Below are positions 1 through 64,000 of a stretch of 64,000 nucleotides of DNA, in pieces. Positions within the stretch are counted from its first letter, which is position 1. Every line of letters starts with the position of its first letter. This DNA is from a virus (Duplodnaviria > Heunggongvirae > Uroviricota > Caudoviricetes): the IMG/VR virus record IMGVR_UViG_3300037471_001733, positions 22,201-86,200 of that record. One strand, 5' to 3'. The notes beneath the pieces were generated by a model. That model did not search any database. It saw only the letters and a program-made list of their open reading frames with translations, and was not told where the DNA came from. The translations under genes and the position numbers were made by a program.

Positions 1-110
1 ACGCCGCCGGCAGGAACTGCCCACGACATGACAGGGAAAAGCACCTGCGCGGGGGCATCGCCGGCACCCTCAATGGATACAGGGCCGACAACAACGGCTT
101 GAAGGGTCAT
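1..110 (-). CDS. hypothetical phage structural protein, N-terminal part only (gene continues left of window)
   Basis: ATG at 110 on minus strand directly downstream of the 117..650 gene, open to window edge; co-oriented with morphogenesis operon. Confidence 0.3.
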   Translation of the reverse strand, partial: MTLQAVVVGPVSIEGAGDAPAQVLFPVMSWAVPAGG

Positions 111-116
111 GGCTGC

Positions 117-650
117 TCAGCTAATTGATGCGACCGTGCCGTCGCTGTTGTAGGTCCACGTCTGCAGCGTCACGCTGCCGCTCGTGACGGTGGAGACTTT
201 CTTTTTGCCGTTAACGGTGGTGTAGTTGACCGTGTAGGTCACGCCGTTGACGGTGTACGTCGCAACGGATTTGTCCGAGTTGTACGTATAGGTTGCGCCG
301 CTATTGATGATCCCCAGCAGCTTCAAATCGGCGGCATTGGTCGTCACCGAGAACCGCTTGGTGCCAGCTGAGAAATTGACCGGCAGCGTGGCGCTGCTAC
401 CGGACTGAGGCGATGTGCGCTCAAACGTATCGCCGCCGAGATACGTTCCCTCGCCGGTCTCCCACTGTCCGGTCGGCTGGTAGTTGGCATCCACGGCCTC
501 ATAGCGGTACGGGATGCGCGCGTTTACCGCAGCAACCGATTGCAGCGTGCGACGGCCCGGGAAAGGCGTCGTGGGGGACAGCGTGACGTTGCCAGTGCCG
601 GTACTTGTGCTCGTCTGAGCCACCGCGTCATGGAATTCCTTGATCGGCAT
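117..650 (-). CDS. Thr/Ser/Gly-rich structural protein (neck/tail-proximal component)
   Basis: 177 aa ORF immediately after head-closure gene; beta-rich T/S/N/G composition typical of virion proteins. Confidence 0.45.
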   Translation of the reverse strand: MPIKEFHDAVAQTSTSTGTGNVTLSPTTPFPGRRTLQSVAAVNARIPYRYEAVDANYQPTGQWETGEGTYLGGDTFERTSPQSGSSATLPVNFSAGTKRFSVTTNAADLKLLGIINSGATYTYNSDKSVATYTVNGVTYTVNYTTVNGKKKVSTVTSGSVTLQTWTYNSDGTVASIS

Positions 651-654
651 GTGT

Positions 655-1017
655 TCAGCTCTTCAGGTTCGTGTTCTCACAAGCCAGGTCGATGAACGCC
701 CTGTCGGAAGTCGGCATGACGGCGCGGATGTCGTAAGGCCTGCCGTCAATGAGCAATCGCATCCCGGCGTCAATACCGGTGCGATGTCGGATGCGCACGG
801 ACGCGCGCACCGTGGAGAGATCTGCGCCGCCCTTCACAGCCTCAAGGCCGTTGACGTGACGCACGTCAGCCCAAAGCCGCGCGATCTCGGTCCAATCGCC
901 GACGACCTCCTGGCCGAAGTCGTCCTTTCCGCTGGGACGCTGTTGCAACGTCACCCGGAAGTTGAAGGCGCCGGCACCCATTAGCCGTAGACCTTGAATG
1001 GTTCCAGCAGTCCGCAC
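655..1017 (-). CDS. head closure / head-tail joining protein (Phage_H_T_join-like)
   Basis: 120 aa; size, position after connector and motif pattern (W..I..LWA.V....G.E.......ST....R.R.R) resemble HK97 gp7/SPP1 gp16-type head-tail joining proteins. Confidence 0.55.
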   Translation of the reverse strand: MRTAGTIQGLRLMGAGAFNFRVTLQQRPSGKDDFGQEVVGDWTEIARLWADVRHVNGLEAVKGGADLSTVRASVRIRHRTGIDAGMRLLIDGRPYDIRAVMPTSDRAFIDLACENTNLKS

Positions 1018-1550
1018 AGATACGGCAGCGCCGTCATCTGCTTGCCTGCAACAGCCTCACGGTTCGCATAGAAGGCGCCGACGTGCAGCAAGATCCACTG
1101 TCGAATGGACTGCGGCACATCTGCGGGGCTGGACCCGAAACCGGCGACGTAGCGCACGCGCACCGTGTTGATTTCGGCGCGCGTCGTCGGCCATGCCTTC
1201 TCGAAGGCTGGCACTAGGTATGCCGGCGACACGTCGTTGCTGTTGTCTAGAACGTAGTCCGCAGGGTCCAGCGTGGCTAGCACGCCGTCCTCATCCACGT
1301 ACTGCAGCGACTCGACGCCCAGCACCCTGGGCCACTCCAGGCGCAGCGCCTCGCCGAATGCGTCCGTCGTCATCTGCCACGTTGTGCTGATGAGCGTGCG
1401 CTGCATCTGGCCTTCGGCAAGTTGCCGAGCGGCGGTTATGAGGCCGCCTATCAGCAAGTCCTCTTCGTCGTGATCGACTCGAAGGTGCAGCTTTGCCTCT
1501 GCGACGCTCACCGGTTCGGTGGTCGCATCCACGAGCTTTACGGTTGACAT
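981..1550 (-). CDS. gp6-like head-tail connector (Phage_connect_1 family)
   Basis: 189 aa; N-terminal 'AEAKLHLRVDHDEEDLLIGGLITAARQLAEGQMQRTLI' is the hallmark of HK97 gp6-like connector proteins. Confidence 0.6.
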   Translation of the reverse strand: MSTVKLVDATTEPVSVAEAKLHLRVDHDEEDLLIGGLITAARQLAEGQMQRTLISTTWQMTTDAFGEALRLEWPRVLGVESLQYVDEDGVLATLDPADYVLDNSNDVSPAYLVPAFEKAWPTTRAEINTVRVRYVAGFGSSPADVPQSIRQWILLHVGAFYANREAVAGKQMTALPYLCGLLEPFKVYG

Positions 1551-1553
1551 GCG

Positions 1554-3239
1554 CTACCTTCTTGGACGCTTCGTGTCGTTCAGACGTGGCGCGAAGCCGC
1601 TGCCGCTCGGAGCGCGGCGATATACCTGCGTCGTGTAGACATAAGCCGACAGTGCCGACTGCTGCGTCGCAGCACGCACTACCACTGCACTCAGAGGCGC
1701 CGAGGCAGAGGCTGCATTGACCACGACGGCCGTGACCGGAACGCTGGCGTTCTGAGCAACCTGCACGATCGTGCTCAGGTCTATCGACGTGCTCACGGGG
1801 TGGCTGGCGTCGATGTAGGCGCTCAGGCCAGAAACAGCCTCTGGCTGGCTCAGAACCCCGACACTGAGACCCGCGCTGCGGGTCATGGTGTCAAGCACCG
1901 CAGCACTGACATCAGCAGCCGCCGTGACGCTGACGGCCTCCATGACCATCAGCGACAAGCCGGCCTGCGTCGACTGTGCCGCCGCGATCACGACGTCAAG
2001 CGCCGTCTCCACCGCCTGCTCAACACTCAGTGCCGCACTCAGCGCGGCCTCGACGGCTTGGGTGACCGATACAGGAACTGACAGCTCTGCCTGGAGCAGC
2101 ATCGGCACGTTGATGCAGACATCCAGCGCTGCCGACGTGACCGGCTGATCAAGAACCGCTACCGAGACCTCGGCAAAAGCTTCAACGGGCGTTTCAATCG
2201 CCGCCGACATCTCCACCGTCAACTCGGGGATGGAGTGGATCTGCAGCGACAGATCGGCCGCTAGGGTGTTGCTGAAGAGCACACCGACGCTGAAGGGGAA
2301 ACTTACCTCCGCGTTGGACACCCGGCTGAAAACCGGCATGCCAACCTGCTCGTGCGCGTAAGTCGCCGCCCAGCCGATGTCGGCCGACCAGGCCAGCGGC
2401 AGCCCTTCGTCATAGAACGGGGTGCCAGGCGTCTGCGGCGGCACCGCACCGAGGCCGCCGAGTTCCAGCACTGCGAGACTGCGGAAGCCGGCGTCCTGTC
2501 GGATGTAGACGCTCAGCCCAGTGTTGGCTGAACGCGCCTCCAGCACTGCTGCGGACAACAGCACCTCTGCCGAGCGCGGCTCGTACACGCTGACCGACAG
2601 CGCTGCATCCAGCGAGGCGCTGCGCTGGTTGAACGCCGGCTGCACACCAAGGGGCTGGTATGCATAGATCGCCGACCAGCCGATGTCCGAGGCCCACGCT
2701 TGCGGAAGGCCCTCATCGTTGGCCGGAACCCGCGGCGTCTGCGGCGGCGCTGCTGAGATGCCGCCGGCTTCAAGTAGCGCCAGGCCGCGGAAACCGCTGG
2801 CCGTGGTGACGATCTGCGCGCTCAGTTCGGCGCTGTTCGTGCGCGCGGCCTGCACCGGCGCCGACAGCGGCGCCGACACAGAGCCGGCCTGCTGGACCGC
2901 TACGGACAGCGCCGCATCAGCCTTGGAGACCGGGACGCTGATTGCGCTAAGGCCGCCAGCCTCCAGCAACGCCAGGCCACGGAAACCGCCTTGCCGAATG
3001 TAGACGCTCAGCGGCGCGCTGAGGGTCACGCCCGTGCGCGGCGCGCTGATGCCGCCCAGCTCCAACAGCGCAACACTGCGCCAGCCGCCGTCCAGACGTA
3101 CCAGCGCGCTCAGCGGCGCGCTGGCCGTGGGCTTTGTGCTGACGGCTACCGAGAGCCCAGCCGAGGTGGTGCGCCCGGGGCCGAGCGCACTGACGCCACC
3201 CAGCTCTGGTAGCGCCAGCGAGCGAAAACCGCCCGCCAC
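1554..3239 (-). CDS. 561-aa tandem-repeat protein (repeat unit F-R-x-L-A-L-L-E-x-G-G-x-S-A ... DEGLPxAW..DIGW), unknown function
   Basis: continuous ORF with at least 5 copies of the FRxLALLExGG motif and two longer ~110-aa repeats; Ala/Ser/Val/Gly-rich. Confidence 0.5.
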   Translation of the reverse strand: MAGGFRSLALPELGGVSALGPGRTTSAGLSVAVSTKPTASAPLSALVRLDGGWRSVALLELGGISAPRTGVTLSAPLSVYIRQGGFRGLALLEAGGLSAISVPVSKADAALSVAVQQAGSVSAPLSAPVQAARTNSAELSAQIVTTASGFRGLALLEAGGISAAPPQTPRVPANDEGLPQAWASDIGWSAIYAYQPLGVQPAFNQRSASLDAALSVSVYEPRSAEVLLSAAVLEARSANTGLSVYIRQDAGFRSLAVLELGGLGAVPPQTPGTPFYDEGLPLAWSADIGWAATYAHEQVGMPVFSRVSNAEVSFPFSVGVLFSNTLAADLSLQIHSIPELTVEMSAAIETPVEAFAEVSVAVLDQPVTSAALDVCINVPMLLQAELSVPVSVTQAVEAALSAALSVEQAVETALDVVIAAAQSTQAGLSLMVMEAVSVTAAADVSAAVLDTMTRSAGLSVGVLSQPEAVSGLSAYIDASHPVSTSIDLSTIVQVAQNASVPVTAVVVNAASASAPLSAVVVRAATQQSALSAYVYTTQVYRRAPSGSGFAPRLNDTKRPRR

Positions 3240-3250
3240 AGTGGGCTACC

Positions 3251-3727
3251 TCAGGCGGCGCCGACGATGGGCACGGCCGCCGCGTCGGTGGTCAACGTCT
3301 GGGTGTACTGAGTCGTGGAGCCATCGGTCTTCTTGACCGTCAGCGTCGCGCCGGAAATGCTGAAGTCAGCGCGCAGGCCGGTGGTCTCAAGCCACTCGGT
3401 GCCTCCCACCAAGCTCTCGTACACGTTCGACGGAACGACCATGTAGTCATGCCACACGGGCAGCGCACCGGTTTCGTTCACTGCCACGCGCAAGCGGCCG
3501 AGAGTACCGGTGTCGGTGGCATTGATGGCCACGCTGTAGTAGCCGTTCTCCATGTGCGTTGCGGTAGTCGTTTCCGACTTTTGCGCGAAGGCTGCGGCGT
3601 TCTTGGACAGGCGGATCTTTGCTTGAGTCAGCGACAGAGCAGTCTCGGCCGTGAAACCATCGGTGCTGTCAACAAACGGACCGAGCACCAGCGTGGCGGC
3701 CGTGGATTGCTTGAGAAGAGTGCTCAT
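3251..3727 (-). CDS. hypothetical virion-associated protein
   Basis: 158 aa ORF, 4-nt overlap with upstream gene, T/A/S-rich. Confidence 0.4.
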   Translation of the reverse strand: MSTLLKQSTAATLVLGPFVDSTDGFTAETALSLTQAKIRLSKNAAAFAQKSETTTATHMENGYYSVAINATDTGTLGRLRVAVNETGALPVWHDYMVVPSNVYESLVGGTEWLETTGLRADFSISGATLTVKKTDGSTTQYTQTLTTDAAAVPIVGAA

Positions 3728-4455
3728 TGCGCGGACCTCAGTCGGAATTGATGCATGGAACGAGGGGCCTGTGACTGGCTGCTGCCGGAGCCGAGAACTT
3801 CGATGGCGGCCAGCGTCCAGGTCTGTGAAGCGGGGGCCGTCATGCCAATCGCGTAGGTGCCAGTGGCGCCTGAATCGGCGTGGTAGCCGTGGTACACGCA
3901 GTACTCGTTGGCCAGTGTGTCGTTGTTCTGCGCAACGGCAGCAGTGCGCTGCGTGAACGTCCCGGCATTGCTGCGGTATGTCTGCGATGTCAACGCAGTG
4001 GCCGCACGGTCGCCGATGAACATCACCGCCGCCGAGTTGGCCCCGGTGGTCGTCAAGTTGACGGACGGAGCCGTGCCGGTACCGGAGCCAGAGACAACGG
4101 CACCGACGCCGCCAGCACTGCGGAACTGGTACGCCGTCGCGCCGAACACGATGCCATCGTCTCCTTCAGTGCCAGCGCCGCGCGAGACCGAGATCGTCAC
4201 GGACGCTGCCGTGGACGCAGTGGCGGTCCAGATGTAGAGCTCAGCGTGCGACGAGTCGACCGCGACGTCCGCGCGTTGCGTGTACGTGTTCGTCGCGCTG
4301 TCGCTAACGACTAGGCCGTCAATGTGCGATTTCAGGGTGCCAATGACGACGATCAGGTCGCCAACCTGCGTCGTGAGCGACATGGTCAGCGCGCTGCCGA
4401 AGGCCTGGGCCCATGTGCTCGTGTTTACGCTGGTGACAAAGGTTGGTGCTGCCAT
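3724..4455 (-). CDS. hypothetical Thr/Ser/Ala-rich protein
   Basis: 243 aa ORF tightly packed in operon. Confidence 0.45.
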   Translation of the reverse strand: MAAPTFVTSVNTSTWAQAFGSALTMSLTTQVGDLIVVIGTLKSHIDGLVVSDSATNTYTQRADVAVDSSHAELYIWTATASTAASVTISVSRGAGTEGDDGIVFGATAYQFRSAGGVGAVVSGSGTGTAPSVNLTTTGANSAAVMFIGDRAATALTSQTYRSNAGTFTQRTAAVAQNNDTLANEYCVYHGYHADSGATGTYAIGMTAPASQTWTLAAIEVLGSGSSQSQAPRSMHQFRLRSAQ

Positions 4456-4457
4456 GG

Positions 4458-5933
4458 TCAGGTTCTCTGGTAAGCGCCGCGGGTCCAGTTGCCAGCCACG
4501 CGCGGGACGCCATCCATGTCGATGTCGTACGGCGCCGCCAAGTCGATGCCGGCCGCAAAGCTGGCGGTGCTGGCGATGTGGTAATCGGCGCCGGCGTAGT
4601 TCTTGAAGATGGACGTCGGCACGCTGAAAATTGCGTTCGTTCCGGAGCCGCTGTAACTCGTGTTCGAAAACGCGTTATGCGACACCACTGAACCGCTTCC
4701 GGCCGTGATGGAGCCGCCGCTACCGATCCAGAGGTTGTTGCGCACGGTGTTGCCGCTGCCGTCCGGGAACTGGATGCCGGCGTTTCCTTCGAGGCCGCGG
4801 ATGAACGTGTTGTTGACGATCACGCAGCCAGTGCCGTTGCCGCCGTTGGTCGGGTTGCCCAGGAAGCCGATGGCGGCATCGCCGACATAGAACGTGTCGA
4901 AGACATTGCCGTACACGAAGATCGCGGGCTTGCGGCTCTGCGAGCGGTTGACGGCCACGGCGATGAGCGCGGTGCCGCCGAGCCCAGACTGGTAGCTGTT
5001 GCGCCAGACGTTGTGCCGAATGACGGTGTCGAACACCGAGAAATACACGTTGACGATTTCGCCGTGGTGCGTGCCGTTGCTCCACGCGTTCTCGCAGGCG
5101 TTGTATTCGATCACGCAGCCATCGGTCTGACGGATGAAGAAGACGTTGCTGCTGCGGTTTATGTAGTTGCGACTGAAGACGATTCCCGTACCCTGAATGT
5201 CGTTCGAGTCTGTATCGAACGTGTACGGCCGGTAGTTGCTGTCGGTCTGCGGGCCAATGCCGTAGCAGTAGCAGCGCGTGATGGTGACGTTGTTGACGGC
5301 TGTGCCGCCGAAGCGGATGTTCTGGCCGCGGGCGTTGCCGCCGGGGCCGGTGGTCGTTCCGTTGCCGCCGGACGTCGAGTGGTCGATGCGGATGCCGTAG
5401 CTGTCGCCGTCGAACCAGTTCAACTCGTTGCGCGTGCCGCCGTCAATGATCCAGTTGCTCGTGTTGATGGTGATCGGTTCGAGCTGGCTGGTGAAGTACG
5501 CCTGGCCGGTGCCGAAGGAATCTGACCAGCCCTGGTTGGTGCCGTGATCCGAGATAGTGGCCTTCTTGATCGTGATGTAGAGCGATCCGTTCGTGGCCGT
5601 GCTCAGCGTGCGCGTGGTGTAGGTACCAGACTTCAGGTAGTACGTGAATCCGCGCTGAAAATTGACTGTGCTCCAGGGCGCCACGTTGTTCCAGTCATCC
5701 CCGGATTGGTCACCAGAGGGCAGCGGACCAACGTACTTGGCATTCGTCGGCGCCTGCGCCTGCTGATCGATCTGCATTGACAGGCCGGCAGATAGAAGCC
5801 GCTGGTACCGCAATGCGAGGGAAAGCGGGCCCGACGCAATGGCGGACGCCGGCTGCGCAAACGACTCCGATGGTCGCTTGCGCTGCGGTCGCCCCATGCC
5901 GGCGCGCACTGCAATGGGCCTGCTGTACGCCAT
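4458..5933 (-). CDS. right-handed parallel beta-helix (pectate-lyase fold) protein, tailspike/depolymerase-like
   Basis: 491 aa; repeated N-x-x-I/V-x-x-N and NNxF/NNxW coils (GNVFDT.., CVIVNNTFIRG.., GNTVRNNLWIG.., VVSHNAFSN..) characteristic of pectin-lyase-fold beta-helix repeats. Confidence 0.6.
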   Translation of the reverse strand: MAYSRPIAVRAGMGRPQRKRPSESFAQPASAIASGPLSLALRYQRLLSAGLSMQIDQQAQAPTNAKYVGPLPSGDQSGDDWNNVAPWSTVNFQRGFTYYLKSGTYTTRTLSTATNGSLYITIKKATISDHGTNQGWSDSFGTGQAYFTSQLEPITINTSNWIIDGGTRNELNWFDGDSYGIRIDHSTSGGNGTTTGPGGNARGQNIRFGGTAVNNVTITRCYCYGIGPQTDSNYRPYTFDTDSNDIQGTGIVFSRNYINRSSNVFFIRQTDGCVIEYNACENAWSNGTHHGEIVNVYFSVFDTVIRHNVWRNSYQSGLGGTALIAVAVNRSQSRKPAIFVYGNVFDTFYVGDAAIGFLGNPTNGGNGTGCVIVNNTFIRGLEGNAGIQFPDGSGNTVRNNLWIGSGGSITAGSGSVVSHNAFSNTSYSGSGTNAIFSVPTSIFKNYAGADYHIASTASFAAGIDLAAPYDIDMDGVPRVAGNWTRGAYQRT

Positions 5934-5936
5934 GAC

Positions 5937-6380
5937 TCAGCCGTCGATCTCTTCGATCGCCAGGTTGATCGTCACGTTGCCCGTGCCGCTGGCACTGCGG
6001 ATGCTGACCTGGCCGCTGACAGGCACCGGGAACTCCCAGCCGGGCGCGGCGACGTACTTGTCGATGCCGCCGTTGGCGTTGGGGCCCATGCGCCACAGGA
6101 TTGCGCCGTCCAGCGTCGGGGCTGCGGCCCAGGTCGTATAGACGCTGAAGGACGCCGCTGCGCTGGACGGGTTCAGCTTGCTGGGCGTGATCGCGCCGCC
6201 GGGCGTCGTGCCTCCGGAACTGCGCTGCACCAGGATTTCGTTGACGGCCGATGCCGTGTCCATCCCTTTGATGTCGATGACGGTGATGCGCAACGGCTTG
6301 GTGGAACTGGCGACGATGGTGAGCAGGTCGGCCGTCGTGCTGAGCGTGGTGCGGGCACGCGAAACTGAGAAGAGAGGCAT
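5937..6380 (-). CDS. hypothetical structural protein
   Basis: 147 aa ORF, 4-nt overlap with the beta-helix gene, S/T/G-rich. Confidence 0.45.
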   Translation of the reverse strand: MPLFSVSRARTTLSTTADLLTIVASSTKPLRITVIDIKGMDTASAVNEILVQRSSGGTTPGGAITPSKLNPSSAAASFSVYTTWAAAPTLDGAILWRMGPNANGGIDKYVAAPGWEFPVPVSGQVSIRSASGTGNVTINLAIEEIDG

Positions 6381-6398
6381 TGCAGGTTCTCCAGAAGA

Positions 6399-6650
6399 TC
6401 AGGGCTGCAGGTCCTGGCGAGACACCACGACCGCCCCGCTTGCGCTATCCACGTAGACACGCACGCCGGCCAGTTCGACCACGACCCACTCGACGTTCGA
6501 CTGAGCCTCCGTCCCGACATCCCTGATGCCGCGGCGGCGGAAGATCGCGCCTTCGGTGTCATGGAGCGCGACACGGACGGAGCCGTTGGACGCTGCGCGC
6601 ATGCCGCTCTGTGCGTCTGCGTCGATTTCGAAGGGGATGGGCTGGGTCAT
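6399..6650 (-). CDS. small hypothetical protein
   Basis: 83 aa ORF between terminator hairpin and the 147 aa gene. Confidence 0.35.
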   Translation of the reverse strand: MTQPIPFEIDADAQSGMRAASNGSVRVALHDTEGAIFRRRGIRDVGTEAQSNVEWVVVELAGVRVYVDSASGAVVVSRQDLQP

Positions 6651-6663
6651 GAGGTGTTGGCGC

Positions 6664-6686
6664 GAAAAAGCCGCCTCGTGGGCGGC
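6664..6686 (-). terminator. rho-independent terminator-like hairpin (GCCGCC-CACGA-GGCGGC + U-run) after the 162-aa gene
   Basis: perfect 6-bp GC stem, T-run on minus strand (A-run 6665-6669 on plus). Confidence 0.5.
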
Positions 6687-6727
6687 TTGTTAGGTGATCC
6701 GTATCTGAGAGCGCTATTAGTTGCGCC

Positions 6728-7216
6728 TCAGACTTCATCCCAGGAAAAGTAGACGCTGTCACCTTGCGCGAGGCCGCCCGTCGCAGTCGACTGCACTTCG
6801 CACATCAGGACCAAGTGGTCGCCCTTTTCGCCAGTGCTCGTGTACGGGCCGGCGCCAAGACTCAGCGCGGAGCCGGACGTGTAGCCAAAGAAGTTGTTGT
6901 AGCCGGTGGTAGCCGTGGCCTCGGCCGGCGTGGCGTAGGTGGTCACGGCCTTTGCCCACAGCAGAACACCGGTGCCCAGGCTGTTGGTGCCGTCGGAGTA
7001 CGCCTTGATGCCGGTGATCTGCGAGTACGTGCCGCCGGTCACCTCCAGGCGCAACCACTTCTCATACGAGAAATCGCTGCCGCTGGTCGGCTTGACCATC
7101 GGGTTGTTCAGATCGACGGCGCTGTTGTCCGCATTTTTGAACCGGATGCCACTGGCCGCGTCCGTCGCGGTTGCACCGGCCCCATTTTTTTGCACGATGC
7201 GAGTCGTTGCGGCCAT
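6728..7216 (-). CDS. hypothetical structural protein (possible decoration/fibre subunit)
   Basis: 162 aa ORF with GAGGAGG RBS, bracketed by two terminator hairpins, T/G/A-rich. Confidence 0.5.
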   Translation of the reverse strand: MAATTRIVQKNGAGATATDAASGIRFKNADNSAVDLNNPMVKPTSGSDFSYEKWLRLEVTGGTYSQITGIKAYSDGTNSLGTGVLLWAKAVTTYATPAEATATTGYNNFFGYTSGSALSLGAGPYTSTGEKGDHLVLMCEVQSTATGGLAQGDSVYFSWDEV

Positions 7217-7226
7217 GTGGCCTCCT

Positions 7227-7252
7227 CAAAAAGAAAAGCCGCCCGAAGGCGG
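7227..7252 (-). terminator. rho-independent terminator (GCCGCC-TTCG-GGCGGC + UUUUCUUUUU) after the 145-aa gene
   Basis: GC stem with tetraloop followed by T-rich run on the minus strand. Confidence 0.55.
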
Positions 7253-7276
7253 CTTGATGGTTGCAAGTGAAGCGGC

Positions 7277-7714
7277 TTAGGCCGGCGTGCTAGCCGGGTG
7301 GCCCTTGATCACGTTCACGGCGATGGGCGTGCCAGCGCCGTGGGTGCCGCTGAAATCAGCGGTGACCTTCAGGTAACGGCGTTCGCCGATGTAGGCCACC
7401 TTGGCGACGGTGGCCGCAGCGTGAGCAGCGGTCAGCGAGCGCACGATGCCGCCGGTGCCCACGCTGGAGTCAGCGTTGGTCAGAAGGCGCACGTCATCAC
7501 TGGTCACGGCGGTGTACGTGGTGTCGTCCTTCGAGTGAGTCAGCAGGAACTCGATCTTGTTGGACGTGGTGAACGTGATGCCGCCGACGCCGACACCGAT
7601 GGAGACAACGGCGCTGTCGAAGCCCTTGAGATCAATGGCAGAGGAGGTCGTGTCGCTGGACAGCGTGGCGTTGAGCGCCGGCACGATGGAGATGTTGTTA
7701 GCGAGGTCTCGCAT
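7277..7714 (-). CDS. hypothetical major structural/decoration-like protein
   Basis: 145 aa ORF directly after the major capsid gene and followed by a strong terminator (pattern of a highly expressed gene). Confidence 0.5.
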   Translation of the reverse strand: MRDLANNISIVPALNATLSSDTTSSAIDLKGFDSAVVSIGVGVGGITFTTSNKIEFLLTHSKDDTTYTAVTSDDVRLLTNADSSVGTGGIVRSLTAAHAAATVAKVAYIGERRYLKVTADFSGTHGAGTPIAVNVIKGHPASTPA

Positions 7715-7785
7715 GACAATTCCTTTGGAAGCCTGGGTGAAGAAAGGCCTGTCAGTGCAGGCCTTTTTCAGTGGTCAGTCGTGGA

Positions 7786-9033
7786 TCAGGACGCGGAAAT
7801 TTTGAGCTTCTTCATCGCGTCGCTCTGACGCACGCCGCCACCGACGCGCTTGCGGGCGCGGTACACCACGAGGCCGTTGTCGGCTTCGGTGATGTAATCG
7901 GCCTGGAAGCCCAGGCCGATGCGATCAACGATGGTGTATGCGCGCTTGAAGTCACCCCACAGCACCGGGTAGGCGCTGGCCGCGATGTCCGGAAGGTCAG
8001 GGAACTCAACGTACGGAGCGCCCAAGATCGTGTTCGCCACGGCGTTGGCGAAGCCAGGGGTCCAGAGGTAGTTGCCTTGGCCGTCCTTAAGCTTGCGGAT
8101 GTCACGGATGGTCTTGCGGTTCAGCGCGAACATCGCGTTGGCAGCGTAGGCCGTCTTCAGCTCGAACTGCAGGTTGATCAGGCCGTCAGACGTGATCTTG
8201 GTAGCGTCGCCGCTGACCACCTCACCGATGCCAGAGGCCACCAGCAGGCCCTCCATTTGCTGAGCGGCGGAGCCAACGCCGTTGATGGACTCGGCGCCTT
8301 CCTTCACGGCCATCTGCTCGGCGACTTCCATGCGCAGCTCGCCAAGGAGGTCGTAGTCCGAATCCTCCAACATCTGTTGCGACACGCGGTTGCGCGCGAA
8401 CATTTCCGGGGCCGTGATCTCGCCCATCCCATACTTGGGATCGGTCGTGTCCGTACGGGTCTCGATTTCACCGACGCGCTTGGCGCTGCCGGTGCCGACA
8501 CGCTTGGGCCACTTGTACGAGTGGCCGCCGATAATGCGCACGGTGGCGAGTCGACGGATGGGCGACTGCTCCACGATGTCCTTGAGGATCGCGCGCTCCA
8601 GATCCGGCGGGGCAAGCAGGTAGCCGGCGGACTGGTCGTCGCCCTTCACCAGAGACGCCATGTGCGTCTTGATGACCTGCATGTCCTCCAGCGAGCGGGC
8701 CTCATGGCGGGTGCGCATCACGCGGTTGAACGCGGCTTGCAGCTTGGCGTTCTCGGCGGCGGAGTCGGCAGCGGTGGAGCCGGGGCGCTGCAGCATGGTC
8801 TGGACTTGATCCAGTTGCTCCTGCATGGCCTTCGCAGCATTCTGCTGGGCCAGCAGTTGCTGGTTCATGTTCTCGTAGCGATCCAGCGTATCGCTGATCG
8901 CCTCGACCTTGGCAGTCAGGTCGCCAACGGCCTTGCCGTCAGCCTTGGCCGAGATGAGCTTGTCGTTGTGCTCACGCAGTTGCGTGACGGCTTCCATTAC
9001 TTCCTGGATGCCATCATTGGTGATGTTGGGCAT
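7786..9033 (-). CDS. major capsid protein, HK97 family
   Basis: 415 aa; N-terminal coiled-coil delta-domain then 'SAGYLLAPPDLERAILKDIVEQSPIRRLATV' HK97-fold signature; position after portal/protease. Confidence 0.85.
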   Translation of the reverse strand: MPNITNDGIQEVMEAVTQLREHNDKLISAKADGKAVGDLTAKVEAISDTLDRYENMNQQLLAQQNAAKAMQEQLDQVQTMLQRPGSTAADSAAENAKLQAAFNRVMRTRHEARSLEDMQVIKTHMASLVKGDDQSAGYLLAPPDLERAILKDIVEQSPIRRLATVRIIGGHSYKWPKRVGTGSAKRVGEIETRTDTTDPKYGMGEITAPEMFARNRVSQQMLEDSDYDLLGELRMEVAEQMAVKEGAESINGVGSAAQQMEGLLVASGIGEVVSGDATKITSDGLINLQFELKTAYAANAMFALNRKTIRDIRKLKDGQGNYLWTPGFANAVANTILGAPYVEFPDLPDIAASAYPVLWGDFKRAYTIVDRIGLGFQADYITEADNGLVVYRARKRVGGGVRQSDAMKKLKISAS

Positions 9034-9051
9034 TTGGATTCCTACAGACGT

Positions 9052-9074
9052 AAAAAAGCCCGCTCGGGGCGGGC
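9052..9074 (-). other. stable stem-loop (GCCCGC-UCGGG-GCGGGC + U6) between protease and capsid genes, immediately upstream of capsid RBS
   Basis: seen in sequence; attenuator/processing hairpin candidate. Confidence 0.35.
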
Positions 9075-9099
9075 TTCGTTGGGCTTGGGGACGGTTTGG

Positions 9100-10182
9100 C
9101 TACTTGCTGATGAGGCTCAGGATGTGGGCCTTCAGGTTCGCCAGCTCGGTTGCGCTTTGCTCGTCACGAGCAGGCGCGGCCGGAGCCGCAGGTGCGGCAG
9201 CGGCGGGTTCCCGAGACTCGTCGCGAGGCCCGGTGTGCAGCGCGGCCTTGGCCAGTGCGATGACGCACTTGGCCTCGGCCGCAGAAAGGCCAACCGCATC
9301 ACGCAGTTGGCGCTCAAGGATGCGGACCTCAGGCGTGCCGTCGTCGTCGCCGGCAGGCACGAGGTCTTGCGGGGTGTTCTTGAAGAAGGGCAGCATGGCC
9401 GAGCGCGCATGCGTCAGCGCGGCCTTCTTCTCCTTCTTCTTGGCCGGCACCATCGTGTCGGCGAATCCTTTGTCCACGGCGTCCTGGCCGCGGAACCACG
9501 TTTCGGCGTCAACCCACGAGGCGATTTCGGCGCGGTCGCCACCGGTGCGCGCGACGTAGATGTCGATGAGGCCGGCTTCCAGCGTGTCCAGCACGTCGGC
9601 TTCCTTGCGCAGGGCCTTGGCGTTGCCGGCGAGAATCGTCCACGGCGCGTGGATCATGAAGTTCGCGCCTTCAGCGATGCGGATCTCGTCGCCGGCCATC
9701 GCAATTACGGAAGCGATGCTGGCGGCAATGCCATCGACGTGCACGATGATCTTGGCCTTGTGCGTGGCCAGCGCGTTGTAGATGCTGACGCCGTCGAACA
9801 CGGACCCGCCTGGCGAGTTGATGTGTACGTGCAGCTCATCAGCATCCAGCGCGGCGAGTTCGCGCACTGTGTCCTCGGCATTAACGCCGCCGTCCCAGTA
9901 GCCGCCGATGTCGCCGTATACAAACAGCTTCGGCGCTTCGCCTTCGTCGGCGGCCAAGCGCAGGTGGCCAGGGCCCAGCGCGCGCGGCGCCAGATTCATT
10001 GCCCGCTCGGGCAGGCCGGCGAGATTGATGACGGGTTTGGTCATTGCGGCCGTCCCTTCCTCATTGCTTTCTTGTTCCTCGCCCAACTCGGAGAGGACTG
10101 CGGCCAGCGACACCTGAGCGTCGCGGATGCGAGATTCGTTGCGGGCGCTCAGCACGCGCCCGGCGTTCAGACGTTGGCCCAT
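9100..10182 (-). CDS. prohead protease (ClpP/S14-like) fused to C-terminal scaffold-like domain
   Basis: 360 aa; 'INSPGGSVFDGVSIYNAL...HVDGIAASIASVIAMAGDEIRIAEGANFMIHAPW' ClpP-type serine protease core; Ala/Pro/Glu-rich C-terminus. Confidence 0.8.
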   Translation of the reverse strand: MGQRLNAGRVLSARNESRIRDAQVSLAAVLSELGEEQESNEEGTAAMTKPVINLAGLPERAMNLAPRALGPGHLRLAADEGEAPKLFVYGDIGGYWDGGVNAEDTVRELAALDADELHVHINSPGGSVFDGVSIYNALATHKAKIIVHVDGIAASIASVIAMAGDEIRIAEGANFMIHAPWTILAGNAKALRKEADVLDTLEAGLIDIYVARTGGDRAEIASWVDAETWFRGQDAVDKGFADTMVPAKKKEKKAALTHARSAMLPFFKNTPQDLVPAGDDDGTPEVRILERQLRDAVGLSAAEAKCVIALAKAALHTGPRDESREPAAAAPAAPAAPARDEQSATELANLKAHILSLISK

Positions 10183-10185
10183 GGG

Positions 10186-11481
10186 CTACCCTTGGTTGCG
10201 CGCTGAAAGCGCTTGACTGGATGCCGCCAAGTCGTTGTTGTCTTGCTGTGCCGGGGCCGCGCCAGCGGGGTTGCTTGGCATGCCTAATTCCGGATCAGAG
10301 GCGTCGCCCATGTTCACGGGCGCGCGGTAGATTTCGCCGCCCTCGTACGGGTTCTGCTCCTCGTAGGCGCGGATCTCGTTCGCGTTGAGCGCGCCCATCT
10401 GCCAGAGGCGGAAGTAGTACTCGGCGCGGTCACGCGCGGCGCCGCGCATCAAGGCATTGGCGTTGAACTTCGCGTAGATACCGTCGTCCAGGTCACGCTC
10501 GCTAAGCAGGTTGCAGTCGATGCTCTGCTCGATGCGTTCGTACCAAGGCGCCAGGCAGTGCACCACGTGCGCCAGGAACATCTGCTCCGCGCTGGCGTAA
10601 GTGGCCGTCTTGTCGCTGTAGCCGACCATCAGTGGCGCGCACCTAAAAATTCTGCACACCTCTTCGATCTGGTGACGTCTCGTTTCGAGATGCTGGCTAT
10701 CAACGCCCGTCATCGACGTCGGCACAAACTTGGCGCCGCGGTCAAGAATCATCGGGCGGAATCTCGCTTCGCCTGTCATGTTCTTCTCGACCCAGTTGCG
10801 CAGAGCAAGGAACTGGTCCGGAAGCAGCTTGTCGTCCACGCTGTAGATGCCAGTGGACTGCGCGCCATTGGCATGCATCAGCGCATGCGCCTCTTCGGTC
10901 GCCATCGCAAGGCCTATGGCCTCGCGAGCCAACTGCAACGGCTTTAGGCCGTCATAGCCGTTCCAACTCAGCCCTTTGACGTGCCAGATCGCCTCAGCCG
11001 GGAAGTCCTGCGACTGCCCAGTGATCTCGCTGCTTACGCGGTACACCGGCCGGCGGAACTGGTCCACATCCACGCACACCTCGTGCGGGAGAAACGGGAT
11101 CAACTCGCGGATCTTGCCGTTGACGACGTTCTTGAACGCCACGAAACGACCGGCCAAGCACACATGCGCGGCCAGCATCTCGCGGAACTCGAAGGACGTC
11201 TGCCAAGGGTTCGGCCGGCGGTACAGCACGCGATACAGCGGGTGGTCCTTCGCCGGATCGCTGCCGCCGTCGTCACGCTCCTTGTAGAGCTTCAAGGGCA
11301 CCTGCGCGATGCCCTCGGCAATCACGCGCACGCACGCCAGGACCGTCGTCACCTGCAGCGCGGTTTCCACCGTGACGTTCTGACCCGAACGCGACGCAGG
11401 AAACCAGCCGCTCCAGAAAGGCTCAGTGAACGCCTGCGCCCGGCGCTGCCGCGGCGCCATCATCTTCGACAGGAAACTCAC
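10186..11481 (-). CDS. portal protein, HK97 family
   Basis: 431 aa; Phage_portal pattern, located between large terminase and protease. Confidence 0.85.
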   Translation of the reverse strand: MSFLSKMMAPRQRRAQAFTEPFWSGWFPASRSGQNVTVETALQVTTVLACVRVIAEGIAQVPLKLYKERDDGGSDPAKDHPLYRVLYRRPNPWQTSFEFREMLAAHVCLAGRFVAFKNVVNGKIRELIPFLPHEVCVDVDQFRRPVYRVSSEITGQSQDFPAEAIWHVKGLSWNGYDGLKPLQLAREAIGLAMATEEAHALMHANGAQSTGIYSVDDKLLPDQFLALRNWVEKNMTGEARFRPMILDRGAKFVPTSMTGVDSQHLETRRHQIEEVCRIFRCAPLMVGYSDKTATYASAEQMFLAHVVHCLAPWYERIEQSIDCNLLSERDLDDGIYAKFNANALMRGAARDRAEYYFRLWQMGALNANEIRAYEEQNPYEGGEIYRAPVNMGDASDPELGMPSNPAGAAPAQQDNNDLAASSQALSARNQG

Positions 11482-11756
11482 TCGGCAGCCTTCCCGTCAC
11501 CGGCACGCGCGCGGATGCCCATCAGGCCCAGGCCCAGCGCCAGCAAGCCGCCGACGATGAAGCCAGCCGGCAGGGAGTACAGGCCGGTGCCATAGGCAAC
11601 AGCCCCGGCGCCGCCCAGCGCCAGCATGTCCGGCATCAGAAAGGCCAACAGTTCGCCGCCGGCCGCAATCAGGCCCAGCATGGCGCGGCCAAGGGTCAAC
11701 ATTCGGCGGGCCAGAAATGTCCTGGCACCGGCGATCTTCGTTCGCAGGTTTTTCAC
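11478..11756 (-). CDS. small membrane protein (hypothetical)
   Basis: 92 aa ORF with two hydrophobic helices between terminase and portal; overlaps both neighbours by 4 nt. Confidence 0.35.
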   Translation of the reverse strand: MKNLRTKIAGARTFLARRMLTLGRAMLGLIAAGGELLAFLMPDMLALGGAGAVAYGTGLYSLPAGFIVGGLLALGLGLMGIRARAGDGKAAE

Positions 11757-13513
11757 GGCGTCAGGACTTCCCAGAATGACTTTCCAGTGGACTCGGTGGT
11801 TCTGGACATCAAGCCCACGGCCATCACAGCCGCCACGATGAGGTCGATGCGGCCCGTGGCCTTTTCCTTGCTGAGCTTGCGGTTCTCGGCGTCATCCATC
11901 ACCGTCACCGCGTTGCTCGCACACCAGTTGAAAACTGGGTGGTCGTTGTGCGCCAACTCGTTGTTGAGCAGCATTCGCTCGAACTCTTCAACGGCTGGCG
12001 AAGCCTCTTTGTAACCTTGCCCGAACGCGACCATGGGCGGTAGGCTGATGCCTTCGTCGTCGGCAAGCGCCAGCAAGTCTTCGATGCGCCAGCGGTCGTA
12101 TGCGACGCCCTGGATCTCGAATGCCTCGGACAGCGCGGACAGCCGCTGCAGCACGTTGCGCTTGCTGATCGCGCGCCCCGGCGTGGTGTCCAAGTGCCCG
12201 GCAGCTTTCCACTGCACGTAGGGCACTCGATCGGTTTCGGCCTTCTTCTGCAGCCCCTCATCAGGCAGCCAGGCGAACGGCACTAGGTGCCACGGCTCGC
12301 CTTCCTCTTGCGGCTCAACCAGCAGCACCAGCCCCGTAAGGTCGGTGGTGGACGACAGGTCCAGCCCGGCCCAGGCTCGCCGGCCGCGCAGGTCTTGCCA
12401 GTTGAAGGTGCGAATCGCACTCTTCCAAACGTCGGCCGACAGCCACGGCGAATCGGCATCCGTCCACTGGCAGAAATTCAGCCGGCGGACGATCGCCTCC
12501 TTAGACGGCATGCCGCGCGCTTCGGTCACCTGCTCGCGCAGGTACTTCATGCCCGGCAGATCGGCGTCCTGCAGCGAAGGGTTGGCCTTCACCCAGCACG
12601 ACTCGTCCGAGAAAGGATCCTCGCCTTCATCTAGGGCGCACACGAAACTGAAGAACGCATCGTCCTCCAGCGTCCCCGCTGCGACCTTTGCGCCGTACTC
12701 GTGGTACGCCCAGCACGGCCCCCGTTTGTCGGAGCCGCTGTTGGTGATCATGAAGATCAGCGCCTGCCGCCGGCTCTTGGTGCCGGCGCGCATCATCTCC
12801 ACGACCGTGTTGGTCTTGTGCTCGTGCAGCTCGTCGATGAGCGCAATGTGCGGCCGCGGGCCGGACTGCCCATCGTCCGAGCTGATCGGGCGGAAGAAGC
12901 TGCCGGCCTGCAGGTAGGCCAGGTTCCACACCCGCTCGCCCGTGCCGCTCTTGGTCAGCCGCTTAGCGAGTTCCGGCGACTGGTCCACCATGGCCACCGC
13001 GTCGCGGAAGAGGATCATGGCCTGATCCTTCTTCGTCGCCGCAGCGTAGACCTCTGCGCGCGCCTCGCTGTCGGCGGTCAGGCCAAGAAGCCCAATGCCC
13101 GCCGAAAGGGGCGACTTCCCGGAGCCCTTGGCCGTCTCGACGTAGGCAACACGGAACCGCCGCCAGCCGTCAGAACCCTTCCAGCCGAACAGACTGCCGA
13201 TGACGAATTTCTGCCACGGCAGAAGCTCGAAGGGCTTTCCCTCAAAGTCGCCGCCGTTGAGCTTCAGGACGTTGCGGTAGTACCGCAGCGCCTTCAGGGC
13301 GGTCTCCAGGTCCCAATTCAGGCCGCGTGCCGGGCCTTTCTCCAGGTCGCGCAGGTGGCGCGCGCATGCCGCGCGCACATGCGGGCCGGCGATGCGTTTG
13401 CCGTCAACGACGGATTGGGCGTACTCGGTGACCGGATCGTCACCAGTCGGGACGTCAGCCGAAGAATTCCTGTAAGTGGTCTTCCTTTTGGTCGTCGTCG
13501 GCGTTTTGGACAT
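11753..13513 (-). CDS. terminase large subunit (Terminase_1 family)
   Basis: 586 aa; Walker A 'VETAKGSGKS', 'ALIDELHEH' and C-terminal nuclease region. Confidence 0.85.
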   Translation of the reverse strand: MSKTPTTTKRKTTYRNSSADVPTGDDPVTEYAQSVVDGKRIAGPHVRAACARHLRDLEKGPARGLNWDLETALKALRYYRNVLKLNGGDFEGKPFELLPWQKFVIGSLFGWKGSDGWRRFRVAYVETAKGSGKSPLSAGIGLLGLTADSEARAEVYAAATKKDQAMILFRDAVAMVDQSPELAKRLTKSGTGERVWNLAYLQAGSFFRPISSDDGQSGPRPHIALIDELHEHKTNTVVEMMRAGTKSRRQALIFMITNSGSDKRGPCWAYHEYGAKVAAGTLEDDAFFSFVCALDEGEDPFSDESCWVKANPSLQDADLPGMKYLREQVTEARGMPSKEAIVRRLNFCQWTDADSPWLSADVWKSAIRTFNWQDLRGRRAWAGLDLSSTTDLTGLVLLVEPQEEGEPWHLVPFAWLPDEGLQKKAETDRVPYVQWKAAGHLDTTPGRAISKRNVLQRLSALSEAFEIQGVAYDRWRIEDLLALADDEGISLPPMVAFGQGYKEASPAVEEFERMLLNNELAHNDHPVFNWCASNAVTVMDDAENRKLSKEKATGRIDLIVAAVMAVGLMSRTTESTGKSFWEVLTP

Positions 13514-13955
13514 GAACCTTGGACCTCGCGGCCGGCGTCAGCCCGAACTCGACCAGCCACGCCTTGAAGCGCCGGTCGGCATCGGCCAGCATGGCCACCG
13601 CCGGGTTCGCTTTGATGCTGCGGTCGCCCTGCGTGTTCGTTGTTTCGTAGGTAGGGCCGTCCTGGTTCACCAGTTCCTGATACCGCAGGATCTCGGCGTA
13701 CACGGCGCAGCCTCTCTCAAGGGCGTAGGCATCGGCCTCGGTTAGCACGCCCATCCGATCCAGCAGCACAGACATGCGGCCCCAGGCAACCTTGGCCTCG
13801 TCGGACAAGTGGCTGGGGCAACTAGGTATCTCGCGGCGTGGTTTGGGCTCGCTCTTGTTGAGCGCGCGCCTTCCCGGGTTGCCTGTAACTATTTTTAAGT
13901 GGCTCGGTTTTGGCCTGCGCCCCGCCATATCTCTATTCCTTGACTGGCCAGCCAT
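13455..13955 (-). CDS. terminase small subunit, P27 family
   Basis: 166 aa; 'KPSHLKIVTGNPGRRALN' N-terminus typical of P27-family TerS; precedes TerL. Confidence 0.7.
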   Translation of the reverse strand: MAGQSRNRDMAGRRPKPSHLKIVTGNPGRRALNKSEPKPRREIPSCPSHLSDEAKVAWGRMSVLLDRMGVLTEADAYALERGCAVYAEILRYQELVNQDGPTYETTNTQGDRSIKANPAVAMLADADRRFKAWLVEFGLTPAARSKVHVQNADDDQKEDHLQEFFG

Positions 13956-14214
13956 CCACCCCGATCACCGGCCGAACTCGATGACCTAGATCTCGCGCCG
14001 TTTTGTCACGGTGACAGGGGGTACATAGCCCCTGAGCCTGGCCCGGGTCTTCGTGGAAGTCCTTGCCGCCGTTGACTAGCGCGACTTTGTGGTCCAACTG
14101 AGTTGCGGCAGCAAGTCGGCCATGGCGTGAGCACTCAGCACAAAGCGGGTTCAGCCGCAAGTAGTAGTCGCGGAACCGCTGCAGCGGGCGGCCACGCAAG
14201 CGATCAGTGGCCAT
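13933..14214 (-). CDS. HNH endonuclease (terminase-associated)
   Basis: 93 aa; CxxC ... DHKVAL..GG ... CxxCH HNH motif; directly upstream of TerS. Confidence 0.7.
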   Translation of the reverse strand: MATDRLRGRPLQRFRDYYLRLNPLCAECSRHGRLAAATQLDHKVALVNGGKDFHEDPGQAQGLCTPCHRDKTARDLGHRVRPVIGVDGWPVKE

Positions 14215-14272
14215 GCGCGCCTCGGGAAAGAAAAGGCCCGCCTGCCGGAGAGCCGGGGCGAGCAGAAACCTG

Positions 14273-14359
14273 TGGCGCGGACGGCTGGGCTCGAACCAGC
14301 GACCTGCAGCGCTGGTCTTTGCGAACCCGCTGCTTCTCTACCGGCTGAGATACGCCCGC
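14273..14359 (-). tRNA. tRNA-like gene, 87 nt with encoded CCA; canonical acceptor, D and T arms but aberrant extended anticodon arm (loop CGCAAA) - possible pseudo/unusual phage tRNA
   Basis: minus strand GCGGGCG-TA-TCTCAGCCGGTAGAGA-...-GCTGGTTCGAGCCCAGC-CGTCCGC-G-CCA; no 5bp/7nt anticodon arm can be folded. Confidence 0.4.
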
Positions 14360-14370
14360 GTCGGAAACGA

Positions 14371-14394
14371 AAAAGCCCGCGCGAGGCGGGCTTT
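14371..14394. terminator. bidirectional terminator-like hairpin (GCCCGC-GCGAG-GCGGGC flanked by A-run and T-run)
   Basis: seen in sequence between tRNA-like gene and Zn-ribbon/HNH gene. Confidence 0.5.
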
Positions 14395-14552
14395 GAGAAA
14401 TCTGCAGAGACACCTATCCCACGGACCTGTCGGAATTGGGATAGATTCACCGGGAGGCCGTAAGCGTAGCCGGCGTGGGCCAATTGTACGGCTTGTTGTC
14501 TTGCACACGCAACAGGGGCTGTCAAGGGCTCGCGAGCGACGCCCACATATCT

Positions 14553-15449
14553 CTATAACCCCAACTGCAGTTGACCAAGAGACTTGCTTCCCTTGGACCG
14601 GTTGCACCCAAAGCACTCGCACTGCGTGTTGCTATAGCTGTGTGGACCTCCATCGCGCAGGCTGACAACGTGACCAAGCTCCGGTGCGCCCTCAATCCTC
14701 TTGCCCATCTTCGACCTCGGCGTCTTAATGCCGCAAATCTTGCAGCGCCAGCCGTCGCGCTCAAAGACAGACAGCTTGTCCACCTTCTCGTACTCGCAGC
14801 CGAACTTTCTGGCGCGACGCCGATGCGTGGTGCCGCTAGTGGCTCTGTAACGGTAGCTCAGCTGACAGGCTATCGAGCAGTACTTTTGGCGCAGGTCGCC
14901 ATAGTCCGGCGTGAACGCAACTTCGCAGAAGCCGCACTTGCGAGGCGACCGGTCGCGGCTACGCTCTTGCTTCTTCCGATTGTAAACCTTGCTCCTGCAT
15001 TTGCTGCTACAGAAGTTCGCATCCGGCATCTTGGCCATGAAGTCGCGCCCGCAGGACGGGCTGGCGCAGACCCTGGCATAGCGCAGCTTATTCTGGCCGC
15101 GCTCCTTTTTCTCCGGCGCTGGAACGCACTCATAGCAGAACTTGCGCGGCTTGCCGTTCTTAAATAGTGGCTTTGGGTGGCGGCAGCCGTTTTCATTCCG
15201 GGTCCTGCACTCGTCGGAGCAATGACTGCGGCGCAGCTTCGTCGGCTTGAAGGGCATTCCACAGTAGGCGCATAACCGCGGCGGTTTCGGAGGCACGGGC
15301 GGATTCTTCCGTGGTCGTCCAGCGCCAGGACGGCGGCCGCCAGAGTTTGGACGCGGGCCACCGCGCTTTGAACGCGACGCCTCGACCAGTGCGCATAGCG
15401 CGCCTTTGCAGCCGCCAACAGACAGCCGCCTATACTCGCCTTCAACCAT
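14553..15449 (-). CDS. multi-zinc-ribbon protein with C-terminal HNH endonuclease domain
   Basis: 298 aa; at least 6 CxxC pairs, C-terminal 'ELGHVVSLRDGG...CECFGCNRSKGSK' HNH motif; AGGAAG RBS. Confidence 0.65.
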   Translation of the reverse strand: MVEGEYRRLSVGGCKGALCALVEASRSKRGGPRPNSGGRRPGAGRPRKNPPVPPKPPRLCAYCGMPFKPTKLRRSHCSDECRTRNENGCRHPKPLFKNGKPRKFCYECVPAPEKKERGQNKLRYARVCASPSCGRDFMAKMPDANFCSSKCRSKVYNRKKQERSRDRSPRKCGFCEVAFTPDYGDLRQKYCSIACQLSYRYRATSGTTHRRRARKFGCEYEKVDKLSVFERDGWRCKICGIKTPRSKMGKRIEGAPELGHVVSLRDGGPHSYSNTQCECFGCNRSKGSKSLGQLQLGL

Positions 15450-15649
15450 GCTGACTTCCTATACAAGTTGGTATGGCCAGAGACCCGGTCGTGTTGCAAG
15501 CGCGACTGGGTTTCGCCATTTTGGCCTAGAACCAACAAATCTGCTGGACAAAACCACAGTTCCCAGGGCGCCAAGAATTTCCTCTCAAAACGCGCCTCTG
15601 AACAGCAAGGTCAACCGATGGTTTACAAGCCGAGGGCTGGGAAGAACTG

Positions 15650-16190
15650 ATTGGGGTATTGGGGGGTGCGCCTCGACTCTCCCCACGCCCAGCCGCGCCA
15701 GCTGTCAGCGCACGAGCTGCCGCTCAGCACGAGCTGCGCCGCTCGATCCCTGCTGGTGCTGGTGCTGCGCGTTGTCACGAGGGGTGCGGCGCCGCCTGGC
15801 TGTCGAGTGCCTGCGGTTATGTGGCGAGGGTCTGCCGCTGCGCCAGTGCACCCGGGCCGCTGCGCGGCCGTGCTCCTGGTGGTGGCGTGCTGGAGCTCCG
15901 ACCGATCGGCGCAGGCAAGCGCCATGGTGCGAACGGTGCACGAGGGAATGCGGCGCAGTGCTGGTGCCTGCGGCTTAGTGGAGTGCTGCGGCTTTGTGGA
16001 GTGGCGCAACTAGTGGAGTGCGCCGTGCTGCAGGGCATGGCGCCATGGACAGGGGTGCAGCGCTGCTGCGCCGCTGGTGCTGTCTCACCCGTGCCGATCG
16101 GCTTCCGCTGCAGGGGCGCTGGTGCTGGAATGCAGGCACCAAAGCAAAAGGGCCGCACGAGGCGGCCCATGGCGTGGAGTGCTTTGGTCT
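15650..16190. repeat. GC-rich non-coding stretch with short tandem motifs (GCACGAGCTGC x2, GCTGGTGCTG xn, TAGTGGAGTGC/TGTGGAGTGG x3)
   Basis: no convincing ORF/RBS; repeats seen directly in sequence. Confidence 0.3.
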
Positions 16191-16440
16191 AGGTGCTGGC
16201 GGCTTTCCGCTCCCGTCCTATACGGATGGCATGGGCAAGCGCGGCCATCTCCCGACCGTTGTCGTAAGGGCCGCGCGCCACCGGCTTTTTGCTGATGCCT
16301 GCGGCTGGCAGCAGGCCAACGAAGCCGGCTTCGTCCACGAAGTCTAGATATGTCATGGCGCCGATGGTCTTGACTGCGATGACACAAGCAACGCTGCCGC
16401 CGCCGATGGTGGGGCGCATGAAAAGGTCCCCGGCTTGCAT
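16189..16440 (-). CDS. small hypothetical protein (leftward operon, gene 8)
   Basis: 83 aa; start ATG preceded by CTGAGGAGGGGACGCC (stop-in-RBS coupling). Confidence 0.4.
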   Translation of the reverse strand: MQAGDLFMRPTIGGGSVACVIAVKTIGAMTYLDFVDEAGFVGLLPAAGISKKPVARGPYDNGREMAALAHAIRIGRERKAAST

Positions 16441-16452
16441 GGCGTCCCCTCC

Positions 16453-16746
16453 TCAGTGGGCCAGCAGATGCCGCACGCTGGCGCCATCCGGTATCCGCAG
16501 CATTGCCGCCACTGCATCCACGTATTCCGGTGCAGGCCGGCGCAATTTGTACTGCTGGTCTCCATACGAGTTGGGAATGGTGCGCGATTCAATCAAGCCG
16601 CGTTCCCTAAGCGCGCGGAATGCCCGGGTGTCATCTTCTGGCGCCACCTCAGCAGCGGCGGCAATGTCATGCCATGAGGGGAGACGGATAGTCCCGTCTG
16701 CATTGGTACGGGAAGCGAGCAGGGCATACAGACGATTGAGGTTCAT
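16453..16746 (-). CDS. winged-helix/HTH_36-like small DNA-binding protein
   Basis: 97 aa from internal ATG with GAGGGG RBS; 'LYALLASRTNADGTIRLPSWHDIAAAAEV...RALRERGLIE' wHTH pattern. Confidence 0.5.
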   Translation of the reverse strand: MNLNRLYALLASRTNADGTIRLPSWHDIAAAAEVAPEDDTRAFRALRERGLIESRTIPNSYGDQQYKLRRPAPEYVDAVAAMLRIPDGASVRHLLAH

Positions 16747-16757
16747 GGCGCGGCCCC

Positions 16758-17132
16758 TCAGATGTCCCAGACGCCATCCACGGTCGCGCCGTGCGCCGCC
16801 TCGTGGGCGTGCGCCGCGATGGCCGCCACGAGGCGCCCGCCGGGCGTTGCTTCCAACGTATCGCCCTCGCTGCACTGGTACTGCAGGCACCGCGCCAGCG
16901 AATGGAACCATGCGGCGGTCTGATTTGGCATGGGGCGCGCCAGCAGTGCACGCAGGCCCTGCAGCGGCTGCCGATCCTCCGGGTAACGCCCCTCATAGCG
17001 GGTTGCGTGGGCGTAGTTGTTGGCTGCACGCAGCGAGATAGCCGCCTGCGCCGCATCGTCGGCGATGCCCTGGGAAACGGCCCATTGCGCCACGGTGGCC
17101 ACGTGCAGATCAGAGCAGATAAAGCAAGACAT
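16758..17132 (-). CDS. hypothetical protein (leftward operon, gene 6)
   Basis: 124 aa; AGGAG RBS 8 nt upstream. Confidence 0.5.
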   Translation of the reverse strand: MSCFICSDLHVATVAQWAVSQGIADDAAQAAISLRAANNYAHATRYEGRYPEDRQPLQGLRALLARPMPNQTAAWFHSLARCLQYQCSEGDTLEATPGGRLVAAIAAHAHEAAHGATVDGVWDI

Positions 17133-17182
17133 GGTGTGATCTCCTATTGCCGCTCATGCTGGCGGCGCAGCGGGTTGAAGGG

Positions 17183-17452
17183 TTAGTCCTCGCGCGGTGT
17201 CTCAATTTGATGCGGCAGGGGTCGCCCCATGCCGTCGGCGCAGTAAAGGGACGTAGAAGCACCGCACGGCAGGTATGCCGGCGCGTCAATTGGCCCGCCT
17301 GCCGTCACATCCATACATGCCCCGTACCGAAATTGCCGCCGGTCTTGATGCAGATGGATCAATTCGACCGTCTGCCGTTGGACTTGCCCGCCGGTCACAT
17401 TGTGGAAAGCGCCAGCAGCAGCGCGGCGGATGGTTTCTGATTGCATGGACAT
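17183..17452 (-). CDS. hypothetical protein (leftward operon, gene 5)
   Basis: 89 aa from ATG at 17452 preceded by conserved CTGAGGAGCGAACC cassette. Confidence 0.5.
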   Translation of the reverse strand: MSMQSETIRRAAAGAFHNVTGGQVQRQTVELIHLHQDRRQFRYGACMDVTAGGPIDAPAYLPCGASTSLYCADGMGRPLPHQIETPRED

Positions 17453-17466
17453 GGTTCGCTCCTCAG
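17450..17466 (-). promoter_or_regulatory. translational-coupling cassette CTGAGGAGCGAACCATG (copy 3 of 3 identical)
   Basis: identical 17-mer (stop TGA + GGAG RBS + 6 nt + ATG) at 17450-17466, 17679-17695, 18174-18190. Confidence 0.5.
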
Positions 17467-17681
17467 TTGAAGCCCTTGTCCGCCTCGATCTGGCGCAGGA
17501 TCTCGACTGCCTCAGCGATCGGCACGAAGTCAGACAGGGGGTCAACAATCGTTTTCTTGCCCACGGTCACCAGCACGACGCGAAACTTTCCGCGCGCCGC
17601 CTCAGTGCTGATTCCGGGCATGCCGGTGGCGGCGCGCGCGGCAAGGGTGGCGGCTCGCAATTGCTTGAGTTGCTCAAACAT
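17463..17681 (-). CDS. hypothetical protein (leftward operon, gene 4)
   Basis: 72 aa; start inside cassette copy 2. Confidence 0.5.
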   Translation of the reverse strand: MFEQLKQLRAATLAARAATGMPGISTEAARGKFRVVLVTVGKKTIVDPLSDFVPIAEAVEILRQIEADKGFN

Positions 17682-17695
17682 GGTTCGCTCCTCAG
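17679..17695 (-). promoter_or_regulatory. translational-coupling cassette CTGAGGAGCGAACCATG (copy 2)
   Basis: identical 17-mer. Confidence 0.5.
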
Positions 17696-17931
17696 ATACC
17701 GAAAACTTGATTGATCGCAGCGCGGCGCAGTGCCTCGCAGTGCATCTGCGCCACGGGTTGATTGATCTCGTCCACCACGTCAAGTGCATCGTTAACGGCA
17801 TCCATGAGATGCGCCATGGCGATATCTTCCGGGTTTGCTTCTACGTGATTGCGCAACTGCAGGCGGGCGCTCAGCAGGTTTTCGACGATCACGTCGAATT
17901 GCTTGACATGCATGGTCACAGGGGTGGGCAT
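17692..17931 (-). CDS. hypothetical protein (leftward operon, gene 3)
   Basis: 79 aa from ATG 17931 (TGA-AAGGTCGAGCC-ATG junction). Confidence 0.5.
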   Translation of the reverse strand: MPTPVTMHVKQFDVIVENLLSARLQLRNHVEANPEDIAMAHLMDAVNDALDVVDEINQPVAQMHCEALRRAAINQVFGI

Positions 17932-17942
17932 GGCTCGACCTT

Positions 17943-18176
17943 TCAGCGCATGTTGATGTAACCCGGCATGCCGAGTGCGCGCGCCAGCACGTTTGCCGCG
18001 TGGCGGTCTGCAAGGTTGCATATCAGGTACTTGGCCTGCGCGACCGCTTCGAAGTGCGCGCTCTGCGCCTCTTCGTATTCCTGATGGGTTCGATTGCTGT
18101 CGCCGATCATGTGCACGTGGCCACCGATGGCGGGCCGCAATTCCTTGGCGATGCTGATGGCAGTTCGGATATTCAT
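17943..18176 (-). CDS. hypothetical protein (leftward operon, gene 2)
   Basis: 77 aa from ATG 18176 inside cassette copy 1. Confidence 0.5.
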   Translation of the reverse strand: MNIRTAISIAKELRPAIGGHVHMIGDSNRTHQEYEEAQSAHFEAVAQAKYLICNLADRHAANVLARALGMPGYINMR

Positions 18177-18190
18177 GGTTCGCTCCTCAG
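18174..18190 (-). promoter_or_regulatory. translational-coupling cassette CTGAGGAGCGAACCATG (copy 1)
   Basis: identical 17-mer. Confidence 0.5.
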
Positions 18191-18318
18191 TGCGCCGCAC
18201 GAATGGCGGCAATGTCTGCATGGATCAGCGCGCGGACTTGCAGGCGGCGCACGAGGGATTGATCGTTGCGCATGGGTAGCAGAACCCGCAGCGCATACAT
18301 AAGAGAGAAACGAGACAT
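18187..18318 (-). CDS. 43-aa leader ORF (first gene of leftward operon)
   Basis: MSRFSLMYALRVLLPMRNDQSLVRRLQVRALIHADIAAIRAAH; GGGGTTGAG RBS; its TGA sits in cassette copy 1; just downstream of leftward promoter. Confidence 0.3.
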   Translation of the reverse strand: MSRFSLMYALRVLLPMRNDQSLVRRLQVRALIHADIAAIRAAH

Positions 18319-18366
18319 CTCAACCCCTTGCCACTGATTACGCGCGGCGCCGTTTGGTATGTCTCT

Positions 18367-18395
18367 AATGTAGGCGATACGACTACATGATGCAA
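18367..18395 (-). promoter_or_regulatory. leftward promoter (-35 TTGCAT, 17-nt spacer, -10 TACATT) with embedded palindromic operator O1 ATGTAGGCGATACGACTACAT (TGTAG-N9-CTACA)
   Basis: seen in sequence; operator occupies the spacer. Confidence 0.55.
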
Positions 18396-18667
18396 GCCCT
18401 TGCGCAAACTTTTTTCATGCGCCATGGCGGCGCGGCTGCACGTATATTGATAGTGCTGCGCCGCATAGGTGCGGCTTTGCTTTGCCTGCTCGCTTTTGCC
18501 TGCTGGTGCTGCAGCATGGGCACGAGTGCCTGCGCCATGGATGCGCCGCACTGGTCTGCGCGCCGTGCGCCGCCTCGTGCTGATCAGCTGCGCCGCCGGT
18601 CGAGCTGGTGCGCGACGTTGAGCGGCTGCCTCGTGCTGGCAATCGAGCGAGTGCGCGACCTGGCGCA

Positions 18668-18766
18668 CCCCCTCTGATGGAAACACAGGCAACCCCCTGG
18701 AGTGGAAACACAGGCCAGGCGCACCCTCTCCACGGGAATTACGGAACCCCCTGAGATGGAAACAGG
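18668..18766. repeat. iteron cluster A: 3 direct repeats plus 1 degenerate copy of CCCCCT-N4-GTGGAAACA(CA)GG
   Basis: 18668-18689, 18693-18714, 18747-18766; degenerate 18724-18744. Confidence 0.6.
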
Positions 18767-18784
18767 AATTCACAAATAAACTAC

Positions 18785-18813
18785 TTGCGTTCTGTAGTCG
18801 TTGCGCCTACATT
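18785..18813 (+). promoter_or_regulatory. rightward promoter (-35 TTGCGT, 17-nt spacer, -10 TACATT) with operator O2 TGTAGTCGTTGCGCCTACA
   Basis: mirror-image twin of the leftward promoter/O1, about 430 bp away; GGAG RBS and ATG 18873 downstream. Confidence 0.55.
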
Positions 18814-18872
18814 GGACACATCGCAGCACTGCTGCAGCGGCGCCACCCGCGACGAGTGGCACTGGAGTTGAT

Positions 18873-19547
18873 ATGTTTGGAAAATACGGCAAGCGGATTA
18901 CCGATCCTGCGGAACTGCGCGAGTATCGTTTGAGCTATGTCCCGGCCGCGCTGCGCGACCAGTGCCAGCACGTGAAGTGCAAAACCGGCGATGCTGAGGC
19001 GTGGATCTGGAGCGACAAGGGCCGCGCCTACGCGGTGGGTTTCTCCGGTCGCGGCAAACACCCGTGGTCGCGCAATGGTGGCCAGGGAGCGGCCTACTAC
19101 TTCAAAACCCCGGAAGCGCGCCGCTCCTGGGTTGCGGAACTGTTTGCAGACGCCATGGCCGACGCAAAGCGCGCCGAGGAGCGCAAGGCGCAAAAGGCCG
19201 CAGCGCGTGCAAAGCCGCACGCCTTGCAGGTGGGAGATGTGTTGCGCTCCTCCTGGGGGTACGACCAAACCAATATCGACTATTACGAGGTCACGAAGCT
19301 TGTCGGCTCACAGATGGTCGAGGTTCGGCGCATTGCCTGCCAGTCTGAGGAAACCGCGCACATGCAAGGCGTGAGCGTTCCCGCCCCTGGCCACTACATC
19401 GGCGAGCCGAAGCGTTGCAAGGTCTCCGACTACGGCAACCGCGACTCGGTCAAGGTGTCCGAGGTGGCGCACGCCTACAAGATGACCCCGCGCATCGTCG
19501 GCGGCGTCAAGGTTTTCAACTCGTCTAGCTGGACGGCCTACGCCTGA
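18873..19547 (+). CDS. hypothetical protein (first rightward gene of module)
   Basis: 224 aa from ATG with GGAG RBS at -8. Confidence 0.5.
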   Translation: MFGKYGKRITDPAELREYRLSYVPAALRDQCQHVKCKTGDAEAWIWSDKGRAYAVGFSGRGKHPWSRNGGQGAAYYFKTPEARRSWVAELFADAMADAKRAEERKAQKAAARAKPHALQVGDVLRSSWGYDQTNIDYYEVTKLVGSQMVEVRRIACQSEETAHMQGVSVPAPGHYIGEPKRCKVSDYGNRDSVKVSEVAHAYKMTPRIVGGVKVFNSSSWTAYA

Positions 19548-19605
19548 TCAACCAGGGCCGCTCATGCGGCGGCCCCCTTACGTGAATTTCACAGGAGCAC
19601 CGACC

Positions 19606-19908
19606 ATGGGCACCACGACCGGCCGACTCTTCCGCACGATCCGCAGCACGGGACGTGGAAGCGACTACTTCGGCACCTGCGACCAGTGCGGCAAGCACAT
19701 GAGCGAATGCCACGTGAGCCAAGTTCAGCGCGAATATCGGCGCGACGATGGCACCACGTACACCGGGCCCGTGACCGGCGGCGCCTATGGGCATCGTGAG
19801 TGCTTGGTCAAGCACTTCGGCGAACCCGTCCCAGCGGTGACGCGCGAATCCGTGCGAGTTTCGCCCTTTACTGATCCGGCGCGCTTCCCCAAAACGCTGC
19901 GCGCCTGA
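19606..19908 (+). CDS. small zinc-binding protein (CDQC...H...C)
   Basis: 100 aa from ATG with AGGAG RBS; stop lies in TGACCCCTTCC motif. Confidence 0.5.
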   Translation: MGTTTGRLFRTIRSTGRGSDYFGTCDQCGKHMSECHVSQVQREYRRDDGTTYTGPVTGGAYGHRECLVKHFGEPVPAVTRESVRVSPFTDPARFPKTLRA

Positions 19909-19916
19909 CCCCTTCC
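19906..19916 (+). promoter_or_regulatory. conserved post-gene motif TGACCCCTTCC (copy 1 of 3; stop codon is first triplet)
   Basis: identical 11-mer at 19906, 20338, 21883, each time ending a gene. Confidence 0.4.
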
Positions 19917-19944
19917 GTAGATTGCACAGCAGGAGCACCACACC

Positions 19945-20340
19945 ATGGGAGCAGCAGCAGAACACCGGGGCAATGCCCTGATCCGCAGGCAGGCCGGCGC
20001 AGCGCATGCCGCGCGCCAAGCCATCGAGGACGCAGCGCGCGCCGCGCAGGTGGCCGAGGACTGCAACGAGTTTGCCCGCCAAGCGTGGGCGTATCTGCTC
20101 GACCCTTCCGGCCTGCGGCAACCCGCAGTGGAGCGCGCAAAGACTCGGCGCGGCTGGGCTAAGCGCCATGCGGAACTCAGTGCCGCGCATTGCGCATGGG
20201 TTGATGCGGACCATCGCAACGCCATGGCCTACCTTAGCGCCTGCATCCGCCGCGCGAAAGCCGCGCATGCGCTACTCACATTTGCGCTGGGCGGCTGGAC
20301 GATCCCGGATCACATTGAAGTGCCGCGCGCTGCGGCTTGA
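19945..20340 (+). CDS. hypothetical protein
   Basis: 131 aa, AGGAG RBS; ends in TGACCCCTTCC copy 2 (20338-20348). Confidence 0.5.
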   Translation: MGAAAEHRGNALIRRQAGAAHAARQAIEDAARAAQVAEDCNEFARQAWAYLLDPSGLRQPAVERAKTRRGWAKRHAELSAAHCAWVDADHRNAMAYLSACIRRAKAAHALLTFALGGWTIPDHIEVPRAAA

Positions 20341-20453
20341 CCCCTTCCGGCGCACTCGCAAGGGTGCGCATTGCGATGCAGCCACGCGGAAGCATCGCAA
20401 TGCGCCAGCGCGCATAACGGCGCCGTCCCGGCTTGAGGCGGCAGGAGATTCAG

Positions 20454-22262
20454 ATGTCAGCACAAGACTTGATTGTTAGGATCAACGCAGCCGCCCAGGT
20501 GGCCCCGGAGCAACTGCCCAAAGGGGCGCAGCCGCGCGACCACATGATTGCCTTTGAGTACACCGACGCCCACGGCACGCGCGGCTGCATGCGCATCCTG
20601 AACACCCGGGCGCGGCTGCTGGCCTTCGCTGAGCAGGTGCGGAAGAACGCGGCAGCATTCGACGGCAAGCCGCGCAGCAAGCCCGCCGGGCCGCGCAAGA
20701 TTGCCGGCGCATCCCCGCTTTCCACGGCGCGCGCACTGCTCAAGGATGGCGCGCGGGTTGAAGCCCTCGCAGCGCTTGAGGCGCGCGGCGGGGAGGTGTT
20801 TTTCGGCGCCGCTGGCGTGCCTGTGCTGCATCAGGTTGCACAGCGCGTGGAGCACGAGGGCCGCCGCTGGGTTGTCACGCGCTGCGCCGTTGATGGTCTC
20901 ATCTACCTCATTCACGAGGCGTCCGGGCTGTCAGCAGGCGGCAAGGGCTTGCCTGAGATGCGCAGCATTGCGGATGCCCTGGCGCGGCTTGAGCTCGTGC
21001 ACCGGGACGAGGCGGAAAACGGCTACCGGCAGCGAATGATTGCTGCGATCGAGCAAGCGGCGGATTACGACCAGCAGGCGGCGCGCGCGGCTTTCGAGGC
21101 GTGCGATGGTCTCAAGAGCAAGGATGCCGCGCCGGTGGCTCAGGAAGCGTACCAGCAGGCGCGCGCGCTGTCGGCGGCGCAGGTGGCGCCCGATGTCGAG
21201 CCGGCAGTAGATGCAGACCCCTCCCCGGTGGAAAGCGAAGCCGAGGCGGCACCCCCTGTAGCGGAAACGCCTGCGGCAGCTGACACCCCTGCAGCGGAAA
21301 TCGAGTCCAGCGCGCCGGCGGTTGCGCCAGCATCCCCTCCGGCGGATTCACAGGCAGGCGCTGCACCCCCTGCGATGGAAAGCGCGCAGCCTGCGCCGCT
21401 TGCCACCGCGCCAGGCCGATCGGATGCGCTCATCGCGCGGGCCATCGCTTGGGTTGCCGTAGTCTGGGGAACCGCCAGCGTGCCGAGCGTTGCGGACTAC
21501 CGCGCCGGCCGGTGCGATGACACATTCCCGTGGGCGGGCGGCAGCCGCGCCGCCGGCTATCTGACATGGGCCGACCTCATTGGCGAGTGCATGGCCGCGC
21601 TGGAGCGCGACGACAGCGCCGACCAGGCGGCACGAGACGCCGCACTGCAACCACCGACCCCCATCCGTAGGAAAGGCCCGCGACAACATGAGCAGCACAC
21701 CCCATCCCGTGCAACCCGCAGTGCCAACCGGCCGCGAGTGGTGGACCCGCGGGCTGCTCGACTGGCACGCCGAGGCGCTGCACGCCGCCCAGGAGATCGC
21801 CGCGCTGCGCGAATCACTGGCTGCGGAGCGCGCAATGGTCCGCGAGCTGCAGGAGGCGCTCGCTGCCCGCCGGCAGGCCGCTTGACCCCTTCCCGGGGAA
21901 TCACGGCGCCACAAGCTTGCCGCCCCTGGCGCGACGCCAGCGAAACCCGAGACTGCACCCATAAAAACCTGGAGCACAGCATGACCTACACCGAAGCCAT
22001 CCAAGCCCTGCGCGACGCTATTGCGCAGGCCCCGAAGGGTGAAAAGCTGCAAGCCTTCCAAGCCAAGCGGGAGAAGATAATAGGGGCAATGCCCAAGGTG
22101 GAAATCTGTGGCGGCGAGCAGTGCATCCGCTATCCCAAGGGCTACCGCTTTGACTGCGGTCGCGAGGTCCACACGGACTGGATGTGGCAACCGTTTGCCA
22201 GCGAGGAAATCGCCATGCGGCCTGGCAACCTGCCGTACATCCTGCGCATGCCGGCTGCCTGA
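20454..22262 (+). CDS. iteron-containing ORF (candidate replication-initiator-like protein); 3' third is probably read-through overlapping two separately translated small genes
   Basis: ATG 20454 with AGGAG RBS; no in-frame stop until 22262; central P/A/E-rich linker encoded by iterons; Arg-rich junk-like translation 21650-21980. Confidence 0.4.
   Translation: MSAQDLIVRINAAAQVAPEQLPKGAQPRDHMIAFEYTDAHGTRGCMRILNTRARLLAFAEQVRKNAAAFDGKPRSKPAGPRKIAGASPLSTARALLKDGARVEALAALEARGGEVFFGAAGVPVLHQVAQRVEHEGRRWVVTRCAVDGLIYLIHEASGLSAGGKGLPEMRSIADALARLELVHRDEAENGYRQRMIAAIEQAADYDQQAARAAFEACDGLKSKDAAPVAQEAYQQARALSAAQVAPDVEPAVDADPSPVESEAEAAPPVAETPAAADTPAAEIESSAPAVAPASPPADSQAGAAPPAMESAQPAPLATAPGRSDALIARAIAWVAVVWGTASVPSVADYRAGRCDDTFPWAGGSRAAGYLTWADLIGECMAALERDDSADQAARDAALQPPTPIRRKGPRQHEQHTPSRATRSANRPRVVDPRAARLARRGAARRPGDRRAARITGCGARNGPRAAGGARCPPAGRLTPSRGITAPQACRPWRDASETRDCTHKNLEHSMTYTEAIQALRDAIAQAPKGEKLQAFQAKREKIIGAMPKVEICGGEQCIRYPKGYRFDCGREVHTDWMWQPFASEEIAMRPGNLPYILRMPAA
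21218..21385. repeat. iteron cluster B inside coding sequence: 4 repeats plus 1 degenerate copy (CCCCTCCCCGGTGGAAAGCG, CCCCCTGTAGCGGAAACGCC, CCCCTGCAGCGGAAATCG, CCCCCTGCGATGGAAAGCGC)
   Basis: 21218-21237, 21252-21270, 21286-21303, 21366-21385; degenerate 21334-21354; each encodes P-P/A-V/A-E-S/T. Confidence 0.6.
21688..21885 (+). CDS. small coiled-coil protein (65 aa), overlaps the long ORF in another frame
   Basis: AGGAAAGG RBS; ends in TGACCCCTTCC copy 3 (21883-21893). Confidence 0.45.
   Translation: MSSTPHPVQPAVPTGREWWTRGLLDWHAEALHAAQEIAALRESLAAERAMVRELQEALAARRQAA
21980..22262 (+). CDS. small Cys-containing protein (94 aa)
   Basis: internal ATG with GGAG RBS, same frame as long ORF, clean stop. 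Confidence 0.45.
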
Positions 22263-22345
22263 CGCATTGTCCGGTGGCGCAGCCTTTGGCGTTCAGCGCT
22301 ATTTGAACAAGGTGCGCGGTTTAGTTCAGGCGTACTTGAATAGCG

Positions 22346-22395
22346 CCCCCCCATGTAGTGAAAACAGGGCATCAACCCCATCCAGCGGATACAGG
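22346..22395. repeat. iteron cluster C (2 copies: CCCCCCCATGTAGTGAAAACAGGG, CCCCATCCAGCGGATACAGG)
   Basis: second copy overlaps RBS of next gene. Confidence 0.5.
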
Positions 22396-22404
22396 AGTCA
22401 AACC

Positions 22405-22695
22405 ATGGGAAGTATCAACCTCGGCCGCCACCACGTCGCCATCAGCGATCAATGGACGATCTACACCCCTGGCCTACCTGGCTGGCAGATGCTGGGCGTG
22501 ATCACCCGCAGCAAGGGTGGCGAGCAGATCACGAAGGCGCTGGCCCGCAGCCCGAAGGGCGAGCTCTGCGCGGTGCGTGGGCTGTCAGCCGAGCCGCTTG
22601 TCCAGCGAAAGGCTGAAGCGGCGCTGGCGGCTGCGATGCGCGAGGCCCATCCGGTGGAAACAGATGGCACCCATTCCGAGGGAAACAGGGCTTGA
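22405..22695 (+). CDS. hypothetical protein (96 aa) with C-terminal iteron-encoded tail
   Basis: AGGAG RBS; last 15 codons are iteron cluster D. Confidence 0.5.
   Translation: MGSINLGRHHVAISDQWTIYTPGLPGWQMLGVITRSKGGEQITKALARSPKGELCAVRGLSAEPLVQRKAEAALAAAMREAHPVETDGTHSEGNRA
22646..22690. repeat. iteron cluster D (2 copies: CCCATCCGGTGGAAACAG, CCCATTCCGAGGGAAACAGGG)
   Basis: seen in sequence. Confidence 0.5.
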
Positions 22696-22719
22696 ATATG
22701 TAGGTTAAGCGCCTACACT
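22692..22719 (+). promoter_or_regulatory. promoter/operator O3 (-35 TTGAAT, 16-nt spacer containing TGTAGGTTAAGCGCCTACA, -10 TACACT); predicted leaderless start at ATG 22726
   Basis: third TGTAG-N9-CTACA palindrome with same architecture as O1/O2; -10 ends 6 nt before ATG, no RBS. Confidence 0.5.
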
Positions 22720-22725
22720 GGCATC

Positions 22726-22956
22726 ATGAGCACCTTACCGCCGCGCACGCCAGAGAACATCAAAGCCTTCCGCCAGCGTGCCGGCTGGACGCAGGAGAAG
22801 GCATGCGAGATGGCGTGCATCCACGACCGCCAAACCTGGCGTAAGTACGAAAACGGCACGCTCAAGATGAGCGAAGAGCGCTGGCGGCTGGCGCACTTTA
22901 TGGCCAACCTGCACCCCGACTTCGACGTTCGGCCGCGTACCAAGGCTGCGGCCTAG
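22726..22956 (+). CDS. XRE-family helix-turn-helix regulator (candidate repressor of the TGTAG-N9-CTACA operators)
   Basis: 76 aa; 'IKAFRQRAGWTQEKACEMACIHDRQTWRKYENG' HTH_XRE signature. Confidence 0.7.
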   Translation: MSTLPPRTPENIKAFRQRAGWTQEKACEMACIHDRQTWRKYENGTLKMSEERWRLAHFMANLHPDFDVRPRTKAAA

Positions 22957-22989
22957 CCTTCGCCCTCTGAGTACCGCCGGGAGGCGGCG

Positions 22990-23334
22990 TCAACCGTTTG
23001 GGTTCTGTGCCAGCCAAGCCCGGATCATCGCCTTGACCGCGGCGTGCAGGCCGTGTGGCGCGTAGACGCCACGCACTTCCTCGATACCTCTTTCCTTGAG
23101 CAGGGCCCTTCTTGCTCGATTCCTCTCTGTCGAGCTCTTCCCCGAAGGGGCTTTCGCGGTGGCGTTCATGAGCAGTTCCGTGCCATCGATTTTCTTCTCA
23201 GGCAAGGAGCAGGGGGCCAGTTCGCACTCTGCGGGAGCATTTGAGGGGGGCGGTTTGTTCTCGACCATTTGGCATTGACCCGTCGCGCGCGACGGTCCAT
23301 CATTCTTCGCTTTTCGACGATCAGAAGCCGCCAT
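22990..23334 (-). CDS. ribbon-helix-helix-like small DNA-binding protein (start possibly internal at ~23166)
   Basis: 'KSSTERNRARRALLKERGIEEVRGVYAP' resembles RHH/antitoxin-like S.AER.R.YR.R....G...V.VW.P motif. Confidence 0.45.
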   Translation of the reverse strand: MAASDRRKAKNDGPSRATGQCQMVENKPPPSNAPAECELAPCSLPEKKIDGTELLMNATAKAPSGKSSTERNRARRALLKERGIEEVRGVYAPHGLHAAVKAMIRAWLAQNPNG

Positions 23335-23433
23335 AAGTTGTGATGCGGCCGGAGTGCGCTAGTTGCAAGAACTATCAATTGGCATTCTCAAGGCGCAAGC
23401 GTGTCTTGCCAAGACTTTGTTGCACAGAGAGCG

Positions 23434-23449
23434 GCATGGATGCCGCTTT
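23434..23449. promoter_or_regulatory. perfect 16-bp palindrome GCGGCAT-GG-ATGCCGC in divergent intergenic region
   Basis: seen in sequence. Confidence 0.35.
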
Positions 23450-23568
23450 TGCGTTTGTGCAATCACCTCGAAAGGTTCCTGCCAGAGGATGCCGCCGATT
23501 GCCCACTATGGGGCAGGAACCAGTTCCACAATCGAAGCGCCACGCACTACGAAGAGTGGAGTTGCGCC

Positions 23569-24279
23569 ATGGACTGCGGCAAGAGAAGAACATGGGAGTG
23601 TGGCGTGACAACGAACTCTAAGAGGCTTTCTGGTAGACCATCTTTTAATTGGTCTATACCTGAGCCAGAAGAAGTTAAAGAAGTTAGATTGAAAGCCAAT
23701 TTGTCTCAGAGAGAAGCTTGTAATCTTTCTGGGATTAAAGAAGTAATGACTTGGAGTAATTGCGAAACTAGGAGAGCCGATGGCACTCCTAAGGCCCGCA
23801 TGGACCCAATTAGATGGGAATATTTCCTTCTAATAGTTGGACAACATTCCAAATTCGTTATTCTTCCGAGACTCGGGGTTGAACAGCCAAGAGAGGCGGC
23901 AGCTTTAACTAGGAAAGGTCCGTCTCTGCCTGGGGAGAACATTACTTTCGCAGTCGAGAGCCGAACTAGTGAAGACGAGTGGCGCTTGGTAGAAGGCGGA
24001 CAGTTCACAGCTCTGACTGCGGCATGTGTGGCCATAGACACGATGGTTGCCTGCAGGAACCTAAATGAACTAAGGGTGTCGCGTTACTCAGGTGGCGACT
24101 TCGTGATGGCAGTGCATGGGCCTGGTGTCTCTATGGACGAAGGCCCGAAGCGTTTTACCCATGCAAAGGCTGCGCCATCTCGAAGGACTGGGACTGACAG
24201 GAACGGAGCAGACCCAGGAGACCCAGATAATGATGGAAATGGAAGCAGAAATTCCAATGGTTTCGACCCTCAGGATTGA
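23569..24279 (+). CDS. HTH_XRE-domain protein with uncharacterised approx. 150-aa C-terminal domain, encoded in a low-GC island
   Basis: GGAG RBS; 'VKEVRLKANLSQREACNLSGIKEVMTWSNCE' HTH; AGA/AGG/TCT/AAT-rich codon usage unlike the rest of the window. Confidence 0.6.
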   Translation: MDCGKRRTWECGVTTNSKRLSGRPSFNWSIPEPEEVKEVRLKANLSQREACNLSGIKEVMTWSNCETRRADGTPKARMDPIRWEYFLLIVGQHSKFVILPRLGVEQPREAAALTRKGPSLPGENITFAVESRTSEDEWRLVEGGQFTALTAACVAIDTMVACRNLNELRVSRYSGGDFVMAVHGPGVSMDEGPKRFTHAKAAPSRRTGTDRNGADPGDPDNDGNGSRNSNGFDPQD

Positions 24280-24306
24280 CATTCCCCGAAATAGGGAAGC
24301 CCAGGA

Positions 24307-25227
24307 TCAGCCACCTTGGGCATGCAGGAACCTTCGCATTTCTCGCTCCACCTCGCCGAGCATCTCGCTCATGCGGTCAAGCATGTGGCCCGCAAAGCGG
24401 CGCTGGACATCGGTCTCGCCAAGCGACTCACGAACCAGGCCGGTGCCTCGGCAGAAGCGGCACTTCATCTGCAGCGCAGAGCCGTAGGCACCCTGGGTAT
24501 CCTTCCCTCCTTTCTTGCCGACGCGCGGCTGCGATTGAAGTACCGATCCGACGCCGCAGCACGGACCACAACGGGGATTGAGCCAACTGCGCAGCACGCG
24601 GCCTGTGATCGCCGCCACAGCCTTGTCGGACAGGCTGCTTTGCTGGGCTGCCTTGGTGACCCGTCGATGCCATTCTTGATGCCGAGCTCGCAACTGCTCG
24701 TCGGTCTCGCCCTGCCGCCGTCTCGGTTCGGCCGGCAGCCGGAGTCCCTGCAGCGGGAACTTTGAGGCTTCGATGGTTGCCCAGCGGAACAGCGCGTCGC
24801 GCGCCGACTCCAGCGTCCTCAGCTTCGACAACATCAGCGCTTGCTCGGAGATCGCCTCGCGCTTAGCTTGGTCGCGCAGCGCTTCAAGGTCGGCGATCTT
24901 CTGCTCAAGCACCTCCTTGTCCTGCGCCGCCTGGCTCAGCATCAGCCGCGAAACCTCCTTCGCTGCCGACTTGATCGCCTCCTCCAGTTGGATCTGACGC
25001 CTCAAGGCCAGCGCGTGATCGCCTTTCACGCCGTCCCACTCGACGTGCAGTCTGAGCAGCAGTGGCGCAAGCGCACGCTCGGCATTGCCGCGATACCGGC
25101 TCTCGACGCAGCCGGCGGCGATGAGCAAGTCGACGTCCGTGATGCGTAGTCTGTTGACTTTCAAGCGCTTGGCAGTGATGGCCTGGCCGTACCGCTCTTC
25201 AATGGTGATAGGGGCGTCGGAAGTCAC
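24307..25227 (-). CDS. DnaJ-type zinc-finger (2x CxxCxGxG) protein with coiled-coil, at the lambdoid Q position
   Basis: 306 aa; 'CGPCCGVG' and 'CRFCRGTG' motifs; last gene of early-right operon. Confidence 0.55.
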   Translation of the reverse strand: MTSDAPITIEERYGQAITAKRLKVNRLRITDVDLLIAAGCVESRYRGNAERALAPLLLRLHVEWDGVKGDHALALRRQIQLEEAIKSAAKEVSRLMLSQAAQDKEVLEQKIADLEALRDQAKREAISEQALMLSKLRTLESARDALFRWATIEASKFPLQGLRLPAEPRRRQGETDEQLRARHQEWHRRVTKAAQQSSLSDKAVAAITGRVLRSWLNPRCGPCCGVGSVLQSQPRVGKKGGKDTQGAYGSALQMKCRFCRGTGLVRESLGETDVQRRFAGHMLDRMSEMLGEVEREMRRFLHAQGG

Positions 25228-25278
25228 AGCGAATCCTCTCGGTCCTGCTTCAAATTTCCAGATTGACGGAGACGCCGG

Positions 25279-25749
25279 TCACGGCTTTTTGGCGGATTGC
25301 ACGGCTTCTTGGTAGATGGACTCGTAGATGCCGCGCAGCCAGGTGGTCACGATGGTCTTGGCCAGGAGCAGCACGTCACCAATGACGTTGCTGGCCATGC
25401 TGATGGGCCACACGATCATCCAGTGCACGATACGGCCAGCTTGGCGCGCGGGAGACAGGTGGGCGTAGCTTTCCCGTCCGGGGTTGTTGTCCACAGCATC
25501 GCGCACGAAGCGGCGGTAGCGCCAGATGCTCCAAACCACGCCGATCAGCACATAGCCTATGGCCCCGTAGAGCACGTGTTGCGGCGGCACCTGGAAGAAC
25601 AGATAGGCCACGAAGCCGGCGATCACCGCGAAGAAAAGCGCAAAGCCGGTGGACTCCATGGCCTCGCAGAAGATGGCCACGAGGACCAGCGCAGAGAGGG
25701 CGATCCAGTTGAGCAGGTAGCCTGTGACCAGGCCCATCACAAATTCCAT
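25279..25749 (-). CDS. 4-TM inner-membrane protein
   Basis: 156 aa; four hydrophobic helices; GGAAGGAA RBS; preceded by 320-bp intergenic region with hairpin. Confidence 0.5.
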   Translation of the reverse strand: MEFVMGLVTGYLLNWIALSALVLVAIFCEAMESTGFALFFAVIAGFVAYLFFQVPPQHVLYGAIGYVLIGVVWSIWRYRRFVRDAVDNNPGRESYAHLSPARQAGRIVHWMIVWPISMASNVIGDVLLLAKTIVTTWLRGIYESIYQEAVQSAKKP

Positions 25750-26070
25750 GTCGATTCCTTCCAGAGTTTTCGATCAGGGCATGGCCCTGCTGATATTCGG
25801 CACGATCAGGCGTATTCGCTTCCGATTTGGCCCGGAGCGTCCGAGGCTGAACATTGATTTTTGTGATTGCTAGCCGAGGGACATCTAGCGAACCCGCAGT
25901 GTCCGCAAAGGTTCCTGCGCAGCACCGTGATGCCAGGCGGCAGCCACGAGATCGGTCCCGGGCCGGCAAGCCTAGCTTTGAGCCGCCGCGCCTCGTCGAC
26001 ATCGCATTGGCGGCACCAGCACGCCCCGAACTGCTTGCGCATGGGGCTGCCTCGGCCTGAATTCGGGCGC

Positions 26071-26421
26071 TTACCGCGGGGCATCAGCCCTCCCTGCATC
26101 GAGGCGCAGCAGGTGATGGGCGCCGCGCGGCTCGCTTGATCTGGGCACGTCGTCTTGCCGCTGGAGATGGCGCACGATGCGCTCGGCCCAGGGCTCCATC
26201 AGGATGACGACCGTGCCGTAGAGCGTCTCGCGCAGCGGCTCCCGCGTCTTGAGGTCGACAACAAATCTGCCGGCGCTGTCAGCGACATAGCGCACCAACT
26301 CACGCCGCTCCTCGTCGGCCGTCAACACGTAGCTGCGTTCTATGCCGTCAAGCAGCACCCTCACCTTTCCTGGGCAGCCGCCGATGTATGCAGGGTCCGT
26401 GGGGTCTAGGCTCAGTCGCAC
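26071..26421 (-). CDS. hypothetical protein
   Basis: 116 aa ORF. Confidence 0.4.
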   Translation of the reverse strand: MRLSLDPTDPAYIGGCPGKVRVLLDGIERSYVLTADEERRELVRYVADSAGRFVVDLKTREPLRETLYGTVVILMEPWAERIVRHLQRQDDVPRSSEPRGAHHLLRLDAGRADAPR

Positions 26422-27008
26422 GCGTCACCCTCTCCGTCGCTGTCCAGATTGCGCTGCCACTTGGCCAGCCGTGCTTCGAGCTCCAGCGTTCCGGACAGGT
26501 TGCTCCAGCCTGGGTGTGACAGCTCCAACTCGGGCCCGCCCTCACCCACTAGGCGCCAGCCTCCCTCGTGAACGCCTCCTCGCTCCCAAAGTGCCACGCT
26601 GGTTATGTCGTCTCCGCCTGCGCCGTCGATGCCGACCTTGTACGGGTACGGCTCGCCCAGGTGATGCCGCTGAAACGCCTTCATGTGGCCCACCTCGCCG
26701 GGCGCACCGGTGATAGCGGCGATGTAGGCATCCACCAGCTCCTGCACTCGCAGCGGTTCGCCCACCTTCAGCGTGCCTGCTGGGACCGTGCCCAGCACCA
26801 TCGTGCATGGCCCATCGGGCACCGGCACCCACTTCTTGACCACCTCCACAGGCTCGCCGTTGACCCGTACCGAGAAGATGGTCCGCTTGGCCGGCGCGCG
26901 TTCGGGTTCTGACTCAGGCGCCAGCATCGGCGCCGGGGGCAGCGGGTGGCGCAGCACGGTGGCCCTGAGGGTGTGCTGCCACAGCAGGCGCTTGATGGTC
27001 TTGCTCAT
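26412..27008 (-). CDS. hypothetical protein
   Basis: 198 aa ORF. Confidence 0.45.
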   Translation of the reverse strand: MSKTIKRLLWQHTLRATVLRHPLPPAPMLAPESEPERAPAKRTIFSVRVNGEPVEVVKKWVPVPDGPCTMVLGTVPAGTLKVGEPLRVQELVDAYIAAITGAPGEVGHMKAFQRHHLGEPYPYKVGIDGAGGDDITSVALWERGGVHEGGWRLVGEGGPELELSHPGWSNLSGTLELEARLAKWQRNLDSDGEGDACD

Positions 27009-27271
27009 GCTGCGACACCTTTCTGGACAAAAGGCTTCTGAGCCTGGACTTCCTCCACGTAGAAGCGTCTGAATTCCGTCTCATCCGGGGAGAGATAGCG
27101 GACTCGGACCGTCGCCGCAGCGTCTTGCTTGGCGATGTTCTCCCGATAGCGGTCCCACTCTTTGGCGATGGCAATGTTTTCGAGGAACTGCTTGTCAAAG
27201 CTCCAACTGAGCACATCAAAGGTGCCCCAGTTCTCGCCCACCTCGCACAACAGGTAAATCGTTTCCATCAC
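27005..27271 (-). CDS. hypothetical protein
   Basis: 88 aa, 4-nt overlaps both sides. Confidence 0.45.
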   Translation of the reverse strand: MMETIYLLCEVGENWGTFDVLSWSFDKQFLENIAIAKEWDRYRENIAKQDAAATVRVRYLSPDETEFRRFYVEEVQAQKPFVQKGVAA

Positions 27272-27564
27272 CAGTTTCCTTCCTCGCTGCCTCGCGCGTC
27301 CGCCTGGATCACCTGCAGCGACTCCCTATTGCTGAGAATCAGTGTGCGGATACCCGGCGGCAGGTGCTCTGCGAGCCACTTCTTTGCGCCGTTGTGCATG
27401 TCGGCGGACAGGGTGGGCGTGTTGATGCGCAGCACAAGCACGTCACCAGGCTTCAGCGTGAGCTTTGCTGCCTCGGTGATGAGTGGGAACGTCGGCTCTG
27501 GCTCGATACGGCGCCGCTCCCACAAAACTTCCGGGTTCTGGTTCAGGGTGGCCGGCATGGTCAA
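27268..27564 (-). CDS. hypothetical protein
   Basis: 98 aa. Confidence 0.45.
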   Translation of the reverse strand: MTMPATLNQNPEVLWERRRIEPEPTFPLITEAAKLTLKPGDVLVLRINTPTLSADMHNGAKKWLAEHLPPGIRTLILSNRESLQVIQADARGSEEGNW

Positions 27565-28172
27565 GCCTCCACAGGACGGCGCTGCAGGCTTGGCAAAGCC
27601 AGCGCGCCACGGTTGCGCTTGATGATCCAGTACGTCAGCAGCACACCACCCAGCACGGACGCCAGTACCAGGCCGATGGCCAGCAAAGCAAGCGCCGCCT
27701 TCGGGTCGTCAATATCGAGGTCCAAGTCCTTGAACAAGCTGCCGGCGCCATCGAGCGCGCCGCCCATGTTCTGGAATGCGTCGTATGTGTTCTTGAGGTT
27801 GGCGAACGTGTTCCAAGACGTGATGGCGAGATTGGTCAAGGACCGCTCGCGCCACAACTCAATCCACGAATGGATCATGATCACCCAACCGCTCATGAGC
27901 GCCGGGATGATGACGAGGACGTACCAAAGCCCCGACATCTGCTTTGCGTACTCCTTGGGCAGACAGCCGGCGGCTATTGCTATGCCGGACAGCATCAGCA
28001 TGAGTACGGCCGAGAAGCCCACTGCAGACTGCACTGCGCCGCTCCAGACAACGAGGCGCATCCAGCCGCCGAGGGCTTTTACCTCATCCCAGACTTTGCC
28101 GCAGACGCGAGCGTTCCAGTACGAGATGCCTATGGTCAGCAGGATCAGGCCGACAAGAAGAAGTGTGTTCAA
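27561..28172 (-). CDS. polytopic membrane protein (4-5 TM)
   Basis: 203 aa with multiple hydrophobic helices. Confidence 0.5.
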   Translation of the reverse strand: MNTLLLVGLILLTIGISYWNARVCGKVWDEVKALGGWMRLVVWSGAVQSAVGFSAVLMLMLSGIAIAAGCLPKEYAKQMSGLWYVLVIIPALMSGWVIMIHSWIELWRERSLTNLAITSWNTFANLKNTYDAFQNMGGALDGAGSLFKDLDLDIDDPKAALALLAIGLVLASVLGGVLLTYWIIKRNRGALALPSLQRRPVEA

Positions 28173-28414
28173 GCAAAGACTCCGAAAGTGAGACGAGACA
28201 GAAGGGACGCTTTGGGGCGGGCCGGCGGCGTCACCGCTTCCTTGATGAGCCGCGCAATCTCTTCAGGTGACTCGCGCACATGCACATACTTGCCATGCGT
28301 CAGGTAGACGGCGGTCAATGTGCTAGAGCTGCGATGGACGTGCGTTATGTGCTCGGCGATGAGCCATTCATCTAGGCCGCAGTCACTGGTGAACTTTATG
28401 GGGTGCATGTTCAA
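28169..28414 (-). CDS. hypothetical protein
   Basis: 81 aa. Confidence 0.4.
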   Translation of the reverse strand: MNMHPIKFTSDCGLDEWLIAEHITHVHRSSSTLTAVYLTHGKYVHVRESPEEIARLIKEAVTPPARPKASLLSRLTFGVFA

Positions 28415-28461
28415 ACTCCTATTTGAGAAGGTCTACTCGGCCGGTGAGCACAAATTGCGCT

Positions 28462-28791
28462 TCATCCATACAGCTTCCTGATGGTTTCGTTGAGCACCGA
28501 CAGTTCGGTGGCCTTGTAGACGGCCCACATGCGCTTCTCCCCATGCCAGCCATTCCGACTACCTTGATGGCAGTCTTTGCACAGCGGCAGAACCAAAAAA
28601 TGTCGGCCTTGCTCGATGTGATGGGCGTCACTTGGGCCGGGATGACCGCACACGCCGCAGGACAACTCCTTCACGCGCGCGATGTGATCAGACTCAGAAG
28701 CCGTGATCGCCTTGGCGTTCTTGGTCCTCACCTCTGCTTTTCCTTCCACGCCATAAAGGGCTGCCGAAAGCGCTTGTTGAAGCACTCCCAA
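28462..28791 (-). CDS. HNH-type zinc-binding nuclease-like protein (Ref/HNH-like)
   Basis: 109 aa; 'SCGVCGH...HHIEQG...LCKDCHQGSRNGWHG'. Confidence 0.5.
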   Translation of the reverse strand: MGVLQQALSAALYGVEGKAEVRTKNAKAITASESDHIARVKELSCGVCGHPGPSDAHHIEQGRHFLVLPLCKDCHQGSRNGWHGEKRMWAVYKATELSVLNETIRKLYG

Positions 28792-29372
28792 GCGGTGGAG
28801 TCGACGTCAAGGTGCGATCTAGATTCGACCCCGCAGATTTCACGCACCACCATGGCGGACAGTTCCGCCCGACTCTTGGAACCCGGTCCGGATTGGTCTA
28901 ACGCCCAGAGCCAAACGGTCTCCGTGGTTGGCTCGCGTTGGAGCCACTGCTGGAACTGCTCGTCGTTGCACCACTGCGCCGCGAGCGCTGCCTTGCTGCC
29001 GCCGCGGGCCTCCATGCGCTGCTTGGCTTCGCGCTCGCGCATCGGCATGGTCTTGAGCGCAGCCAAGGCCAGTGCTGCGCCAGGTGTGCCGAACTGCTTG
29101 AAAGCCGCTCGGGCGAAGCGCGGGTCGATGTCGACACTGAGCCTCAACGCGCCTTTGGCCATGGTCTGCACCGGGCCGCTTGCGCCTTCGATGGCCTCGG
29201 CTTCGTCCTTGCTGCGGAGTGCGATCAACGCCATGGGCGTGCCCCTACTGCCGAACAGATCGAAGGCCGCCTGTGCGAGCTCTGCCGCGATATTCACGGG
29301 CAGTCGCAGAGTTCCGTCGCCCATCGTGCGCCCTGCTCCGCTGGTGGCCTCGATGATCCCTTCTTCGCTCAC
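28728..29372 (-). CDS. hypothetical protein with internal approx. 40-aa duplication
   Basis: GTG start with GGGGAGG RBS overlapping upstream stop (GTGA); repeats GDGTLRLPVNIAAELAQAAFDLFGSRGTP / AKGALRLSVDIDPRFARAAFKQFGTPG. Confidence 0.45.
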   Translation of the reverse strand: MSEEGIIEATSGAGRTMGDGTLRLPVNIAAELAQAAFDLFGSRGTPMALIALRSKDEAEAIEGASGPVQTMAKGALRLSVDIDPRFARAAFKQFGTPGAALALAALKTMPMREREAKQRMEARGGSKAALAAQWCNDEQFQQWLQREPTTETVWLWALDQSGPGSKSRAELSAMVVREICGVESRSHLDVDSTAWECFNKRFRQPFMAWKEKQR

Positions 29373-29554
29373 AGCACCTCCCCGAATGCGCCAGCCAGCG
29401 CCCAGCCCAGGCCGGCGCCGGACGCCGCCGCAAAGTCGCGCGTCAGTTGGCTCCACGCGGACGGGTCCAACTGCCAAGCGGAGAACGCTGCCACGAGATA
29501 GCTGATGCCGGCGCCAATAGCGAACCCGGCTGTGGCCTTGATCGCGGTTTTCAT
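29369..29554 (-). CDS. small 2-TM membrane protein (61 aa)
   Basis: GAGGGG RBS; MKTAIKATAGFAIGAGISYLVAAF... Confidence 0.4.
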   Translation of the reverse strand: MKTAIKATAGFAIGAGISYLVAAFSAWQLDPSAWSQLTRDFAAASGAGLGWALAGAFGEVL

Positions 29555-29796
29555 GCGGCACCCCTCGTCGCGCAGCTGCGCCCGGCATAGACCTGCTCCA
29601 GCGCGTCGTTGGGCTTGGCGTCGCGCCACTCGGTGCTCGTGCTGATCACGCGCGGCTCCCGGTCGGGCAGCAGCGAGACAAGGTCCATGCGCTCGCACAG
29701 CACTTCGACCTGGAGCACCACACGCCCGTACCAAGTGCGGCGCGGGCGGACGCGGCCGGTCAGCGAGCGGTGGTATATGGGAGGCAGCGCGGCCAT
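29551..29796 (-). CDS. hypothetical protein
   Basis: 81 aa, ATGA overlap. Confidence 0.4.
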   Translation of the reverse strand: MAALPPIYHRSLTGRVRPRRTWYGRVVLQVEVLCERMDLVSLLPDREPRVISTSTEWRDAKPNDALEQVYAGRSCATRGAA

Positions 29797-29798
29797 GG

Positions 29799-30161
29799 TC
29801 AGGCGCCCTCCTGCACGCCGTAGAAGGCTGCCAAGATCAGTCGATGGATGTAGGCGTCTGCTACCCCGATATCGACCTCCTCAACGCCACCATCCGCGTA
29901 CAACGTCCCGGGGATGAAGCCGGCCGCGATCAGTGGCTGGTAGAGGTCGTAGCACCAGTCGCTGTTGCCGAACGGGCGCTTGCCGCTGAACCCATCCTGC
30001 TCGTCCCACAGCGTCTGCAGCAACTTGCACAGGTAGTCGCGCACGCGCAAGTTTGCGCCCGCGTCAGAGTCGAAGCGCAGATCCAGCGCGGCCAACAGCC
30101 CCTTGTCGGCCTGCTGCTCCGGCATTGGCACGTACTGCACACCGTCGATCACAACCGTCAT
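29799..30161 (-). CDS. hypothetical protein
   Basis: 120 aa. Confidence 0.45.
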   Translation of the reverse strand: MTVVIDGVQYVPMPEQQADKGLLAALDLRFDSDAGANLRVRDYLCKLLQTLWDEQDGFSGKRPFGNSDWCYDLYQPLIAAGFIPGTLYADGGVEEVDIGVADAYIHRLILAAFYGVQEGA

Positions 30162-30361
30162 ACCTCCTCCACCTCATGCAGGAAAGACAGCGAATGGACA
30201 GCCACGTCCGCCACCCCGTACTGCTTCGCAATCTGCTGCTTCAGGTCGTCGAAGTGCTGCTGCGAGTCGATGCGCAGCCGGGCGACGAAGATGCCGTCCA
30301 GATCTATCGTGCGGCTGCGGCCCATGTCGGCCACGGCGTGGTAGTGATACGCATACGCCAT
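30158..30361 (-). CDS. hypothetical protein (67 aa)
   Basis: internal ATG giving ATGA overlap with upstream gene. Confidence 0.35.
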   Translation of the reverse strand: MAYAYHYHAVADMGRSRTIDLDGIFVARLRIDSQQHFDDLKQQIAKQYGVADVAVHSLSFLHEVEEV

Positions 30362-30579
30362 CACTCGGCTCCCTTGTCGGCCTGCTTCGACTTGTCCAAG
30401 TAATCGGCCCACTGGATGAGTTGCAGGCCCAAGAATCTGGCGCATTCCGTGGTCATGAACACAGCGCTTTGGGATGTGCCGCCAGTACTCAGCAGCACCT
30501 TCTCGTCCTTGCCCTCGCAGACGCCAATGCCGACAGAGACGGCTCCCTTGTTTTGCGGCGGGTGGAAACCGTGGCTCAT
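30361..30579 (-). CDS. hypothetical protein
   Basis: 72 aa. Confidence 0.4.
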   Translation of the reverse strand: MSHGFHPPQNKGAVSVGIGVCEGKDEKVLLSTGGTSQSAVFMTTECARFLGLQLIQWADYLDKSKQADKGAE

Positions 30580-30761
30580 TCGTTAGCTCCTTTGTTGGCC
30601 TTCTGCGCCTCGTACTCCGCCCGCGTCACCGGCTCGGGCAGCCGCTTGCACACAGGCGCACCGCGCACGCGCTCGTGGGTGAGCTCGACGCCGTAGCGGA
30701 TGACCAGCTTGCCGCCGCAGTGACGGCAGACCTGGCCGTTGTTGTCGGGGCCGCTGCTCAC
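30576..30761 (-). CDS. zinc-ribbon protein (CRHCGG...C)
   Basis: 61 aa. Confidence 0.45.
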   Translation of the reverse strand: MSSGPDNNGQVCRHCGGKLVIRYGVELTHERVRGAPVCKRLPEPVTRAEYEAQKANKGANE

Positions 30762-31447
30762 TGGTTGGGCCCTTTGATGCTTGCCGGTAGGCTGTAGAGC
30801 TGCAGTTCCTGCGCGTTCTCAACCATGAGATCCAGTGCGGCCGACTGCGCTGGCGTCGGGCCGGGCGCCTCACCGTTGAGGATTTGGTCGATGGCCTCGC
30901 CGTAGTACGAGCCCTTGTATGGCTGGTTATCGCGCTGGCGCTGCGGGTTGCGCCGCGGCGGCACTTGGCCGCTGCGCCTTTGAGACAGCGCCTCGCGCAA
31001 CTGCGTCGGCGTCATCATGCTGGCGCTGAGCACAGGTTTGTCGCCGCACCGGCTGCCGTCGCACTCCCCGCAGCACTCGCCATTTGCATCGGCCGCCTCC
31101 TTGGCCCTCCGCTCCTGCAGCGCCTTGAACGCAGCCTCGCCCGCAATGACATATGGCGTGAACACTCCGTACCCATGACGCTCTTCGGCTGGCGGCACCT
31201 GCGCGGTATGCAGCGGTCGCTGCACTGGGTTGGACGATGCCGGCCACTGGCGAGGCGGGACCATGCCTTGCGGCCTTGGGATCGGATGCGGCGGCACATG
31301 GCCGCGGTAGTCCATCAAGGCCATTGAGTCCTGCAGATCGAGCCACGCGCGAAGCGCCAGGACGATGGCCGCGAAGGCCAGAGCAACCACCGCGACAAGG
31401 ATGTACGGCGCGGCCGGCGATGTAGCGAAGTCGATGAACCAGCCCAT
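30758..31447 (-). CDS. single-pass membrane protein with Cys-rich (CCGECDGSRCGD) soluble domain
   Basis: 229 aa; N-terminal TM helix; follows SPFH gene. Confidence 0.5.
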   Translation of the reverse strand: MGWFIDFATSPAAPYILVAVVALAFAAIVLALRAWLDLQDSMALMDYRGHVPPHPIPRPQGMVPPRQWPASSNPVQRPLHTAQVPPAEERHGYGVFTPYVIAGEAAFKALQERRAKEAADANGECCGECDGSRCGDKPVLSASMMTPTQLREALSQRRSGQVPPRRNPQRQRDNQPYKGSYYGEAIDQILNGEAPGPTPAQSAALDLMVENAQELQLYSLPASIKGPNQ

Positions 31448-31456
31448 GGCGCACCC

Positions 31457-32305
31457 TTACCTGACGGACACCAGAGGCTGCGCGCCGTACGGGACCATGA
31501 TCGTGGTGTTGCCGTCCTTCGCGGCAATCGCGCGCTGGGCCTCGATCTCACGCATCTTCAGCACCTGCGGCGTGATGCTGGCAGCAAGGATCTCGTTGGC
31601 TTTGGCAGTGGCCTGCGCGCGCAATACATCAGCCTTGGCGATGCGCTCCACTACCTCCATCTGCCGTGCCGTCTCAGCCTTCTCCAGCGCCAGTTCCTTC
31701 TGCTTGGCCTCGATTTCCTTGTCCTTGGCTGCGGCGTTGCGGATGGCCTGCTCAATGGCAGGGTCCGTCACCATGTTGCGCACGTTGATGTTGGTGATGA
31801 CGAAGGCCTCCTTGTCGGTGTCGTCCAGCGCCTTTTGCAGTGCCTTCTGGATCGCTTGGCCGACCTCGTTGCGCTTGGTGTGCATCGTGGTGGCATCGAA
31901 GTCCGCAAACGCCTTGTAGATGGCTTCGCGCCCCTCGCGGCTCACGCGGTTGAATCCGACGACCGAATCTCCGTTGTCAAGCTTGCGGACATCGCCCTGG
32001 TACTTGATGAACAGGGCCGCGACCTTGGCCGGGTTGACGCGGAAGTAGATGTCGAGGTCCACGTCCTGCATGGAGAGGTTGTCCTTCGACTTCGGCGCCA
32101 TGTTGTCGAACGACACGGCGATTTCCTTGGTCGTGAACTCGTCCACCGTCTTGAACATCGTGAAGTACACGCCCTGAGGAAGTGTCTCGGGGCTGACCTT
32201 GCCGATGGTCCGCTCGACGCCCACGTTGCCGGTGTCGATCTGCGTGCAGGCGCCCAGCAGCATGACGATGCCCATCAGGGCCAGGGAGAACAGTCGCTTG
32301 ATCAC
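31457..32305 (-). CDS. SPFH/band-7 (prohibitin/HflC-like) lipoprotein
   Basis: GTG 32305 (alt ATG 32275); lipobox 'LLGAC'; SPFH core 'GVERTIGKV...LDIYFRVNP...' and long C-terminal coiled coil. Confidence 0.7.
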   Translation of the reverse strand: MIKRLFSLALMGIVMLLGACTQIDTGNVGVERTIGKVSPETLPQGVYFTMFKTVDEFTTKEIAVSFDNMAPKSKDNLSMQDVDLDIYFRVNPAKVAALFIKYQGDVRKLDNGDSVVGFNRVSREGREAIYKAFADFDATTMHTKRNEVGQAIQKALQKALDDTDKEAFVITNINVRNMVTDPAIEQAIRNAAAKDKEIEAKQKELALEKAETARQMEVVERIAKADVLRAQATAKANEILAASITPQVLKMREIEAQRAIAAKDGNTTIMVPYGAQPLVSVR

Positions 32306-32316
32306 AGGTTCTTCTT

Positions 32317-32508
32317 TCAAAGCAGGTTGGTGGACGGGAGGTAATAGGCCGACGCAACGAGCGCCAGCAGGACGAGCACGAGCGCGCCGAGACGCAGACC
32401 GTGCCGGGTGACAAGGCGCGCGGCTTGGCTGCGCTCCTTGTGGTCGAAGAACTGCCAGGCGCCGTAGCCGAGCACCAGCAGCACGATGAGCAGGAGCAGG
32501 TGTTTCAC
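32317..32508 (-). CDS. 2-TM small membrane protein (63 aa), candidate partner of SPFH protein
   Basis: MKHLLLLIVLLVLGYGAWQFF...LGALVLVLLALVASAYY. Confidence 0.45.
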   Translation of the reverse strand: MKHLLLLIVLLVLGYGAWQFFDHKERSQAARLVTRHGLRLGALVLVLLALVASAYYLPSTNLL

Positions 32509-32696
32509 TGGACCATCTCCGGTGCAAGGTGAAGGTTTGCGGTCAGTGCGGGCCGCATCTCGACCTCGTGTTCTGACTCAGTGGCGCATGCAGTGGCGCC
32601 GCCCACCGCGCGCAGCACGAGGCACGCGCCGACAGCGCCGCTGGCCACGCCGACAAGGGCGAACAGGCTGACAGCGAACAAGACGGGATGCTTCAT
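32505..32696 (-). CDS. small secreted/lipoprotein-like protein (63 aa)
   Basis: signal-peptide-like N-terminus MKHPVLFAVSLFALVGVASGAVGAC. Confidence 0.4.
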   Translation of the reverse strand: MKHPVLFAVSLFALVGVASGAVGACLVLRAVGGATACATESEHEVEMRPALTANLHLAPEMVQ

Positions 32697-32931
32697 TGCT
32701 GCACCTGCACAAAGACCGAACAAACGGCCCGCAGTTGGTCCGAAACCACCCCCGCCGGATCTAGCTTTTCCTCCTGCCCAGCCGGCTGTTCCTTGGCTTG
32801 GACCCCCTTGCAAAACCTGTCACGCGCAGGCCGGCGGTCCAGTTGAATGAGGTCGCGGGGAAGGACGTAGAAGGGAGGGACGATTGGGAACTTCAACATC
32901 GGGGGGCCTCTTGGGAACGAATCGGACGCAG

Positions 32932-33255
32932 TTACTTCAGTTTCGAAGCGCCGGACAGATGCCGGAACTTGGCCGCGATCAGCAGGCACTGCTGCTCAAC
33001 CCAGCCCATGAATCGCCACATGCGCGACGGCGCGAAAAGCTTTGCCTCTGGACCGCAAGGTCCGTCGGATGCACGCATCTCGCCCACCCGCATGGCCCAC
33101 GCATTGCCCTGCTGGTACTTGCTGCGCGACTTCAGATGGAAAGTGCCTGTGTACTGGTCCATGACATGGTCAAAGCCGTCCCAGTGCTCCTGGCAGTACG
33201 CGGCGCCATTGCGGCGACTGATGTGCAGGTGCTTGCAGCCGGTGCAGGGCTTCAT
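32932..33255 (-). CDS. zinc-finger protein (CTGC...C..H)
   Basis: 107 aa. Confidence 0.45.
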   Translation of the reverse strand: MKPCTGCKHLHISRRNGAAYCQEHWDGFDHVMDQYTGTFHLKSRSKYQQGNAWAMRVGEMRASDGPCGPEAKLFAPSRMWRFMGWVEQQCLLIAAKFRHLSGASKLK

Positions 33256-33728
33256 CAGACGTCCTCCTCAATCCAGCCGCCACCATCCTTCTTGGGGCGC
33301 GGGAAGATCACCTTGAACACAAGCGGATAGGCGTCAGCCGCAACACGCATCTTCACTTTCGCGTCGTCCTGATAGACAGCCTTGGCGCCCTTCACGTCGC
33401 GGAGCTCAAGCCTCCCATCGGCAGCCAACACCGCGAAGTCGGGCGTGAGGAATGTGTTGTCCGCGAGACGCAGCTTCACACCCTCAAAGCGGAACCACAG
33501 CACGCGGCCGGCGACGCGCTCAGCCTCAAGGTACTTGGCGTACTTGGCCTCAAGCGGGTTCATCTCGCCGGTCTTGAGCCTGCCAAGCGCGTACAGCCCG
33601 GCCTTTGTGCTGGCCGGCTTGGCTGGCGCTGGCGGCGCCTTAGCGGCCGGCGTCGACACGGGCTTGCCCTGCTTGGCCTTGTGCTCAGCCAACTGCTCCT
33701 CTGACCAGCGAAGCATCGTGCCCATCAC
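33255..33728 (-). CDS. DUF1064/VRR-NUC-like PD-(D/E)XK nuclease
   Basis: 157 aa; 'NPLEAKYAKYLEAERVAGRVLWFRFEGVKLRLADNTFLTPDFAVL...LRDVKG'. Confidence 0.55.
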   Translation of the reverse strand: MMGTMLRWSEEQLAEHKAKQGKPVSTPAAKAPPAPAKPASTKAGLYALGRLKTGEMNPLEAKYAKYLEAERVAGRVLWFRFEGVKLRLADNTFLTPDFAVLAADGRLELRDVKGAKAVYQDDAKVKMRVAADAYPLVFKVIFPRPKKDGGGWIEEDV

Positions 33729-33955
33729 GCACCGCCTTTCGGATCAGCGGCGAGACCACGCCAAGGGGCGTTCTGCCAGCCGCTGAGGGCCCGGCGGAAC
33801 TCGACGGCCTCGGCTTTGTCGGGCCCGGAGAAATTCCATTGGCGGCCGTCCCACCATCCCCAATACAAATCGCCCTCGATGTCGCGCTGGTACAGGCCAG
33901 GGCGCACCGGCTGGACGTCTGCCGAATACCACGGCGTGAGCTTCTGATTACTCAA
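33725..33955 (-). CDS. hypothetical protein
   Basis: 76 aa. Confidence 0.4.
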   Translation of the reverse strand: MSNQKLTPWYSADVQPVRPGLYQRDIEGDLYWGWWDGRQWNFSGPDKAEAVEFRRALSGWQNAPWRGLAADPKGGA

Positions 33956-34149
33956 TCGCCCTCTCCTTCGCTTTCGTCGTCCGGTTCAAAACCAAGCGGC
34001 ATCACGCCCGCCTCAAGGCACATCACGACATCGCATTCGTCGCACCTGGCCGTGCCGTCAAACTCGTCGTTCGTATGCATCTCGATCAGCGTCAGAGGGC
34101 GACCGCATGACTTGCAGTTCGGCTCCATGTGCAGGGCTTCGGCGGTCAT
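33952..34149 (-). CDS. zinc-ribbon protein
   Basis: 65 aa, CKSCG...CDEC. Confidence 0.4.
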   Translation of the reverse strand: MTAEALHMEPNCKSCGRPLTLIEMHTNDEFDGTARCDECDVVMCLEAGVMPLGFEPDDESEGEGD

Positions 34150-34373
34150 GCGTGACCGCCTTCCTTGTCGAGTTCCACGACCGCCGCGGCCACGTCATAG
34201 GCCCCGCCGTCCTGGTTCATTGCGCGCCGGCCGGTGGCCACATCAATCAGCGTCCAACCGCGCATGGTCGATGTGACCCGCAGCAGGCGCCCGTCGCGCA
34301 GCTTCACGCGCACGCCGTCTGCGATGTGGCCGCGCATCGGGTGGAATGCCGCGGACTCCACAAAGTCGCTCAT
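34146..34373 (-). CDS. hypothetical protein (75 aa)
   Basis: internal ATG with ATGA overlap. Confidence 0.35.
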   Translation of the reverse strand: MSDFVESAAFHPMRGHIADGVRVKLRDGRLLRVTSTMRGWTLIDVATGRRAMNQDGGAYDVAAAVVELDKEGGHA

Positions 34374-34606
34374 GCCGGCGCCCTCCATTGCACCCAGGCA
34401 CCCCGGGCGTAGACCACCGAGTACGCCGTGGCCAACGGGATCAGGCCCCATGCCTCAACCTGCCATGCGAAAACCATCCAGAAGGGCTGGCCTGCCAAGC
34501 CGATCAGCGGCGCCCACTTCCGGCCGCGTGCGCTGTGCCCCATCGAGAGCCACATCGCCGTAAGGCCGAACAGAGCCAGTGCGGACTGGATCAGCGCACT
34601 GCTCAC
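34370..34606 (-). CDS. small 2-TM membrane protein
   Basis: GTG start in GTGA overlap with upstream stop. Confidence 0.4.
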   Translation of the reverse strand: MSSALIQSALALFGLTAMWLSMGHSARGRKWAPLIGLAGQPFWMVFAWQVEAWGLIPLATAYSVVYARGAWVQWRAPA

Positions 34607-34815
34607 GTCGCCGACCTCGCCGCCTGCAGGGCAACCATCAGCGCGTCCAGTTCTTCCCACCGCGCCGACACCGCGAAGCGCAAGGCCAGATCCTTGCCGG
34701 TCGCGATGACGTTGGCGCCTTCGAGGTTGCTCCACTGCATCACCGACACCGTGAAGCCGTCGCGGCCCTCAAGGAATACCTCGGTGGTCGGGTTCTTGAG
34801 CGTCTCCAGCTTCAT
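34603..34815 (-). CDS. hypothetical protein
   Basis: 70 aa. Confidence 0.4.
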   Translation of the reverse strand: MKLETLKNPTTEVFLEGRDGFTVSVMQWSNLEGANVIATGKDLALRFAVSARWEELDALMVALQAARSAT

Positions 34816-35015
34816 GCGGCGGTCCTCACAGGCTCAGGCGCCAGGTCAGCTTCCGGGATGAGCCCTTCGCAGACCGTGCCGCCGATCACCACGACCCACC
34901 AAAAGCGCTGGGCGCCGTCCAATAGGTCGATGAGCCGGCAGCGCTTGCCGGCGTTGCCGAGCTCGCTGCGCAGAATGATTGCGGTGTCGCCCGGTTTCAC
35001 GCCGTCACCTCGCAA
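34812..35015 (-). CDS. hypothetical protein (paralog of next gene)
   Basis: 67 aa; VKPGDTAIILRSELG...RFWWVV vs CKPNDIAIIVRTDPG...TCWWLK. Confidence 0.4.
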   Translation of the reverse strand: MRGDGVKPGDTAIILRSELGNAGKRCRLIDLLDGAQRFWWVVVIGGTVCEGLIPEADLAPEPVRTAA

Positions 35016-35323
35016 GGTTTGCTGGTGTCGCGCAGCACCTCGTCCTGGCCATCCGAGTCGCGCAGCGGGCGCAGCCAGTCATCTGGCACGGCGCCGATCT
35101 TCACTGTCCGCCCAGCCTCGTAGAGCTTGCCGTTCTGCTGAGCCGTCACCGGCAGCACGACCGGGATGTGTTCCTTGAGCCACCAGCAGGTCTTGCTGCG
35201 GTACTCCATGGTCCGGTCCACTTGGACGACCTTGCCGAGAAGCGCCGTCATGCCCGGGTCCGTCCGCACGATGATGGCAATGTCATTGGGCTTGCAGTTG
35301 AGCGCCACAGCTTCGCTCCTCAC
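34997..35323 (-). CDS. hypothetical protein (paralog of previous gene)
   Basis: 108 aa. Confidence 0.4.
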   Translation of the reverse strand: MRSEAVALNCKPNDIAIIVRTDPGMTALLGKVVQVDRTMEYRSKTCWWLKEHIPVVLPVTAQQNGKLYEAGRTVKIGAVPDDWLRPLRDSDGQDEVLRDTSKPCEVTA

Positions 35324-35456
35324 GCACGCGCCAGCGCAGCCTTGCGCGCGTCAGCCCACTGTGTGGCGTCCCGGTGCATACCGAGACCCCAGCAGGTCAG
35401 CGACACCAATGCCCGCTCGATCAGGCCCCACAAGAAATCGAACAGCGGCCAGCGCA

Positions 35457-36125
35457 TCACGCGCCTCTCGTGGCGTCGATGCCGTGGGGCGGCGGGGCGC
35501 CTACACCGTCGCGTATCGCCGCATCAACAGCCGCATCGAACGCTGCACCCTCTGGGACATGCTGGCCGGGCCAGTACGCCGCCTCCATCTCGTCCAGATC
35601 AGCATGGCGCAGCCAGCGATACCGGGCTGCATCCAGGGCATCCTGTTGCGCCGGCTGCGCGGCGCTCAGAAGCAGCGGCTGCAGGCTGGCGAACTGATCC
35701 TCGTCCAGCAGTGCCGCCAGGCGCGCGCCCAGCTTGCGCAGCGGCTCCGGACTACTGGCGATCATGTGCTGAACCACGCACTCCGCCTGCTCGATCACCT
35801 GCGGTGAAGGCTCGCCGTCGTCGTTGGGCTCGCTGCGCTTTGCGGGCTGCCACGCCTGCGCGCCTGCTTGATCCGGCGCGACGCACACCAGCACAACCCG
35901 GGCAGCGCCGCCGCAGTGCGCGGCTTGGGCCTCTGCCTCCTCGTGCGTCAGCAGGTGCTGGCCGTAGGTATCTGGGCCGTAGGCCACGACATAGCCGATG
36001 GGCTTGCCCCACAGGCTGCGCCGCGGCGGGGCCGCAGGCACAGGCGGCCTCTGGCTGGGGGCGTCAGGATTCACGTTGGAGAACTTGCGGTGGTCCATAG
36101 CTATTAATCCAGGTTCGGTACTCAT
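35457..36125 (-). CDS. hypothetical protein
   Basis: 222 aa. Confidence 0.4.
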   Translation of the reverse strand: MSTEPGLIAMDHRKFSNVNPDAPSQRPPVPAAPPRRSLWGKPIGYVVAYGPDTYGQHLLTHEEAEAQAAHCGGAARVVLVCVAPDQAGAQAWQPAKRSEPNDDGEPSPQVIEQAECVVQHMIASSPEPLRKLGARLAALLDEDQFASLQPLLLSAAQPAQQDALDAARYRWLRHADLDEMEAAYWPGQHVPEGAAFDAAVDAAIRDGVGAPPPHGIDATRGA

Positions 36126-36295
36126 TGCGTCAGCCCAATCTCGGCACGCGGATAGCGCAAGTTGTGCTTCTTGGCCGCATGAATCTCAGGTTCATCACAG
36201 CCCTCCCAGTACAGGCACGCCCAGCGTGACGAGCGTTATGGCCGCCAGCAGCGCAGAAGCGGCGACAACGGCCACGGCGTGGATTGCTGCGCGTG

Positions 36296-36583
36296 TCATT
36301 GATCGCTCCACGCAGCCGCCCGCAGATCGCGTATCGCAGCGTCCTTGGCTTTGTCCAGGCCGACGTAGCAGCGGTCGGTGGAGTCCACCACGTATAAGTC
36401 CGCATCGACGCCGGGCTCCCTCGCGTAGCCCTTGAAGCGCAGCGACAGCAGCACCAGCACCTCTCCGTCATCTGTGGCCACCAACGCATAGGAGCCAAAG
36501 CCGTAGTCGTGCCATGCGGCGTCATCTATGCGCGCCAGGCGCTCCTGCGTGGCGCAGGATTGATCCAGAACCGGGGTGTTCAA
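36296..36583 (-). CDS. hypothetical protein
   Basis: 95 aa. Confidence 0.4.
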   Translation of the reverse strand: MNTPVLDQSCATQERLARIDDAAWHDYGFGSYALVATDDGEVLVLLSLRFKGYAREPGVDADLYVVDSTDRCYVGLDKAKDAAIRDLRAAAWSDQ

Positions 36584-37467
36584 GCAGGGACTCCTTCCGC
36601 TTCCGCCGCAGCCTTCGCGGCCTCGTTAGCAACCATCTCCGCGCACTCGCGCACGAGCTGCGCGGGGCTCTGCGACAAGACGGCTTCGGCAACAGAGCAG
36701 TACGTCTCCAGCGTCGCCACCACCAGATCCAGTTCGCTGTTGTCGTCGGGCTTGGTCAGGTCGCGCAGCCGGCGCAAAGTGGCGGCCACCATGCGGCCGA
36801 CGCCATGCATCTGCGCCTTGAGCACCGTCTTGCCACTCGCGTCCTTCACGCCATCCGGCTTCGGGCTCGCCGCAGTGACGACGTTCTTGTCCATGTAGAC
36901 CCGGCGCAGCACCTCCTGCTCTGCGCGCACCAGCACGCCGCGGGTGCAGTTCGGGTGCTCGCGCTGCGCGTCGTGCACGAGCAGTAGCCCGGCCACAGCT
37001 TCCAGGCCCAGGCGGTCCAGCGGGCACACACCGGGCTTGCCCAGCGGCGCCAGCGGATCAACCTGCTTGCCGGGCTTGGGCTTCGGGCAGAACCGCTTCA
37101 GTTCTTCGAGCACGCGCTGCGCGGTGACGACGGCGAATTCGTGTTCGGCGCCCAGCCCCCAGTTGCAGAGCACGACAGCGATGTTCGCGGCGCCAGCAAG
37201 GATCTGGGCATGGCGCACTTGGCCGTTGCCGGCAGCAATGGCAGACAGAGCACCGTGCTGGCGCAGCGACACCTCAACGAGCTTGCGCTGCTGCAGCGGC
37301 CAGTTCCCCATCTGCAGTCGGACGATGGGCTCGCGGCGCAGGCATCGGGCCCGCAGCGCCAGCGGCTGGCGCCACAGCACAGGCCGCGGCTTGGGCACGA
37401 GATGCAGTTGCGGAACAGGCCGGGCCTTCGGCTGCTCGGTGCGCTTGTTCATTGCGGCAGACCTCAT
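36580..37467 (-). CDS. hypothetical phage protein (~295 aa)
   Basis: ATG 37467 gives ATGA overlap with upstream gene. Confidence 0.45.
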   Translation of the reverse strand: MRSAAMNKRTEQPKARPVPQLHLVPKPRPVLWRQPLALRARCLRREPIVRLQMGNWPLQQRKLVEVSLRQHGALSAIAAGNGQVRHAQILAGAANIAVVLCNWGLGAEHEFAVVTAQRVLEELKRFCPKPKPGKQVDPLAPLGKPGVCPLDRLGLEAVAGLLLVHDAQREHPNCTRGVLVRAEQEVLRRVYMDKNVVTAASPKPDGVKDASGKTVLKAQMHGVGRMVAATLRRLRDLTKPDDNSELDLVVATLETYCSVAEAVLSQSPAQLVRECAEMVANEAAKAAAEAEGVPA

Positions 37468-37940
37468 TCCCCGCCCTCCACTCGGAACATCCAGCGCGAC
37501 GCATCGACACAGGCCATGTCGCCACACGTCCCATCCGACTGGCGCGCGCAGTTGCTGCACGACTTCTCATCCGCCGGCACATCCTCGGCGCGCATTTCCT
37601 GCCAGCGCTGCAGGGTGTCGATGGCCTCGGCTACGTCCTTGGCCTGATCCTTGGCGCCGCGTAGGCCAGCGCACAGCAGCTTCTTAATGCTGTGCTGCAG
37701 GCAAGGCGACGTGACGCCGAACAACTCCAAGACCCGGTACACATCGACCGTCTGGAGCTTCGAAACGTCCTTGAAGTAGTGCGGGTGCTTCCGCAGCGAG
37801 ATCGGCGCTCCTGCGGGCTCCTGAGCGGCCGCAGGGGTATCGGCGCGTGGCTCATGATCGTCGCACCACCAGATTTCAGGCCCGCGCATTTGGCAATTGG
37901 CCTTCTGGCACGTCGCGCAGTTGCGTTGCGTCGCGCTCAT
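37464..37940 (-). CDS. Cys-rich zinc-binding protein
   Basis: 158 aa from ATG 37940 (ATGA overlap); CATCQKANC...CSNCARQSDGTCGDMAC. Confidence 0.45.
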   Translation of the reverse strand: MSATQRNCATCQKANCQMRGPEIWWCDDHEPRADTPAAAQEPAGAPISLRKHPHYFKDVSKLQTVDVYRVLELFGVTSPCLQHSIKKLLCAGLRGAKDQAKDVAEAIDTLQRWQEMRAEDVPADEKSCSNCARQSDGTCGDMACVDASRWMFRVEGGE

Positions 37941-38482
37941 GCGGCGATACCTCCCCAGGAAAACACGGACGCGCCGTTCATGGCTTCTGCCCAGTTGTGC
38001 CCGCGGCAAATTTGCGTCACCGACGAATACGGCATGCCGGTCCGCTCAGCGATGCTCTTCAACGACATTCCGGCGCTCCTCAGTTCGCGCAGCTCTCGCG
38101 CCTTCTCCATGGAGTACCGCTTGGCTTTCGCGCGCACTCCTGCCGTCTTGGCAGCCCTTACGGCGGGAGTTCTGTACACACCGCGCTTCGCGTGCTCGGC
38201 GTTGCACTCGGCGCGCGTCGCCAGCTTCAGATGACACAGGCACCGCTGGTGGAAACAGCCCGGCATTACCAGAAAGCCATCAGGGATCGGTCCTTTGGTT
38301 TTCTGCCAGAGCCACCTGCGGACGTTCGTGCCACGCAAGCCCTGCACCGACGCTTGAGGGACCCCCATGCGCATTGATCCCTTCCAGAGGCGGCACTCAC
38401 CCTCTTCGACCGTGCGCGCGTCCAGCCACGCGCCAATCCACGCCTGAACGTGCGCGTCATGAGGTTTCTTTGGCTTGGTCAT
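37937..38482 (-). CDS. HNH endonuclease (HNH_3-like) with C-terminal sigma-70 region-4-like HTH
   Basis: 181 aa; 'GECRLWKG...GFLVMPGCFHQRCLCHLKL' plus 'LRSAGMSLKSIAERTGMPYSSVTQICRG'. Confidence 0.5.
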   Translation of the reverse strand: MTKPKKPHDAHVQAWIGAWLDARTVEEGECRLWKGSMRMGVPQASVQGLRGTNVRRWLWQKTKGPIPDGFLVMPGCFHQRCLCHLKLATRAECNAEHAKRGVYRTPAVRAAKTAGVRAKAKRYSMEKARELRELRSAGMSLKSIAERTGMPYSSVTQICRGHNWAEAMNGASVFSWGGIAA

Positions 38483-38727
38483 GCCGCGACCACCGCGCGC
38501 ACCAGCGCCTTGAAATGCTTCACGTGCGCGTCGTGCTTGACCACCTTGGCGGCAGCAGTGCACTCCGGGCAGTGCAGGAGCACCCTGCGGTAGCGGCTGC
38601 AGCCTTCGATGCTGCTGAGCTGCTTGTGGCAGCCGTCGCAGCGCGCCGTGACAGCGTGACCGGGGCCGGCGGGCTTGTAGCGGACGTCCTGCGCGCCGCG
38701 CACGGACTCATAGCGGGTGGCGGTCAT
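38479..38727 (-). CDS. zinc-ribbon protein
   Basis: 82 aa; CDGCHK...CPEC. Confidence 0.4.
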   Translation of the reverse strand: MTATRYESVRGAQDVRYKPAGPGHAVTARCDGCHKQLSSIEGCSRYRRVLLHCPECTAAAKVVKHDAHVKHFKALVRAVVAA

Positions 38728-39125
38728 GCGGCACCCCCAGTCGCCTTGGCAATGACGGCTCGGGCGTTCGCCTCAGCCTTGGAAGCCGCCAGCATGGCGC
38801 GCTCGTGTGCAACACGTTCCCGGCCAGCGTCGCCGAAGTTCTCGTGCGCCACCGTGTACGCCATGGCGGCCTTCGCCTCGGCGTTGCGCGTCGTCAGCAC
38901 GTCTTGGAGCGCCGCCAGCAACTCAGGCGCGGCAGCGAACAAGTCCGGCCCGTAGCTGCCGAAGTAGCCGGAGAAGTTGACGTAGAAGTCATTCCACGAC
39001 TGGCTGCCATCGGTGTTGGAGAAGCTGCTGGCGTTCTCGATTCGGAACTGGTCGCGGGTCTCGCCCTCTGGCGCGCAGGAGGTGACACGCAATGGCCCTG
39101 GCGTGAGTTTTGGTTTTGCGGTCAT
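38724..39125 (-). CDS. hypothetical protein; paralog of 46401..46769
   Basis: 133 aa from ATG 39125; shared '...ELLAALQDVL...AIAKATGG' with plus-arm gene. Confidence 0.4.
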   Translation of the reverse strand: MTAKPKLTPGPLRVTSCAPEGETRDQFRIENASSFSNTDGSQSWNDFYVNFSGYFGSYGPDLFAAAPELLAALQDVLTTRNAEAKAAMAYTVAHENFGDAGRERVAHERAMLAASKAEANARAVIAKATGGAA

Positions 39126-39967
39126 GCAGAGGCTCCCTTGGCACCGGCCGCGCTCATGGCGGCGTCGATGGCCTCGCGCGAGAGTCCGTTGCCGGCAACG
39201 ATCCCCTCGCGCCGCAGCCCGGCCCAGTCGCCAACCCGACGGATCAGCCAGTCCAGGCGCGTGGCGTCGGGATGGGGCTGCACCAGCGGAGGTGCGAACT
39301 GCCGCTCCGCATAGAGGCGGATCACCTCGTTCTGCTGGTCGATCTCGTTGCGCAGGCGCTTGTTCTCGGCGATCACCTGAGCCAGCAGCCGCTGCTGGCA
39401 CTCCTCGACTCCGCTGCTGTCGCAGGTGTCGCAGTCATCGCACGGCTTGGCCGGCTCGGGCTGCGCCACCGAGGCGCCAGCCGGCTTCAGCAGCGCGTCA
39501 TCAAGCAGCACGAGGGCGTCGCCAATGGCCGGAACGTACTCCGCCGCAGGCACGACGAGCGTTTGCCGCGTGCGACGCAGAGCGACACGCAGCCGCTCAA
39601 GATCCGCCTCACGCTGATTCAGCGCAGCCCACAGCGCCCGCACCTCAGCGTTGTTGTGGTCCCGCTCGCAGTTGAGGCAGGCATCGCCAGGGATGCGCGT
39701 TTTCCAGCCGCAGACCTCGCATGCCTCCAGCGCCTGTTGGTCGTAGGTCTCAGCCTGCTGACCATCGTCAGCCGCACCGCGTGCCCGGATGGCAGCCTCA
39801 AGATCAACCGGCCCACCGTACATCGCCACCAGATCAATGCACGCCTCGCGCTCGGCTTCCGTCACCAGCGCAGCGAAGCGCTCCAGAACCGGCACGACAT
39901 CGGGACTAGGCTCCAGGCGCTCGGGATGAGCCTCGCGGGCCAGCTTCACAACCTCCTCGCGCGTCAT
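39122..39967 (-). CDS. hypothetical protein with CxxC pairs and coiled coil
   Basis: 281 aa. Confidence 0.45.
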   Translation of the reverse strand: MTREEVVKLAREAHPERLEPSPDVVPVLERFAALVTEAEREACIDLVAMYGGPVDLEAAIRARGAADDGQQAETYDQQALEACEVCGWKTRIPGDACLNCERDHNNAEVRALWAALNQREADLERLRVALRRTRQTLVVPAAEYVPAIGDALVLLDDALLKPAGASVAQPEPAKPCDDCDTCDSSGVEECQQRLLAQVIAENKRLRNEIDQQNEVIRLYAERQFAPPLVQPHPDATRLDWLIRRVGDWAGLRREGIVAGNGLSREAIDAAMSAAGAKGASA

Positions 39968-40302
39968 GCCTTCGCTCCTTCGTCATCGCCACACATGCGC
40001 AGCCAGTCAGCCATGGCAATGAACCGCGGCCCCCAATCGTCAGCCGGCAGGTCAGGCTCATGCTCGTCGTCGTGCCAGTAGATCCAGCCGCCGATGGCCG
40101 CCGACAGTTCACGCAGCCGCTGCAGCGACTCCTCAGGCACCACGTCTTGGCCGTAGCTGCGATCCGGCGCGGTCTCCGTCGCCATGGCCCACAGCGAGAA
40201 CTCGTTGCCCATGATCCATCCAGCGCAATAGCAGTCCTCGCTGATGTCGCTCATCAGCTCGTAGAGCTCGTTCTGCTGAGGGGTCAGGTTTTGCTCGCTC
40301 AT
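39964..40302 (-). CDS. hypothetical protein
   Basis: 112 aa. Confidence 0.4.
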   Translation of the reverse strand: MSEQNLTPQQNELYELMSDISEDCYCAGWIMGNEFSLWAMATETAPDRSYGQDVVPEESLQRLRELSAAIGGWIYWHDDEHEPDLPADDWGPRFIAMADWLRMCGDDEGAKA

Positions 40303-40880
40303 GCCTTGGCTCCTTCAGCGGGCTCGTCTTTTCGGCGTTGGTCAGCTTCGCCAGCCAAGTGCAGGCCATGAATCGCTAGCGCCTCACGAATCCTGGCGAT
40401 GGATGTGGGTCCAATGCCGCCGAACCGGCGCCGAGTCAGGTCCGCAGGAGTGAGCCTCGTCAGGGCGCCAATCGTTCGCACGCCATTGCGGTCCAAGGAG
40501 CCGGTCACCCTGGGCGTGAGGCCATCAAGCGCGGCGGGCGAGAAGGCCAGGAAGCCGACGTCATCAGGGTGCGGGCCCTGCTCGTGGCGCGGCTCGATGA
40601 GCGGCGGACGGGCCGGAGACGGCGCAGGAGCGGGCTCGGGCGCCGGCACAGGGATCGTGAAGCTCACCGGCTTCAGGCGCACCTTCAGCATCTCGTCGGC
40701 CACCATGTACGACACGATGGCAACCTGCTCCGGGCTGATGTCGCCGCCGTAGGCGCCCAGCAGGGACTGCATGGCACCCTCAGCGAGCTTGTCGCGCAGC
40801 TTGGTCAATTGCTTGCTCATGCTCCAGCCCTCCGCGCAGTCGGCCGGTAACTCTCCCAAGGAAACGGCACCCAGCGACAC
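40299..40880 (-). CDS. protein with C-terminal RNA-polymerase alpha-subunit CTD-like helix-hairpin-helix domain
   Basis: 193 aa; 'IGALTRLTPADLTRRRFGGIGPTSIARIREALAIHGLHL' matches alpha-CTD HhH pattern ([27 protein letters not shown]). Confidence 0.5.
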   Translation of the reverse strand: MSLGAVSLGELPADCAEGWSMSKQLTKLRDKLAEGAMQSLLGAYGGDISPEQVAIVSYMVADEMLKVRLKPVSFTIPVPAPEPAPAPSPARPPLIEPRHEQGPHPDDVGFLAFSPAALDGLTPRVTGSLDRNGVRTIGALTRLTPADLTRRRFGGIGPTSIARIREALAIHGLHLAGEADQRRKDEPAEGAKA

Positions 40881-41650
40881 GTCTCGGCCAGTCGATCAAA
40901 GGTGCGCTCACCAACGAACTGCTTGAAGCCCGCCGAGTTCTGGTTCGTGAGCAGGATGGTCGGCTTGACATCGCGGTAACGGCCGTCCAGCACGTCGAAG
41001 ACGATGTTCTGCTCGCTATCGGTGCCGTACTGCACGCCAACCTCGTCGATGACCAGCAGGTCCAGGTCCGTCAGGTAGCGCAGCACCTGCGTCTCGCTCT
41101 TCTCGCTGTCGCGCCGCCACGTCTCGCGGATCATGCGGATCAGGTCCATGCAGGTCACGTAGCGCACATCCGGCGAAAGCAGCGACTGCAGGACAGCGCC
41201 AGCGAGGTGGCTTTTGCCGGTGCCCGGCTTGCCGGCCAAGATCAGCCCGGAGCCCTTGCGCGAGTGCTCGGCAAAGTTCTCCGCGAAATCGCGCGTCACC
41301 GTCAGCGCATGGCGCTTCTCGTCGGTGTCGGCCACGAAGTTGTCGAACGTGCGGCCGATGAAGCGCGTCGGGATCATGGCGCTGGCCAGCATCCGGCTAT
41401 GGCGCTCTTCAGCGTCGCGGCGCTTTTGCTCAGCCTCGGCCGCGCGGTCCTCCTTGGCCTTGGCCTCTTCGCAGGCAGGACAGCGCGACCAGATGCGGCC
41501 GAAGATGTTGCGGCTCGTGTAGTCCCCGTGCTCGAGGCAAGAGGCTGCGCGCTCTTCCACCTGGCGCCTCACGGTGTCAGACAAGCGATCCATCGTCATC
41601 CACGCCTTCGCGGTAGTCCTTGGAGTCAAAACCAGCGTGCTTGCTGGCAC
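40817..41650 (-). CDS. DnaC/IstB-like AAA+ helicase loader
   Basis: 277 aa; Walker A 'GKPGTGKSHLAGAV', Walker B 'LLVIDEVG'. Confidence 0.7.
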   Translation of the reverse strand: MPASTLVLTPRTTAKAWMTMDRLSDTVRRQVEERAASCLEHGDYTSRNIFGRIWSRCPACEEAKAKEDRAAEAEQKRRDAEERHSRMLASAMIPTRFIGRTFDNFVADTDEKRHALTVTRDFAENFAEHSRKGSGLILAGKPGTGKSHLAGAVLQSLLSPDVRYVTCMDLIRMIRETWRRDSEKSETQVLRYLTDLDLLVIDEVGVQYGTDSEQNIVFDVLDGRYRDVKPTILLTNQNSAGFKQFVGERTFDRLAETCRWVPFPWESYRPTARRAGA

Positions 41651-42734
41651 CTTGGCTGCCGGCGACCGGCAGTTCGTCCATCCAGCGCCCCTGGTTCAAC
41701 CAAGTAGACGGATGCGGGATGTACTTGCCGCCATCGCGCGTCCAGTCAGTGGACTGCTTCTGCACCTTGATGGCATTCAGCATCGTGGCCAGCAGCTCAA
41801 CTCCAACTTGGCGCTTTTCAAAGGCGCGACGTGCCGCGTCAATGCCGACCTTCCTCGGGTATGCGCTCCAGAAATCCTCGAATCGACCGTCACCCCCAGG
41901 GGGGTTAGGGGGGTATTGGTTCCCTTGACGGTTAATTGACGGTTCTCCGTACCGTTTTTGGGACTGCTTCTCGGGAAAAACGGTACCGCTTCCACGGAAA
42001 AACGGTACTGCTTCACCATCCTCCGAAGCTGTACCGTTTTTGGCATAGCTTCCCAGACGTCGAGTCCGCTCCGCGATTGTTGCCGCGCGCAACTTGCTGG
42101 GAGTGCCTTCGTTCTTGCACAGCGGGTCCAAGTCGTACTGGCGGAACAGCCTCATTTCTGCCGCGCTGGCCTCCTCCGGCGTTTCAAACACCTCCAACAC
42201 CTCGCGCACCAGCAGGCGGCCGGCAGCGATCTGCTCGCGCGGCCACTTGCCGCTTCCACGATAGGCGTCTGCCTCGGGGTCTCCGCAAAAAGAGCGCTTA
42301 CCCAGGTAGAAATTGCCCGTCTCCGGGTCTGTCACTCGGTACGTGTAGTGCGTGGCTGACGCCGTAGGCAGGCCAAGCAGCCGATAGACCGGGATGGAGC
42401 CGGTCACACCAACGCGCTTGCCCGTGTCCATAAGCAGACCGGCGTCTTGCAAGTTCTTGATGTTCTTGATGAGAGTCTTGCGGTCGCAGCAGGTGTCCTG
42501 CTCCAGCCGCAGGATGCTCGGGTAACAGAACCCGAACTCGTCGGCGTAGTTGGCAAGGCAGACCATCAAGAACTTTTCGCTGGACTTCGGCATGTCCAGC
42601 TTGAAGGCGTAGGCGAGGGCTGGGATGCTCACAGCGGACCTCCCCGCACGTTCCATTGCCGCGCAGCCTCTACTGCAGCCTCCATGGCGTCTTCCAGCAC
42701 CACATCGGGCCCGTGCGACTCGCACTGCCAGCAC
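41577..42734 (-). CDS. phage replication initiation/replisome-organiser protein (N-terminal HTH_36 domain)
   Basis: 385 aa; 'FLMVCLANYADEFGFCYPSILRLEQDTCCDRKTLIKNIKNLQDAGLL' plus conserved C-terminal 'FEDFWSAYPRKVG...YIPHPSTWLNQGRW'. Confidence 0.65.
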   Translation of the reverse strand: MLAVRVARARCGAGRRHGGCSRGCAAMERAGRSAVSIPALAYAFKLDMPKSSEKFLMVCLANYADEFGFCYPSILRLEQDTCCDRKTLIKNIKNLQDAGLLMDTGKRVGVTGSIPVYRLLGLPTASATHYTYRVTDPETGNFYLGKRSFCGDPEADAYRGSGKWPREQIAAGRLLVREVLEVFETPEEASAAEMRLFRQYDLDPLCKNEGTPSKLRAATIAERTRRLGSYAKNGTASEDGEAVPFFRGSGTVFPEKQSQKRYGEPSINRQGNQYPPNPPGGDGRFEDFWSAYPRKVGIDAARRAFEKRQVGVELLATMLNAIKVQKQSTDWTRDGGKYIPHPSTWLNQGRWMDELPVAGSQGASKHAGFDSKDYREGVDDDGSLV

Positions 42735-42895
42735 TCGACCTTGGCGTTGAATGCCAGGTCGCCGTTGTTGTCCGTGGTCGGGCTGACCTCAGCGCATGCG
42801 TTGCCGTCGTTGCAGAACGGGCACGGCTTCAGGCCGGCGTTGATTTTTTCCAGCTCAGCGTTGAACCGTTTGCTGTTGAAACGGGGGTTGCTCAT
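42629..42895 (-). CDS. lar: Lar-family restriction-alleviation protein
   Basis: 88 aa; 'LKPCPFCNDGN...VECWQCESHGP...AVEAARQWNVR' zinc-ribbon pattern of Lar family. Confidence 0.6.
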   Translation of the reverse strand: MSNPRFNSKRFNAELEKINAGLKPCPFCNDGNACAEVSPTTDNNGDLAFNAKVECWQCESHGPDVVLEDAMEAAVEAARQWNVRGGPL

Positions 42896-43092
42896 GCGCG
42901 CCCCCTTTGCTCTACACTTCTCTCCACAGCTTCCTCTGCGTGATAGAGGTTGCGAAATGAGGCCTCGGCTGTTGGCGCAGTCGAGGCCTCGCCACTTGCA
43001 GCGCTGCTTTTGATGCAGCCGCCATCGGCACGGCGAGCGAAGTCGCCATGTCCGAGGTCAGCGTGAGCAGCGCGCAAAAACATGGAATTCCT

Positions 43093-43368
43093 TCAGCCGG
43101 CGCGGCGCCATCCAAGCGCCACAGCCAACTCGCGGAAGAAGGACGGGCGCTCAGGCTTGGCGCGGGGCGTTTGGGGCTCTTGCGGGGCCTGGCGCTTGGC
43201 TTCGCGGGCCTTCCTCTCGGCGTCTTGCTCGGCCCACTGCTTGCGCAGGTACTCGGCCTGCCAGTTGGCAAAAGCAACGTGTGCCTGCGCCGCGCGGAAC
43301 TCTTCGAGACGCTCCGCGCGCTGCGCGAGCCGGGCCTTGTAGGCGGGGACGGGGCGGCTGGGCTTCAT
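43093..43368 (-). CDS. hypothetical coiled-coil protein
   Basis: 91 aa. Confidence 0.4.
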   Translation of the reverse strand: MKPSRPVPAYKARLAQRAERLEEFRAAQAHVAFANWQAEYLRKQWAEQDAERKAREAKRQAPQEPQTPRAKPERPSFFRELAVALGWRRAG

Positions 43369-43970
43369 AGGAGGGGCTGACCAAAGTGACGGGCGAGGTA
43401 GTCATTCAGGGCCGCACTCCAGTAGTGCGCGTCCTTTACCTTGTCCTTTTCCTGCTCACACAACTCGCAGGGCACCGGCGGCGGCGCACCGTAGGCTTCA
43501 AACGGGTGCGGGAAGACTCCCGGGCCGCGCCGGAGATTGCAGGCACGGCAGACGGGCTGGACGAAGAGCAGATGGTTGTAGTCGCGGTGCTCGTAGTCCT
43601 GGGCCTGCTCACCACAGTCGACACACTTCAGGGTATGGACCCTCGGGAGCAGGCCCTTCCTCACCGCGCAGCTCACCGTGGCGTGGGCCCTGGTCAAGAT
43701 GGCTTGCTTGATGTTGAAGCGCAGGCTGCGGCACTTGTCACATCGCTGCGGTCGCAGCCAACCGCCCATGCCCTTCAGATAGCCGGGCGCAGCAACATCG
43801 GTCGACTGAAACGTTGCCAAGCAGTCTCTGCAGCACTGATGCTTGGGCTCGCTCGCGGCCACTCGCCTCTTCGGCGGCGGGCAGTTCCCGCAGAACTTGG
43901 CCGAGTAGTGCCGGTTGATGATCTTTCCGGAGCAGCGCGGACACAGGCGGTCGTTGGGGTCGAGCCTCAT
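43365..43970 (-). CDS. Cys-rich multi-zinc-finger protein
   Basis: 201 aa; at least 8 CxxC pairs. Confidence 0.5.
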   Translation of the reverse strand: MRLDPNDRLCPRCSGKIINRHYSAKFCGNCPPPKRRVAASEPKHQCCRDCLATFQSTDVAAPGYLKGMGGWLRPQRCDKCRSLRFNIKQAILTRAHATVSCAVRKGLLPRVHTLKCVDCGEQAQDYEHRDYNHLLFVQPVCRACNLRRGPGVFPHPFEAYGAPPPVPCELCEQEKDKVKDAHYWSAALNDYLARHFGQPLL

Positions 43971-44287
43971 GACTGCCCCCTTTTGGTGGTGTTACCGCAG
44001 TGTTCAAAGACCTGAACGCGGCCTTCTACGGGGTGTGCTTTGCAAGAAACTGTTGCGGTGCAGCACGGTGCTGCTGGAGCGAAATGCTCCGTGCTTCGGT
44101 TGGTGCGGTGCGAGGGGAAATGCGCCCTCTGGATGACAGGCCCGGCGATCTTCGACCATTCGGTCGAGTCGTTGCAGATTTGTACACTTAATGGTTTAAG
44201 GACATTGGCCCATGTACATGACGCGGTGTACCTTTGCCCCATGGAAACGCAGCAATTCGTGACGCGCATCACAGGGAGCGGGTTCAT
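43967..44287 (-). CDS. hypothetical protein (weak)
   Basis: 106 aa ORF overlapping antisense ORF. Confidence 0.25.
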   Translation of the reverse strand: MNPLPVMRVTNCCVSMGQRYTASCTWANVLKPLSVQICNDSTEWSKIAGPVIQRAHFPSHRTNRSTEHFAPAAPCCTATVSCKAHPVEGRVQVFEHCGNTTKRGQS

Positions 44288-44652
44288 TACACCGGCTCCG
44301 TTGCATCTGCGGGCACAGCAGATGCGCCTTGGCCATCAGTCCAAATCTCTTTCCCGTCGTCAGGATGCAAATGGAATCGCGTGACCTTGCCGCCGGTATT
44401 CCGCTCAATCAGTACAGACAATTTCGGGTTGCTGGGACTCAGCCCGTACATGACGTTGCGGAGGCGACCGAGGGAGACACCACAGCTGGCAGCGAACTCT
44501 TTCCTAGCTTTCGCGTTGGGCAAAGCTTTGACGAAGTCGTACAGCGGGGTGATGTACAGACTGCGGTCGCGTCCATTGACCTTCGTAGCGGTGTAGGTTC
44601 CGGTGCACATAACACCGAATCCTACACTGATGAATGCATACCTAGCAAACAC
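44287..44652 (-). CDS. Cro/YdaS-like HTH regulator (first gene of early-right operon; start may be internal)
   Basis: 'LYDFVKALPNAKARKEFAASCGVSLGRLRNVMYG...LIERNTGGKVTRFHLHPDD' matches Cro/YdaS-type pattern. Confidence 0.55.
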   Translation of the reverse strand: MFARYAFISVGFGVMCTGTYTATKVNGRDRSLYITPLYDFVKALPNAKARKEFAASCGVSLGRLRNVMYGLSPSNPKLSVLIERNTGGKVTRFHLHPDDGKEIWTDGQGASAVPADATEPV

Positions 44653-44685
44653 CGTTCGTGGCCTGCCGCGCAGTCCACTACTGGT

Positions 44686-45180
44686 GTGAGTGACGACCGC
44701 TTAATCCGTATCAGCAATCTGCGCAGGGTGTGCGCCGAGCGCAGGCTCAAGACCGCCGATCTACACCGGCTCCTGCCCTATGCCCGCTACACCTACTGGC
44801 GTGACGTACTGGAGGGCGACAAGCCCTTTGGAGAGAAGGCAGCGCGCAAGGTAGAAGCCAAGCTCGGCCTGCCCGACCGGTGGCTGGACACGCCGCGGGA
44901 CCCTGTTGAGTTCCGCGAGGTGTTACCCAGCGTGCCCGACGACGACGAAGACGAGCACCCAGATGAAGGGGGCCATGAATCGCACTGGCGCCACATCGCG
45001 GAGCTGTTTGCCGATATCTGCACGGAGCAGGACATCAAGATGCTGCCGTCCACCTTCTTGCTGATCGTTGATGCCGGCGTCCAGCGCGTGAATGAAGCGG
45101 CCGACAAGCGCAAGGCTTCCGAGGTTTTCAGCAAGCTTCTTCGCGTACTACAGCACGGCAAAGACCAAAATAGGGGCTAA
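44686..45180 (+). CDS. HTH DNA-binding regulator (candidate CI-like repressor, no peptidase S24 domain); start uncertain (GTG 44686 or 44728)
   Basis: divergent from Cro-like gene; 'RRLKTADLHRLLPYARYTYWRDVLEGDKPFGEKAARKVEAKLGLPDRWLD'. Confidence 0.45.
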   Translation: MSDDRLIRISNLRRVCAERRLKTADLHRLLPYARYTYWRDVLEGDKPFGEKAARKVEAKLGLPDRWLDTPRDPVEFREVLPSVPDDDEDEHPDEGGHESHWRHIAELFADICTEQDIKMLPSTFLLIVDAGVQRVNEAADKRKASEVFSKLLRVLQHGKDQNRG

Positions 45181-45281
45181 TACCTCTTTTCGTAAAACCG
45201 CACCCCCGGGCTTTGCCTTGGCGTAACGAATTACGGAACCTGTAGTTCTTGCAGTAGTCTTCACCACTATGAACCGCACGG

Positions 45282-45596
45282 GTGTTGCGGTTTGGAGCAG
45301 TGGTGGGATCGGTCTGGAACGAAGAAAAGCACGGCAGCCGCCTTCTCGTGGCCGCTAACGAGGGACATGCCCCGGCGCCGACGGAACCCCCGTCGATCAC
45401 GGCGGGGCTGCTGCAGCAGAGATTGCGCAGCAACGCTCCAATCAAGGCCATGAGCAACGCCGCGGCTGATGCCCTGGTCGGGCTGCTCGCTGGCGACACC
45501 GACGCCGCTACGGTGCGCGCGTGGATCGCTGATCTTGACGCCATGGTGCGCAAGGAGATCGTCTTGCCCTCCCAGGGGCCCGTCGGGCTCGCCTAA
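45282..45596 (+). CDS. hypothetical protein
   Basis: 104 aa (GTG start). Confidence 0.4.
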   Translation: MLRFGAVVGSVWNEEKHGSRLLVAANEGHAPAPTEPPSITAGLLQQRLRSNAPIKAMSNAAADALVGLLAGDTDAATVRAWIADLDAMVRKEIVLPSQGPVGLA

Positions 45597-45618
45597 CCAA
45601 CCCCTTTAAGCAAGCAAG

Positions 45619-45643
45619 AAGCCGCCTTCGGGCGGTTTTCTTG
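45619..45643 (+). terminator. rho-independent terminator (AGCCGCC-TTCG-GGCGGTT + TTTCTT)
   Basis: seen in sequence after 45282..45596. Confidence 0.5.
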
Positions 45644-45769
45644 GCACACCGTACTGTGTATTTTATCAGTACGTATTTACTTAGGTAATCGAAAAGCACA
45701 CCGTTTTGTGTTGACCGTCGCCGGGCTGCGGTGTTGTAATGACTCCAACGCGCTACACCAAAAAGCGCA

Positions 45770-46111
45770 ATGGAGACGGCAATGAACACCAGTGGCAGCG
45801 GCTACTCCTTCCAGAGTTTTCTGGGGGCGATCCCGGTAACTGTCTTCTATTGGGTAGAAGACGGTTTCGTGACGCCGATGACCTGCGATGTCGGCGGGAA
45901 GGTTGCATCGCTGCTGGATGACGGAGACCACTTCTCTCCGGTGCAGCTTCGCGTTTGGCAGCGCGCCGCCGAAGCCGACTACAGCCGCCGCACTGGCGCC
46001 GACTTCGAGCCCGATCCCACCGACTTCTTCAGCGACCCCGCAGGATGCGCCACGCGCTCGCTGGCCAGCTACTTCGACCGCGTTGATGCGGCTGCTCGGT
46101 GGGGTGCGTGA
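45770..46111 (+). CDS. hypothetical protein
   Basis: 113 aa. Confidence 0.4.
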   Translation: METAMNTSGSGYSFQSFLGAIPVTVFYWVEDGFVTPMTCDVGGKVASLLDDGDHFSPVQLRVWQRAAEADYSRRTGADFEPDPTDFFSDPAGCATRSLASYFDRVDAAARWGA

Positions 46112-46404
46112 TGACCACCCTCTACGCCGAATTCTCTGCCTTCGCCGCAGAGTTCAAAGCCGCCCGCCCCGAGCGCTTCGGCCGCCGTTCTGAACGCGCT
46201 AAACGCTCTGAAGCACCGTTCCGTGGCGTTCCTGCGCGCCTGGACGTTGATGCTGCGCGCGCTGAGCTGAGGGAACTGGTTGCGCGTCACGACGCGCGCT
46301 ATGAGTACAGCGACGACTACTCCGTCTGGGCTCGCGGTCAGGCTGAAGCCCAGCGGATCGCGGATCTGCGGTCGGCGATCGCCAAGGCTGGGGCAGCGGC
46401 ATGA
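46099..46404 (+). CDS. hypothetical protein
   Basis: 101 aa. Confidence 0.4.
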   Translation: MGCVMTTLYAEFSAFAAEFKAARPERFGRRSERAKRSEAPFRGVPARLDVDAARAELRELVARHDARYEYSDDYSVWARGQAEAQRIADLRSAIAKAGAAA

Positions 46405-46769
46405 ACGGCGCACATCTGACTAGCCAGCGGGCCATCAATGGGCCGTCGAAGCCGACAGCCGATGCTCCTGAAGGCGGCGACTACGCCATCGTTGTTGACG
46501 GACAGATCATCGCTGAGGTGTTCTACCGGTCATCGCCCACGCACACGCATGACGCGTGCGCCACTGCCCGCCTGTTCTCTGCCGCGCAGGACCTTCTGGA
46601 CGCCCTGCAAGACCTCCTGCGCGCCAACACCGAGGCGGCGAACTTCTCGATGAGCATGGTCACCGACCGCGAGGAGTTCGATGGCTTCCTGCGCGAGTGC
46701 GAGGCCAAGGTGGATGCGGCTGAGACGAAGGCTCGGGCTGCGATTGCAAAAGCGACTGGAGGCGTGTGA
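46401..46769 (+). CDS. hypothetical protein; paralog of 38724..39125
   Basis: 122 aa. Confidence 0.4.
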   Translation: MNGAHLTSQRAINGPSKPTADAPEGGDYAIVVDGQIIAEVFYRSSPTHTHDACATARLFSAAQDLLDALQDLLRANTEAANFSMSMVTDREEFDGFLRECEAKVDAAETKARAAIAKATGGV

Positions 46770-47251
46770 TGCGCGGCGTGTTTGCCGACCTGCGTGACCG
46801 AGTGTTTGGCCGCCTGGTAGTTGTGGACATGCATGACAAGCTGCCCACCGGCCAAGTGCTGTGGCTGTGCCTGTGCGAGTGCGGTGAAACGAAGGCTGTT
46901 CAGAGCGGCCACTTGACAAGCGGCCGCATCAGTTCCTGCGGCTGCCTGAAGCGCGAGAGTCAGCCTGCGCACCTGTGGACCGCCGAGAACATCGCCAAGT
47001 CCAGTGCTGCCCGCCTGACCAAGCGCGCAGCACGCTTTGAGCAGGCCCGCCGCCGTGTATGGGGGCTTCTCACTCCTGTTGAGAGCATCGACCGCCAAGG
47101 TGAGGAGTTCTGGCGTTGCGCGTGTGTGTGTGGTGGAGAAAGAACTGCCTGGGCAGCCGACATACGCCGCGGCAAGACCATCTCTTGCGGCTGCAGTCGG
47201 CGTGGCTTGTCCTACGGCAAGGCTCATGACGGAGTCGCGACATGCGCGTGA
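46766..47251 (+). CDS. tandem zinc-ribbon protein (2x WxCxCxCG...SCGC)
   Basis: 161 aa. Confidence 0.45.
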   Translation: MMRGVFADLRDRVFGRLVVVDMHDKLPTGQVLWLCLCECGETKAVQSGHLTSGRISSCGCLKRESQPAHLWTAENIAKSSAARLTKRAARFEQARRRVWGLLTPVESIDRQGEEFWRCACVCGGERTAWAADIRRGKTISCGCSRRGLSYGKAHDGVATCA

Positions 47252-47649
47252 TGCTCATCGCCTGCTCGAAGGCCAAGCGCCCGCACGAAGCGGTTGCGGC
47301 CGAGCTCTACCAGGGCGACCTGTTCAAGAAGGCTCGCGCACTGGCCGAGAATCGCGGGGCCCGCTGGTTTGTGCTTTCGGCCAAGCATGGAGTGGTTTCG
47401 CCCGACCGCGTGCTGCACCCCTACGACGACACACTGGCGCATGCCACGCGGGACCGCCTCGCCGCCTGGAATGCGCTGGTGCTGTCTCAACTGGTCGAGG
47501 CCAAGCTGCTGGCTGAGCCGCTGGAGATCCTGGCTGGCCGCTGCTACCGCGGCTGGGCTTCATGCCTGGATGCGACTGTTCCGATGCGCGGTATGGGCAT
47601 CGGCAAGCAGAAGGCGTGGCTTGCCGAGCAACTGCGGAGGGCTGCGTGA
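47242..47649 (+). CDS. hypothetical protein
   Basis: 135 aa. Confidence 0.45.
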   Translation: MRVMLIACSKAKRPHEAVAAELYQGDLFKKARALAENRGARWFVLSAKHGVVSPDRVLHPYDDTLAHATRDRLAAWNALVLSQLVEAKLLAEPLEILAGRCYRGWASCLDATVPMRGMGIGKQKAWLAEQLRRAA

Positions 47650-47822
47650 TGGCCCGCCGAGACGGTTTAGCACGCGGCTCCAAGTGGCTACTGCCCAGCG
47701 GCCGCGTGGCAACGGTGGATGTCCTGAAGGGCTACCACGTCACGCTGCGGTACGCGGACGACACGGACGAGTCTGTGGAACTGCTGCTGTCGTTCCTGAC
47801 GCAACACGGCATCGAAGTATGA
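47649..47822 (+). CDS. small hypothetical protein (57 aa)
   Basis: ATG overlapping upstream TGA. Confidence 0.3.
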   Translation: MARRDGLARGSKWLLPSGRVATVDVLKGYHVTLRYADDTDESVELLLSFLTQHGIEV

Positions 47823-48043
47823 GCAGCCTCACCGAAGCCACGCTGGCCGAAGGCGACTTCACTGCCCGCGAGCGCGCACTGTTGCAGGCGCTCCAGCCGT
47901 TCGCTTACTACGGAAGCCTCGACGGCACCGTGCATCACTTTGCCGCGCTGTTCCCTGTGCACGAGCGCGAGCGGATCAAGGAAGAGTTTGCGCGGGCAAC
48001 CCGCGTGTACCGGAAGGCGACTTCCGCCAAGGAGGAATCGTGA
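47819..48043 (+). CDS. small hypothetical protein (74 aa)
   Basis: ATGA overlap. Confidence 0.35.
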   Translation: MSSLTEATLAEGDFTARERALLQALQPFAYYGSLDGTVHHFAALFPVHERERIKEEFARATRVYRKATSAKEES

Positions 48044-48456
48044 ATGCTGTCATCGAATCTTGGTTCCCATCGAGGGCGAAGAAGCCCGCGAAGCCACAGC
48101 AAACCCGCCTAGGCCGTCGCCGGATGCTAGACCTCAACACCATCGCGCCGGCTGCGGTCCCCGGCCCGTACATCAAGCGCGCTGGCGACCGCTGCCTGTA
48201 CGCCGAAGTCGGCGGTGAGATGGTGCTGCTGGGCATGGCGTTCCAAGGTCTGCACCCGACGATCACCCCGGCGATGAGCGAAGCGACTGCGCAGCAGTTC
48301 AAGGCGGCCCCGGACCTGTTTGCGGTGACGCTGGAGCTGGCGCGGCTGGCCGACCAGGCGCACGAGCTTGATGAGCAGGCGCTGCGCCAGCGCGTTGCTG
48401 CGCTGTTCGACCCGGCTGAGGTTGCGCTGGCCCGTGCGACTGGCCTGCTGGGGTGA
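48040..48456 (+). CDS. hypothetical protein
   Basis: 138 aa. Confidence 0.4.
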   Translation: MNAVIESWFPSRAKKPAKPQQTRLGRRRMLDLNTIAPAAVPGPYIKRAGDRCLYAEVGGEMVLLGMAFQGLHPTITPAMSEATAQQFKAAPDLFAVTLELARLADQAHELDEQALRQRVAALFDPAEVALARATGLLG

Positions 48457-48459
48457 GTC

Positions 48460-48675
48460 ATGAGCGCGCAACTCCACCAATCTGCGATCCGCATCCTGTT
48501 TGCGGCCCGACAAGCTGACCCGCTGCAGGTTGATGCGCTGATCGCTCGGCACGAGCGTGAGTGCGTCGCCGAGATGGCCGAAGAGGCAGCGGCTGGCCAA
48601 CTGACGTGCCCGCCGTGCACGAGAAATTGCAGCCAGGGCCTCACCTGTCCTGCCCGTCAACAGAAAAATGGTTAA
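48460..48675 (+). CDS. small Cys-containing protein
   Basis: 71 aa. Confidence 0.35.
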   Translation: MSAQLHQSAIRILFAARQADPLQVDALIARHERECVAEMAEEAAAGQLTCPPCTRNCSQGLTCPARQQKNG

Positions 48676-48943
48676 GGAGCCGACCATGGACCAGAACAGC
48701 GCCATCCTTTATCGCCGCGCCCGCGAAGAAGACTTTGTGGACACGGAGCCGGCAGCGTTCGACGGCCACATCCCGCTGTCCGAGTGCAGCGAGGAAACGC
48801 AGTCCCTCTGGGCCGAGCACCAGATAGCGGCCTGCGCGCGCTGCCGGTATGGCTGCAACCCGCCGCTGCCGAGTTGTACTGGCGGCATCGGCATCAAGGA
48901 GATCTTGGGATTTCTGTTCTATCCCCTGGCGCGGAGGGCTTGA
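48668..48943 (+). CDS. Cys-rich small protein
   Basis: 91 aa. Confidence 0.35.
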   Translation: MVKEPTMDQNSAILYRRAREEDFVDTEPAAFDGHIPLSECSEETQSLWAEHQIAACARCRYGCNPPLPSCTGGIGIKEILGFLFYPLARRA

Positions 48944-48944
48944 A

Positions 48945-49103
48945 ATGCTGGATCACTACTTCCTGGCCGGCGACGGCCCCAAGGAACTGATCGACCGTGA
49001 GTTTGTGCGCACGCGCAACGACCGGGCACGGTCGCTGGTGTGGGACGTGCTCGCCTTTGTCGGCGGCATCGGCCTGTTCGTGCTGTCTTACCTCAGCCGC
49101 TGA
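48945..49103 (+). CDS. small membrane protein (52 aa)
   Basis: C-terminal TM helix. Confidence 0.3.
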   Translation: MLDHYFLAGDGPKELIDREFVRTRNDRARSLVWDVLAFVGGIGLFVLSYLSR

Positions 49104-49112
49104 AAGCAAACC

Positions 49113-49604
49113 ATGACCGAAAAACAAACAATCACCGAAGAGTCCGGTATCCACAATGAGTGGTACGAAGAGGCCAAGAAAGTCACGCTGGAAACTCTGC
49201 CGGCCTTCGTCACCAAGCTGTGCAACGACTACTCGCACGACTACGGGACCATCTGCCACGCCATGGCTGCCGCGATGACGGCGGCCATGAACGCAGTGGA
49301 CAGTTCGCCTACCGGTGGCATCACCGGATTCCAGGCCGGCTGCGTCATGTGGATGGTGCTGAAGCACGCATTCCACAAGGATGGGCCGATGTCTCTCGTG
49401 GACTGGACGAACCTGCTTTATCCGCAGTACGCCGATCGCTTCACCACGATTCCCAAGCAATCCTGGGAACGAGTTCGCGAGATAGCGCAGAAGAAACTCA
49501 GTGAAGACGACAAGCGTTACTGGTCGCTAGGCGTGCTGTCTCACATGCAGTCCATCGCTGAACACGGTATCCCGCCCTTCGGGCTGAAGGTTGCCGCCAA
49601 CTGA
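49113..49604 (+). CDS. hypothetical protein
   Basis: 163 aa. Confidence 0.45.
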   Translation: MTEKQTITEESGIHNEWYEEAKKVTLETLPAFVTKLCNDYSHDYGTICHAMAAAMTAAMNAVDSSPTGGITGFQAGCVMWMVLKHAFHKDGPMSLVDWTNLLYPQYADRFTTIPKQSWERVREIAQKKLSEDDKRYWSLGVLSHMQSIAEHGIPPFGLKVAAN

Positions 49605-49658
49605 GCTACGGGCGCACCGGCTGCCCTGACGCCGGCATCCAACCTCTCGGAGACCGCC

Positions 49659-50366
49659 ATGACGTATCGTGCAGTTGACCCTTTGACCGGCAAGTCCATA
49701 GGCCTCGGCAACTACAAGCCGCGGCCTGAACTGGAGAAGCGCTTGGCCGAGCAGGTGCAGCGCAAGACCAGCGAAGGCACGTTCAAGACCGGCGCCGATG
49801 GGCGCACAACGTTCGTGCCCAAGTTCATTGAGGAGGCAGCTGCGCATGCGGTCACCGCCGCACCGTTGACGCAGTTCAAGCCGGGCGACCGCGCGCGAGT
49901 CATCGCCTCTGCTGCTGAGCTGCACGAGGCCGGCTTCAGCGCGGGCTTCTCCGCATTTCTTGCTGGGCGCGAAGTTGTGATTGAGGAAGAGGCCCGGTGC
50001 GGGTTTGGTCAGGCCCGTCACCTCGTGAGCTTTACCTACACAGATAGTTGGGGCGACTCGGCCAGCGTCAGGGCGGTGTTCCTGAGTCGCATCCATGAAG
50101 CCGAGGGCGACGACGAGCGAGAAGCCATGGGCCTGACCTCGGCTGAGGCTGGCGTGCTGTCGCCTAGCGAGGCCGCTCGGGAATTTGATCCGTTCGCGGA
50201 GCCGTTGGGCATTGGCGACTACGTGGAATGCGTACGCGAAGACAGCATGCTCTTTGGCTGTCGCGGAGAGGTTGACCAAATCGACGGCACATGGGTGCAC
50301 GTGCTTGGGCTTGGCGGGTGGGATGCCGACCATCGCCACTTCCTGAAGCTCATCGCCAAGGCCTGA
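49659..50366 (+). CDS. hypothetical protein
   Basis: 235 aa. Confidence 0.45.
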   Translation: MTYRAVDPLTGKSIGLGNYKPRPELEKRLAEQVQRKTSEGTFKTGADGRTTFVPKFIEEAAAHAVTAAPLTQFKPGDRARVIASAAELHEAGFSAGFSAFLAGREVVIEEEARCGFGQARHLVSFTYTDSWGDSASVRAVFLSRIHEAEGDDEREAMGLTSAEAGVLSPSEAAREFDPFAEPLGIGDYVECVREDSMLFGCRGEVDQIDGTWVHVLGLGGWDADHRHFLKLIAKA

Positions 50367-50432
50367 CCATCTAACTGATCCATGCCCGGCGCGGGCTGCG
50401 CGCCAATTCCACAGAAGACGGAGACGGAAACC

Positions 50433-51374
50433 ATGACTACTGCACTCGCTCTCATGAGCAACCGCCTGGCGCAACGCTTCGGCATGGTCGAAGACGCCGA
50501 GTTGATTCCTGTGCTCAAGGCAACTGCGTTCAAAGGTCAGGTCAGTGACGCGCAGATGACGGCGCTGCTGATCGTTGCCGATCAATACGGCCTGAATCCG
50601 TGGACCAAGGAAATCTACGCTTTCCCAGACCCGCAGAACGGCATCGTGCCGGTGGTCAGCGTTGACGGCTGGAGCCGCATCATCAATGAGCACCCCGCCT
50701 TCGACGGCATTGAGTTCGAGTTGTCCGGCAAGGGCGATGACATGGAGATGCTGTGCCGCATCTTCCGCAAGGACCGCAGCCGCCCGATCGCAGTGACGGA
50801 GTACTTGACCGAGTGCAAGCGTGAAACGAAGCCTTGGAAGTCTCACCCGCGACGCATGCTGCGTCACAAGGCTGAGATCCAATGCGCCCGATTGGCCTTC
50901 GGCTTCGCTGGGCTCCACGACCACGACGAGGCGGAGCGCATTGTGGAAGCATCGTCTGGCGCACCGAAGAACATGGGGGCAGCCCAGGTGGTCGAGGCCG
51001 CCGCAGCTGCGGAAATGCCGCTCGGCCTGCTGGAGTCAGCCGAGAGCGCTGCGACCGAAGGGGTGGCCATCTATCAGGAATTCTGGAAGTCAACCGGCCC
51101 GGAAAACCGCAAGGCGCTGGCTGGCCACCATGCGCGGCTGAAGCAAGCAGCCATTGACGCCGACGCGGCGCGCACGGTGGAGATGCCCACGACCGGCGGC
51201 CAAGCCGAGCAGCCCACGCTGGACCTGGTGGCGCTGGAGCGGCGCATCGGCAGCTGCAACGACGCTCAGGTGTTGCTGCTCATTGCCGACGACGTGGCCA
51301 CGCTGCCCGAGGGTGAGGATCGCGCGCGGCTGGAGAAGTTGATCGCGGTGCGCGGCGAAGCGCTGGAGGGCTGA
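50433..51374 (+). CDS. Bet/Red-beta-RecT superfamily single-strand annealing protein
   Basis: 'LNPWTKEIYAFPDPQNGIVPVVSVDGWSRIINEHPAFDGIEFE' strongly resembles lambda Bet/RecT core. Confidence 0.7.
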   Translation: MTTALALMSNRLAQRFGMVEDAELIPVLKATAFKGQVSDAQMTALLIVADQYGLNPWTKEIYAFPDPQNGIVPVVSVDGWSRIINEHPAFDGIEFELSGKGDDMEMLCRIFRKDRSRPIAVTEYLTECKRETKPWKSHPRRMLRHKAEIQCARLAFGFAGLHDHDEAERIVEASSGAPKNMGAAQVVEAAAAAEMPLGLLESAESAATEGVAIYQEFWKSTGPENRKALAGHHARLKQAAIDADAARTVEMPTTGGQAEQPTLDLVALERRIGSCNDAQVLLLIADDVATLPEGEDRARLEKLIAVRGEALEG

Positions 51375-51377
51375 TCT

Positions 51378-52064
51378 ATGGCGCTAATCGTCCACACCGA
51401 CCCGCAGGGTAGTGAGGCGTGGCTCGCGGCACGCCGCGGCATCCCGACCGGCAGCCGTTTCAAGGATTGCCGTGACTACCTAAAGCCCACGGCAGCCGAG
51501 GTCAAGGCCGGCGCCACGCGCGGCAAGCCCTCCGCGAAGCTGCTGGGCTATGCGATGGATCTGGCGCGCGAGCGGGTCGGTGGCCATGTGCCTCCCGTGT
51601 TCCAGACCGCCGCGATGCGTACCGGCCATATCGAGGAGCCAAAAGCACGACTCGCCTACGAGGAAGAGACCGGCAACATCGTGATCGAAGCCGGCTTCAT
51701 CACGACGGAAGACCGGCGCTGGGGCGTGTCGGTGGACGGCCTCGTGAAGCCCAAGGGTGGAATCGAGGTGAAGACTATGGTGAGCAGCGCCACGCTGTTC
51801 AAGGCCGTGGTCGAAGGCGACATCAGTGAGTACATCGACCAGATCAACGGCGCGATCCTGCTGCTTGAACTGGACTGGCTCGACCTTGTGCTCTGGGCGC
51901 CCGACCTGGCGCACCTGGGGCGCGGGCTCACCATCCGCCGCATCTGGCGTGACGAAGCTGCGATCCGAGCACTGGAAGCGGACCTGCTGACCTTCGTGGC
52001 GCTGGTCAATGACTTCGAGGCCGCGCTGCGTGCGCCGGCAGTGGAAACCGAAGGAGCCTTCTGA
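51378..52064 (+). CDS. YqaJ-type viral recombinase exonuclease (PD-(D/E)XK)
   Basis: 'QGSEAWLAARRGIPTGSRF' N-terminal YqaJ motif; paired with SSAP. Confidence 0.65.
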   Translation: MALIVHTDPQGSEAWLAARRGIPTGSRFKDCRDYLKPTAAEVKAGATRGKPSAKLLGYAMDLARERVGGHVPPVFQTAAMRTGHIEEPKARLAYEEETGNIVIEAGFITTEDRRWGVSVDGLVKPKGGIEVKTMVSSATLFKAVVEGDISEYIDQINGAILLLELDWLDLVLWAPDLAHLGRGLTIRRIWRDEAAIRALEADLLTFVALVNDFEAALRAPAVETEGAF

Positions 52065-52321
52065 TGGCAATCGACAAGTCCCTGCGCGGCGGCCAGTTCG
52101 AGACCGTCTACAGGAAGGACACGATTTCGCTCGAATGGGTGCAGCCGGGTCCAGACAGGAAGTCGCTAGTGCTCGCAACCGTCGATACGCAATTGTGCGA
52201 CGAAGATTTTGCGCTTGAGCAGGCGTTTGCGGAGTTTCAGCGGCACCTGATGTCTTCGTTCCTCAAGCACAGGCTGGGCTTTGTCTCGGTTAGGCCGGGA
52301 GACGGGCCGGACACGCACTAG
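52064..52321 (+). CDS. hypothetical protein
   Basis: 85 aa. Confidence 0.35.
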   Translation: MAIDKSLRGGQFETVYRKDTISLEWVQPGPDRKSLVLATVDTQLCDEDFALEQAFAEFQRHLMSSFLKHRLGFVSVRPGDGPDTH

Positions 52322-52484
52322 ACACTTTTCGGGCGATCCCAGCGTGATGAGCTTTTTCCAATCTTCGTCTCCTCCCTAGCGGGCTTGCTCATCACGCGCA
52401 GCTTCGGCTGCCGCCTTTCTTCTTTCTGCGGCGAACAACAGCACGACGGGGTCTGCTTCCTCCCTGTACTCCTCCTTACCCGTC

Positions 52485-53357
52485 GTGCGGCGGCGTGTGC
52501 TGCCAGCCGCTCTTTCTTTTGATGGCAACTGCGAAAACCCCGGGGCTACGAGCGCGGCCAGCAGAGCCGCGCCGCCAGCCCCACCAACCAACTACAGCGA
52601 GATTCACGTGATCCACTACCACGGACTGCCGATTACGCCGGACACGGCAGCAGAGCGTGCTATTGCTGGCGGCCATGCGTTTGTGTCATTCGCGCACCCT
52701 GAGCAATTGGGTCTCGCTGCGGCTGTGGCGCAATCATTCGCCATTGATAACGGCGCGTTCTCGGCTTGGCGGGCCGGCCGTCCGGTAACGGACTGGACGC
52801 CTTTCTACGAATGGGCTGCCGCAGCCAAGCGCATCCCTGGCTGCGACTTCGCCGTCATACCTGATGTCATTGACGGCACTGAGGCTGACAACGATGCGTT
52901 GCTTGCCGAGTGGCCGCTGCCCAACTGGTTCGGGGCGCCCGTGTGGCACATGAACGAGGGCCTGGATCGCCTGGAGCGCTTGGCCACCGTCTTCCCTCGC
53001 GTGTGCATCGGCAGTTCTGGCGAGTTCGCAATGGTGGGAACGCCGACGTGGTGGGGCCAGATCGCCCGCGCCATGCGTGTTGTGTGCGACGACGATGGGC
53101 GCCCGATGTGCAGGCTCCATGGCCTGCGCATGCTGGACCCGGAAGTGTTCAAGCATCTCCCGTTTTCCAGCGCAGACAGCACGAATATCGGCCGCAACAT
53201 TGGCATCGATCAAGCTTGGCGCGGCACCTATACGCCGCCGACGAAAGAGGCGCGGGCAGCTGTCATGCGCTCGCGCATTGAGGCTGAGAACGCGCCAGCA
53301 CGCTGGGCGTTTCGCATCCCCGAGTTCCATCCTGAAGACCAAGGGAGCCTGCTGTGA
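52485..53357 (+). CDS. candidate DpdA-like DNA (7-deazaguanine) transglycosylase (TGT-like); start uncertain
   Basis: directly upstream of queC-queE-queD with 4-nt overlap; 'IDNGAFS' resembles TGT catalytic 'DSGGFQ' motif. Confidence 0.45.
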   Translation: MRRRVLPAALSFDGNCENPGATSAASRAAPPAPPTNYSEIHVIHYHGLPITPDTAAERAIAGGHAFVSFAHPEQLGLAAAVAQSFAIDNGAFSAWRAGRPVTDWTPFYEWAAAAKRIPGCDFAVIPDVIDGTEADNDALLAEWPLPNWFGAPVWHMNEGLDRLERLATVFPRVCIGSSGEFAMVGTPTWWGQIARAMRVVCDDDGRPMCRLHGLRMLDPEVFKHLPFSSADSTNIGRNIGIDQAWRGTYTPPTKEARAAVMRSRIEAENAPARWAFRIPEFHPEDQGSLL

Positions 53358-53890
53358 GCAAAGTTATCCTGTTGTCCGGCGGCCTGGATTCCGCCCTGTG
53401 CTTGGCTCGCTACGGCGCCGACTTGGCCATTGGCTTCAATTACGGACAGCCGCATGCGATTGAGTTGGCCCATGCCGAGCGCATTGCAAGGCAGCACGGC
53501 GTGCCTTTCGAGATCCATGCGCTGCCGACCATGCCGCGCGTCAACGACGTCGTCTTCGCCGGCCGCAATGCGGTGATGCTGACGGCAGCCGCAGCCATTG
53601 CTCAGGCGCGCGGCCACGACGCGGTGTTGATCGGCTGCAACTTCTCGGATGCCACCCGGTTTCCTGACTGCCGGCCGGAATTCATTCGCAACATCAGCAA
53701 GGCGCTTGAGTCGGCATATGGCGTAAGCGTCTGCGCGCCGCTGCTGTTGTCCACCAAGACGCAGATAGTGGCAGAGGCCAAGCAACGCGGCATCACGGAC
53801 ACCTGGACCTGTTACGCGCCCACAACTGATGGTCAGCAGTGCGGCCAGTGCTACTCCTGCCAGGGCATCGCCTCAGCGAGCGCGTCATGA
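53354..53890 (+). CDS. queC: 7-cyano-7-deazaguanine synthase QueC (short form)
   Basis: PP-loop 'LLSGGLDS', C-terminal Cys cluster CGQCYSCQ. Confidence 0.75.
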   Translation: MSKVILLSGGLDSALCLARYGADLAIGFNYGQPHAIELAHAERIARQHGVPFEIHALPTMPRVNDVVFAGRNAVMLTAAAAIAQARGHDAVLIGCNFSDATRFPDCRPEFIRNISKALESAYGVSVCAPLLLSTKTQIVAEAKQRGITDTWTCYAPTTDGQQCGQCYSCQGIASASAS

Positions 53891-54507
53891 CCTATACCGT
53901 CAAGGAGATCTTCTACACGCTGCAGGGCGAGGGCTTGCACGCCGGGCGCCCAGCGGTGTTCTGCCGCTTCGCCGGGTGCAACCTGTGGAGCGGGCGTGAG
54001 CAGGACAGGAGCAAGGCGGCATGCCGTTTCTGCGACACCGAGTTCCGCGGCGGCACGAAGTACCGCACGCCCGAGGATTTGGCTGATGCCATTGAGCAGG
54101 CGTGGGCGCCGCAGGTGGTGGCCCGACGCATGGTGGTGCTCACCGGCGGCGAGCCGGCGCTGCAGGTGGATCAGGCGCTTGTGCACTTGCTGCAGGCCCG
54201 CGGGTTCTATGTCGCCATCGAGACGAACGGCACCAAGGAACTGCCGCAGGGTCTGGATTGGGTGTGCGTGAGCCCCAAGGGCGATGAGCCGCTGCGTGTG
54301 GTGCATGGCAACGAGCTGAAGCTGGTGTACCCGCAGATGCTGGCACTGCCGCAGCGGTTTGAGGAGTTGGCCTTCGACCACTTCCTTCTGCAGCCCATGG
54401 ACGGCCCGTTCCTTGAGGCCAACACCCAGGCTGCCATCGAGTTCTGCATGGGCAACCCAAAGTGGCGGCTCTCGGTGCAGACCCACAAGTACATCGGAGT
54501 GCGCTGA
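53887..54507 (+). CDS. queE: 7-carboxy-7-deazaguanine synthase QueE (radical SAM)
   Basis: 'IFYTLQGEGLHAGRPAVFCRFAGCNLW' QueE N-terminal signature. Confidence 0.8.
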   Translation: MTYTVKEIFYTLQGEGLHAGRPAVFCRFAGCNLWSGREQDRSKAACRFCDTEFRGGTKYRTPEDLADAIEQAWAPQVVARRMVVLTGGEPALQVDQALVHLLQARGFYVAIETNGTKELPQGLDWVCVSPKGDEPLRVVHGNELKLVYPQMLALPQRFEELAFDHFLLQPMDGPFLEANTQAAIEFCMGNPKWRLSVQTHKYIGVR

Positions 54508-54509
54508 CC

Positions 54510-54965
54510 ATGCCCACCACCATCATGAAACGCCTGGAGTTCGACGCCGGGCACCGCATCCCCAACCACGCCAGCAAGTGCCGCAACCTGCACGGCCACA
54601 GGTACGCGCTGGAAATCACGCTGGTGGGCGAGCCCATCGACGCCCCCGGCACCAGCAGCCACGGGATGCTGGAGGACTTCAGCGACGTGAAGCGCTTGGC
54701 GATGGAGCACCTCGTGGAGCCCTGGGACCACGCTTTCCTGGTGTACGAGGGCGACACGCAGGTGCTGGCGCTGCTGGCCGCGCTGCCCGGCCACAAGACC
54801 GTGGTGCTGCCGCGCGTGCCCACGGCCGAGAACCTCGTGGCGCTGGCCTTTGAAACGCTGGCGCCGATCTACACCGACCGCTTCGGCAACGGGCTGCGCC
54901 TGGAGCGCGTGCGCCTGTGGGAAACGCCGACGTGCTGGGCGGACTTCAGTTCCACAACCAACTGA
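54510..54965 (+). CDS. queD: 6-carboxy-5,6,7,8-tetrahydropterin synthase QueD
   Basis: 'RLEFDAGHRIPNHASKCRNLHGHRYALEI' QueD/PTPS signature. Confidence 0.75.
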   Translation: MPTTIMKRLEFDAGHRIPNHASKCRNLHGHRYALEITLVGEPIDAPGTSSHGMLEDFSDVKRLAMEHLVEPWDHAFLVYEGDTQVLALLAALPGHKTVVLPRVPTAENLVALAFETLAPIYTDRFGNGLRLERVRLWETPTCWADFSSTTN

Positions 54966-54973
54966 CGAGCACC

Positions 54974-56038
54974 ATGTTCAAAAACTTGACCTTGTTGCGC
55001 ATCAGCAGCGACTGGCTGCCCGATGCCATCGCTGCCGAGGACCAGCTGGCGCGCGAGCCCTTCACCGCCTGCGGTGCGACACAACCCGCGAGTGCTGGCT
55101 GGGTGCCGCCGCGAGGTGTGCCGCATGCGCCGCTGCTGGAGGTCATCGGCGGCCATTGGATTCTGTCGTTGATGTCAGAGCGCCGGCTGCTGCCCGGATC
55201 TGTCATCAAGGACCGCGTTGCCGAGATGACTGCCGAGTTCGAGAAGGCCAACGGCTACAAGGTCGGCAAGCGCCAGCGCAAGGAACTGGTGGCGCAGGCC
55301 GAGCAGGAGTTGCTGCCGAAGGCATTCACGAAACGCTCGCTGACCAAGGTGTGGCTCGACCCCCGCGCCCGCCTCCTAGCGGTCGACACCGGCAGCGCCA
55401 GCGCGGCCGAGTCTGTGGTTTCGATGCTGGTCAAGAGCCTGGACGGCTTTGGTGTGCAGCCTGTGACGACTTGGCTGGCGCCGGCCGGCGCGATGGCGGC
55501 TTGGATCAGCGAAGGCTGCGCGCCAAGCGGCTTCAGCCTGGACCGCGAGTGCGAGCTCAAGTCCACGGACGAGATGAAGAGCGTCGTCCGCTACGCCCGC
55601 CACTCGCTGGACAACGATGACGTGCGCCGCCACATCGCATCCGGCAAGCGCCCGACGCGCCTGGCGCTGTCCTGGGGCGACCGCGTGGCGTTCACCTTGA
55701 CCGATGGGCTTGTGCTCAAGCGCATCGAGTTTCTTGACGTCGCCATGGAAGGCCGCTCCGAAGTGGACGCGGCAGAGGCCTTTGACGCTGATGCTGCTAT
55801 CGCCTGCGGCGAGCTCAGCCGCCTGATACCGGATCTGCTGGCGGCGCTTGGTAACGAGGCTGAGCAGTCGCGCATCCACGAGGAAGAATCCAGCCCCAAG
55901 GCTGCGCTACAGGACCCCGCAGTGCCGAATTTGGACCACATCAGTACATCAGCGCTCTACTTGGCAGCGCAGGTGGAGCAGCAGATGGCTCCGATACGCG
56001 CGGCCCTGTCCGAGACTGCAGGAGCCGCCAAGGCATGA
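54974..56038 (+). CDS. rdgC: recombination-associated protein RdgC
   Basis: 'MFKNLTLLRIS...GWVPP...VIKDRVAEM...' collinear with RdgC. Confidence 0.75.
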   Translation: MFKNLTLLRISSDWLPDAIAAEDQLAREPFTACGATQPASAGWVPPRGVPHAPLLEVIGGHWILSLMSERRLLPGSVIKDRVAEMTAEFEKANGYKVGKRQRKELVAQAEQELLPKAFTKRSLTKVWLDPRARLLAVDTGSASAAESVVSMLVKSLDGFGVQPVTTWLAPAGAMAAWISEGCAPSGFSLDRECELKSTDEMKSVVRYARHSLDNDDVRRHIASGKRPTRLALSWGDRVAFTLTDGLVLKRIEFLDVAMEGRSEVDAAEAFDADAAIACGELSRLIPDLLAALGNEAEQSRIHEEESSPKAALQDPAVPNLDHISTSALYLAAQVEQQMAPIRAALSETAGAAKA

Positions 56039-56616
56039 GCCTGCACATCGTCCCGATCACGCTTGAGCAGGCCAAGAGGTTCGTGCGCCGGCACCACCGC
56101 CACAACAAGCCGCCCACGGGCTGGAAGTTCGGCGTGGGCCTGTGCCACAGCGCCGGGCCGCTAGTGGGAGTGGCGACCGCTGGGCGCCCGGTGTCGCGCG
56201 AGATCCAGGAGCGCGAGCCGCTGACGCTGGAGGTCAACCGCACGTGCACGGACGGCACGCGCAACGCCAACTCGATGCTCTACGGCGCGATCTGGCGCGC
56301 GGCCAAGGCCCTGGGCTACACGCGCGCCATCACCTACATCCAAGGCAACGAGACGGGCGCCTCGCTCAAGGCTGCGGGCTGGGTGAAGGTGCGCGACCTA
56401 GATGCGCGCGGCTCCTGGAAGGAGTCGAGCAAGAAGTTGGCGCACCTGCGCGACGACGAGGGCACGGGCGGCGTGGCGCGGCAGCTGTGGGAAATCCGCG
56501 CTGCGACCGCCGGCCCAGTGGTGCTGCCCGACCTGGGCGCCGACGACGATCTGACAGACGACACAGAAGACCCCACGGGCGACTTGTTCGCCGAAGCTGA
56601 AGGAGAGCCCGCATGA
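56035..56616 (+). CDS. hypothetical protein
   Basis: 193 aa. Confidence 0.4.
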   Translation: MSLHIVPITLEQAKRFVRRHHRHNKPPTGWKFGVGLCHSAGPLVGVATAGRPVSREIQEREPLTLEVNRTCTDGTRNANSMLYGAIWRAAKALGYTRAITYIQGNETGASLKAAGWVKVRDLDARGSWKESSKKLAHLRDDEGTGGVARQLWEIRAATAGPVVLPDLGADDDLTDDTEDPTGDLFAEAEGEPA

Positions 56617-56774
56617 CCATCGTCGCCCGCCAACCCATCCGCCAAGCCTTCAAGGCCGCCCTCAAGATCGACCCGCACAAGACGCTGGAGCAGTGCATCG
56701 AGGACGCCATCCAGACCGTCGCCAAGGAGCGACGCCTGCCGGCCGAGTTGGTGCGGCAGGCCATTGAGGACTGA
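56613..56774 (+). CDS. small hypothetical protein
   Basis: 53 aa. Confidence 0.3.
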   Translation: MTIVARQPIRQAFKAALKIDPHKTLEQCIEDAIQTVAKERRLPAELVRQAIED

Positions 56775-56778
56775 CACC

Positions 56779-57249
56779 ATGAGCACGAATCCCATTGCCT
56801 CCATCACCGAGTGGATGGATGGAGCAGGCCACGGACCCGAGAGCCTGCCGCTGTACTTCGCTCTGACGCTGGAAGAAGGCGGGCAGGAGATGCTGGACCC
56901 GGTGTCGCTGCTGCACCCCAACGACAGGGTTGAGCCCACCGAAAGGCTTGGACTGATGCTGAAGAACCTGAGCCGAATGATCCGCAACGGCGATGTGCGC
57001 TTGGATGTGGCCAACCGCGCGGAGCTACTGGATGCAGCGCTGGACACCGCCTGGGTTGCCCTGTGCCTGGCGCGCACGCTCACCGGCGACAGGCTGGGAG
57101 AGGCTTGGGCGGAACTGCATCGCAGCAACGTGACGGACAAGCAGCAGGACGGCGTGTTCGTCAAGGACGCATCAGGCAAGGTCTGCAAGCCGAATGGCTA
57201 CAGAGGCCCGAACTTCGCGCAGTTCCTATTAGCGGCAAAGACTAGTTGA
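56779..57249 (+). CDS. possible MazG-like NTP pyrophosphohydrolase
   Basis: 156 aa, GAGGA RBS; all-helical with acidic motifs; assignment tentative. Confidence 0.35.
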   Translation: MSTNPIASITEWMDGAGHGPESLPLYFALTLEEGGQEMLDPVSLLHPNDRVEPTERLGLMLKNLSRMIRNGDVRLDVANRAELLDAALDTAWVALCLARTLTGDRLGEAWAELHRSNVTDKQQDGVFVKDASGKVCKPNGYRGPNFAQFLLAAKTS

Positions 57250-57335
57250 TTTGTGTGACTATGCGTCGAGAAATGCCTTATCCACAGGCTTTTTAATACA
57301 CTCAGTCAGTGCCGCGTTGACCCAGGAGCCTGCCC

Positions 57336-57665
57336 TTGAACCAAGACGACAAGCCAATCCGAGAAGCCCGTGCGGCGCTTCTGGAACTGCGCGGCCTCGG
57401 CATCGAAAAGCCTGCGCGTGCACAGCAACTGTTCGCGCGCATCGGGCTGGCGCTGGATGCCGTTGCTGCGGACCAGCACATGAGCCTGTTCCTCGCCGCC
57501 TATGCCGTGCTTCAGCAGCGCCAGCACGGAGGCGTCACGCCGCACGGATGGGAGCAGTTGTGGAATGCGGCTGACGCGCTGCTGGGGCACTACGGGATCA
57601 CCGGACCGGCAGACGTGGATGCGCTGCAGGAGCAACTTGACGAACGAATGGAGCAGCCGGCTTGA
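57336..57665 (+). CDS. hypothetical protein (TTG start)
   Basis: 109 aa after an 86-bp AT-richer gap. Confidence 0.35.
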   Translation: MNQDDKPIREARAALLELRGLGIEKPARAQQLFARIGLALDAVAADQHMSLFLAAYAVLQQRQHGGVTPHGWEQLWNAADALLGHYGITGPADVDALQEQLDERMEQPA

Positions 57666-58108
57666 ACTACATGATCGACCAGCCCTCTTGGGCGGATGCG
57701 CCAGCGTGGGCCACGCATCTGCTGCGCCATGACACCAATTTTCCGCACGAGGTCTACGCCTGGGCATGCGATGGCGGTGACAGACGCCTTTATGCCGGCC
57801 CGGCTGGGCATGTCAATGCGCGACTGCAGCTTGTTGTTGGCGAGCACGACGACCTGTGGAAGATGATCGAAACGCGGCCGGCAGCGCCAGCCGCCGACAT
57901 AGGGCACTGCGGCCAGTGCCACTTCGCCGGCCCCGTGGAGATGAGGATGTGCCTATGCCGGCGCCACGCCCCAACAGGCGTGCGCAATCCGCCGCATGTA
58001 GTTGACATTCGGAGCGGCTGCCTGTCGTCGGCGGCGCCAGCGTTTCCGCTCATGGCCGCAGAGCGCGACTGGTGCGGCGACTTTCGGCGCCGGGAGGCTG
58101 GAGCATGA
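57662..58108 (+). CDS. Cys/His-rich hypothetical protein
   Basis: 148 aa. Confidence 0.4.
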   Translation: MNYMIDQPSWADAPAWATHLLRHDTNFPHEVYAWACDGGDRRLYAGPAGHVNARLQLVVGEHDDLWKMIETRPAAPAADIGHCGQCHFAGPVEMRMCLCRRHAPTGVRNPPHVVDIRSGCLSSAAPAFPLMAAERDWCGDFRRREAGA

Positions 58109-58461
58109 GCAACGACACCTATCTGACCATCGTGTACCGCGGCATCCAGGCCGGCGACGAAGCCCGCGCACTGACCGAGCACCCGAAAGCCTCGGTGCTC
58201 GCATGGGGGCATCAACTGCTCAAGCGCGACATCCTGCAGGAGACGGTGGACTGCCAAGCCGCCGAGATCGCGTCGCTCAAAGCCGCGCTGGAGCACTCGC
58301 AGCGTGCCGGCGGAACGCAGCAGCAACCTGGCGATCAGATGGCAAGGCTGCGCGAACTGTCAGCACTGGATGATCGGATCAACGCGCTGCGCGACAAGCG
58401 CGACACGCTGCTGCGCTTGATTGCGGAAAGCCACGCGGGCACCACCGGGAGCGCGGCATGA
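58105..58461 (+). CDS. hypothetical coiled-coil protein
   Basis: 118 aa, ATGA overlap. Confidence 0.4.
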   Translation: MSNDTYLTIVYRGIQAGDEARALTEHPKASVLAWGHQLLKRDILQETVDCQAAEIASLKAALEHSQRAGGTQQQPGDQMARLRELSALDDRINALRDKRDTLLRLIAESHAGTTGSAA

Positions 58462-59000
58462 GAAACGAGAACGCTAATCCCGCGCCGGCCATCCAAGTCG
58501 CCGAAATCGTGGAGATACTGCCCACACGCATCTGGATCGAGTCCGATTTTTTGGGCGGGCGCCATGTCGTGCTGCAGCACCAGGACTGCGAGCAGTTCAC
58601 CTACGCGAGCTTTGGCTACGACTGGCGCTACACCAGCAACGCCGGCACGTATGAAGCCGCGCGGCAGATTGCGCTGGCGCTCGGAGCGCAAGAACCGATT
58701 GAGGAGCGCACGCGCGGCCTGGAGCCGCCTGACTCGACGGCGATGCAGTACCTGGCGCTCACGGACGCCATGCACTACGAGGCCGGCCCGCAACTGCTGT
58801 CGCCGGAGGAATACGCCGCCGCGCTGTACGCCGATGCCGCACGCTACCGCTGGCTCATGGGCGACTGCGACGGCGACGCGCAGGACGACGTGATTCAGTG
58901 GCTCGCCAAGACGGTAGCCAGCAAGGGCTGCATTGATGCGCTCATCGACAACGCCAGGATGGACCCGGCCACAGGCGCCATTGAGGGAGCGCAGCCATGA
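58458..59000 (+). CDS. hypothetical protein
   Basis: 180 aa. Confidence 0.4.
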   Translation: MRNENANPAPAIQVAEIVEILPTRIWIESDFLGGRHVVLQHQDCEQFTYASFGYDWRYTSNAGTYEAARQIALALGAQEPIEERTRGLEPPDSTAMQYLALTDAMHYEAGPQLLSPEEYAAALYADAARYRWLMGDCDGDAQDDVIQWLAKTVASKGCIDALIDNARMDPATGAIEGAQP

Positions 59001-59668
59001 GCACCGTCACCATCAGCCGCGCCACGCTAGAGCGCTGGGAGGGTTTGCTGTTCGCTGCCCACCAAGGCATTGCGCACAAGTCGGTAGTGCGTGATGTGCG
59101 CGGCGAGATGCAGACCACGTTGGCGGACGCGGACACCATCGCACACAGCGAGTGGAAGTGCGGCAACGAGTTCCTGCCATACCACCCGCAGGCATCACAC
59201 GCACCGCCCGACTACAGGGATGGCTGGAATGCCTGCTTTAAGGCGGCAATGGCGCTGCGCCAGCCCATCCCCGAATCCATGCTCACCGGTCCAGCGCTTG
59301 GCGAGGCCATCGAGGCAGCGCGCGCCAAGAAAGGCGTCACCAAGAAGGCCATGGCCGACCACTTCGGCGTTGAGCCGCCGTCGATTCAGGGCTGGGTCAA
59401 CTGCGGCACCATCAGCAAGGAAAAGCTGCCGAAGCTTTGGGCGTACTTCAGCGACGTGGTCGGCCCGGAGCATTGGGGGCTTAGCGCCTACGCGGCGCCG
59501 GTCTCGCGATTCAGCGACGCGGATGTCAAGCAAATCATGGCGCTGGTCCACGACGCCAAGAACGCCTCCGTGATGATTGGCAAGGGCTGCGACTACGCCG
59601 CCTGGTATCGCAAGGCAGAGAAAGCTACCGATGAAATTGAGGCGCTGCTGCGCGCTGCTGGAGGTTGA
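58997..59668 (+). CDS. XRE-family HTH regulator with N-terminal extension
   Basis: 'GVTKKAMADHFGVEPPSIQGWVNCGTISKEKLPKLWAYF'. Confidence 0.55.
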   Translation: MSTVTISRATLERWEGLLFAAHQGIAHKSVVRDVRGEMQTTLADADTIAHSEWKCGNEFLPYHPQASHAPPDYRDGWNACFKAAMALRQPIPESMLTGPALGEAIEAARAKKGVTKKAMADHFGVEPPSIQGWVNCGTISKEKLPKLWAYFSDVVGPEHWGLSAYAAPVSRFSDADVKQIMALVHDAKNASVMIGKGCDYAAWYRKAEKATDEIEALLRAAGG

Positions 59669-59669
59669 C

Positions 59670-59780
59670 ATGGACGAGACCCTGCACACCGGCCTGACGC
59701 TCGCTGCCCTCATCGGAGCCATCCTGTTTCTGGCGTGGGCCTGGACCCGCGAGGACCGGCGCGACGAGCGCGGGGACTGA
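59670..59780 (+). CDS. 36-aa single-TM peptide
   Basis: GGAGG RBS. Confidence 0.35.
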   Translation: MDETLHTGLTLAALIGAILFLAWAWTREDRRDERGD

Positions 59781-59782
59781 CG

Positions 59783-60076
59783 ATGCCCGATGCCCTGCTT
59801 TTCCTCGCAGACGTGCTCCTGCTGGCGCTGGTGATCGTCGGCATGTGCCTACTGCACAGCCAGCAGAAGAACCGCGAGAAGGTCGATGCTGCCGTGCGCG
59901 AACTCAACACAGCCGTGCAACGGGTGTTGGACGCGCGCGACAAGATCATTGAACTCGGCTACGAGCAGGACCGCAAGGCCGCCGAGCTGCGCCAGTACCT
60001 CAACGGCTTCGCGGGCTGGCTGTCGCTGCAGCGGGCCATTCACGATGCGGCCGAAGCCGCCACCAAGAAGGACTGA
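59783..60076 (+). CDS. membrane-anchored coiled-coil protein
   Basis: 97 aa, N-terminal TM. Confidence 0.4.
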   Translation: MPDALLFLADVLLLALVIVGMCLLHSQQKNREKVDAAVRELNTAVQRVLDARDKIIELGYEQDRKAAELRQYLNGFAGWLSLQRAIHDAAEAATKKD

Positions 60077-60078
60077 GC

Positions 60079-60519
60079 ATGGCCGTATCCGCGATTCAAC
60101 CGAAGCGCCCCAAAACCTCTGGCTGGGTTCCGGTGCCAGCATGGCAACAGCAGAAGCGGCACATTGAGCTGGTGTGCGACTTCCCTTCTGAGGCGTGGCT
60201 GCACCGCAGCAGCGGCATCTACGTGATCAGTTCTGTGGAAGTGGCTCACGACCCAGGGCAGCCCGACCTTGGGCCGGAATACCACCTGAGTATGAGCCGC
60301 AATGGTGGGCGCTGCACCAGCGGCGATGCGCTGTGGGTGCTGTCCTGCTTCGACGTGTCCGACGCGAAGGAAGACAACCATGTGCCCAACGGCATCGCCA
60401 GGAATTGGTGGCGCCCGGTGGCCGACAACCTCAGCGGCTACGAGTGCCCGTGCCAGGATGAAGAGCCGGCGATGCGAGAGGACAAGGGCGACTATGTTTG
60501 GCGCGGAGTGACGCGGTGA
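60079..60519 (+). CDS. hypothetical protein
   Basis: 146 aa. Confidence 0.4.
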   Translation: MAVSAIQPKRPKTSGWVPVPAWQQQKRHIELVCDFPSEAWLHRSSGIYVISSVEVAHDPGQPDLGPEYHLSMSRNGGRCTSGDALWVLSCFDVSDAKEDNHVPNGIARNWWRPVADNLSGYECPCQDEEPAMREDKGDYVWRGVTR

Positions 60520-60758
60520 GCCTGTTCACCGTTCTGACGCCCGCTGAGGCTGAGTTGATGCAGACCGAAATCCGCCTGCTGCGCGAAACCGTGAAAGGCC
60601 TATCCACCGTGCTCAACATCGCCCGCACGCATAAATGCGGCAGCGTGGGCGACTACATCCCGACAAATGCAGGCAGCCAAGTACGGTGTGCAGATGCGCT
60701 GGCCATGGCGCATACAGCGCTGCTACTTGGGACCAGGAAACCGCTGGAGAAAAACTGA
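60516..60758 (+). CDS. hypothetical protein (GTG start)
   Basis: 80 aa, GTGA overlap. Confidence 0.35.
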   Translation: MSLFTVLTPAEAELMQTEIRLLRETVKGLSTVLNIARTHKCGSVGDYIPTNAGSQVRCADALAMAHTALLLGTRKPLEKN

Positions 60759-61036
60759 TGACCACCACCCAGACACCCGAGATGCTGGACGAGCTGCTGC
60801 GCGTCACGACCCCGGCGCAACCTCGGATCGACTACGACACGCTGCGTGCGCGGTACGAGTGGCTGTGCAGCAACCTGGGCAAGCTCTACAGGGTTGAAGC
60901 CCTTCGACGCGCTGGTGCCGCAGACGGCGACCCCGTGGACGCCACGAGATTCGAGTTCAGGAAGTGGGATGGCTGCGTGTTTGACCCGGCCAGCGTGGAT
61001 GCATTGGTGGCGAAGGCTATGAAGGGGGAAGGCTGA
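60758..61036 (+). CDS. hypothetical protein
   Basis: 92 aa, ATGA-type overlap. Confidence 0.4.
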   Translation: MTTTQTPEMLDELLRVTTPAQPRIDYDTLRARYEWLCSNLGKLYRVEALRRAGAADGDPVDATRFEFRKWDGCVFDPASVDALVAKAMKGEG

Positions 61037-61227
61037 TGGCGAGCCCATACGCCAGATGCACCTGCCCCCTGGGAAGCACCTGCTCCTGTGGTGCCCTGAC
61101 CTACGGCGACCTACAGAACCACGAGGTCAAGATGCTGCGCGAGGCCGTGACGAAGCTGCGCAATAAGGCAAAGGCCGCGGCGCCGGCAGACACGCAGGCG
61201 GCGCTGGGGCTGGAGGGCAAGCCTTGA
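61036..61227 (+). CDS. small Cys-rich protein
   Basis: 63 aa. Confidence 0.35.
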   Translation: MASPYARCTCPLGSTCSCGALTYGDLQNHEVKMLREAVTKLRNKAKAAAPADTQAALGLEGKP

Positions 61228-61424
61228 ACAGCCGCAGCACCCGCTGGCACGCTCGCGTCGGCATGGCATGGCTTGCCGCCTCATTCCTCTGCGACTTCGG
61301 CCGCTTGGCCGTTGACAGGCTCAGCACTGTGGACAGCGTGCTCTTTGGCGCGCAATTGGTCTGCATCGCGGTATCGGCCGCTCATGCCGTCGCGTCGATC
61401 GCTACATGGAGGTCGCAACCTTGA
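61224..61424 (+). CDS. small membrane protein
   Basis: 66 aa. Confidence 0.35.
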   Translation: MNSRSTRWHARVGMAWLAASFLCDFGRLAVDRLSTVDSVLFGAQLVCIAVSAAHAVASIATWRSQP

Positions 61425-61738
61425 AGCTGCGTCAACTCAAGCGGAAGCACGTCGGGCGCCTGCGCCTGCGCATCGTCATGGCGCGCATGGCCGCGCTGAG
61501 GATCGAGTGGGACCGCGCCTTAGACGACATGGCCGGCGCGATGGCAAAGGCCATCCTTGGCTATGGCGAGGCGATCAAGCAGCGCCTGCTACTGGTCTTC
61601 AACAAGACCGGCGATCTCGTGGCCCACAGCGATACCGCTTGCCAACCGGACACGCCGATGACCATGGGCCTGATCCCCGCCAACACGCAAATCAAAGGCC
61701 ACATCGCCAGTGCGCCGCTGGAAATGCATGACCGATAG
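61406..61738 (+). CDS. hypothetical protein
   Basis: 110 aa. Confidence 0.35.
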   Translation: MEVATLKLRQLKRKHVGRLRLRIVMARMAALRIEWDRALDDMAGAMAKAILGYGEAIKQRLLLVFNKTGDLVAHSDTACQPDTPMTMGLIPANTQIKGHIASAPLEMHDR

Positions 61739-62237
61739 CAACTTCCCCGACACCCCTACCCTGCGCGACGAGTTCGCTCTGCACGCCCCCATTGATTTCA
61801 ACGCGGCGCTGCGCCTATGGGGCGATGCGGACGCTGACTTGGTCAACGACGCGAACCGGGTCACGTTCATGATGCTCTGGGCGATGCACCGGTACGACTA
61901 CGCCGACGCCATGCTGGCTCAGCGCGACGAGCCACAGCGTGAGCCCGGGCAGCCGTTGCCATCCGGTGAGGACCGGCGCCTGGACCGCAAGCTGGTGACG
62001 CTCGACTTCTGGGACTACCGCGTCACGAAGCCTCTGGCCACCGCCGGCATCGAGACCCTGCGACAGCTGCTGGCGCTGGACATCTACCAGCTCGACGCCA
62101 TCAAGGGCATCGGGCCGGACGGGCTGCGCGACATCATCGACCGGCTCAACCGCGAGGGGCTGCGCCTGGCGCCAAAGGCAGCGCCAGCATTCGTGGACGA
62201 TGCGCCTGGGATCGGCGAAGAGACGATTGGGGGCTGA
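61728..62237 (+). CDS. RNA-polymerase alpha-CTD-like (helix-hairpin-helix) domain protein
   Basis: 'LDFWDYRVTKPLATAGIETLRQLLALDIYQLDAIKGIGPDGLRDIIDRLNREGLRL' collinear with alpha-CTD ([55 protein letters not shown]). Confidence 0.55.
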   Translation: MTDSNFPDTPTLRDEFALHAPIDFNAALRLWGDADADLVNDANRVTFMMLWAMHRYDYADAMLAQRDEPQREPGQPLPSGEDRRLDRKLVTLDFWDYRVTKPLATAGIETLRQLLALDIYQLDAIKGIGPDGLRDIIDRLNREGLRLAPKAAPAFVDDAPGIGEETIGG

Positions 62238-62239
62238 TC

Positions 62240-62425
62240 ATGTTCTGGAATGCACTTCTGCTAGTAGTGTTCTGCGTCGCGCTGCCGATTTTCGCTGGCA
62301 TGCTGAGAGAGGGAGCATCCCCGAAAGAGCTTGGCCAATTCGTGACCTCGCAATGGGGCATGACCATCTTCTTCCCGATTGGGATGGTCCTGTTCGTGAT
62401 TTGGCTGCTTGAGTACAGGCCTTGA
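62240..62425 (+). CDS. 2-TM small membrane protein
   Basis: 61 aa. Confidence 0.4.
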   Translation: MFWNALLLVVFCVALPIFAGMLREGASPKELGQFVTSQWGMTIFFPIGMVLFVIWLLEYRP

Positions 62426-62555
62426 GTGCACCGACCACCGGCTGGCCGCCGCCCGCGCTGGCGCAGGACGACTGCTTTGAGCTTTTCCGGTGGTTCGCGT
62501 CCAAGCCTGACGCGCGGCGGCTGGTGCGCGAGCACTGCGCGCGCATCGCTGCGAA

Positions 62556-62957
62556 TCAGGGGCGCGCCTTGCGCTCAATGTCCTCAGCCGTTTCCGGCCG
62601 GCGCGCGATCCAGCCCTGCGGCTCGTCGTGCTCGCTGACAGTGGGTTTCGCGGGCAGGGATTCGCCCGGGGCGGTTGGGGCCGGCATCCAGTGCGTGACG
62701 TTGAACATTTCATAGCCGCAGCTCATCCACTGGCCGTCGATGTAGAGGCCCAGCAGCTTGCGCGTCGGGTTGCGCAGGTCGGGCGAATAGAAGATCACGT
62801 CCTCGCGGTCCACCGGCAGCCGCTCGCTGACCGGAATCCAAGGTTCCGGCTGCGTCTGCGGGGCGGCGGCCAGCACGCTTTCCGCCCAATCCAGCAGCTT
62901 CAGTTCGTCCGCGTAGAACAGTTCGACGGACAGCTTCGGAAGCGTCGGTGTAGTCAT
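62556..62957 (-). CDS. DUF551-like phage protein
   Basis: 'EPWIPVSERLP...GQWMSCGYEMFNVTHWMPAPTAP'. Confidence 0.5.
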   Translation of the reverse strand: MTTPTLPKLSVELFYADELKLLDWAESVLAAAPQTQPEPWIPVSERLPVDREDVIFYSPDLRNPTRKLLGLYIDGQWMSCGYEMFNVTHWMPAPTAPGESLPAKPTVSEHDEPQGWIARRPETAEDIERKARP

Positions 62958-62986
62958 TGGTACTCCAGAAAATCAGATTCGTGGGC

Positions 62987-63484
62987 TTATCTGATGGTTA
63001 TTTCCGCGCTTTTCAGCATGGCGCGCAGTTCTTCAACCTCGATCCGGCAGGTTTGCTCCGGCGGTCGGCCTTGCCCGGTTTCTCTGAAGTGAATGGCGCT
63101 CTCCATAGCGGTGAGGCACCGTTGAGCAAGGTCGTGCCAGCCTTGCGGCTCCGGCTGCGCCTGCGGGGCGGCGGCCAGGATTGCGATGGCGGCCTCCACC
63201 CGGTCGTCGGGGTACTGGGTGGTGTCACGCAGCTTGGCCTCCGCTTCCAGCGCACGGCGCTTCCAGTCCAGCAAATCCTCCCGGGCGCCTTCGTAGGCGT
63301 CGCGGAAGTCGTTGGGCTGCGCCTGCGGGGCGGCGTCCTCCAGTTCCCGTAGCGCCGAAATCATCGCGGCGCGGGCCTCGTTGGTGGCGGCGTCGGACCA
63401 CGCGCCGGCATTGCCTGCCCGCCACTTGGCTTCAGCGTAGGTGTCCAGCAGGGCAATCAGCTTGTTGGTGGTGGGTCGGTTCAT
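62987..63484 (-). CDS. hypothetical protein sharing AAPQAQPEP segment with neighbour
   Basis: 165 aa. Confidence 0.4.
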   Translation of the reverse strand: MNRPTTNKLIALLDTYAEAKWRAGNAGAWSDAATNEARAAMISALRELEDAAPQAQPNDFRDAYEGAREDLLDWKRRALEAEAKLRDTTQYPDDRVEAAIAILAAAPQAQPEPQGWHDLAQRCLTAMESAIHFRETGQGRPPEQTCRIEVEELRAMLKSAEITIR

Positions 63485-63559
63485 GGTTCGTAATCCAGAT
63501 AATTTGACGTAGGGCTAGGGTAGTTAAGGACCTCTTATCTCAAATAAGAAAAATCGTGT

Positions 63560-64000
63560 TCAAGTCGGGAAGGCGGTGTGCTCCACGCCATCCAGCAGGC
63601 GGCCGGCGGCCTTCTTGCCAACGTGGATTGCCGTGTCGCCGTCAGGCAGCGAGCGGCAGCGCACGGTCGGCCCGTAGACCTGGGCCAGCCGCTGCACTTC
63701 GCTCGCATCGCTGCCAGCACCCAGCCATTCTCCCCACTGCTTGAACAGGAACGGCACGCCGGCAGCTGCGCATTGGTCGCGCAGATCTCGGGCCCACTGC
63801 AGGTGCATCGGCCGCGCCTTCGGGCCGCTCTCGCCGCCGACGATGACCCAGCTGATGAGCGACAGCATCGCGGCGCTGGCACCGCTCTCCCCCCAGGGGC
63901 GCACTGTCCGCCGCAGGTCTACCGGTCCCAGCAGAGGCTCCATGGACAGGAACCGCACGCGCGCTGGCGTGGCCAGCAGCTTCGGCGCGTCGCGGTCGGC
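63560..64000 (-). CDS. Gp37/Gp68-like (DUF5131) phage protein, 5' partial (extends past window end)
   Basis: 'SMEPLLGPVDL...WVIVGGESGPKARPMHLQWARDLRDQCAAAGVPFLFKQWGEW'. Confidence 0.5.
   Translation of the reverse strand, partial: ADRDAPKLLATPARVRFLSMEPLLGPVDLRRTVRPWGESGASAAMLSLISWVIVGGESGPKARPMHLQWARDLRDQCAAAGVPFLFKQWGEWLGAGSDASEVQRLAQVYGPTVRCRSLPDGDTAIHVGKKAAGRLLDGVEHTAFPT

Follow-up and report, generated by a model that had tools for sequence, protein, structure and literature searches.

Branched tailspike systems with small adaptors, such as CBA120 TSP1-4, G7C gp63.1/gp66 and the K1-5/SP6 adaptor, combine one or more conserved adaptors with exchangeable beta-helix depolymerases that are docked by short conserved terminal segments. 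They are mounted at the tail tip, encoded in the tail-fibre region and held by N-terminal anchors homologous to T4 gp10 or T7 gp17. In lactococcal siphophages (TP901-1 and the 936 group), the accessory appendage known as the neck passage structure (NPS) is placed away from the tail tip and forms a collar with whiskers at the connector (PMC6669499). Its conserved N-terminal beta-sandwich (BppU-N-like) makes the collar, its distal parts vary (CBMs, pectin/alginate-lyase-like beta-helices or carbohydrate esterases), and its expression along with the capsid was reported, with attachment to the portal being proposed (PMC6669499). In the Ralstonia podophage GP4, small Ig-like adapters ring the head-to-tail adaptor and hold several sets of fibres (PMC11445570). 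The Anabaena myophage A-1(L) carries a multi-gene, self-assembling fibre (gp80-gp82) that hooks onto the neck by an N-terminal beta domain of ~125 aa (PMC10966104). A carbohydrate-binding module forms the far end of this fibre, whose genes lie apart from those of the tail (PMC10966104).

We analysed a window of 64,000 nucleotides (the whole stretch of DNA) in which eight co-oriented minus-strand ORFs, A to H, lie between the genes of an HK97-type major capsid protein (MCP) and a gp6-like adaptor, as the preliminary description had reported. The features are:

7786-9033, minus strand: HK97-type MCP (TIGR01554, E = 8e-88), upstream flank of the block
7745-7764, minus strand: GC hairpin just past the MCP stop codon, AGGCCTG-CACTGA-CAGGCCT with a T-rich run behind it
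7277-7714, minus strand: A145, 145 aa, gene 1 of the block
7236-7255, minus strand: terminator-like hairpin after A, AAGCCGCC-TTCG-GGCGGCTT with T-run and GGAGG; left border of the proposed mobile module
6728-7216, minus strand: B162, 162 aa, gene 2
6668-6688, minus strand: terminator-like hairpin after B, AAGCCGCC-CACGA-GGCGGCTT with T-run
6399-6650, minus strand: C83, 83 aa, gene 3
5937-6380, minus strand: D147, 147 aa, gene 4
4458-5933, minus strand: E491, 491 aa, gene 5
3724-4455, minus strand: F243, 243 aa, gene 6
3251-3727, minus strand: G158, 158 aa, gene 7
1554-3239, minus strand: H561, 561 aa, gene 8
981-1550, minus strand: Ad1, gp6-like head-tail adaptor (PF05135, E = 1.8e-7; phrog_442, E = 5.8e-27), right border of the cassette
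655-1017, minus strand: Hc1, head closure protein (PF05521, E = 2.6e-23; phrog_25)
117-650, minus strand: K177, 177 aa, opening gene of a second fibre-like insertion that separates Hc1 from the Ne1/terminator genes

All eight ORFs passed the GC3 test (genome GC 63-65%) and have conserved syntenic homologues, so A-H are real genes and not chance ORFs. Homologues number more than 1000 for A and for G and 58 for E, while those of B, C, D, F and H were found in several loci. From D to K the ORFs overlap or are 2-18 nt apart, which suggests translational coupling. The block had been called rich in Thr, Ser and Gly; this holds for six of the eight products (A, B, D, E, F and G, with T+S+G fractions of 0.31-0.35 against 0.15-0.20 for terminase, portal, protease and MCP) but not for H (0.25) or C (0.20). 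Searches of the cassette proteins against Pfam, NCBIfam and PADLOC gave no matches, PADLOC detected no defence system in the cassette, and PHROG matches were exclusively to families of unknown function; with no match to a characterised family in these searches, the claim that the system is undescribed stands. That it is inserted was borne out by cassette-free relatives (L015, MW202613 and Rhizobium phage RHph_X2_25), in which the A-like gene leads to the connector directly, or via one small ORF or homing endonucleases. Another insert at the same MCP-connector junction encodes a GDSL esterase.

The terminators proposed after the first two genes could be recognized as GC hairpins with T-runs, and an additional one follows the MCP gene. 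The intergenic region after the MCP folds at -19.0 kcal/mol, and similar post-MCP hairpins occur in loci L005 and L002. The region of the hairpin after B folds at -23.5 kcal/mol; this hairpin is kept in L047 and missing in L005 and L043, where B abuts C. The element after A, GCCGCCTTCGGGCGGC with T-run and GGAGG, also lies 5' of the B-position gene in L047, L005, L043 and L002, loci with different head modules.

The eight genes do not form a single unit as first described: A is inherited with the head block, and B-H separately. Compared with L047 and L059, the window has TerL at 86-89% identity, portal at 30%, and MCP and A undetectable. In the genes that follow, B has 94% identity, C 77%, D 93%, E 91%, F 95%, G 91% and H 67%; downstream, the adaptor has 66%, Hc1 51% and K 54%. 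In the Azohydromonas locus L043 the MCP has only 28% identity, yet B has 88%, D 77%, G 72% and the adaptor 73%. These alignments indicate that B-H are a separately inherited, horizontally exchanged seven-gene module. Its core (D, F, G and H-type proteins with a beta-helix enzyme) recurs in SU10-like podophages, lambda-like phages and Mu-F-type siphophages, five head-gene backgrounds altogether. It is nearly always within the head/neck cluster, at differing sites: after the MCP (three HK97 subtypes and one Mu-F/Phage_portal_3 type), after an SU10-type portal, between lambda-type TerL and gpW/portal, or upstream of TerL. Within the core, D and G keep 59-93% identity, against a drop to about 30% or below detection for E, F and H, whose short terminal motifs are conserved. 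The adaptors of cassette carriers share 45-73% identity, the core also accompanies unrelated neck proteins, and no docking partner co-varies cleanly with it.

A145, by comparison, belongs by its pattern of descent to the portal-protease-MCP head block, outside the mobile cassette. The A-type gene invariably comes directly after the MCP gene and diverges with it: MCPs at 60-68% go with A at 77-82%, and MCPs at about 28-34% with A at 25-44%. Where the MCP type differs, the A slot is filled by unrelated 149-aa proteins, and in L015 and MW202613 A lies between MCP and connector with the cassette absent. Every one of its homologues is unnamed (phrog_5707, function unknown). A decoration role for this gene is suggested by a profile of 40 sequences, which matched PDB 8cjz_B ('Capsid Decoration Protein', 130 aa and thus similar in size) at a marginal E = 0.011 over 77 C-terminal residues that include a Y..G..RYL...SGT block. 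The position directly after the MCP is a further likeness, although the MCP of the 8cjz phage was not among the sequence matches of the window's MCP. A145 is thus probably a capsid decoration or cement-type protein.

Of the small module proteins, B162 is the first gene product, its gene flanked by hairpins on both sides. It is 75-94% identical in L005, L043, L047 and L051 and has no Pfam, PHROG or PDB match. C83 has homologues at 32-77% at the same position in these four loci and matches no Pfam or PHROG family. D147 is conserved at 59-93% over at least 30 loci, including otherwise unrelated phages, and always lies 5' of a large variable protein: portal-D-276 in an SU10-like phage, TerL-[gp80-like]-633-D-[E-like]-536-gpW-portal in a lambda-like phage, and D-812-224-G-555-TerL in a third context. 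It had no match in the PDB by sequence and is a candidate adaptor or hub of the core module.

For E491, AlphaFold2 (pLDDT 85, pTM 0.85) and Foldseek confirmed the beta-helix first read from the sequence. The model places a right-handed parallel beta-helix at residues 62-490, with residues 1-60, which include a helix at 36-49, at low confidence. Foldseek matched it in the PDB to GH136 lacto-N-biosidases (5e-7), pectate lyase Pel9A (2.6e-6), the Det7 and HK620 tailspikes, PL6 alginate lyases and phi29 gp12. E491 is therefore predicted to be a beta-helix of the glycosidase/lyase/tailspike type, resembling glycanases; PF13229 is present in some homologues. Many bacterial homologues begin with a signal-peptide-like N-terminus, whereas E491 has a basic tail and two 14-aa 'LS' units, and its first 60 residues are a putative docking segment. 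Relatives that keep D and G at 61-77% have E at 28-39%.

F-position proteins of 224-243 aa (window, L043, L164, L165, L056 and L160) have a common basic C-terminal tail, QAPRSMHQFRLR, on weakly related bodies (pairwise E from 3e-6 to 5e-3). F243 had no match in the PDB, and its L162 counterpart matched Laminin_G_3 weakly. F243 is a candidate exchangeable binding subunit. G158 comprises an Ig-like beta-sandwich (residues 1-98), a helix and a small beta domain. The fold is a generic Ig sandwich for which structural comparison gave no specific neighbour. Its N-terminal domain is widespread at the start of fibre and beta-helix proteins from phages, begins proteins of 115-1083 aa whose C-termini vary, and in other phages is fused directly to beta-helices, a Rosetta-stone link. 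G158 is a candidate anchor or adaptor. H561 had been described as a tandem-repeat protein, which holds in part. TRF found no tandem repeat in its DNA, but its residues follow a 14-residue 'LS' periodicity in degenerate form, GGFRSLALLELGG occurs five times and a DEGLPxAW block twice. Only six relatives at E < 1e-3 were found among 1.84 billion representatives. Its termini are conserved around a hypervariable middle: the C-terminal Y.RAP.G.GF...RPRR motif is common to the last cassette gene of L005, L043 and L002 and relaxed in L047, and a GGFRS-type N-terminal motif is also found at the H position in L166, L057 and L056. H561 is a candidate fibre shaft, formed by a long repeat protein.

We consider it somewhat better than even (a probability of about 0.55) that A is a decoration protein of the head block and that B-H make an accessory glycan-binding and glycan-cutting appendage on the head side, at the portal vertex or neck. 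E would serve as the enzymatic blade: a tailspike-like beta-helix with glycosidase or lyase activity and, where a secretion signal would be, a short basic N-terminal docking segment. H would form a long fibre of 14-residue repeats and F an exchangeable binding subunit. D and G, conserved small beta-sandwich proteins, would act as hub or adaptors that grip the variable subunits by the conserved basic peptides at their termini, which are short. B may be a base or ring produced in larger amounts, and C a small helper. The complex would be expressed together with the head genes and would most probably encircle the portal vertex or neck in the manner of a whiskered collar. There it could make reversible first contact with capsule, EPS or O-antigen and degrade it locally; DNA would still be delivered through the ordinary siphovirus tail. 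If so, a horizontally mobile module in a prophage encodes extra host-surface-binding appendages from uncharacterised protein families.

Like NPS, proteins with the G domain consist of a conserved N-terminal domain (~110 aa) and a variable C-terminus, sometimes a beta-helix. However, NPS is a single polypeptide whose gene follows those of the baseplate, whereas the cassette spreads these functions over 5-7 genes between capsid and adaptor genes. Aligning G with the N-termini of TP901-1 NPS and BppU by hhalign gave no similarity, the folds being alike at the generic Ig level only. The GP4 ring of Ig-like adapters with fibres follows the same logic as proposed for B-H, and two sister cassettes have GP4-like proteins (PF23140, fibre I, gp80) in the B slot: a 215-aa protein in L002 (E = 1.4e-22) and a PF23140-like/phrog_240 'head protein' in L058. 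GP4 is, however, a podophage, the window's B162 has no PF23140 match, and tblastn of the L002 protein against cultured phages found nothing. As with the A-1(L) neck fibre, the proposed appendage is multi-gene and encoded away from the tail genes. A-1(L) differs in requiring a special pentadecameric adaptor and in having a fibre without enzyme, and D and G show no sequence similarity to its gp82. Branched tailspikes share the logic of adaptors and exchangeable beta-helices but belong to the tail tip, and homology to their T4 gp10- or T7 gp17-type anchors was not seen in the cassette.

The preliminary description favoured a capsid-decoration, head-fibre or capsid-borne depolymerase system. The decoration-like A and the glycanase/tailspike-type E fit this, while 'capsid-borne' is weakened for B-H. 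B-H could bind the HK97 shell at the centres of hexamers, at three-fold sites or at vertices, spreading fibres and depolymerase over the head. The module does follow the MCP and a decoration-like gene in the head cluster, the hairpins that follow A and B suggest strong expression in graded amounts, as with abundant shell proteins, and L058 offers its phrog_240 match. G is also Ig-like, as is Hoc; PMC9509320 cites the same for epsilon15 gp10 and for the phi29 head fibre at its base. However, a lattice-specific binder should co-vary with the MCP, as A does, and hhalign found no relation among A, B and D. B-G at 91-95% identity (C at 77%) accompany three MCP types unrelated by BLAST, and heads of the SU10, lambda and Mu-F types are also accompanied by the core. 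This pattern argues against lattice-specific decoration, which we regard as unlikely, and favours a self-contained appendage with a more generic docking site, for instance the neck or the portal vertex.

B-H could instead be side fibres or tailspikes of the baseplate or tail tip whose genes lie in the head cluster by chance. E resembles tailspikes, and D weakly matches a tail-fibre PHROG (E = 0.017). Among 50,697 cultured-phage records, none of which has B, D or K, the one match to G is in the Microcystis podophage Mvi-Yong1342-1, where the G-like gene closes the tail-fibre region and is preceded by the gene of an 849-aa protein. Except for this podophage and L162, which adjoins replication genes, the annotated contexts are terminase-portal-capsid-neck clusters, and the module occurs in podophages and siphophages, whose tail tips are unrelated. 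A tail position is quite improbable.

We give the least credence to B-H as a depolymerase/lectin complex that lysis sets free in soluble form, or as a moron set that modifies the surface by lysogenic conversion. We infer the virion association of B-H from context, E relatives are mostly secreted bacterial beta-helix proteins, and the module moves independently of all structural genes. But it is co-oriented and tightly spaced with the late structural genes, including those for adaptor and closure, and no promoter-like site of its own was found in the region; PADLOC again offers no match. E has lost the signal peptide and acquired a conserved docking-type N-terminus, and the conserved terminal peptides of E, F and H together with G-domain fusions to long fibres point to a larger assembly.

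Displaced tail genes with a transposed connector are ruled out by close relatives with a complete siphovirus tail module downstream. As had been claimed, the block is distinct from ordinary tail genes: L059 and L043 carry the cassette, adaptor and head closure genes, after which come Ne1 (HK97-gp10-like) and the genes for tail terminator, tail tube, TAC (PF08748 with DUF1799) and a tape measure exceeding 1300 aa. For the phage analysed here, the tail genes lie outside the window and are inferred from these relatives. K177 has homologues at 53-72% in L002, L005, L043 and L047, followed 3' by proteins of 123, 178 and about 815 aa (SWM_repeat, Big_13) and then by Ne1, terminator, MTP, TAC and TMP. 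Bases 1-116 of the window encode the start of a homologue of the 123-aa protein, so that the second insertion runs past the left window end.

Over bases 1-14,200, every gene of the window is encoded on the minus strand and the order is that of a classical late operon, with eight ORFs (A145 to H561, hereafter A-H) between the HK97-type major capsid protein (MCP) and the gp6-like head-tail adaptor Ad1.

Late-operon features of the window
13933-14214, minus strand, HNH
13455-13955, minus strand, small terminase
11753-13513, minus strand, large terminase (TerL)
11478-11756, minus strand, 92-aa ORF, Gly/Ala/Leu-rich, between large terminase and portal
10186-11481, minus strand, portal
9100-10182, minus strand, ClpP-type protease
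7786-9033, minus strand, HK97 MCP (TIGR01554, E=8e-88)
1554-7714 jointly, minus strand, A145, B162, C83, D147, E491, F243, G158 and H561
981-1550, minus strand, gp6-like adaptor Ad1 (PF05135, phrog_442)
655-1017, minus strand, head-closure protein Hc1 (PF05521)

The 92-aa ORF is kept at the same place in two related loci, L002 and L005 (51-69% along part of the ORF). As listed, the Ad1 and Hc1 ORFs overlap by 37 nt (981-1017, minus strand); the Hc1 ORF begins with GTG, and its real start may be further downstream.

The eight ORFs all passed the GC3 test and have conserved homologues, and from D onward they are spaced by 2-18 nt or overlap. Thr, Ser and Gly together account for 0.31-0.35 of the residues in A, B, D, E, F and G, compared with 0.15-0.20 in the packaging and head genes. 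A GC hairpin with a T-run follows A and B, where the preliminary description had placed terminators, and another follows the MCP gene. The genes, composition and hairpins of that description were confirmed, and we agree that the interval is unusual; its 'tandem-repeat' label for H was not, as no TRF-type DNA tandem repeat was found in the H gene and the protein shows a degenerate 14-residue periodicity, with five GGFRSLALLELGG motifs and one duplicated block. Pfam, PHROGs, NCBIfam and PADLOC gave no functional assignment for any of the eight proteins, in agreement with their having been called undescribed. PADLOC matched no known defence-system protein among A-H and K177 (K, the next gene after Hc1), and PDB sequence and profile searches with B, D, E, F, G and K returned no match.

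The alternative that these are ordinary tail genes with a moved connector, against which the preliminary description had set its proposal, was not borne out. A-H matched no Pfam or PHROG family of tail completion, terminator, tube, chaperone or tape-measure proteins. On its left the window stops short of the element's tail, and tail order was read instead from relatives, in which the suggested search for the same insertion recovered the gene order in three sets: Logan contigs L002 and L005, IMG/VR contigs L047 and L059, and L043, a prophage of Azohydromonas lata NBRC 102462. In L043 and L059, Hc1 is followed by a K homologue, by 123-, 178- and ~815-aa proteins (the last with SWM_repeat and Big_13), by an HK97-gp10-like neck protein (Ne1), a gp17-type tail terminator and a putative tube protein, and then by a TAC pair (PF08748 and DUF1799) and a tape measure of >1300 aa. 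Window bases 1-116 encode the start of the 123-aa homologue. The tail families are thus downstream of the cassette, and this full tail module indicates a normal siphovirus in which two additional gene sets are interspersed among the neck genes. A podovirus with a short tail was rejected, since the relatives have a complete siphovirus tail module.

Comparison of each window protein across loci revealed sharp mosaic boundaries.

Identity of window proteins to their counterparts in related loci
TerL: 86-89% in L047/L059
Portal: 30% in L047/L059
MCP: not detectable in L047/L059; 28% in L043
A: not detectable in L047/L059; about 25% in L043
B: 94% in L047/L059; 88% in L043
C: 77% in L047/L059; 72% in L043
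D: 93% in L047/L059; 77% in L043
E: 91% in L047/L059
F: 95% in L047/L059
G: 91% in L047/L059; 72% in L043
H: 67% in L047/L059
Ad1: 66% in L047/L059; 73% in L043
Hc1: 51% in L047/L059
K: 54% in L047/L059

One such boundary separates TerL (86-89%; window 11753-13513) from the adjoining portal (30%; window 10186-11481; L059 132-2905). A occurs in L002, L005, L015, L046 and L043, and its divergence there tracks that of MCP: at MCP identities of 60-68% (L002 and L005) A reaches 77-82%, and in L015 A is 44% identical. Beside the L059-type MCP, an unrelated 149-aa protein takes its place. An A-like gene also lies between MCP and adaptor, without the cassette, in L015, MW202613 and Rhizobium phage RHph_X2_25. 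(A 189-aa adaptor was rejected as a marker of cassette carriers, equally long adaptors occurring without the cassette in L015 and RHph_X2_25.) A 40-sequence profile of A gave one match, marginal at E=0.011, to the 'Capsid Decoration Protein' 8cjz_B, and hhalign comparison of A, B and D as paralogous decoration proteins was negative. These comparisons indicate that A is co-inherited with the MCP type and that B-H form a module inherited separately from it. We found neither covariation of B-H with a single capsid lineage nor restriction to one: B-G are 91-95% identical beside an unrelated MCP and a portal at only 30%, and at least five head types are found alongside core genes. The 'eight-gene capsid-borne system' first proposed is better divided into the decoration-like A, which follows the capsid gene, and B-H, which are separate, portable and independent of MCP type. 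This independence argues against a lattice-specific capsid decoration, unlike A. We consider it unlikely that B-H are a generic capsid binder or head fibre.

The left border of B-H is a hairpin/RBS element, GCCGCCTTCGGGCGGC followed by a T-run and GGAGG, common to five lineages with different capsid genes and nearly identical among them (window 7226-7255, minus strand; L047 ~7115-7150; L005 5160-5200; L043 2380-2420; L002 10465-10510). It may be an attenuator and also a recombination joint for module exchange. The junction from MCP/A to the connector is an insertion hot spot: uncultured siphovirus MW202897 (L046) carries another four-gene insert there (12532-15969; 112, 46, 275 and 708 aa), whose 708-aa protein is annotated as a GDSL-like esterase. 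In L164 an HNH_3 homing endonuclease gene lies between B and C (6382-7041), and in RHph_X2_25 (L159) two homing endonucleases flank the A-like gene (15386-17582). Such genes in or beside the junction are consistent with a recombination-prone site.

Relatives of D (59-93% identity) and of G (>1000 full-length, plus >150 IMG/VR proteins with the N-terminal ~110 residues alone) were found in otherwise unrelated phages, with the module at varying sites of the terminase-portal-capsid-neck cluster.

Gene order around the module in other phages (module in parentheses; numbers are protein lengths in aa)
L160, SU10-like podophage: TerL, SU10_portal, (153, 192, 612, F-like 229, G, 820, 109), scaffold, SU10_MCP, SU10_adaptor
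L053: TerL, portal, (D, 276 ...), scaffold, MCP
L058, lambda-like: TerL, (PF23140-like/phrog_240 'head protein', 633, D, E-like 515, 536), gpW-like joining protein, portal, protease-MCP
L165: (133, D, 812, F-like 224, G, 555), TerL
L166, Mu-F/Phage_portal_3 siphophage: MCP, small ORFs, (488, 71, F-like 233, G, 228, 218, 491), neck genes, terminator, tube, TMP (tape measure)

Two loci differ: in Microcystis podophage PP496355 the G-like gene is the last of the tail-fibre region, and the module of L162 lies next to replication genes. Podophages and siphophages whose tail tips are unrelated carry the module in their head/neck clusters, which speaks against a tail-tip position. An accessory fibre mounted on the tail is an unlikely account of B-H. 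The D scan of metagenomes matched mostly short contigs, and among 50,697 phage records, searched at both nucleotide and protein level, there were no cultured relatives of the B-position, D or K proteins.

AF2 with a 49-sequence alignment predicted a right-handed parallel beta-helix for residues 62-490 of E491 (pLDDT 85). Foldseek returned 33 PDB matches at E<=1e-3, the best being GH136 lacto-N-biosidases, PL9 pectate lyase Pel9A, PL6 alginate lyases, a rhamnogalacturonan lyase, the Det7 and HK620 tailspikes and phi29 gp12; identity to all structural templates is about 10-16%. E491 itself matched no Pfam family at E<0.1, and some homologues carry PF13229. By its predicted fold, E491 belongs to the right-handed beta-helix glycanase/tailspike superfamily. 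Most of its relatives are bacterial and start with a signal-peptide-like segment; its own N-terminus is a conserved basic segment (MAY.RP.AVRAGMGRP.R.RP) followed by two copies of the 14-residue unit of H. The fold predicted for G158 combines an Ig-like sandwich with a helix and a small beta domain (pLDDT 88.7) and has generic Ig neighbours alone, the phage ones being 80alpha fibre proteins and the TP901-1 BppU N-domain. Several of 39 longer G-domain proteins scanned have the G domain N-terminal to a beta-helix (Pel9A-like, Beta_helix, DUF1565 or NosD), a Rosetta-stone link of G to E-type enzymes.

F-position proteins have weakly related bodies and a C-terminal tail, QAPRSMH.FR.R, conserved in at least five contexts. 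H-position proteins have an N-terminal GGFRS-type motif in common and, in the adaptor-linked family, also a C-terminal tail, Y.RAP.G.GF...RPRR; H has only six relatives at E<1e-3 among 1.84 billion representatives because its middle is so variable. A match of H to designed 'Pizza' propellers (E=1e-7, residues 46-121) was taken as a repeat or composition effect, the GGFRS motifs being irregularly spaced. B162 is strongly conserved, with hairpins on both sides, and has no detectable relative in known families, including PF23140 (GP4 fibre I, gp80) at the Pfam gathering threshold. The sister cassettes of L002 and L058 have a PF23140 protein in the B slot, the L002 counterpart scoring 80.8 bits against a cut-off of 27. 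A 153-158-aa family (phrog_26662) repeatedly opens the D/G cassette of SU10-like and lambda-like phages (L160 6373-6834; L056 452-913; L064), and may be a third alternative in that slot besides B162 and the GP4-fibre-I-like protein.

Receptor-binding appendages typically have conserved small subunits, fast-evolving large ones that end in short conserved peptides, and a tailspike-fold enzyme. B-H show all four, with D, G and probably B conserved and small, and E, F and H fast-evolving and large; we therefore read them as a candidate modular glycan-binding and glycan-cutting appendage. Lactococcal NPS/BppU proteins have a similar architecture, a conserved N-terminal beta-sandwich followed by a variable fibre, CBM or beta-helix. 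In GP4, an Ig-like adapter ring that encloses the adaptor holds the fibres (PMC11445570), and A-1(L) has self-assembling neck fibres (PMC10966104). In hhalign comparisons, G against the TP901-1 NPS and BppU N-termini gave a probability <1%, and B against the GP4-like protein and D and G against A-1(L) gp82 were negative. The likeness to neck-appendage precedents is thus best taken as functional analogy, not membership, with no sequence kinship to them. Such precedents support a head-side reading, in which the putative appendage is probably loaded at the portal vertex or neck. Taken with the inheritance of A, the block would probably comprise one decoration-like head gene and a seven-gene portable appendage module mounted at the neck.

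At a probability of roughly 0.2, the D/beta-helix/F/G/H core would be an autonomous plug-in appendage, mobile among unrelated tailed phages and mounted by generic docking. Its carriers would include HK97-like and Mu-F-type siphophages, SU10-like podophages and lambda-like phages. Docking would rely on a conserved hub of D and G that binds the portal vertex, and on the short, basic and conserved peptides at the termini of the variable subunits. That B-H form a soluble complex separate from the virion seems improbable, and would shrink the finding to a less surprising mobile depolymerase operon.

Host range and penetration of capsule or EPS are usually credited to tail-tip proteins. If the plug-in reading is true, the core would be an unrecognised, widespread head-side host-recognition organelle, able to change host range with the tail untouched. 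A portable multi-subunit glycan-binding and glycan-cutting appendage from the head/neck cluster would be an overlooked adsorption determinant of many environmental phages and prophages; its conserved adaptors, of which G alone has >1000 homologues, occur in phages of very different type. It would name several large 'hypothetical' families of phage dark matter and offer adaptor domains, docking peptides and an unclassified beta-helix enzyme family as building blocks for host-range engineering. The module would belong to a known kind, the accessory phage fibres or depolymerases; the import would be greater if head-type-independent docking is real.

We further noticed a second fibre-like insertion between Hc1 and the Ne1/terminator genes (window 1-650, minus strand; L043 9995-13899; L059 13100-17021). 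The K-type N-terminal motif TTTGTGN.TLS also starts a 292-293-aa protein within the first cassette of L002 and L043, and a K scan of the genome collection returned one locus only, in A. lata. No tRNA genes were found in the window. Its bases 14553-56038 have phage-like content rather than that of a host chromosome, including an HNH protein (14553-15449), an SPFH/Band 7 protein (31457-32527), an HTH_36 protein (41577-42734), RecT (50382-51374) and RdgC (54917-56038), and its GC content climbs to 0.69 at 20-22 kb before dropping to 0.58 at 22-24 kb.

Follow-up and report, generated by a model that had tools for sequence, protein, structure and literature searches.

Phage depolymerases are usually sought among tail genes. 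The 64,000-nt stretch of phage DNA analysed here (the window) encodes a putative polysaccharide depolymerase elsewhere, as a 491-aa beta-helix protein (4458..5933; coordinates are those of the window, and all features given below lie on its minus strand) whose gene stands between capsid and connector genes. The ORF starts with ATG and has a third-position GC of 0.85, similar to that of real genes around it.

The minus-strand gene order begins with an HNH endonuclease (13933-14214), the small and large terminases, a 92-aa ORF, the portal and a ClpP-like prohead protease; then come the major capsid protein (MCP), ORFs of 145, 162, 83 and 147 aa, the beta-helix gene, ORFs of 243, 158 and 561 aa, the adaptor, the head-closure gene and a 177-aa ORF. 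The MCP (7786..9033; phrog_10, E 6.7e-67) is of HK97 type with a long N-terminal delta-like region. Directly after it lies a candidate head decoration protein, the 145-aa ORF (g145; 7277..7714; phrog_5707), whose homologues also follow the MCP in two Manatee Spring phages. The conserved 162-aa ORF (g162; 6728..7216; 86-94% identical in sister phages) is possibly capsid-associated, the 83-aa ORF (6399..6650; 51-79% identical in sister phages) is conserved in synteny, and the conserved 147-aa ORF directly upstream (g147; 5937..6380; 81-94% identical in sister phages) stops 3 nt before the beta-helix start. The 147-aa and 162-aa ORFs matched no family in Pfam or PHROGs, and comparison of g145, g147, g162 and the 158-aa protein (g158) with PDB sequences returned only noise. 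At the other end, a gp6-like head-tail adaptor of 189 aa (981..1550; PF05135 and phrog_442) starts 3 nt beyond the end of the 561-aa gene, and a head-closure protein (655..1017) is assigned from synteny, the equivalent gene of phage L001 having a PF05521 Phage_HCP match. The sequence-only reading had remarked on this position, upstream of the connector and head-closure genes and outside the tail-fibre genes; the position is real, and at least eight related contigs, of phages or prophages, keep it.

From the 83-aa ORF through the adaptor and closure genes to the 177-aa ORF, intergenic gaps range from -37 to +18 nt. We found no sigma-70-like promoter in positions 1-9200, and the sole strong terminator-like hairpin found, a GC hairpin with a T-run between the 145-aa and 162-aa genes (7236..7255), has an 8-bp stem with six GC pairs followed by TTCTTTTT. 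Given the tight gaps, the absence of a promoter in 1-9200 and the single strong hairpin after g145, we conclude that the beta-helix gene belongs to the late structural operon, and the same packing indicates that it is coupled to the low-copy connector genes. The interval between MCP and adaptor is the usual place of decoration and head-fibre genes, as would suit an enzymatic head fibre that decorates hexamers or vertices of the capsid and aids movement through, or retention in, host slime. However, the hairpin after g145 and the tight coupling to the low-copy adaptor gene argue against a protein made in capsomer stoichiometry. The literature on head fibres and capsid decoration yielded no direct precedent for a depolymerase of this kind.

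The protein carries a ladder of xNx-aromatic/aliphatic motifs (RNY 256, YNA 278, HNV 308, GNV 343, NNT 375, NNL 400, HNA 420) spaced 20-35 residues apart. An AlphaFold2 model built on a 49-sequence alignment (mean pLDDT 85.2, pTM 0.85) folds residues ~63-490 into an unbroken stack of short strands and leaves residues 1-60 at low confidence (pLDDT <50), except for a single helix at 36-49. Foldseek also gave a right-handed parallel beta-helix of pectate-lyase type, and the protein shows the Asn ladder and right-handed three-sheet helix of the pectin-lyase-like superfamily. The beta-helix signature first noticed in the sequence alone is thereby borne out, and the fold prediction proposed as its check returned a beta-helix and not some other fold. 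A trimerisation or autochaperone C-terminus, which that reading had suggested looking for, is absent: there is no Peptidase_S74 domain or other such module, and the beta-helix body (aa 63-491; 4461..5747) ends with the motif PYDIDMDGVPR..W.RGAYQ, as do its bacterial homologues.

At the level of sequence, the protein stands apart from characterised enzymes. No Pfam (E<=0.01) or PHROGs model matched it, PF13229 (Beta_helix) included; tblastn against 50,697 phage genomes found no relative, such that no isolate phage genome encodes a detectable one; phmmer against all PDB sequences gave noise or nothing and hence no sequence-level tie to a characterised enzyme; and a profile of its family matched no PDB sequence at E<=10. 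PL9 lyases (Pel9A, 1ru4; the Bacteroides RG-lyase, 5olq) are structurally similar, but with only 15-16% identity and no profile-level match. We therefore use 'PL9-like' for the resemblance of the predicted fold to Pel9A, and not for established membership of PL9.

A search of 5.8 billion proteins yielded 58 relatives, few of them with a PF13229 match (8 of the 49 aligned homologues). Among them, a family of beta-helix proteins from bacterial exopolysaccharide (EPS) loci (P0003, P0007, P0015 and others) is homologous over the full length, at E 1e-96 to 1e-60 and 38-48% identity, with 81-97% of the query covered. The five distant homologues examined on long contigs (28-46% identical) all lie within bacterial Wzx/Wzy-type polysaccharide loci, next to GT2/GT4 glycosyltransferases, Wzy_C, a Polysacc_synt flippase and paired AsnB-like amidotransferases, and also DegT, GFO/IDH/MocA and acyltransferase genes. 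The bacterial copies start with a Sec-type signal peptide (MK..hydrophobic..A.A). The phage protein differs from them in having a basic, repeat-bearing N-terminus without a Sec signal peptide, in its head-module location and in the absence of a Wzx/Wzy cluster around it. The expectation of a tailspike- or depolymerase-type protein thus held for the beta-helix but not for kinship to tailspikes, the nearest relatives being signal-peptide proteins of bacterial exopolysaccharide loci. Known periplasmic depolymerases of EPS loci (RbmB of Vibrio cholerae, VexL, AlgL/AlgG-type) have no sequence relation to the phage protein, which, compared with them, has exchanged the signal peptide for a fibre-repeat adaptor; the EPS-locus family to which it belongs is uncharacterised.

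The body in the window shares 48% identity with the EPS-locus protein P0003 but only 34% with its counterpart in L020, a closely related phage. A neighbour-joining tree, computed from the bodies without support values, shows those of phages scattered among bacterial ones and polyphyletic. We conclude that the body most likely stems from host EPS-locus enzymes. The polar residues that are invariant in the family (K124, H130, D164, H290, R306, Y341, D472 and R478) are all kept in the phage copies, as would be expected of an active enzyme, and we regard the activity as putative on this basis. The same residues bear on whether the protein might be a catalytically dead beta-helix that serves only as a polysaccharide-binding adhesin, an explanation that overlaps with others considered here. 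Its catalytic residues are not assignable, and binding is the role of many beta-helix proteins, such as PfbA and NosD; but since the phage copies have lost none of the polar residues that the bacterial family keeps invariant, we give a dead adhesin only a slight probability.

Where the bacterial homologues have a signal peptide, the phage protein has a phage-specific module (aa 1-62; 5748..5933) with a basic start, GRPQRKRP. We compared the copies in phage context: those of the window, P0001/L001, P0002/L013, P0019/L016, L017 and L020, and those of two Azohydromonas prophages that share the N-terminus (A. lata NBRC 102462 and A. aeria CFCC 13393). The common N-terminus reads MAYSRP.AVRAGMGRP.R.RPSES...GPLSLALRYQRLLSAGLSMQID, and the module is 67-78% identical among phage copies, as against 37-52% for the body. 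It includes two in-phase copies of a 14-aa repeat, '..A.LS.x.' (aa 30-43 and 44-57; 5763..5846), which also builds the 561-aa protein encoded nearby. Scored with a position-specific matrix of the repeats of that protein, aa 44-57 reach 18.7 bits, higher than all 8257 control positions in 37 other proteins of the window, and aa 30-43, exactly 14 residues upstream, reach 6.8 bits, a score attained by two of the 8257 controls. On these scores we identify the two repeats as the same. The shared repeat suggests that the two proteins may co-assemble. When the N-terminal 66 aa were sought on other catalytic domains among 1.84 billion representatives, only P0001 and P0181 were returned; P0181 is an artefact, a 3085-aa tandem-repeat ORF that piles up weak 'GLPQRKRP' matches.

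These properties of the N-terminus also speak to whether the enzyme is part of the virion at all. It might be a non-structural enzyme that is set free in soluble form at lysis, or a moron product acting on the lysogen's own polysaccharide, given that it has no trimerisation or autochaperone module, that its bacterial homologues are free secreted enzymes and that its N-terminus is predicted to be disordered. However, an enzyme without a signal peptide would be trapped in the cytoplasm of a lysogen, the conserved N-terminus holds fibre repeats common to a neighbouring protein, the gene lies inside the late structural operon with no promoter or terminator of its own, and phages keep the arrangement even where the identity of their bodies has fallen to 32%. 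We consider a soluble enzyme quite improbable, and a lysogenic-conversion moron is unlikely for the same absence of signal peptide, promoter and terminator and the same repeats.

The repeat protein belongs, with the beta-helix gene, to a cassette of four genes, in which the beta-helix protein is part A. Part B (3724..4455; 243 aa) has a variable body and a conserved basic C-terminal peptide, ..APRSMHQFRLRSAQ; relatives are LamG-like, the equivalent L021 gene having a weak Laminin_G_3 match. Part C (g158; 3251..3727), whose start overlaps the B stop (ATGA), is a highly conserved Ig-like protein of 158 aa, predicted to fold into an Ig-like beta-sandwich at the N-terminus, with a short helix and a small beta domain besides. 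The family of C is very large and unannotated, with 1087 matches, mostly at least 60% identical. Matches to its N-terminal ~110 residues, at 40-72% identity, lie in 77 genome loci spanning Proteobacteria, Chloroflexi, Planctomycetes, Nitrospirae, CPR bacteria and archaeal MAGs, and a tblastn search of phage genomes with g158 gave a single match, in a Microcystis phage. The ORF directly upstream of the C-domain genes has a variable body (190-714 aa), and the tail peptide hP.hM(H/N)HYR..R ends 32 of 62 such ORFs, compared with 62 of 2625 control ORFs. Part D (g561; 1554..3239; 561 aa) comprises ~20 copies of the 14-aa 'A.LSV.V' unit and five copies of GGFRSLALLELGGISA, and ends in the basic C-tail APRLNDTKRPRR. 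A homologue search with D gave only two close relatives, and neither g561 nor g147 matched any phage genome by tblastn. Further along in sister phages, an 810-aa Ig-repeat protein has the C-terminal end INHARLAKARRRP.

Comparison of sister phages shows which parts of this region change. The flanking and neighbouring genes g147, g162 and g158 are 81-94% identical across them, whereas the beta-helix gene is 92, 55, 42 or 32% identical, and gene B has a body that is either 92-95% or only ~30% identical, with its tail kept. Constant flanks around a variable, polyphyletic body read, at the level of sequence comparison, as the signature of a specificity cassette. Such a pattern is consistent with bodies having been exchanged time and again while the adaptor in front of them stayed constant, as is seen for receptor-binding proteins and depolymerases, and a conserved N-terminal part with an exchangeable body is a feature of classical tailspikes that the protein does have.

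The likeness to tailspikes invites the explanation that the protein is an ordinary side spike of the distal tail or baseplate, merely encoded in the head module and functioning as any tailspike depolymerase. Two sister phages for which tail modules were available, L106 (whose copy of the beta-helix protein is ~91% identical to that of the window) and L108, bear on this. In both, the tape measure gene is followed by a gene for a 300-aa protein and a tailspike-type gene, with an endolysin directly after. The tailspike-type protein of L106 has 640 aa and a weak PF13229 match; that of L108 has 616 aa, matches phrog_4636 'tail spike' (E 1e-109) and carries a Peptidase_S74 chaperone. Since these phages have a separate tailspike after the tape measure, the beta-helix protein of the head module is an additional one and not a single, misplaced one. 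The canonical slot is thus already filled, and the tail tip looks minimal, with the tape measure, the 300-aa protein, the spike and the endolysin. The cassette is, moreover, translationally packed against the adaptor gene, and on other backbones it adjoins capsid or portal genes. We therefore regard a tail-tip side spike as unlikely, if still deserving of some weight.

Those other backbones are informative in their own right. The A-B-C-D order is found again on unrelated phage backbones, with a beta-helix or a fibre-like protein in position A. In the SU10-like podophage L023, part A is a 612-aa Pect-lyase-like protein, the cassette lies between portal and capsid genes, and the 820-aa D has GGFFSLALELGAG and 14-aa repeats, motifs that it has in common with D of the window. 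In a DNA-polA/Thy1/RNR phage, part A is a fibre-like protein. In three loci the B-C pair comes after a Phage_capsid_4 capsid gene, and in two after an SU10 portal gene; in other viruses it comes after tape-measure or podophage internal-virion genes, which are classical tail-fibre positions. An unrelated siphophage, MW202897, has a double-domain SGNH carbohydrate esterase in the same slot between MCP and connector. Because the B-C pair is found in both head and tail-fibre positions, the position of the gene does not fix the position of the protein in the virion. C-type fibres may dock at the adaptor ring, where podophages carry their fibres and siphophages have their neck.

The same comparison can be read in favour of the capsid: the cassette is located beside the MCP on the three Phage_capsid_4 backbones, and between portal and MCP in the SU10-like phages. 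However, the C domain is present on backbones with unrelated capsid proteins, which makes a capsid-specific docking site unlikely. Taken with the hairpin and the adaptor coupling, this leaves an enzymatic head fibre improbable in our judgement. We also considered an internal protein, encapsulated or ejected and targeted by its basic termini; this is unlikely for a rigid 45-kDa beta-helix glycanase with no obvious role inside a capsid, and is further disfavoured by the occurrence of the same cassette on backbones with unrelated capsid and scaffold systems.

A broader proposal, which we advance only tentatively, is that the beta-helix enzyme is interchangeable cargo of an undescribed, near-universal plug-in system of tailed viruses. 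The conserved, ~110-residue Ig-like C would be its platform, on which variable enzymes, lectins and fibres would dock via short terminal peptides that are conserved, namely the tails of B ('hP.hM(H/N)HYR..R') and D ('APR....KRPRR') and the N-terminus of A, with placement at the head-tail junction in this siphophage. The C-domain spread cited for this proposal covers viruses of Proteobacteria, Chloroflexi, Planctomycetes, CPR bacteria and several archaeal lineages. If it is true, the platform would give the particle a swappable toolkit for processing glycans, mounted at the head or neck and independent of the tail-tip receptor-binding protein.

Among known systems, the lactococcal neck passage structure (NPS) of 936- and P335-group siphophages is a non-essential collar modelled at the head-tail connector, with a nearly invariant N-terminal part and exchangeable distal modules that are CBMs or beta-helices (groups D and E) (PMC6669499). 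The cassette is like the NPS in that it appears to be an accessory device directed at glycans, which the phage has besides the receptor-binding protein of its tail tip and which pairs a conserved N-terminal anchor with exchangeable modules. In contrast, the NPS is one long polypeptide (BppU-like domain, coiled coil, CBM), whereas four genes share these functions here; the host of the window phage is Gram-negative, and its body is derived from EPS-locus enzymes. Profile comparison by hhalign gave no support for homology of part C to BppU or the NPS (probability <1%). Two further comparators are Dpo7 of the staphylococcal siphophage phiIPLA7, a 'pre-neck appendage' depolymerase (PMC4658415), and phi29 gp12. 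The latter is a trimeric beta-helix protein on the lower collar, with a C-terminal autochaperone that is cleaved; the window protein has no such domain, no sequence similarity to gp12 and a different N-terminal anchor. Classical tailspikes (P22 gp9, HK620, Det7, CBA120 TSPs, Klebsiella depolymerases) also have the trimeric C-terminal or autochaperone domain that the window protein lacks, and they combine a folded head-binding domain with a gene in the distal-tail region, whereas the window protein combines a short repeat-peptide adaptor with a gene in the head module.

On balance, we lean towards the view that the protein is a virion-borne accessory depolymerase with a body derived from a host EPS locus, attached through a repeat-peptide adaptor to a four-gene fibre cassette, probably at the neck. 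The fold, the homology, the replacement of the signal peptide, the cassette-like variability, the place in the operon and the second, canonical tailspike of sister phages are shown by the data; we infer the protein's activity and chemistry (lyase or hydrolase), its incorporation into the virion and its neck location. The PL9-like right-handed beta-helix body would supply the putative catalysis, its bacterial kin being secreted proteins of Wzx/Wzy-type exopolysaccharide or O-antigen-like loci. The phage copy has an adaptor of ~60 residues in place of the signal peptide, with a basic start and then the two fibre repeats of 14 residues. Most likely, the enzyme is held by this adaptor on a fibre complex of the co-transcribed B (lectin-like), C (Ig-like) and D (repeat fibre), and the complex is probably a collar or neck fibre attached close to where head and tail join. 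From there the enzyme may cut the host's extracellular polysaccharide, leaving the final receptor to the separate tail-tip tailspike, and exchange of the body behind the constant adaptor would retarget the phage to different polysaccharides.

The host of the phage is an Azohydromonas-like bacterium, and kinship to bacterial Wzx/Wzy exopolysaccharide loci leads to a substrate hypothesis, namely the EPS of Azohydromonas-like, floc- or slime-forming Burkholderiales. Of the by-products of the analysis, the pairing of the conserved Ig domain with terminal peptides is the most novel: the B-C combination of 'tail peptide + Ig domain' is abundant and unannotated across bacterial and archaeal viruses, and, should it prove to be a docking system, it would be of use in engineering phage surface display and retargeting. 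The beta-helix gene itself indicates that a second, host-derived polysaccharide enzyme can sit in the block of head-to-neck genes, with an adaptor system of its own, and that host-range prediction or depolymerase mining restricted to tail modules would miss such genes. It also illustrates how genes have passed repeatedly between the polysaccharide loci of hosts and the specificity cassettes of phages.

Downstream of the putative depolymerase gene lies the gene for a 158-aa Ig-like protein (window 3251–3727, minus strand), for which no match was found in Pfam, PHROG or PDB sequences. The protein database holds 1087 relatives, and 77 homologous loci (L029–L105) encode products with 40–72% identity to its N-terminal ~110 residues. 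A very large number of bacterial phyla are represented among these loci, as are archaeal MAGs assigned to Altiarchaeales, Bathyarchaeia, Methanotrichaceae and Nitrososphaera. Such conservation is unusually strong for the product of a viral structural module.

The ORF directly upstream of the Ig-domain gene, which encodes 243 aa in the window, ends in a short peptide (C-terminus at window 3724–3765), and its counterparts in L029–L105 were compared with control ORFs. Such a peptide (for example PRSMHQFRLRR, IPVFMNHFGRLRR or IPVAMDHYRRRRP) was present in 32 of the 62 upstream ORFs, as against 62 of 2625 controls, and occurred independently of the protein body to which it was attached. A possible role for the peptide is as a tag for docking or processing.

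A basic C-tail, INHARLAKARRR(P/R), was also found on a protein of 810–818 aa with SWM_repeat and Big_13 Ig-like domains and an N-terminus that may be glycosidase-like. Its gene lies between the head-closure gene and an HK97-gp10-like neck gene, both in a sister phage (L001, 8158–10590) and in one of the loci sharing the Ig-like domain (L029, 15670–18126); the window stops short of the site at which this gene would be expected. After the head-closure gene, the window itself carries a 177-aa ORF (117–650, minus strand) with a fibre-like N-terminus (..AVAQTSTSTGTGNVTL..); in tblastn the ORF weakly matches a gene annotated as a tail fibre in a Manatee Spring phage (31% identity, E 9e-3).

The canonical tail-tip spike is also exchanged between sister phages. 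In L106 (16627–18549) the spike is a 640-aa protein with a weak Beta_helix match; in L108 (16621–18471) it is a phrog_4636 tailspike of 616 aa that carries a Peptidase_S74 chaperone. In both phages an endolysin gene with a phrog_90 domain comes directly after it. In phage MW202897, an unrelated metagenomic siphophage, the slot between the major capsid protein and connector genes is occupied, as it is by the beta-helix gene in the window, by the gene for a 708-aa protein (L019, 9843–11969) with two carbohydrate-esterase domains, Lipase_GDSL_2 and SASA. Upstream of it is a homologue of the 145-aa gene of the window. In the window this gene is next after the capsid gene and is followed directly by a strong terminator-like hairpin (7236–7255, minus strand; AAGCCGCC-TTCG-GGCGGCTT and a T-run), which may reduce expression of all downstream genes, including the beta-helix gene.

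One apparent relative of the beta-helix protein N-terminus was rejected as an artefact: P0181, a 3085-aa database 'protein' that consists of perfect tandem repeats of ~170 residues, scored E 2.5e-11 with the 66-aa query only by summing weak GLPQRKRP matches.

The remainder of the window appears to hold early and replication genes of a phage, arranged as two divergent arms. The plus-strand arm (45000–64000) includes RecT (50382–51374), a RecE-like exonuclease (51378–52064) and RdgC (54917–56038); the minus-strand arm (14000–44000) includes a second HNH protein (14553–15449), an SPFH/Band-7 protein (31457–32527) and an IstB/DnaC-like ATPase (40817–41650). No tRNA genes were found in the window. 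GC content is anomalous at 20001–24000 (0.69 at 20–22 kb and 0.58 at 22–24 kb, with a window mean of ~0.64), and a plus-strand 609-aa ORF in the GC-rich 20–22 kb stretch had no family match.

Between the Ig-domain gene and the head-tail adaptor gene, the window encodes a 561-aa protein (1554–3239, minus strand) composed of ~20 copies of a 14-residue repeat and five of GGFRSLALLELGGISA. Only two close homologues were found among 5.8 billion proteins, and its motifs recur in an 820-aa protein of an SU10-like podophage (L023, 10479–12941). In an Azohydromonas aeria prophage (L061, 10504–17777), the same slot is enlarged to ~7 kb and holds five genes, encoding 320, 620, 436, 147 and 870 aa, the last of which ends in a C-tail as seen in the cassette (APSG.GF.P...RPRR). 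This slot appears to be a hot spot for fibre-like cargo.

Follow-up and report, generated by a model that had tools for sequence, protein, structure and literature searches.

A tRNA-like phage gene with a double-length anticodon arm, a candidate non-decoding tRNA mimic

A 64-kb stretch of phage DNA, referred to here in its whole length as the window, carries at the head of its late operon a gene for a small RNA with the complete body of a tRNA and an anticodon arm of about twice the normal length. In a divergent relative the stems of this RNA, including those of the abnormal arm, are maintained by compensatory changes, so that the element is probably a working tRNA look-alike, not a dead gene. 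Our leading interpretation, held tentatively and at somewhat less than even confidence, is that of a phage-borne, tRNA-derived structured RNA that has kept its body whole and lost decoding, and that would act through this body as a mimic or decoy of tRNA.

Structure of the tRNA-like element

The minus strand of positions 14273-14359 reads GCGGGCGTATCTCAGCCGGTAGAGAAGCAGCGGGTTCGCAAAGACCAGCGCTGCAGGTCGCTGGTTCGAGCCCAGCCGTCCGCGCCA, in agreement with the first-pass annotation of this DNA, and it encodes the G73 and CCA that were described there. The acceptor, D and T arms had been called perfect; they are indeed intact, but the word does not fit the acceptor, one of whose 7 pairs is G5.U68. All class-I tertiary positions were found by inspection (U8, A14, G15/C48, G18G19, G46, T54-A58 and G53-C61), together with A9 and A26; G46 and C48 are carried by the variable loop, AGGTC. 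The stems of a tRNA (7-bp acceptor, 4-bp D and 5-bp T) and its tertiary nucleotides are thus all in place, and the stems are backed by compensatory changes, described below.

The departure lies in the anticodon arm, where the stem GCAGC/GCTGC closes 18 nt (GGGTTCGCAAAGACCAGC) instead of the 7 of an ordinary loop. Within those 18 nt there is a further G-C pair, an AG bulge on the 3' side, a helix GGTT/GACC and a 6-nt loop, CGCAAA. Folded in isolation, the 28-nt arm forms 6 bp, the AG bulge, 4 bp and the 6-nt loop at -13.9 kcal/mol (z = -2.5 against shuffles), which is exactly the extended, bulged stem that had been noticed at first sight. By eye, the arm could not be read as a K-turn, having no tandem G.A pairs, or as a boxB-like hairpin, its loop not being a GNRA-like pentaloop; a Y-RNA (Ro-binding) reading was also set aside, with no TROVE protein among the ORFs scanned.

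A decoding tRNA was taken to have an anticodon stem of 5 bp (at most 6), a 7-nt loop, U33 and a purine at position 37. The arm of the element has 10 bp with the AG bulge, and its 6-nt loop lacks U33; known functional tRNAs have anticodon stems of 6 bp at most (PMC7609411). By fold the element is a tRNA (RF00005), but its anticodon arm is not that of a decoding tRNA, and it should therefore not be filed as one.

Covariance-model scoring, which had been suggested as a check, gave 48.7 bits for the element end to end with RF00005, above the gathering threshold of 29 (E = 2.2e-7 over the whole 64-kb window). This was the sole Rfam match in the window, and the alignment puts the 18-nt insert into the anticodon loop. 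ARAGORN at default settings reported no tRNA in the window. An Rfam scan of the window with default speed filters did not pick up the element either, because of which it would normally stay unannotated.

Genomic setting

The late region runs on the minus strand from a gene for a 298-aa HNH endonuclease, through a promoter-like stretch with a structured leader and an intrinsic terminator, to the tRNA-like gene, which is followed by the genes for a 93-aa HNH endonuclease, TerS, TerL, the portal and other head proteins (Table 1). The tRNA-like gene is the first element of this late/packaging operon and lies on its coding strand. The leader folds with z = -2.9. The terminator hairpin occupies 14372-14394, with the T tract after it, and 2-13 nt separate the terminator from the RNA gene. 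No sigma-70 consensus promoter was found between the leader terminator and the RNA gene; transcription of the RNA must therefore read through the terminator.

Table 1. Features of the late region around the tRNA-like gene, in window coordinates.
Feature	Position	Strand	Basis
298-aa HNH endonuclease, upstream of leader	14553..15449	minus	phrog_1271, 5e-23
Promoter-like region and structured leader (TTGACA, palindrome TTGCGTGTGCAA, TACAAT, two hairpins)	14398..14530	minus	conserved in Azohydromonas L094
Leader intrinsic terminator, AAAGCCCGCC-TCGCG-CGGGCTTT and T tract TTCGTTTCCG	14362..14394	minus	terminator scan
tRNA-like RNA gene, 87 nt including encoded G73-CCA	14273..14359	minus	sequence and RF00005
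Acceptor stem, 5' strand GCGGGCG	14353..14359	minus	pairs with 14277-14283 (CGTCCGC)
D arm, TCTC-AGCCGGTA-GAGA	14335..14350	minus	U10-A25 to G-C in L003
Double-length anticodon arm	14306..14333	minus	isolated-arm MFE and pairs kept in L003
T arm, GCTGG-TTCGAGC-CCAGC	14284..14300	minus	U51-A63 to C-G in L003
Acceptor 3' strand, discriminator G73 and encoded CCA	14273..14283	minus	sequence
93-aa HNH endonuclease, first protein gene downstream, 58-nt spacer	13933..14214	minus	PHROG HNH, 2e-18
TerS, P27 type	13455..13955	minus	phrog_83, 1e-46
TerL	11753..13513	minus	terminase matches in GenBank phages

Among named genomes, the closest TerS is that of an Azohydromonas aeria (Burkholderiales) prophage, and TerS relatives are found in Burkholderiales, Pseudomonas and Enterobacterales. 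We read the window as one large lambdoid prophage. Its other genes include those for RecT, YqaJ exonuclease, RdgC, a DnaC-like loader, QueC/QueE/QueD and a Mom-like protein; no tRNA-guanine transglycosylase (DpdA/TGT) that could partner QueCDE was found among the window ORFs tested, and no tRNA-targeting system was identified within the window.

The Azohydromonas prophage (L094 = L004) keeps the promoter-like region, the leader, the terminator and the HNH gene without the tRNA-like gene: its HNH start codon lies 14 nt past the T tract, and ~145 nt are absent, the tRNA-like gene with them. Since the same leader occurs there without the gene, the latter is optional cargo. The junction GGGCTTTTTCGTTTCC lies directly 5' of tRNA or tRNA-like genes in L003, L125 and seven further contigs. 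In phages of the terminase group the same slot is filled by ordinary tRNAs (initiator-like Met-CAU, Trp-CCA, Arg-UCU, Gly-UCC and Ser-UGA) and by further odd tRNA-like genes. At 80 IMG/VR loci picked by TerS similarity only, a normal tRNA was found upstream of TerS in 3 and a non-canonical tRNA in 7 (5 distinct); at the 31 loci of TerS relatives from one genome per GTDB species, there was no long-arm element.

Relatives and origin

A Logan contig (L001) contains a copy identical to the window element and may come from the same organism. An IMG/VR contig (L003 = L084) whose TerS is 82% identical has a divergent copy built on the same plan, and a third relative was found in another Logan contig (L125), in which the small HNH protein is 88% identical and the element sits after a normal tRNA-Gly(UCC). 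The L003 and L125 genes are both located at the same spot as the window element, and both keep a double-length arm. The relatives scored 37.8-50.9 bits with RF00005 (L003 50.9, L125 39.6). The L125 arm is an unbroken 8-bp helix, GGTTGCGG/CCGCAGCC, with a 9-nt loop, CCUGAUGUA, on a body like that in the window. CCA is encoded in the window and in L125, and is replaced by GCCC in L003. Given the identical copy and the divergent L003 copy of the same architecture, a sequencing indel does not account for the odd arm.

Among the matches listed from IMG/VR, GTDB genomes, Logan/ENA contigs and JGI metagenomes, the family comprises 3 distinct members, 2 of which are independent of the window. In IMG/VR, DNA patterns for the arm and the 3' half, exact as well as degenerate, matched the L003 contig only, and L125 was the only family member recovered from the contigs of ten HNH homologues. 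The match in GenBank phages was confined to the T arm and acceptor of a Pseudomonas-phage tRNA-Asn (88%). The 3'-half pattern yielded no new family member among the matches listed from JGI metagenomes; att remnants and Arg, Gly and Ile tRNAs of canonical form made up most of these, and the putative parent, a tRNA-Thr(GGU) in L241, was also among them.

L241 is a metagenomic phage tRNA array (Thr-CGU, Thr-GGU, Asn, Gly-UCC, Arg, Gln). Its tRNA-Thr(GGU) is canonical, and the 5' 9 nt and 3' 33 nt are identical to those of the window element, the 3' stretch spanning the variable loop, T arm, acceptor strand and GCCA. The anticodon arm of this tRNA is CGGCC-UUGGUAA-GGCCG. The inner arms of the family read GGUC-AGCCAA-GGCC in L003, CGG-CCUGAUGUA-CCG in L125, starting CGGCCU, and GGUU-CGCAAA-GACC in the window, and traces of the Thr arm are present in the inner hairpins of L003 (AAGGCC) and L125 (CGGCCT). 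The inner hairpin, with its 4-bp helix and 6-nt loop without U33, looks like an old anticodon arm. The element descends from a phage gene of the tRNA-Thr(GGU) type. In the simplest history, that gene acquired a 5-bp helix where the core meets the old anticodon stem, and its former loop then degenerated.

Selection on the fold

The elements in the window and in L003 differ by 19 substitutions and one inserted A (22% divergence). Twelve of the substitutions lie in paired columns, and 25 of the 26 pairs are kept, with four double compensatory changes: from the window to L003, U10-A25 in the D stem becomes G-C, U51-A63 in the T stem becomes C-G, and in the outer arm helix A-U and G-C pairs both become C-G. 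In addition, G5.U68 of the acceptor becomes A-U, and in the inner arm helix a U-A pair becomes U.G and a U.G pair becomes C-G. The sole pair lost is 27-43, which is G.A in L003. In the arm itself, 9 of the 10 pairs are kept, two of them by double compensatory change. When the 19 substitutions were placed at random, at least 25 pairs were kept in 0.016% of 200,000 simulated trials (P = 1.6e-4); conditioned on 12 stem hits, the simulated chance of this outcome was 5e-6. The flanking non-coding DNA is only ~65% identical and contains many indels.

The three family members can also be compared at the five pairs next to the core, by a count made by hand, since the L125 arm is not alignable base for base and MAFFT set it out of register. 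These pairs are G-C, C-G, A-U, G-C and C-G in the window (GCAGC/GCTGC), G.A, C-G, C-G, C-G and C-G in L003 (GCCCC/GGGGA), and G-C, G-C, U.G, U-A and G-C in L125 (GGTTG/CAGCC); one position thus has three different Watson-Crick pairs. Between the window and L003, the arm has acquired 9 substitutions and 1 indel in 28 nt, compared with 10 substitutions in the 59 nt of the body. The rate of change in the arm is about twice that in the body, yet the arm stays paired; the constraint on it is one of helix integrity rather than of sequence.

These data bear directly on the idea that the element is a decaying pseudo-tRNA, that is, a former phage tRNA-Thr killed by insertions in its anticodon arm, with erosion still to come. 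Its inability to decode, its absence from the closest sequenced prophage and the rarity of the family, with its 3 distinct copies, would all suit such a relic. An unconstrained pseudogene would not, however, be expected to keep 25 of 26 pairs over 19 substitutions, four times by double compensation, next to flanking DNA that is rich in indels; nor would three different outer helices each be perfectly or nearly perfectly paired, and random decay would not give a symmetric gain of 5 nt per strand. We therefore consider decay improbable. The name pseudo-tRNA, one of those offered in the first-pass annotation, is apt in that the element is without decoding ability, and misleading if it implies decay, the substitutions relative to L003 being compensatory.

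Long-arm tRNA-like genes in other phages

A gapped pattern was run over IMG/VR to pick out tRNA bodies in which the D and T arms lie 23-50 nt apart. Long paired arms that, with the exception of L145, could not be repaired to an anticodon loop were present on the tRNA bodies of about 40 distinct phage contigs, many of them unrelated. Examples include a 10-bp stem (L175), two hairpins capped by GAAA (L179 and L202) and the arm of L145, with 9 bp and a bulged A. Two of the genes (L143 and L180) have a common arm and wholly different, but fully paired, acceptor stems. Other variants are a body without any anticodon arm (L245) and arms closed to a 3-nt loop within a phage tRNA array (L088). The giant-virus matches in the same scan all had clean 37/38 introns, CUGUAA|..|A (Tyr) or CUGUUA|..|A (Asn).

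In an approximately random 0.93-Mb sample of viral contigs, a strict scanner gave 15 tRNA-like matches, none of which had a long arm (11 were canonical class-I, 2 class-II and 2 doubtful). The type is therefore uncommon overall and concentrated at particular loci. No recurrent Pfam family was found in the neighbourhoods of 40 long-arm loci, where GNAT and ANT occurred 3 times each in 149 ORFs.

Decoding, introns and integration sites

Could the RNA still decode, either by removal of the extra helix as an intron or in some other unconventional way, the long arm being tolerated and the tip loop reading the codon? Several observations point in this direction. With introns allowed, ARAGORN called a 'tRNA-Glu(UUC)' with a 9-nt intron; the 4-bp helix of the arm lies between the bulge and the loop, as in an archaeal bulge-helix-loop; and the tip loops of L125 and L015 contain heptamers that resemble anticodon loops (CUGAUGU and CUAAGAA, respectively). 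However, the ARAGORN solution has G at position 33 and its intron at 39/40, and when the contiguous excisions were enumerated for the 18-nt insert of the window and the 19-nt insert of L003, in both stem registers, none yielded a 7-nt loop with U33. Neither a BHB nor a 37/38 intron tRNA fits, the bulge being of 2 nt rather than the expected 3 and no canonical loop being regenerable in the window or in L003. The clean 37/38 introns of the giant viruses also stand against the irreparable arms of the ~40 distinct phage genes, save L145, and an arm of 10 bp is well beyond the limit of 6 bp in functional tRNAs cited above. By its TerS relatives (Proteobacteria), the host lineage is bacterial, and we know of no BHB splicing endonuclease in Proteobacteria. 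We regard an intron-containing or otherwise decoding tRNA as very unlikely. The first-pass annotation had allowed for an unusual decoding or regulatory RNA; given the 10-bp arm, the missing U33 and the lack of a restoring excision, the first half of that proposal is unlikely, and it is a regulatory or other structured RNA that is favoured.

Phages integrate at tRNA genes, and in HNH-dependent phages the cos site is located close to this position, both of which could speak for an att-site remnant of a tRNA gene or for a DNA-level packaging (cos) signal with a mere likeness to tRNA. Against this, the element is a full cloverleaf with both acceptor strands, not a mere 3' fragment; it lies in the mid-late region, not at a prophage end; and its compensatory changes obey the pairing rules of RNA, G.U included. 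No second copy of its 3' half was found in the 64-kb window (the prophage ends lie outside the window), and the true att remnants in the metagenome scan consist of the 3' half of a tRNA joined to unrelated DNA. Such a DNA-level origin seems to us scarcely credible, and the suggestion of a tRNA-derived att remnant, made when the element was first noticed, finds no support here: the cloverleaf is complete, lies inside a late operon, shares its 3' half with no other part of the window and is absent from the same spot of a related prophage. Since no single excision restores U33 and there is no att repeat, the element is best described as a selected, non-decoding tRNA derivative.

Proposed role

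Late transcription that reads through the leader terminator would be the only source of the RNA. RNase P and the 3'-end and CCA enzymes recognise the acceptor/T minihelix and the elbow. With these parts and the CCA intact, RNase P and 3' trimming would be expected to excise the RNA like a tRNA, so that late transcripts extending past the terminator should give rise to a stable RNA of 84-87 nt. The L-shaped product may then accumulate with an anticodon limb about half a helical turn too long for the ribosome, on which the five extra pairs and the bulge would misplace the two ends of the RNA. Charging of the ThrRS type needs the anticodon bases; the arm is probably too altered for a synthetase that reads the anticodon, and the RNA would thus probably be uncharged. 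Its role could be to sequester, as a decoy or sponge, some tRNA-binding host factor: a defence nuclease or toxin that targets tRNA, for example, or another enzyme that binds it. The disabled arm would exclude the RNA from translation and offer no cleavable anticodon loop, and the mimic might thereby occupy the nuclease, toxin or enzyme without itself being consumed and without disturbing translation. Several considerations count against such a mimic: the family has few members, the 40 long-arm loci have no conserved protein neighbour, no tRNA-targeting system was identified in the window, a decoy has no obvious need for a long arm, and selection on the fold would be equally explained by a cis-acting RNase P processing site. 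Our literature search turned up neither a phage tRNA decoy shaped like this nor phage tRNAs with anticodon arms of 8-10 bp.

The cis-acting alternative is that the tRNA-like fold is only a cleavage signal for RNase P (and the 3'-end enzymes), with the arm as an inert folded hairpin. Such a processing or stability module would detach the HNH-terminase mRNA from the RNA of the leader and terminator, or leave a stabilising structured 5' end on the late message. It would suit the position of the element, which lacks its own promoter and is separated by at most 13 nt from the leader terminator and by 58 nt from the start of the HNH gene, and it would suit an arm that keeps its pairing while its sequence is poorly conserved. 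The metagenomic relative L245, a tRNA body without any anticodon arm, is compatible with it as well, as is the failure to find a trans target or partner gene either at the 40 long-arm loci or by searching both window strands for complements of the arm, which gave only chance matches of 10-11 nt. On the other hand, the Azohydromonas leader runs directly into the HNH gene without a tRNA-like element, and processing is therefore not required there. RNase P needs the acceptor/T minihelix alone, whereas here the tertiary nucleotides, the D arm and the encoded CCA are conserved too, and the same slot holds ordinary decoding tRNAs in relatives. We regard a cis-acting module as unlikely, if the most substantial of the alternatives.

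We prefer a trans-acting tRNA mimic to a cis-acting RNase P or stability signal because the element is dispensable in the operon of a close relative, because the conserved part of the tRNA exceeds what RNase P needs, and because the slot is shared with accessory tRNAs and phage tRNAs are reported to counter tRNA-cleaving defences (PMC11555353). More broadly, the ~40 IMG/VR genes might represent a class of phage non-coding RNAs that has gone unrecognised, in which the arm of a tRNA body is lengthened or closed to avoid translation. Carried as cargo beside counter-defence tRNAs, these RNAs would escape cleavage and act as decoys for, or inhibitors of, the host factors by which tRNA is attacked or sensed. 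With one sequence pattern and inspection of the arms by eye and by MFE as its basis, we consider this class-level claim possible but doubtful.

Significance and comparison with known systems

Phage tRNAs are now viewed as weapons against tRNA-cleaving immunity, beyond their help with codon usage. If the reading as a selected, non-decoding, tRNA-shaped RNA is true, mimicry by the tRNA body would be a second mode of phage tRNA action. Such genes fall in an annotation blind spot, being skipped by standard tRNA finders and filtered Rfam scans, and in the terminase-related group examined here the non-canonical genes are at least as frequent at the locus as normal tRNAs. The family would also be a natural experiment on which parts of a tRNA serve processing and stability and which serve decoding, and a natural counterpart to the engineered 'tRNA scaffold'.

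In Bacillus cereus, 'tRNA-Other' is a tRNA-shaped pseudo-tRNA with no role in translation and with a physiological effect (PMC3399842). That gene lies in the chromosome next to a genomic island, outside any phage late operon, and it has no sequence relationship to the element described here; nor, to our knowledge, is an extra anticodon-arm helix among its distinguishing features. In the bacterial Y RNA YrlA, the tRNA-like domain of tmRNA and the T4 stable RNAs C and D, an acceptor/T/D core is recognised by RNase P and tRNA enzymes and the anticodon limb is replaced by another helix. The topology of YrlA is permuted, with the RNA ends within a long helix, and tmRNA has no D arm and includes an mRNA part; no Rfam model other than that for tRNA matched the element. 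None of these RNAs (tRNA-Other, Y RNA, tmRNA and the T4 stable RNAs) has the architecture or the genomic setting of the element.

The intron-containing pre-tRNAs of archaea, eukaryotes and giant viruses likewise have an arm extended by pairing of extra loop nucleotides, with a 4-bp helix adjoining the bulge, but in the element the bulge has the wrong size, the host is bacterial and no excision restores a canonical loop. The 5-bp anticodon stem is also departed from in tRNA-Sec, tRNA-Pyl and mt-tRNA-Ser (PMC7609411); these are decoding tRNAs in which a stem of 6 bp is offset by changes elsewhere and the loop has the normal 7 nt, whereas the element has 10 bp on a standard body. It is with ordinary phage tRNAs (RF00005; the tRNA-Thr(GGU) of L241) that the element has most parts in common, namely the acceptor, D and T arms, the tertiary nucleotides, the G73-CCA end and the genomic slot, and from these it differs in its length of 87 nt as against 75-76 and in the 10-bp bulged arm that takes the place of a readable anticodon.

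The terminator–tRNA junction in related phages

In seven phage loci or locus pairs (L015, L045, L067, L344/L346, L392, L425 and L437) the terminator hairpin and TTTTTCGTTTCC are followed at once by a tRNA gene. These phages are diverged from one another, and L015 and L020 have a second terminator downstream of the tRNA-like gene. This arrangement suggests a conserved insertion point or cassette.

Odd tRNA-like genes of differing kinds were observed at the same slot in other TerS-related phages. The one in L015 has an 8-nt loop, CCUAAGAA, on an 8-bp stem, while that of L020, L028 and L029 contains an insert of 27 nt. Within this insert lies an inner hairpin, in which a G.U pair is replaced by G-C between copies. 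The gene in L067/L068 is class-II-like, 101 nt in length, and had no match in Rfam.

Positions of the features in the window and in related loci
Feature	Sequence	Position	Strand	Remark
Small HNH endonuclease gene	Window	13933-14214	-	One flank of leader and tRNA-like gene
Late-operon leader	Window	14398-14530	-	Counterpart in L094, 3480-3690
298-aa HNH endonuclease gene	Window	14553-15449	-	Other flank of leader and tRNA-like gene
609-aa ORF	Window	20433-22262	+	Orientation opposite to flanking phage genes
QueC, radical-SAM QueE-like, QueD (PTPS), RdgC, Mom-like protein, MazG-like pyrophosphatase	Window	53354-57249	+	
Odd tRNA-like gene	L015	1554-1640		Slot of TerS-related phage
Odd tRNA-like gene, 97 nt	L020/L028/L029			Slot of TerS-related phage
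Odd tRNA-like gene	L067/L068	691-795		Slot of TerS-related phage
tRNA-Gly(UCC), normal	L125	313-387		1 nt upstream of long-arm element
Phage tRNA array members, altered arm	L088	7821-7896; 8750-8819		

tRNA bodies with altered anticodon arms

The IMG/VR scan (L129–L204) found about 40 distinct phage tRNA bodies with long paired arms and no anticodon loop, for example in L145, L162, L169, L175, L179, L202 and L143/L180. L143 and L180 have the arm in common, whereas their acceptor stems are entirely different, yet paired. Giant-virus contigs from the same scan contained standard tRNA-Tyr and tRNA-Asn with a 37/38 intron. Some members of the phage tRNA array in L088 have an arm that either pairs over 7 bp and leaves a 3-nt loop or is cut down to 14 nt, and a tRNA body in L245 (around 1675, minus strand) lacks any anticodon arm (GAGC-ACCGG-AGGTC). 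On the Logan contig L125, tRNA-Gly(UCC) and the long-arm element form a two-gene mini-array; the metagenomic array L241 likewise holds Thr(GGU) together with Gly(UCC).

Other genes in the window

The QueC–MazG-like cluster, which includes a Mom-like DNA-modification protein (phrog_1384, 6.5e-37), probably serves for DNA hypermodification of the 7-deazaguanine/Mom type. The window ORFs scanned included no DpdA/TGT-like transglycosylase. The 609-aa ORF, without a Pfam or PHROG match, lies within a 69% GC stretch, after which GC falls to 58% (22001–24000), and is a possible moron or defence gene.

The late-operon leader

The leader and the tRNA-like gene are bracketed by two differing HNH endonuclease genes. 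The small one is the customary packaging partner of TerS/TerL; the 298-aa enzyme may be a free-standing homing-type endonuclease. In the leader, which is kept in both the window and the Azohydromonas prophage (L094), a TTGACA box is followed by the palindrome TTGCGTGTGCAA and by a TACAAT box at a distance of 31 nt from TTGACA. Next come two hairpins (fold z = -2.9), and after them an intrinsic terminator. The whole resembles an activator-dependent late promoter with an antitermination leader of the put or Q type; it matches no Rfam family.
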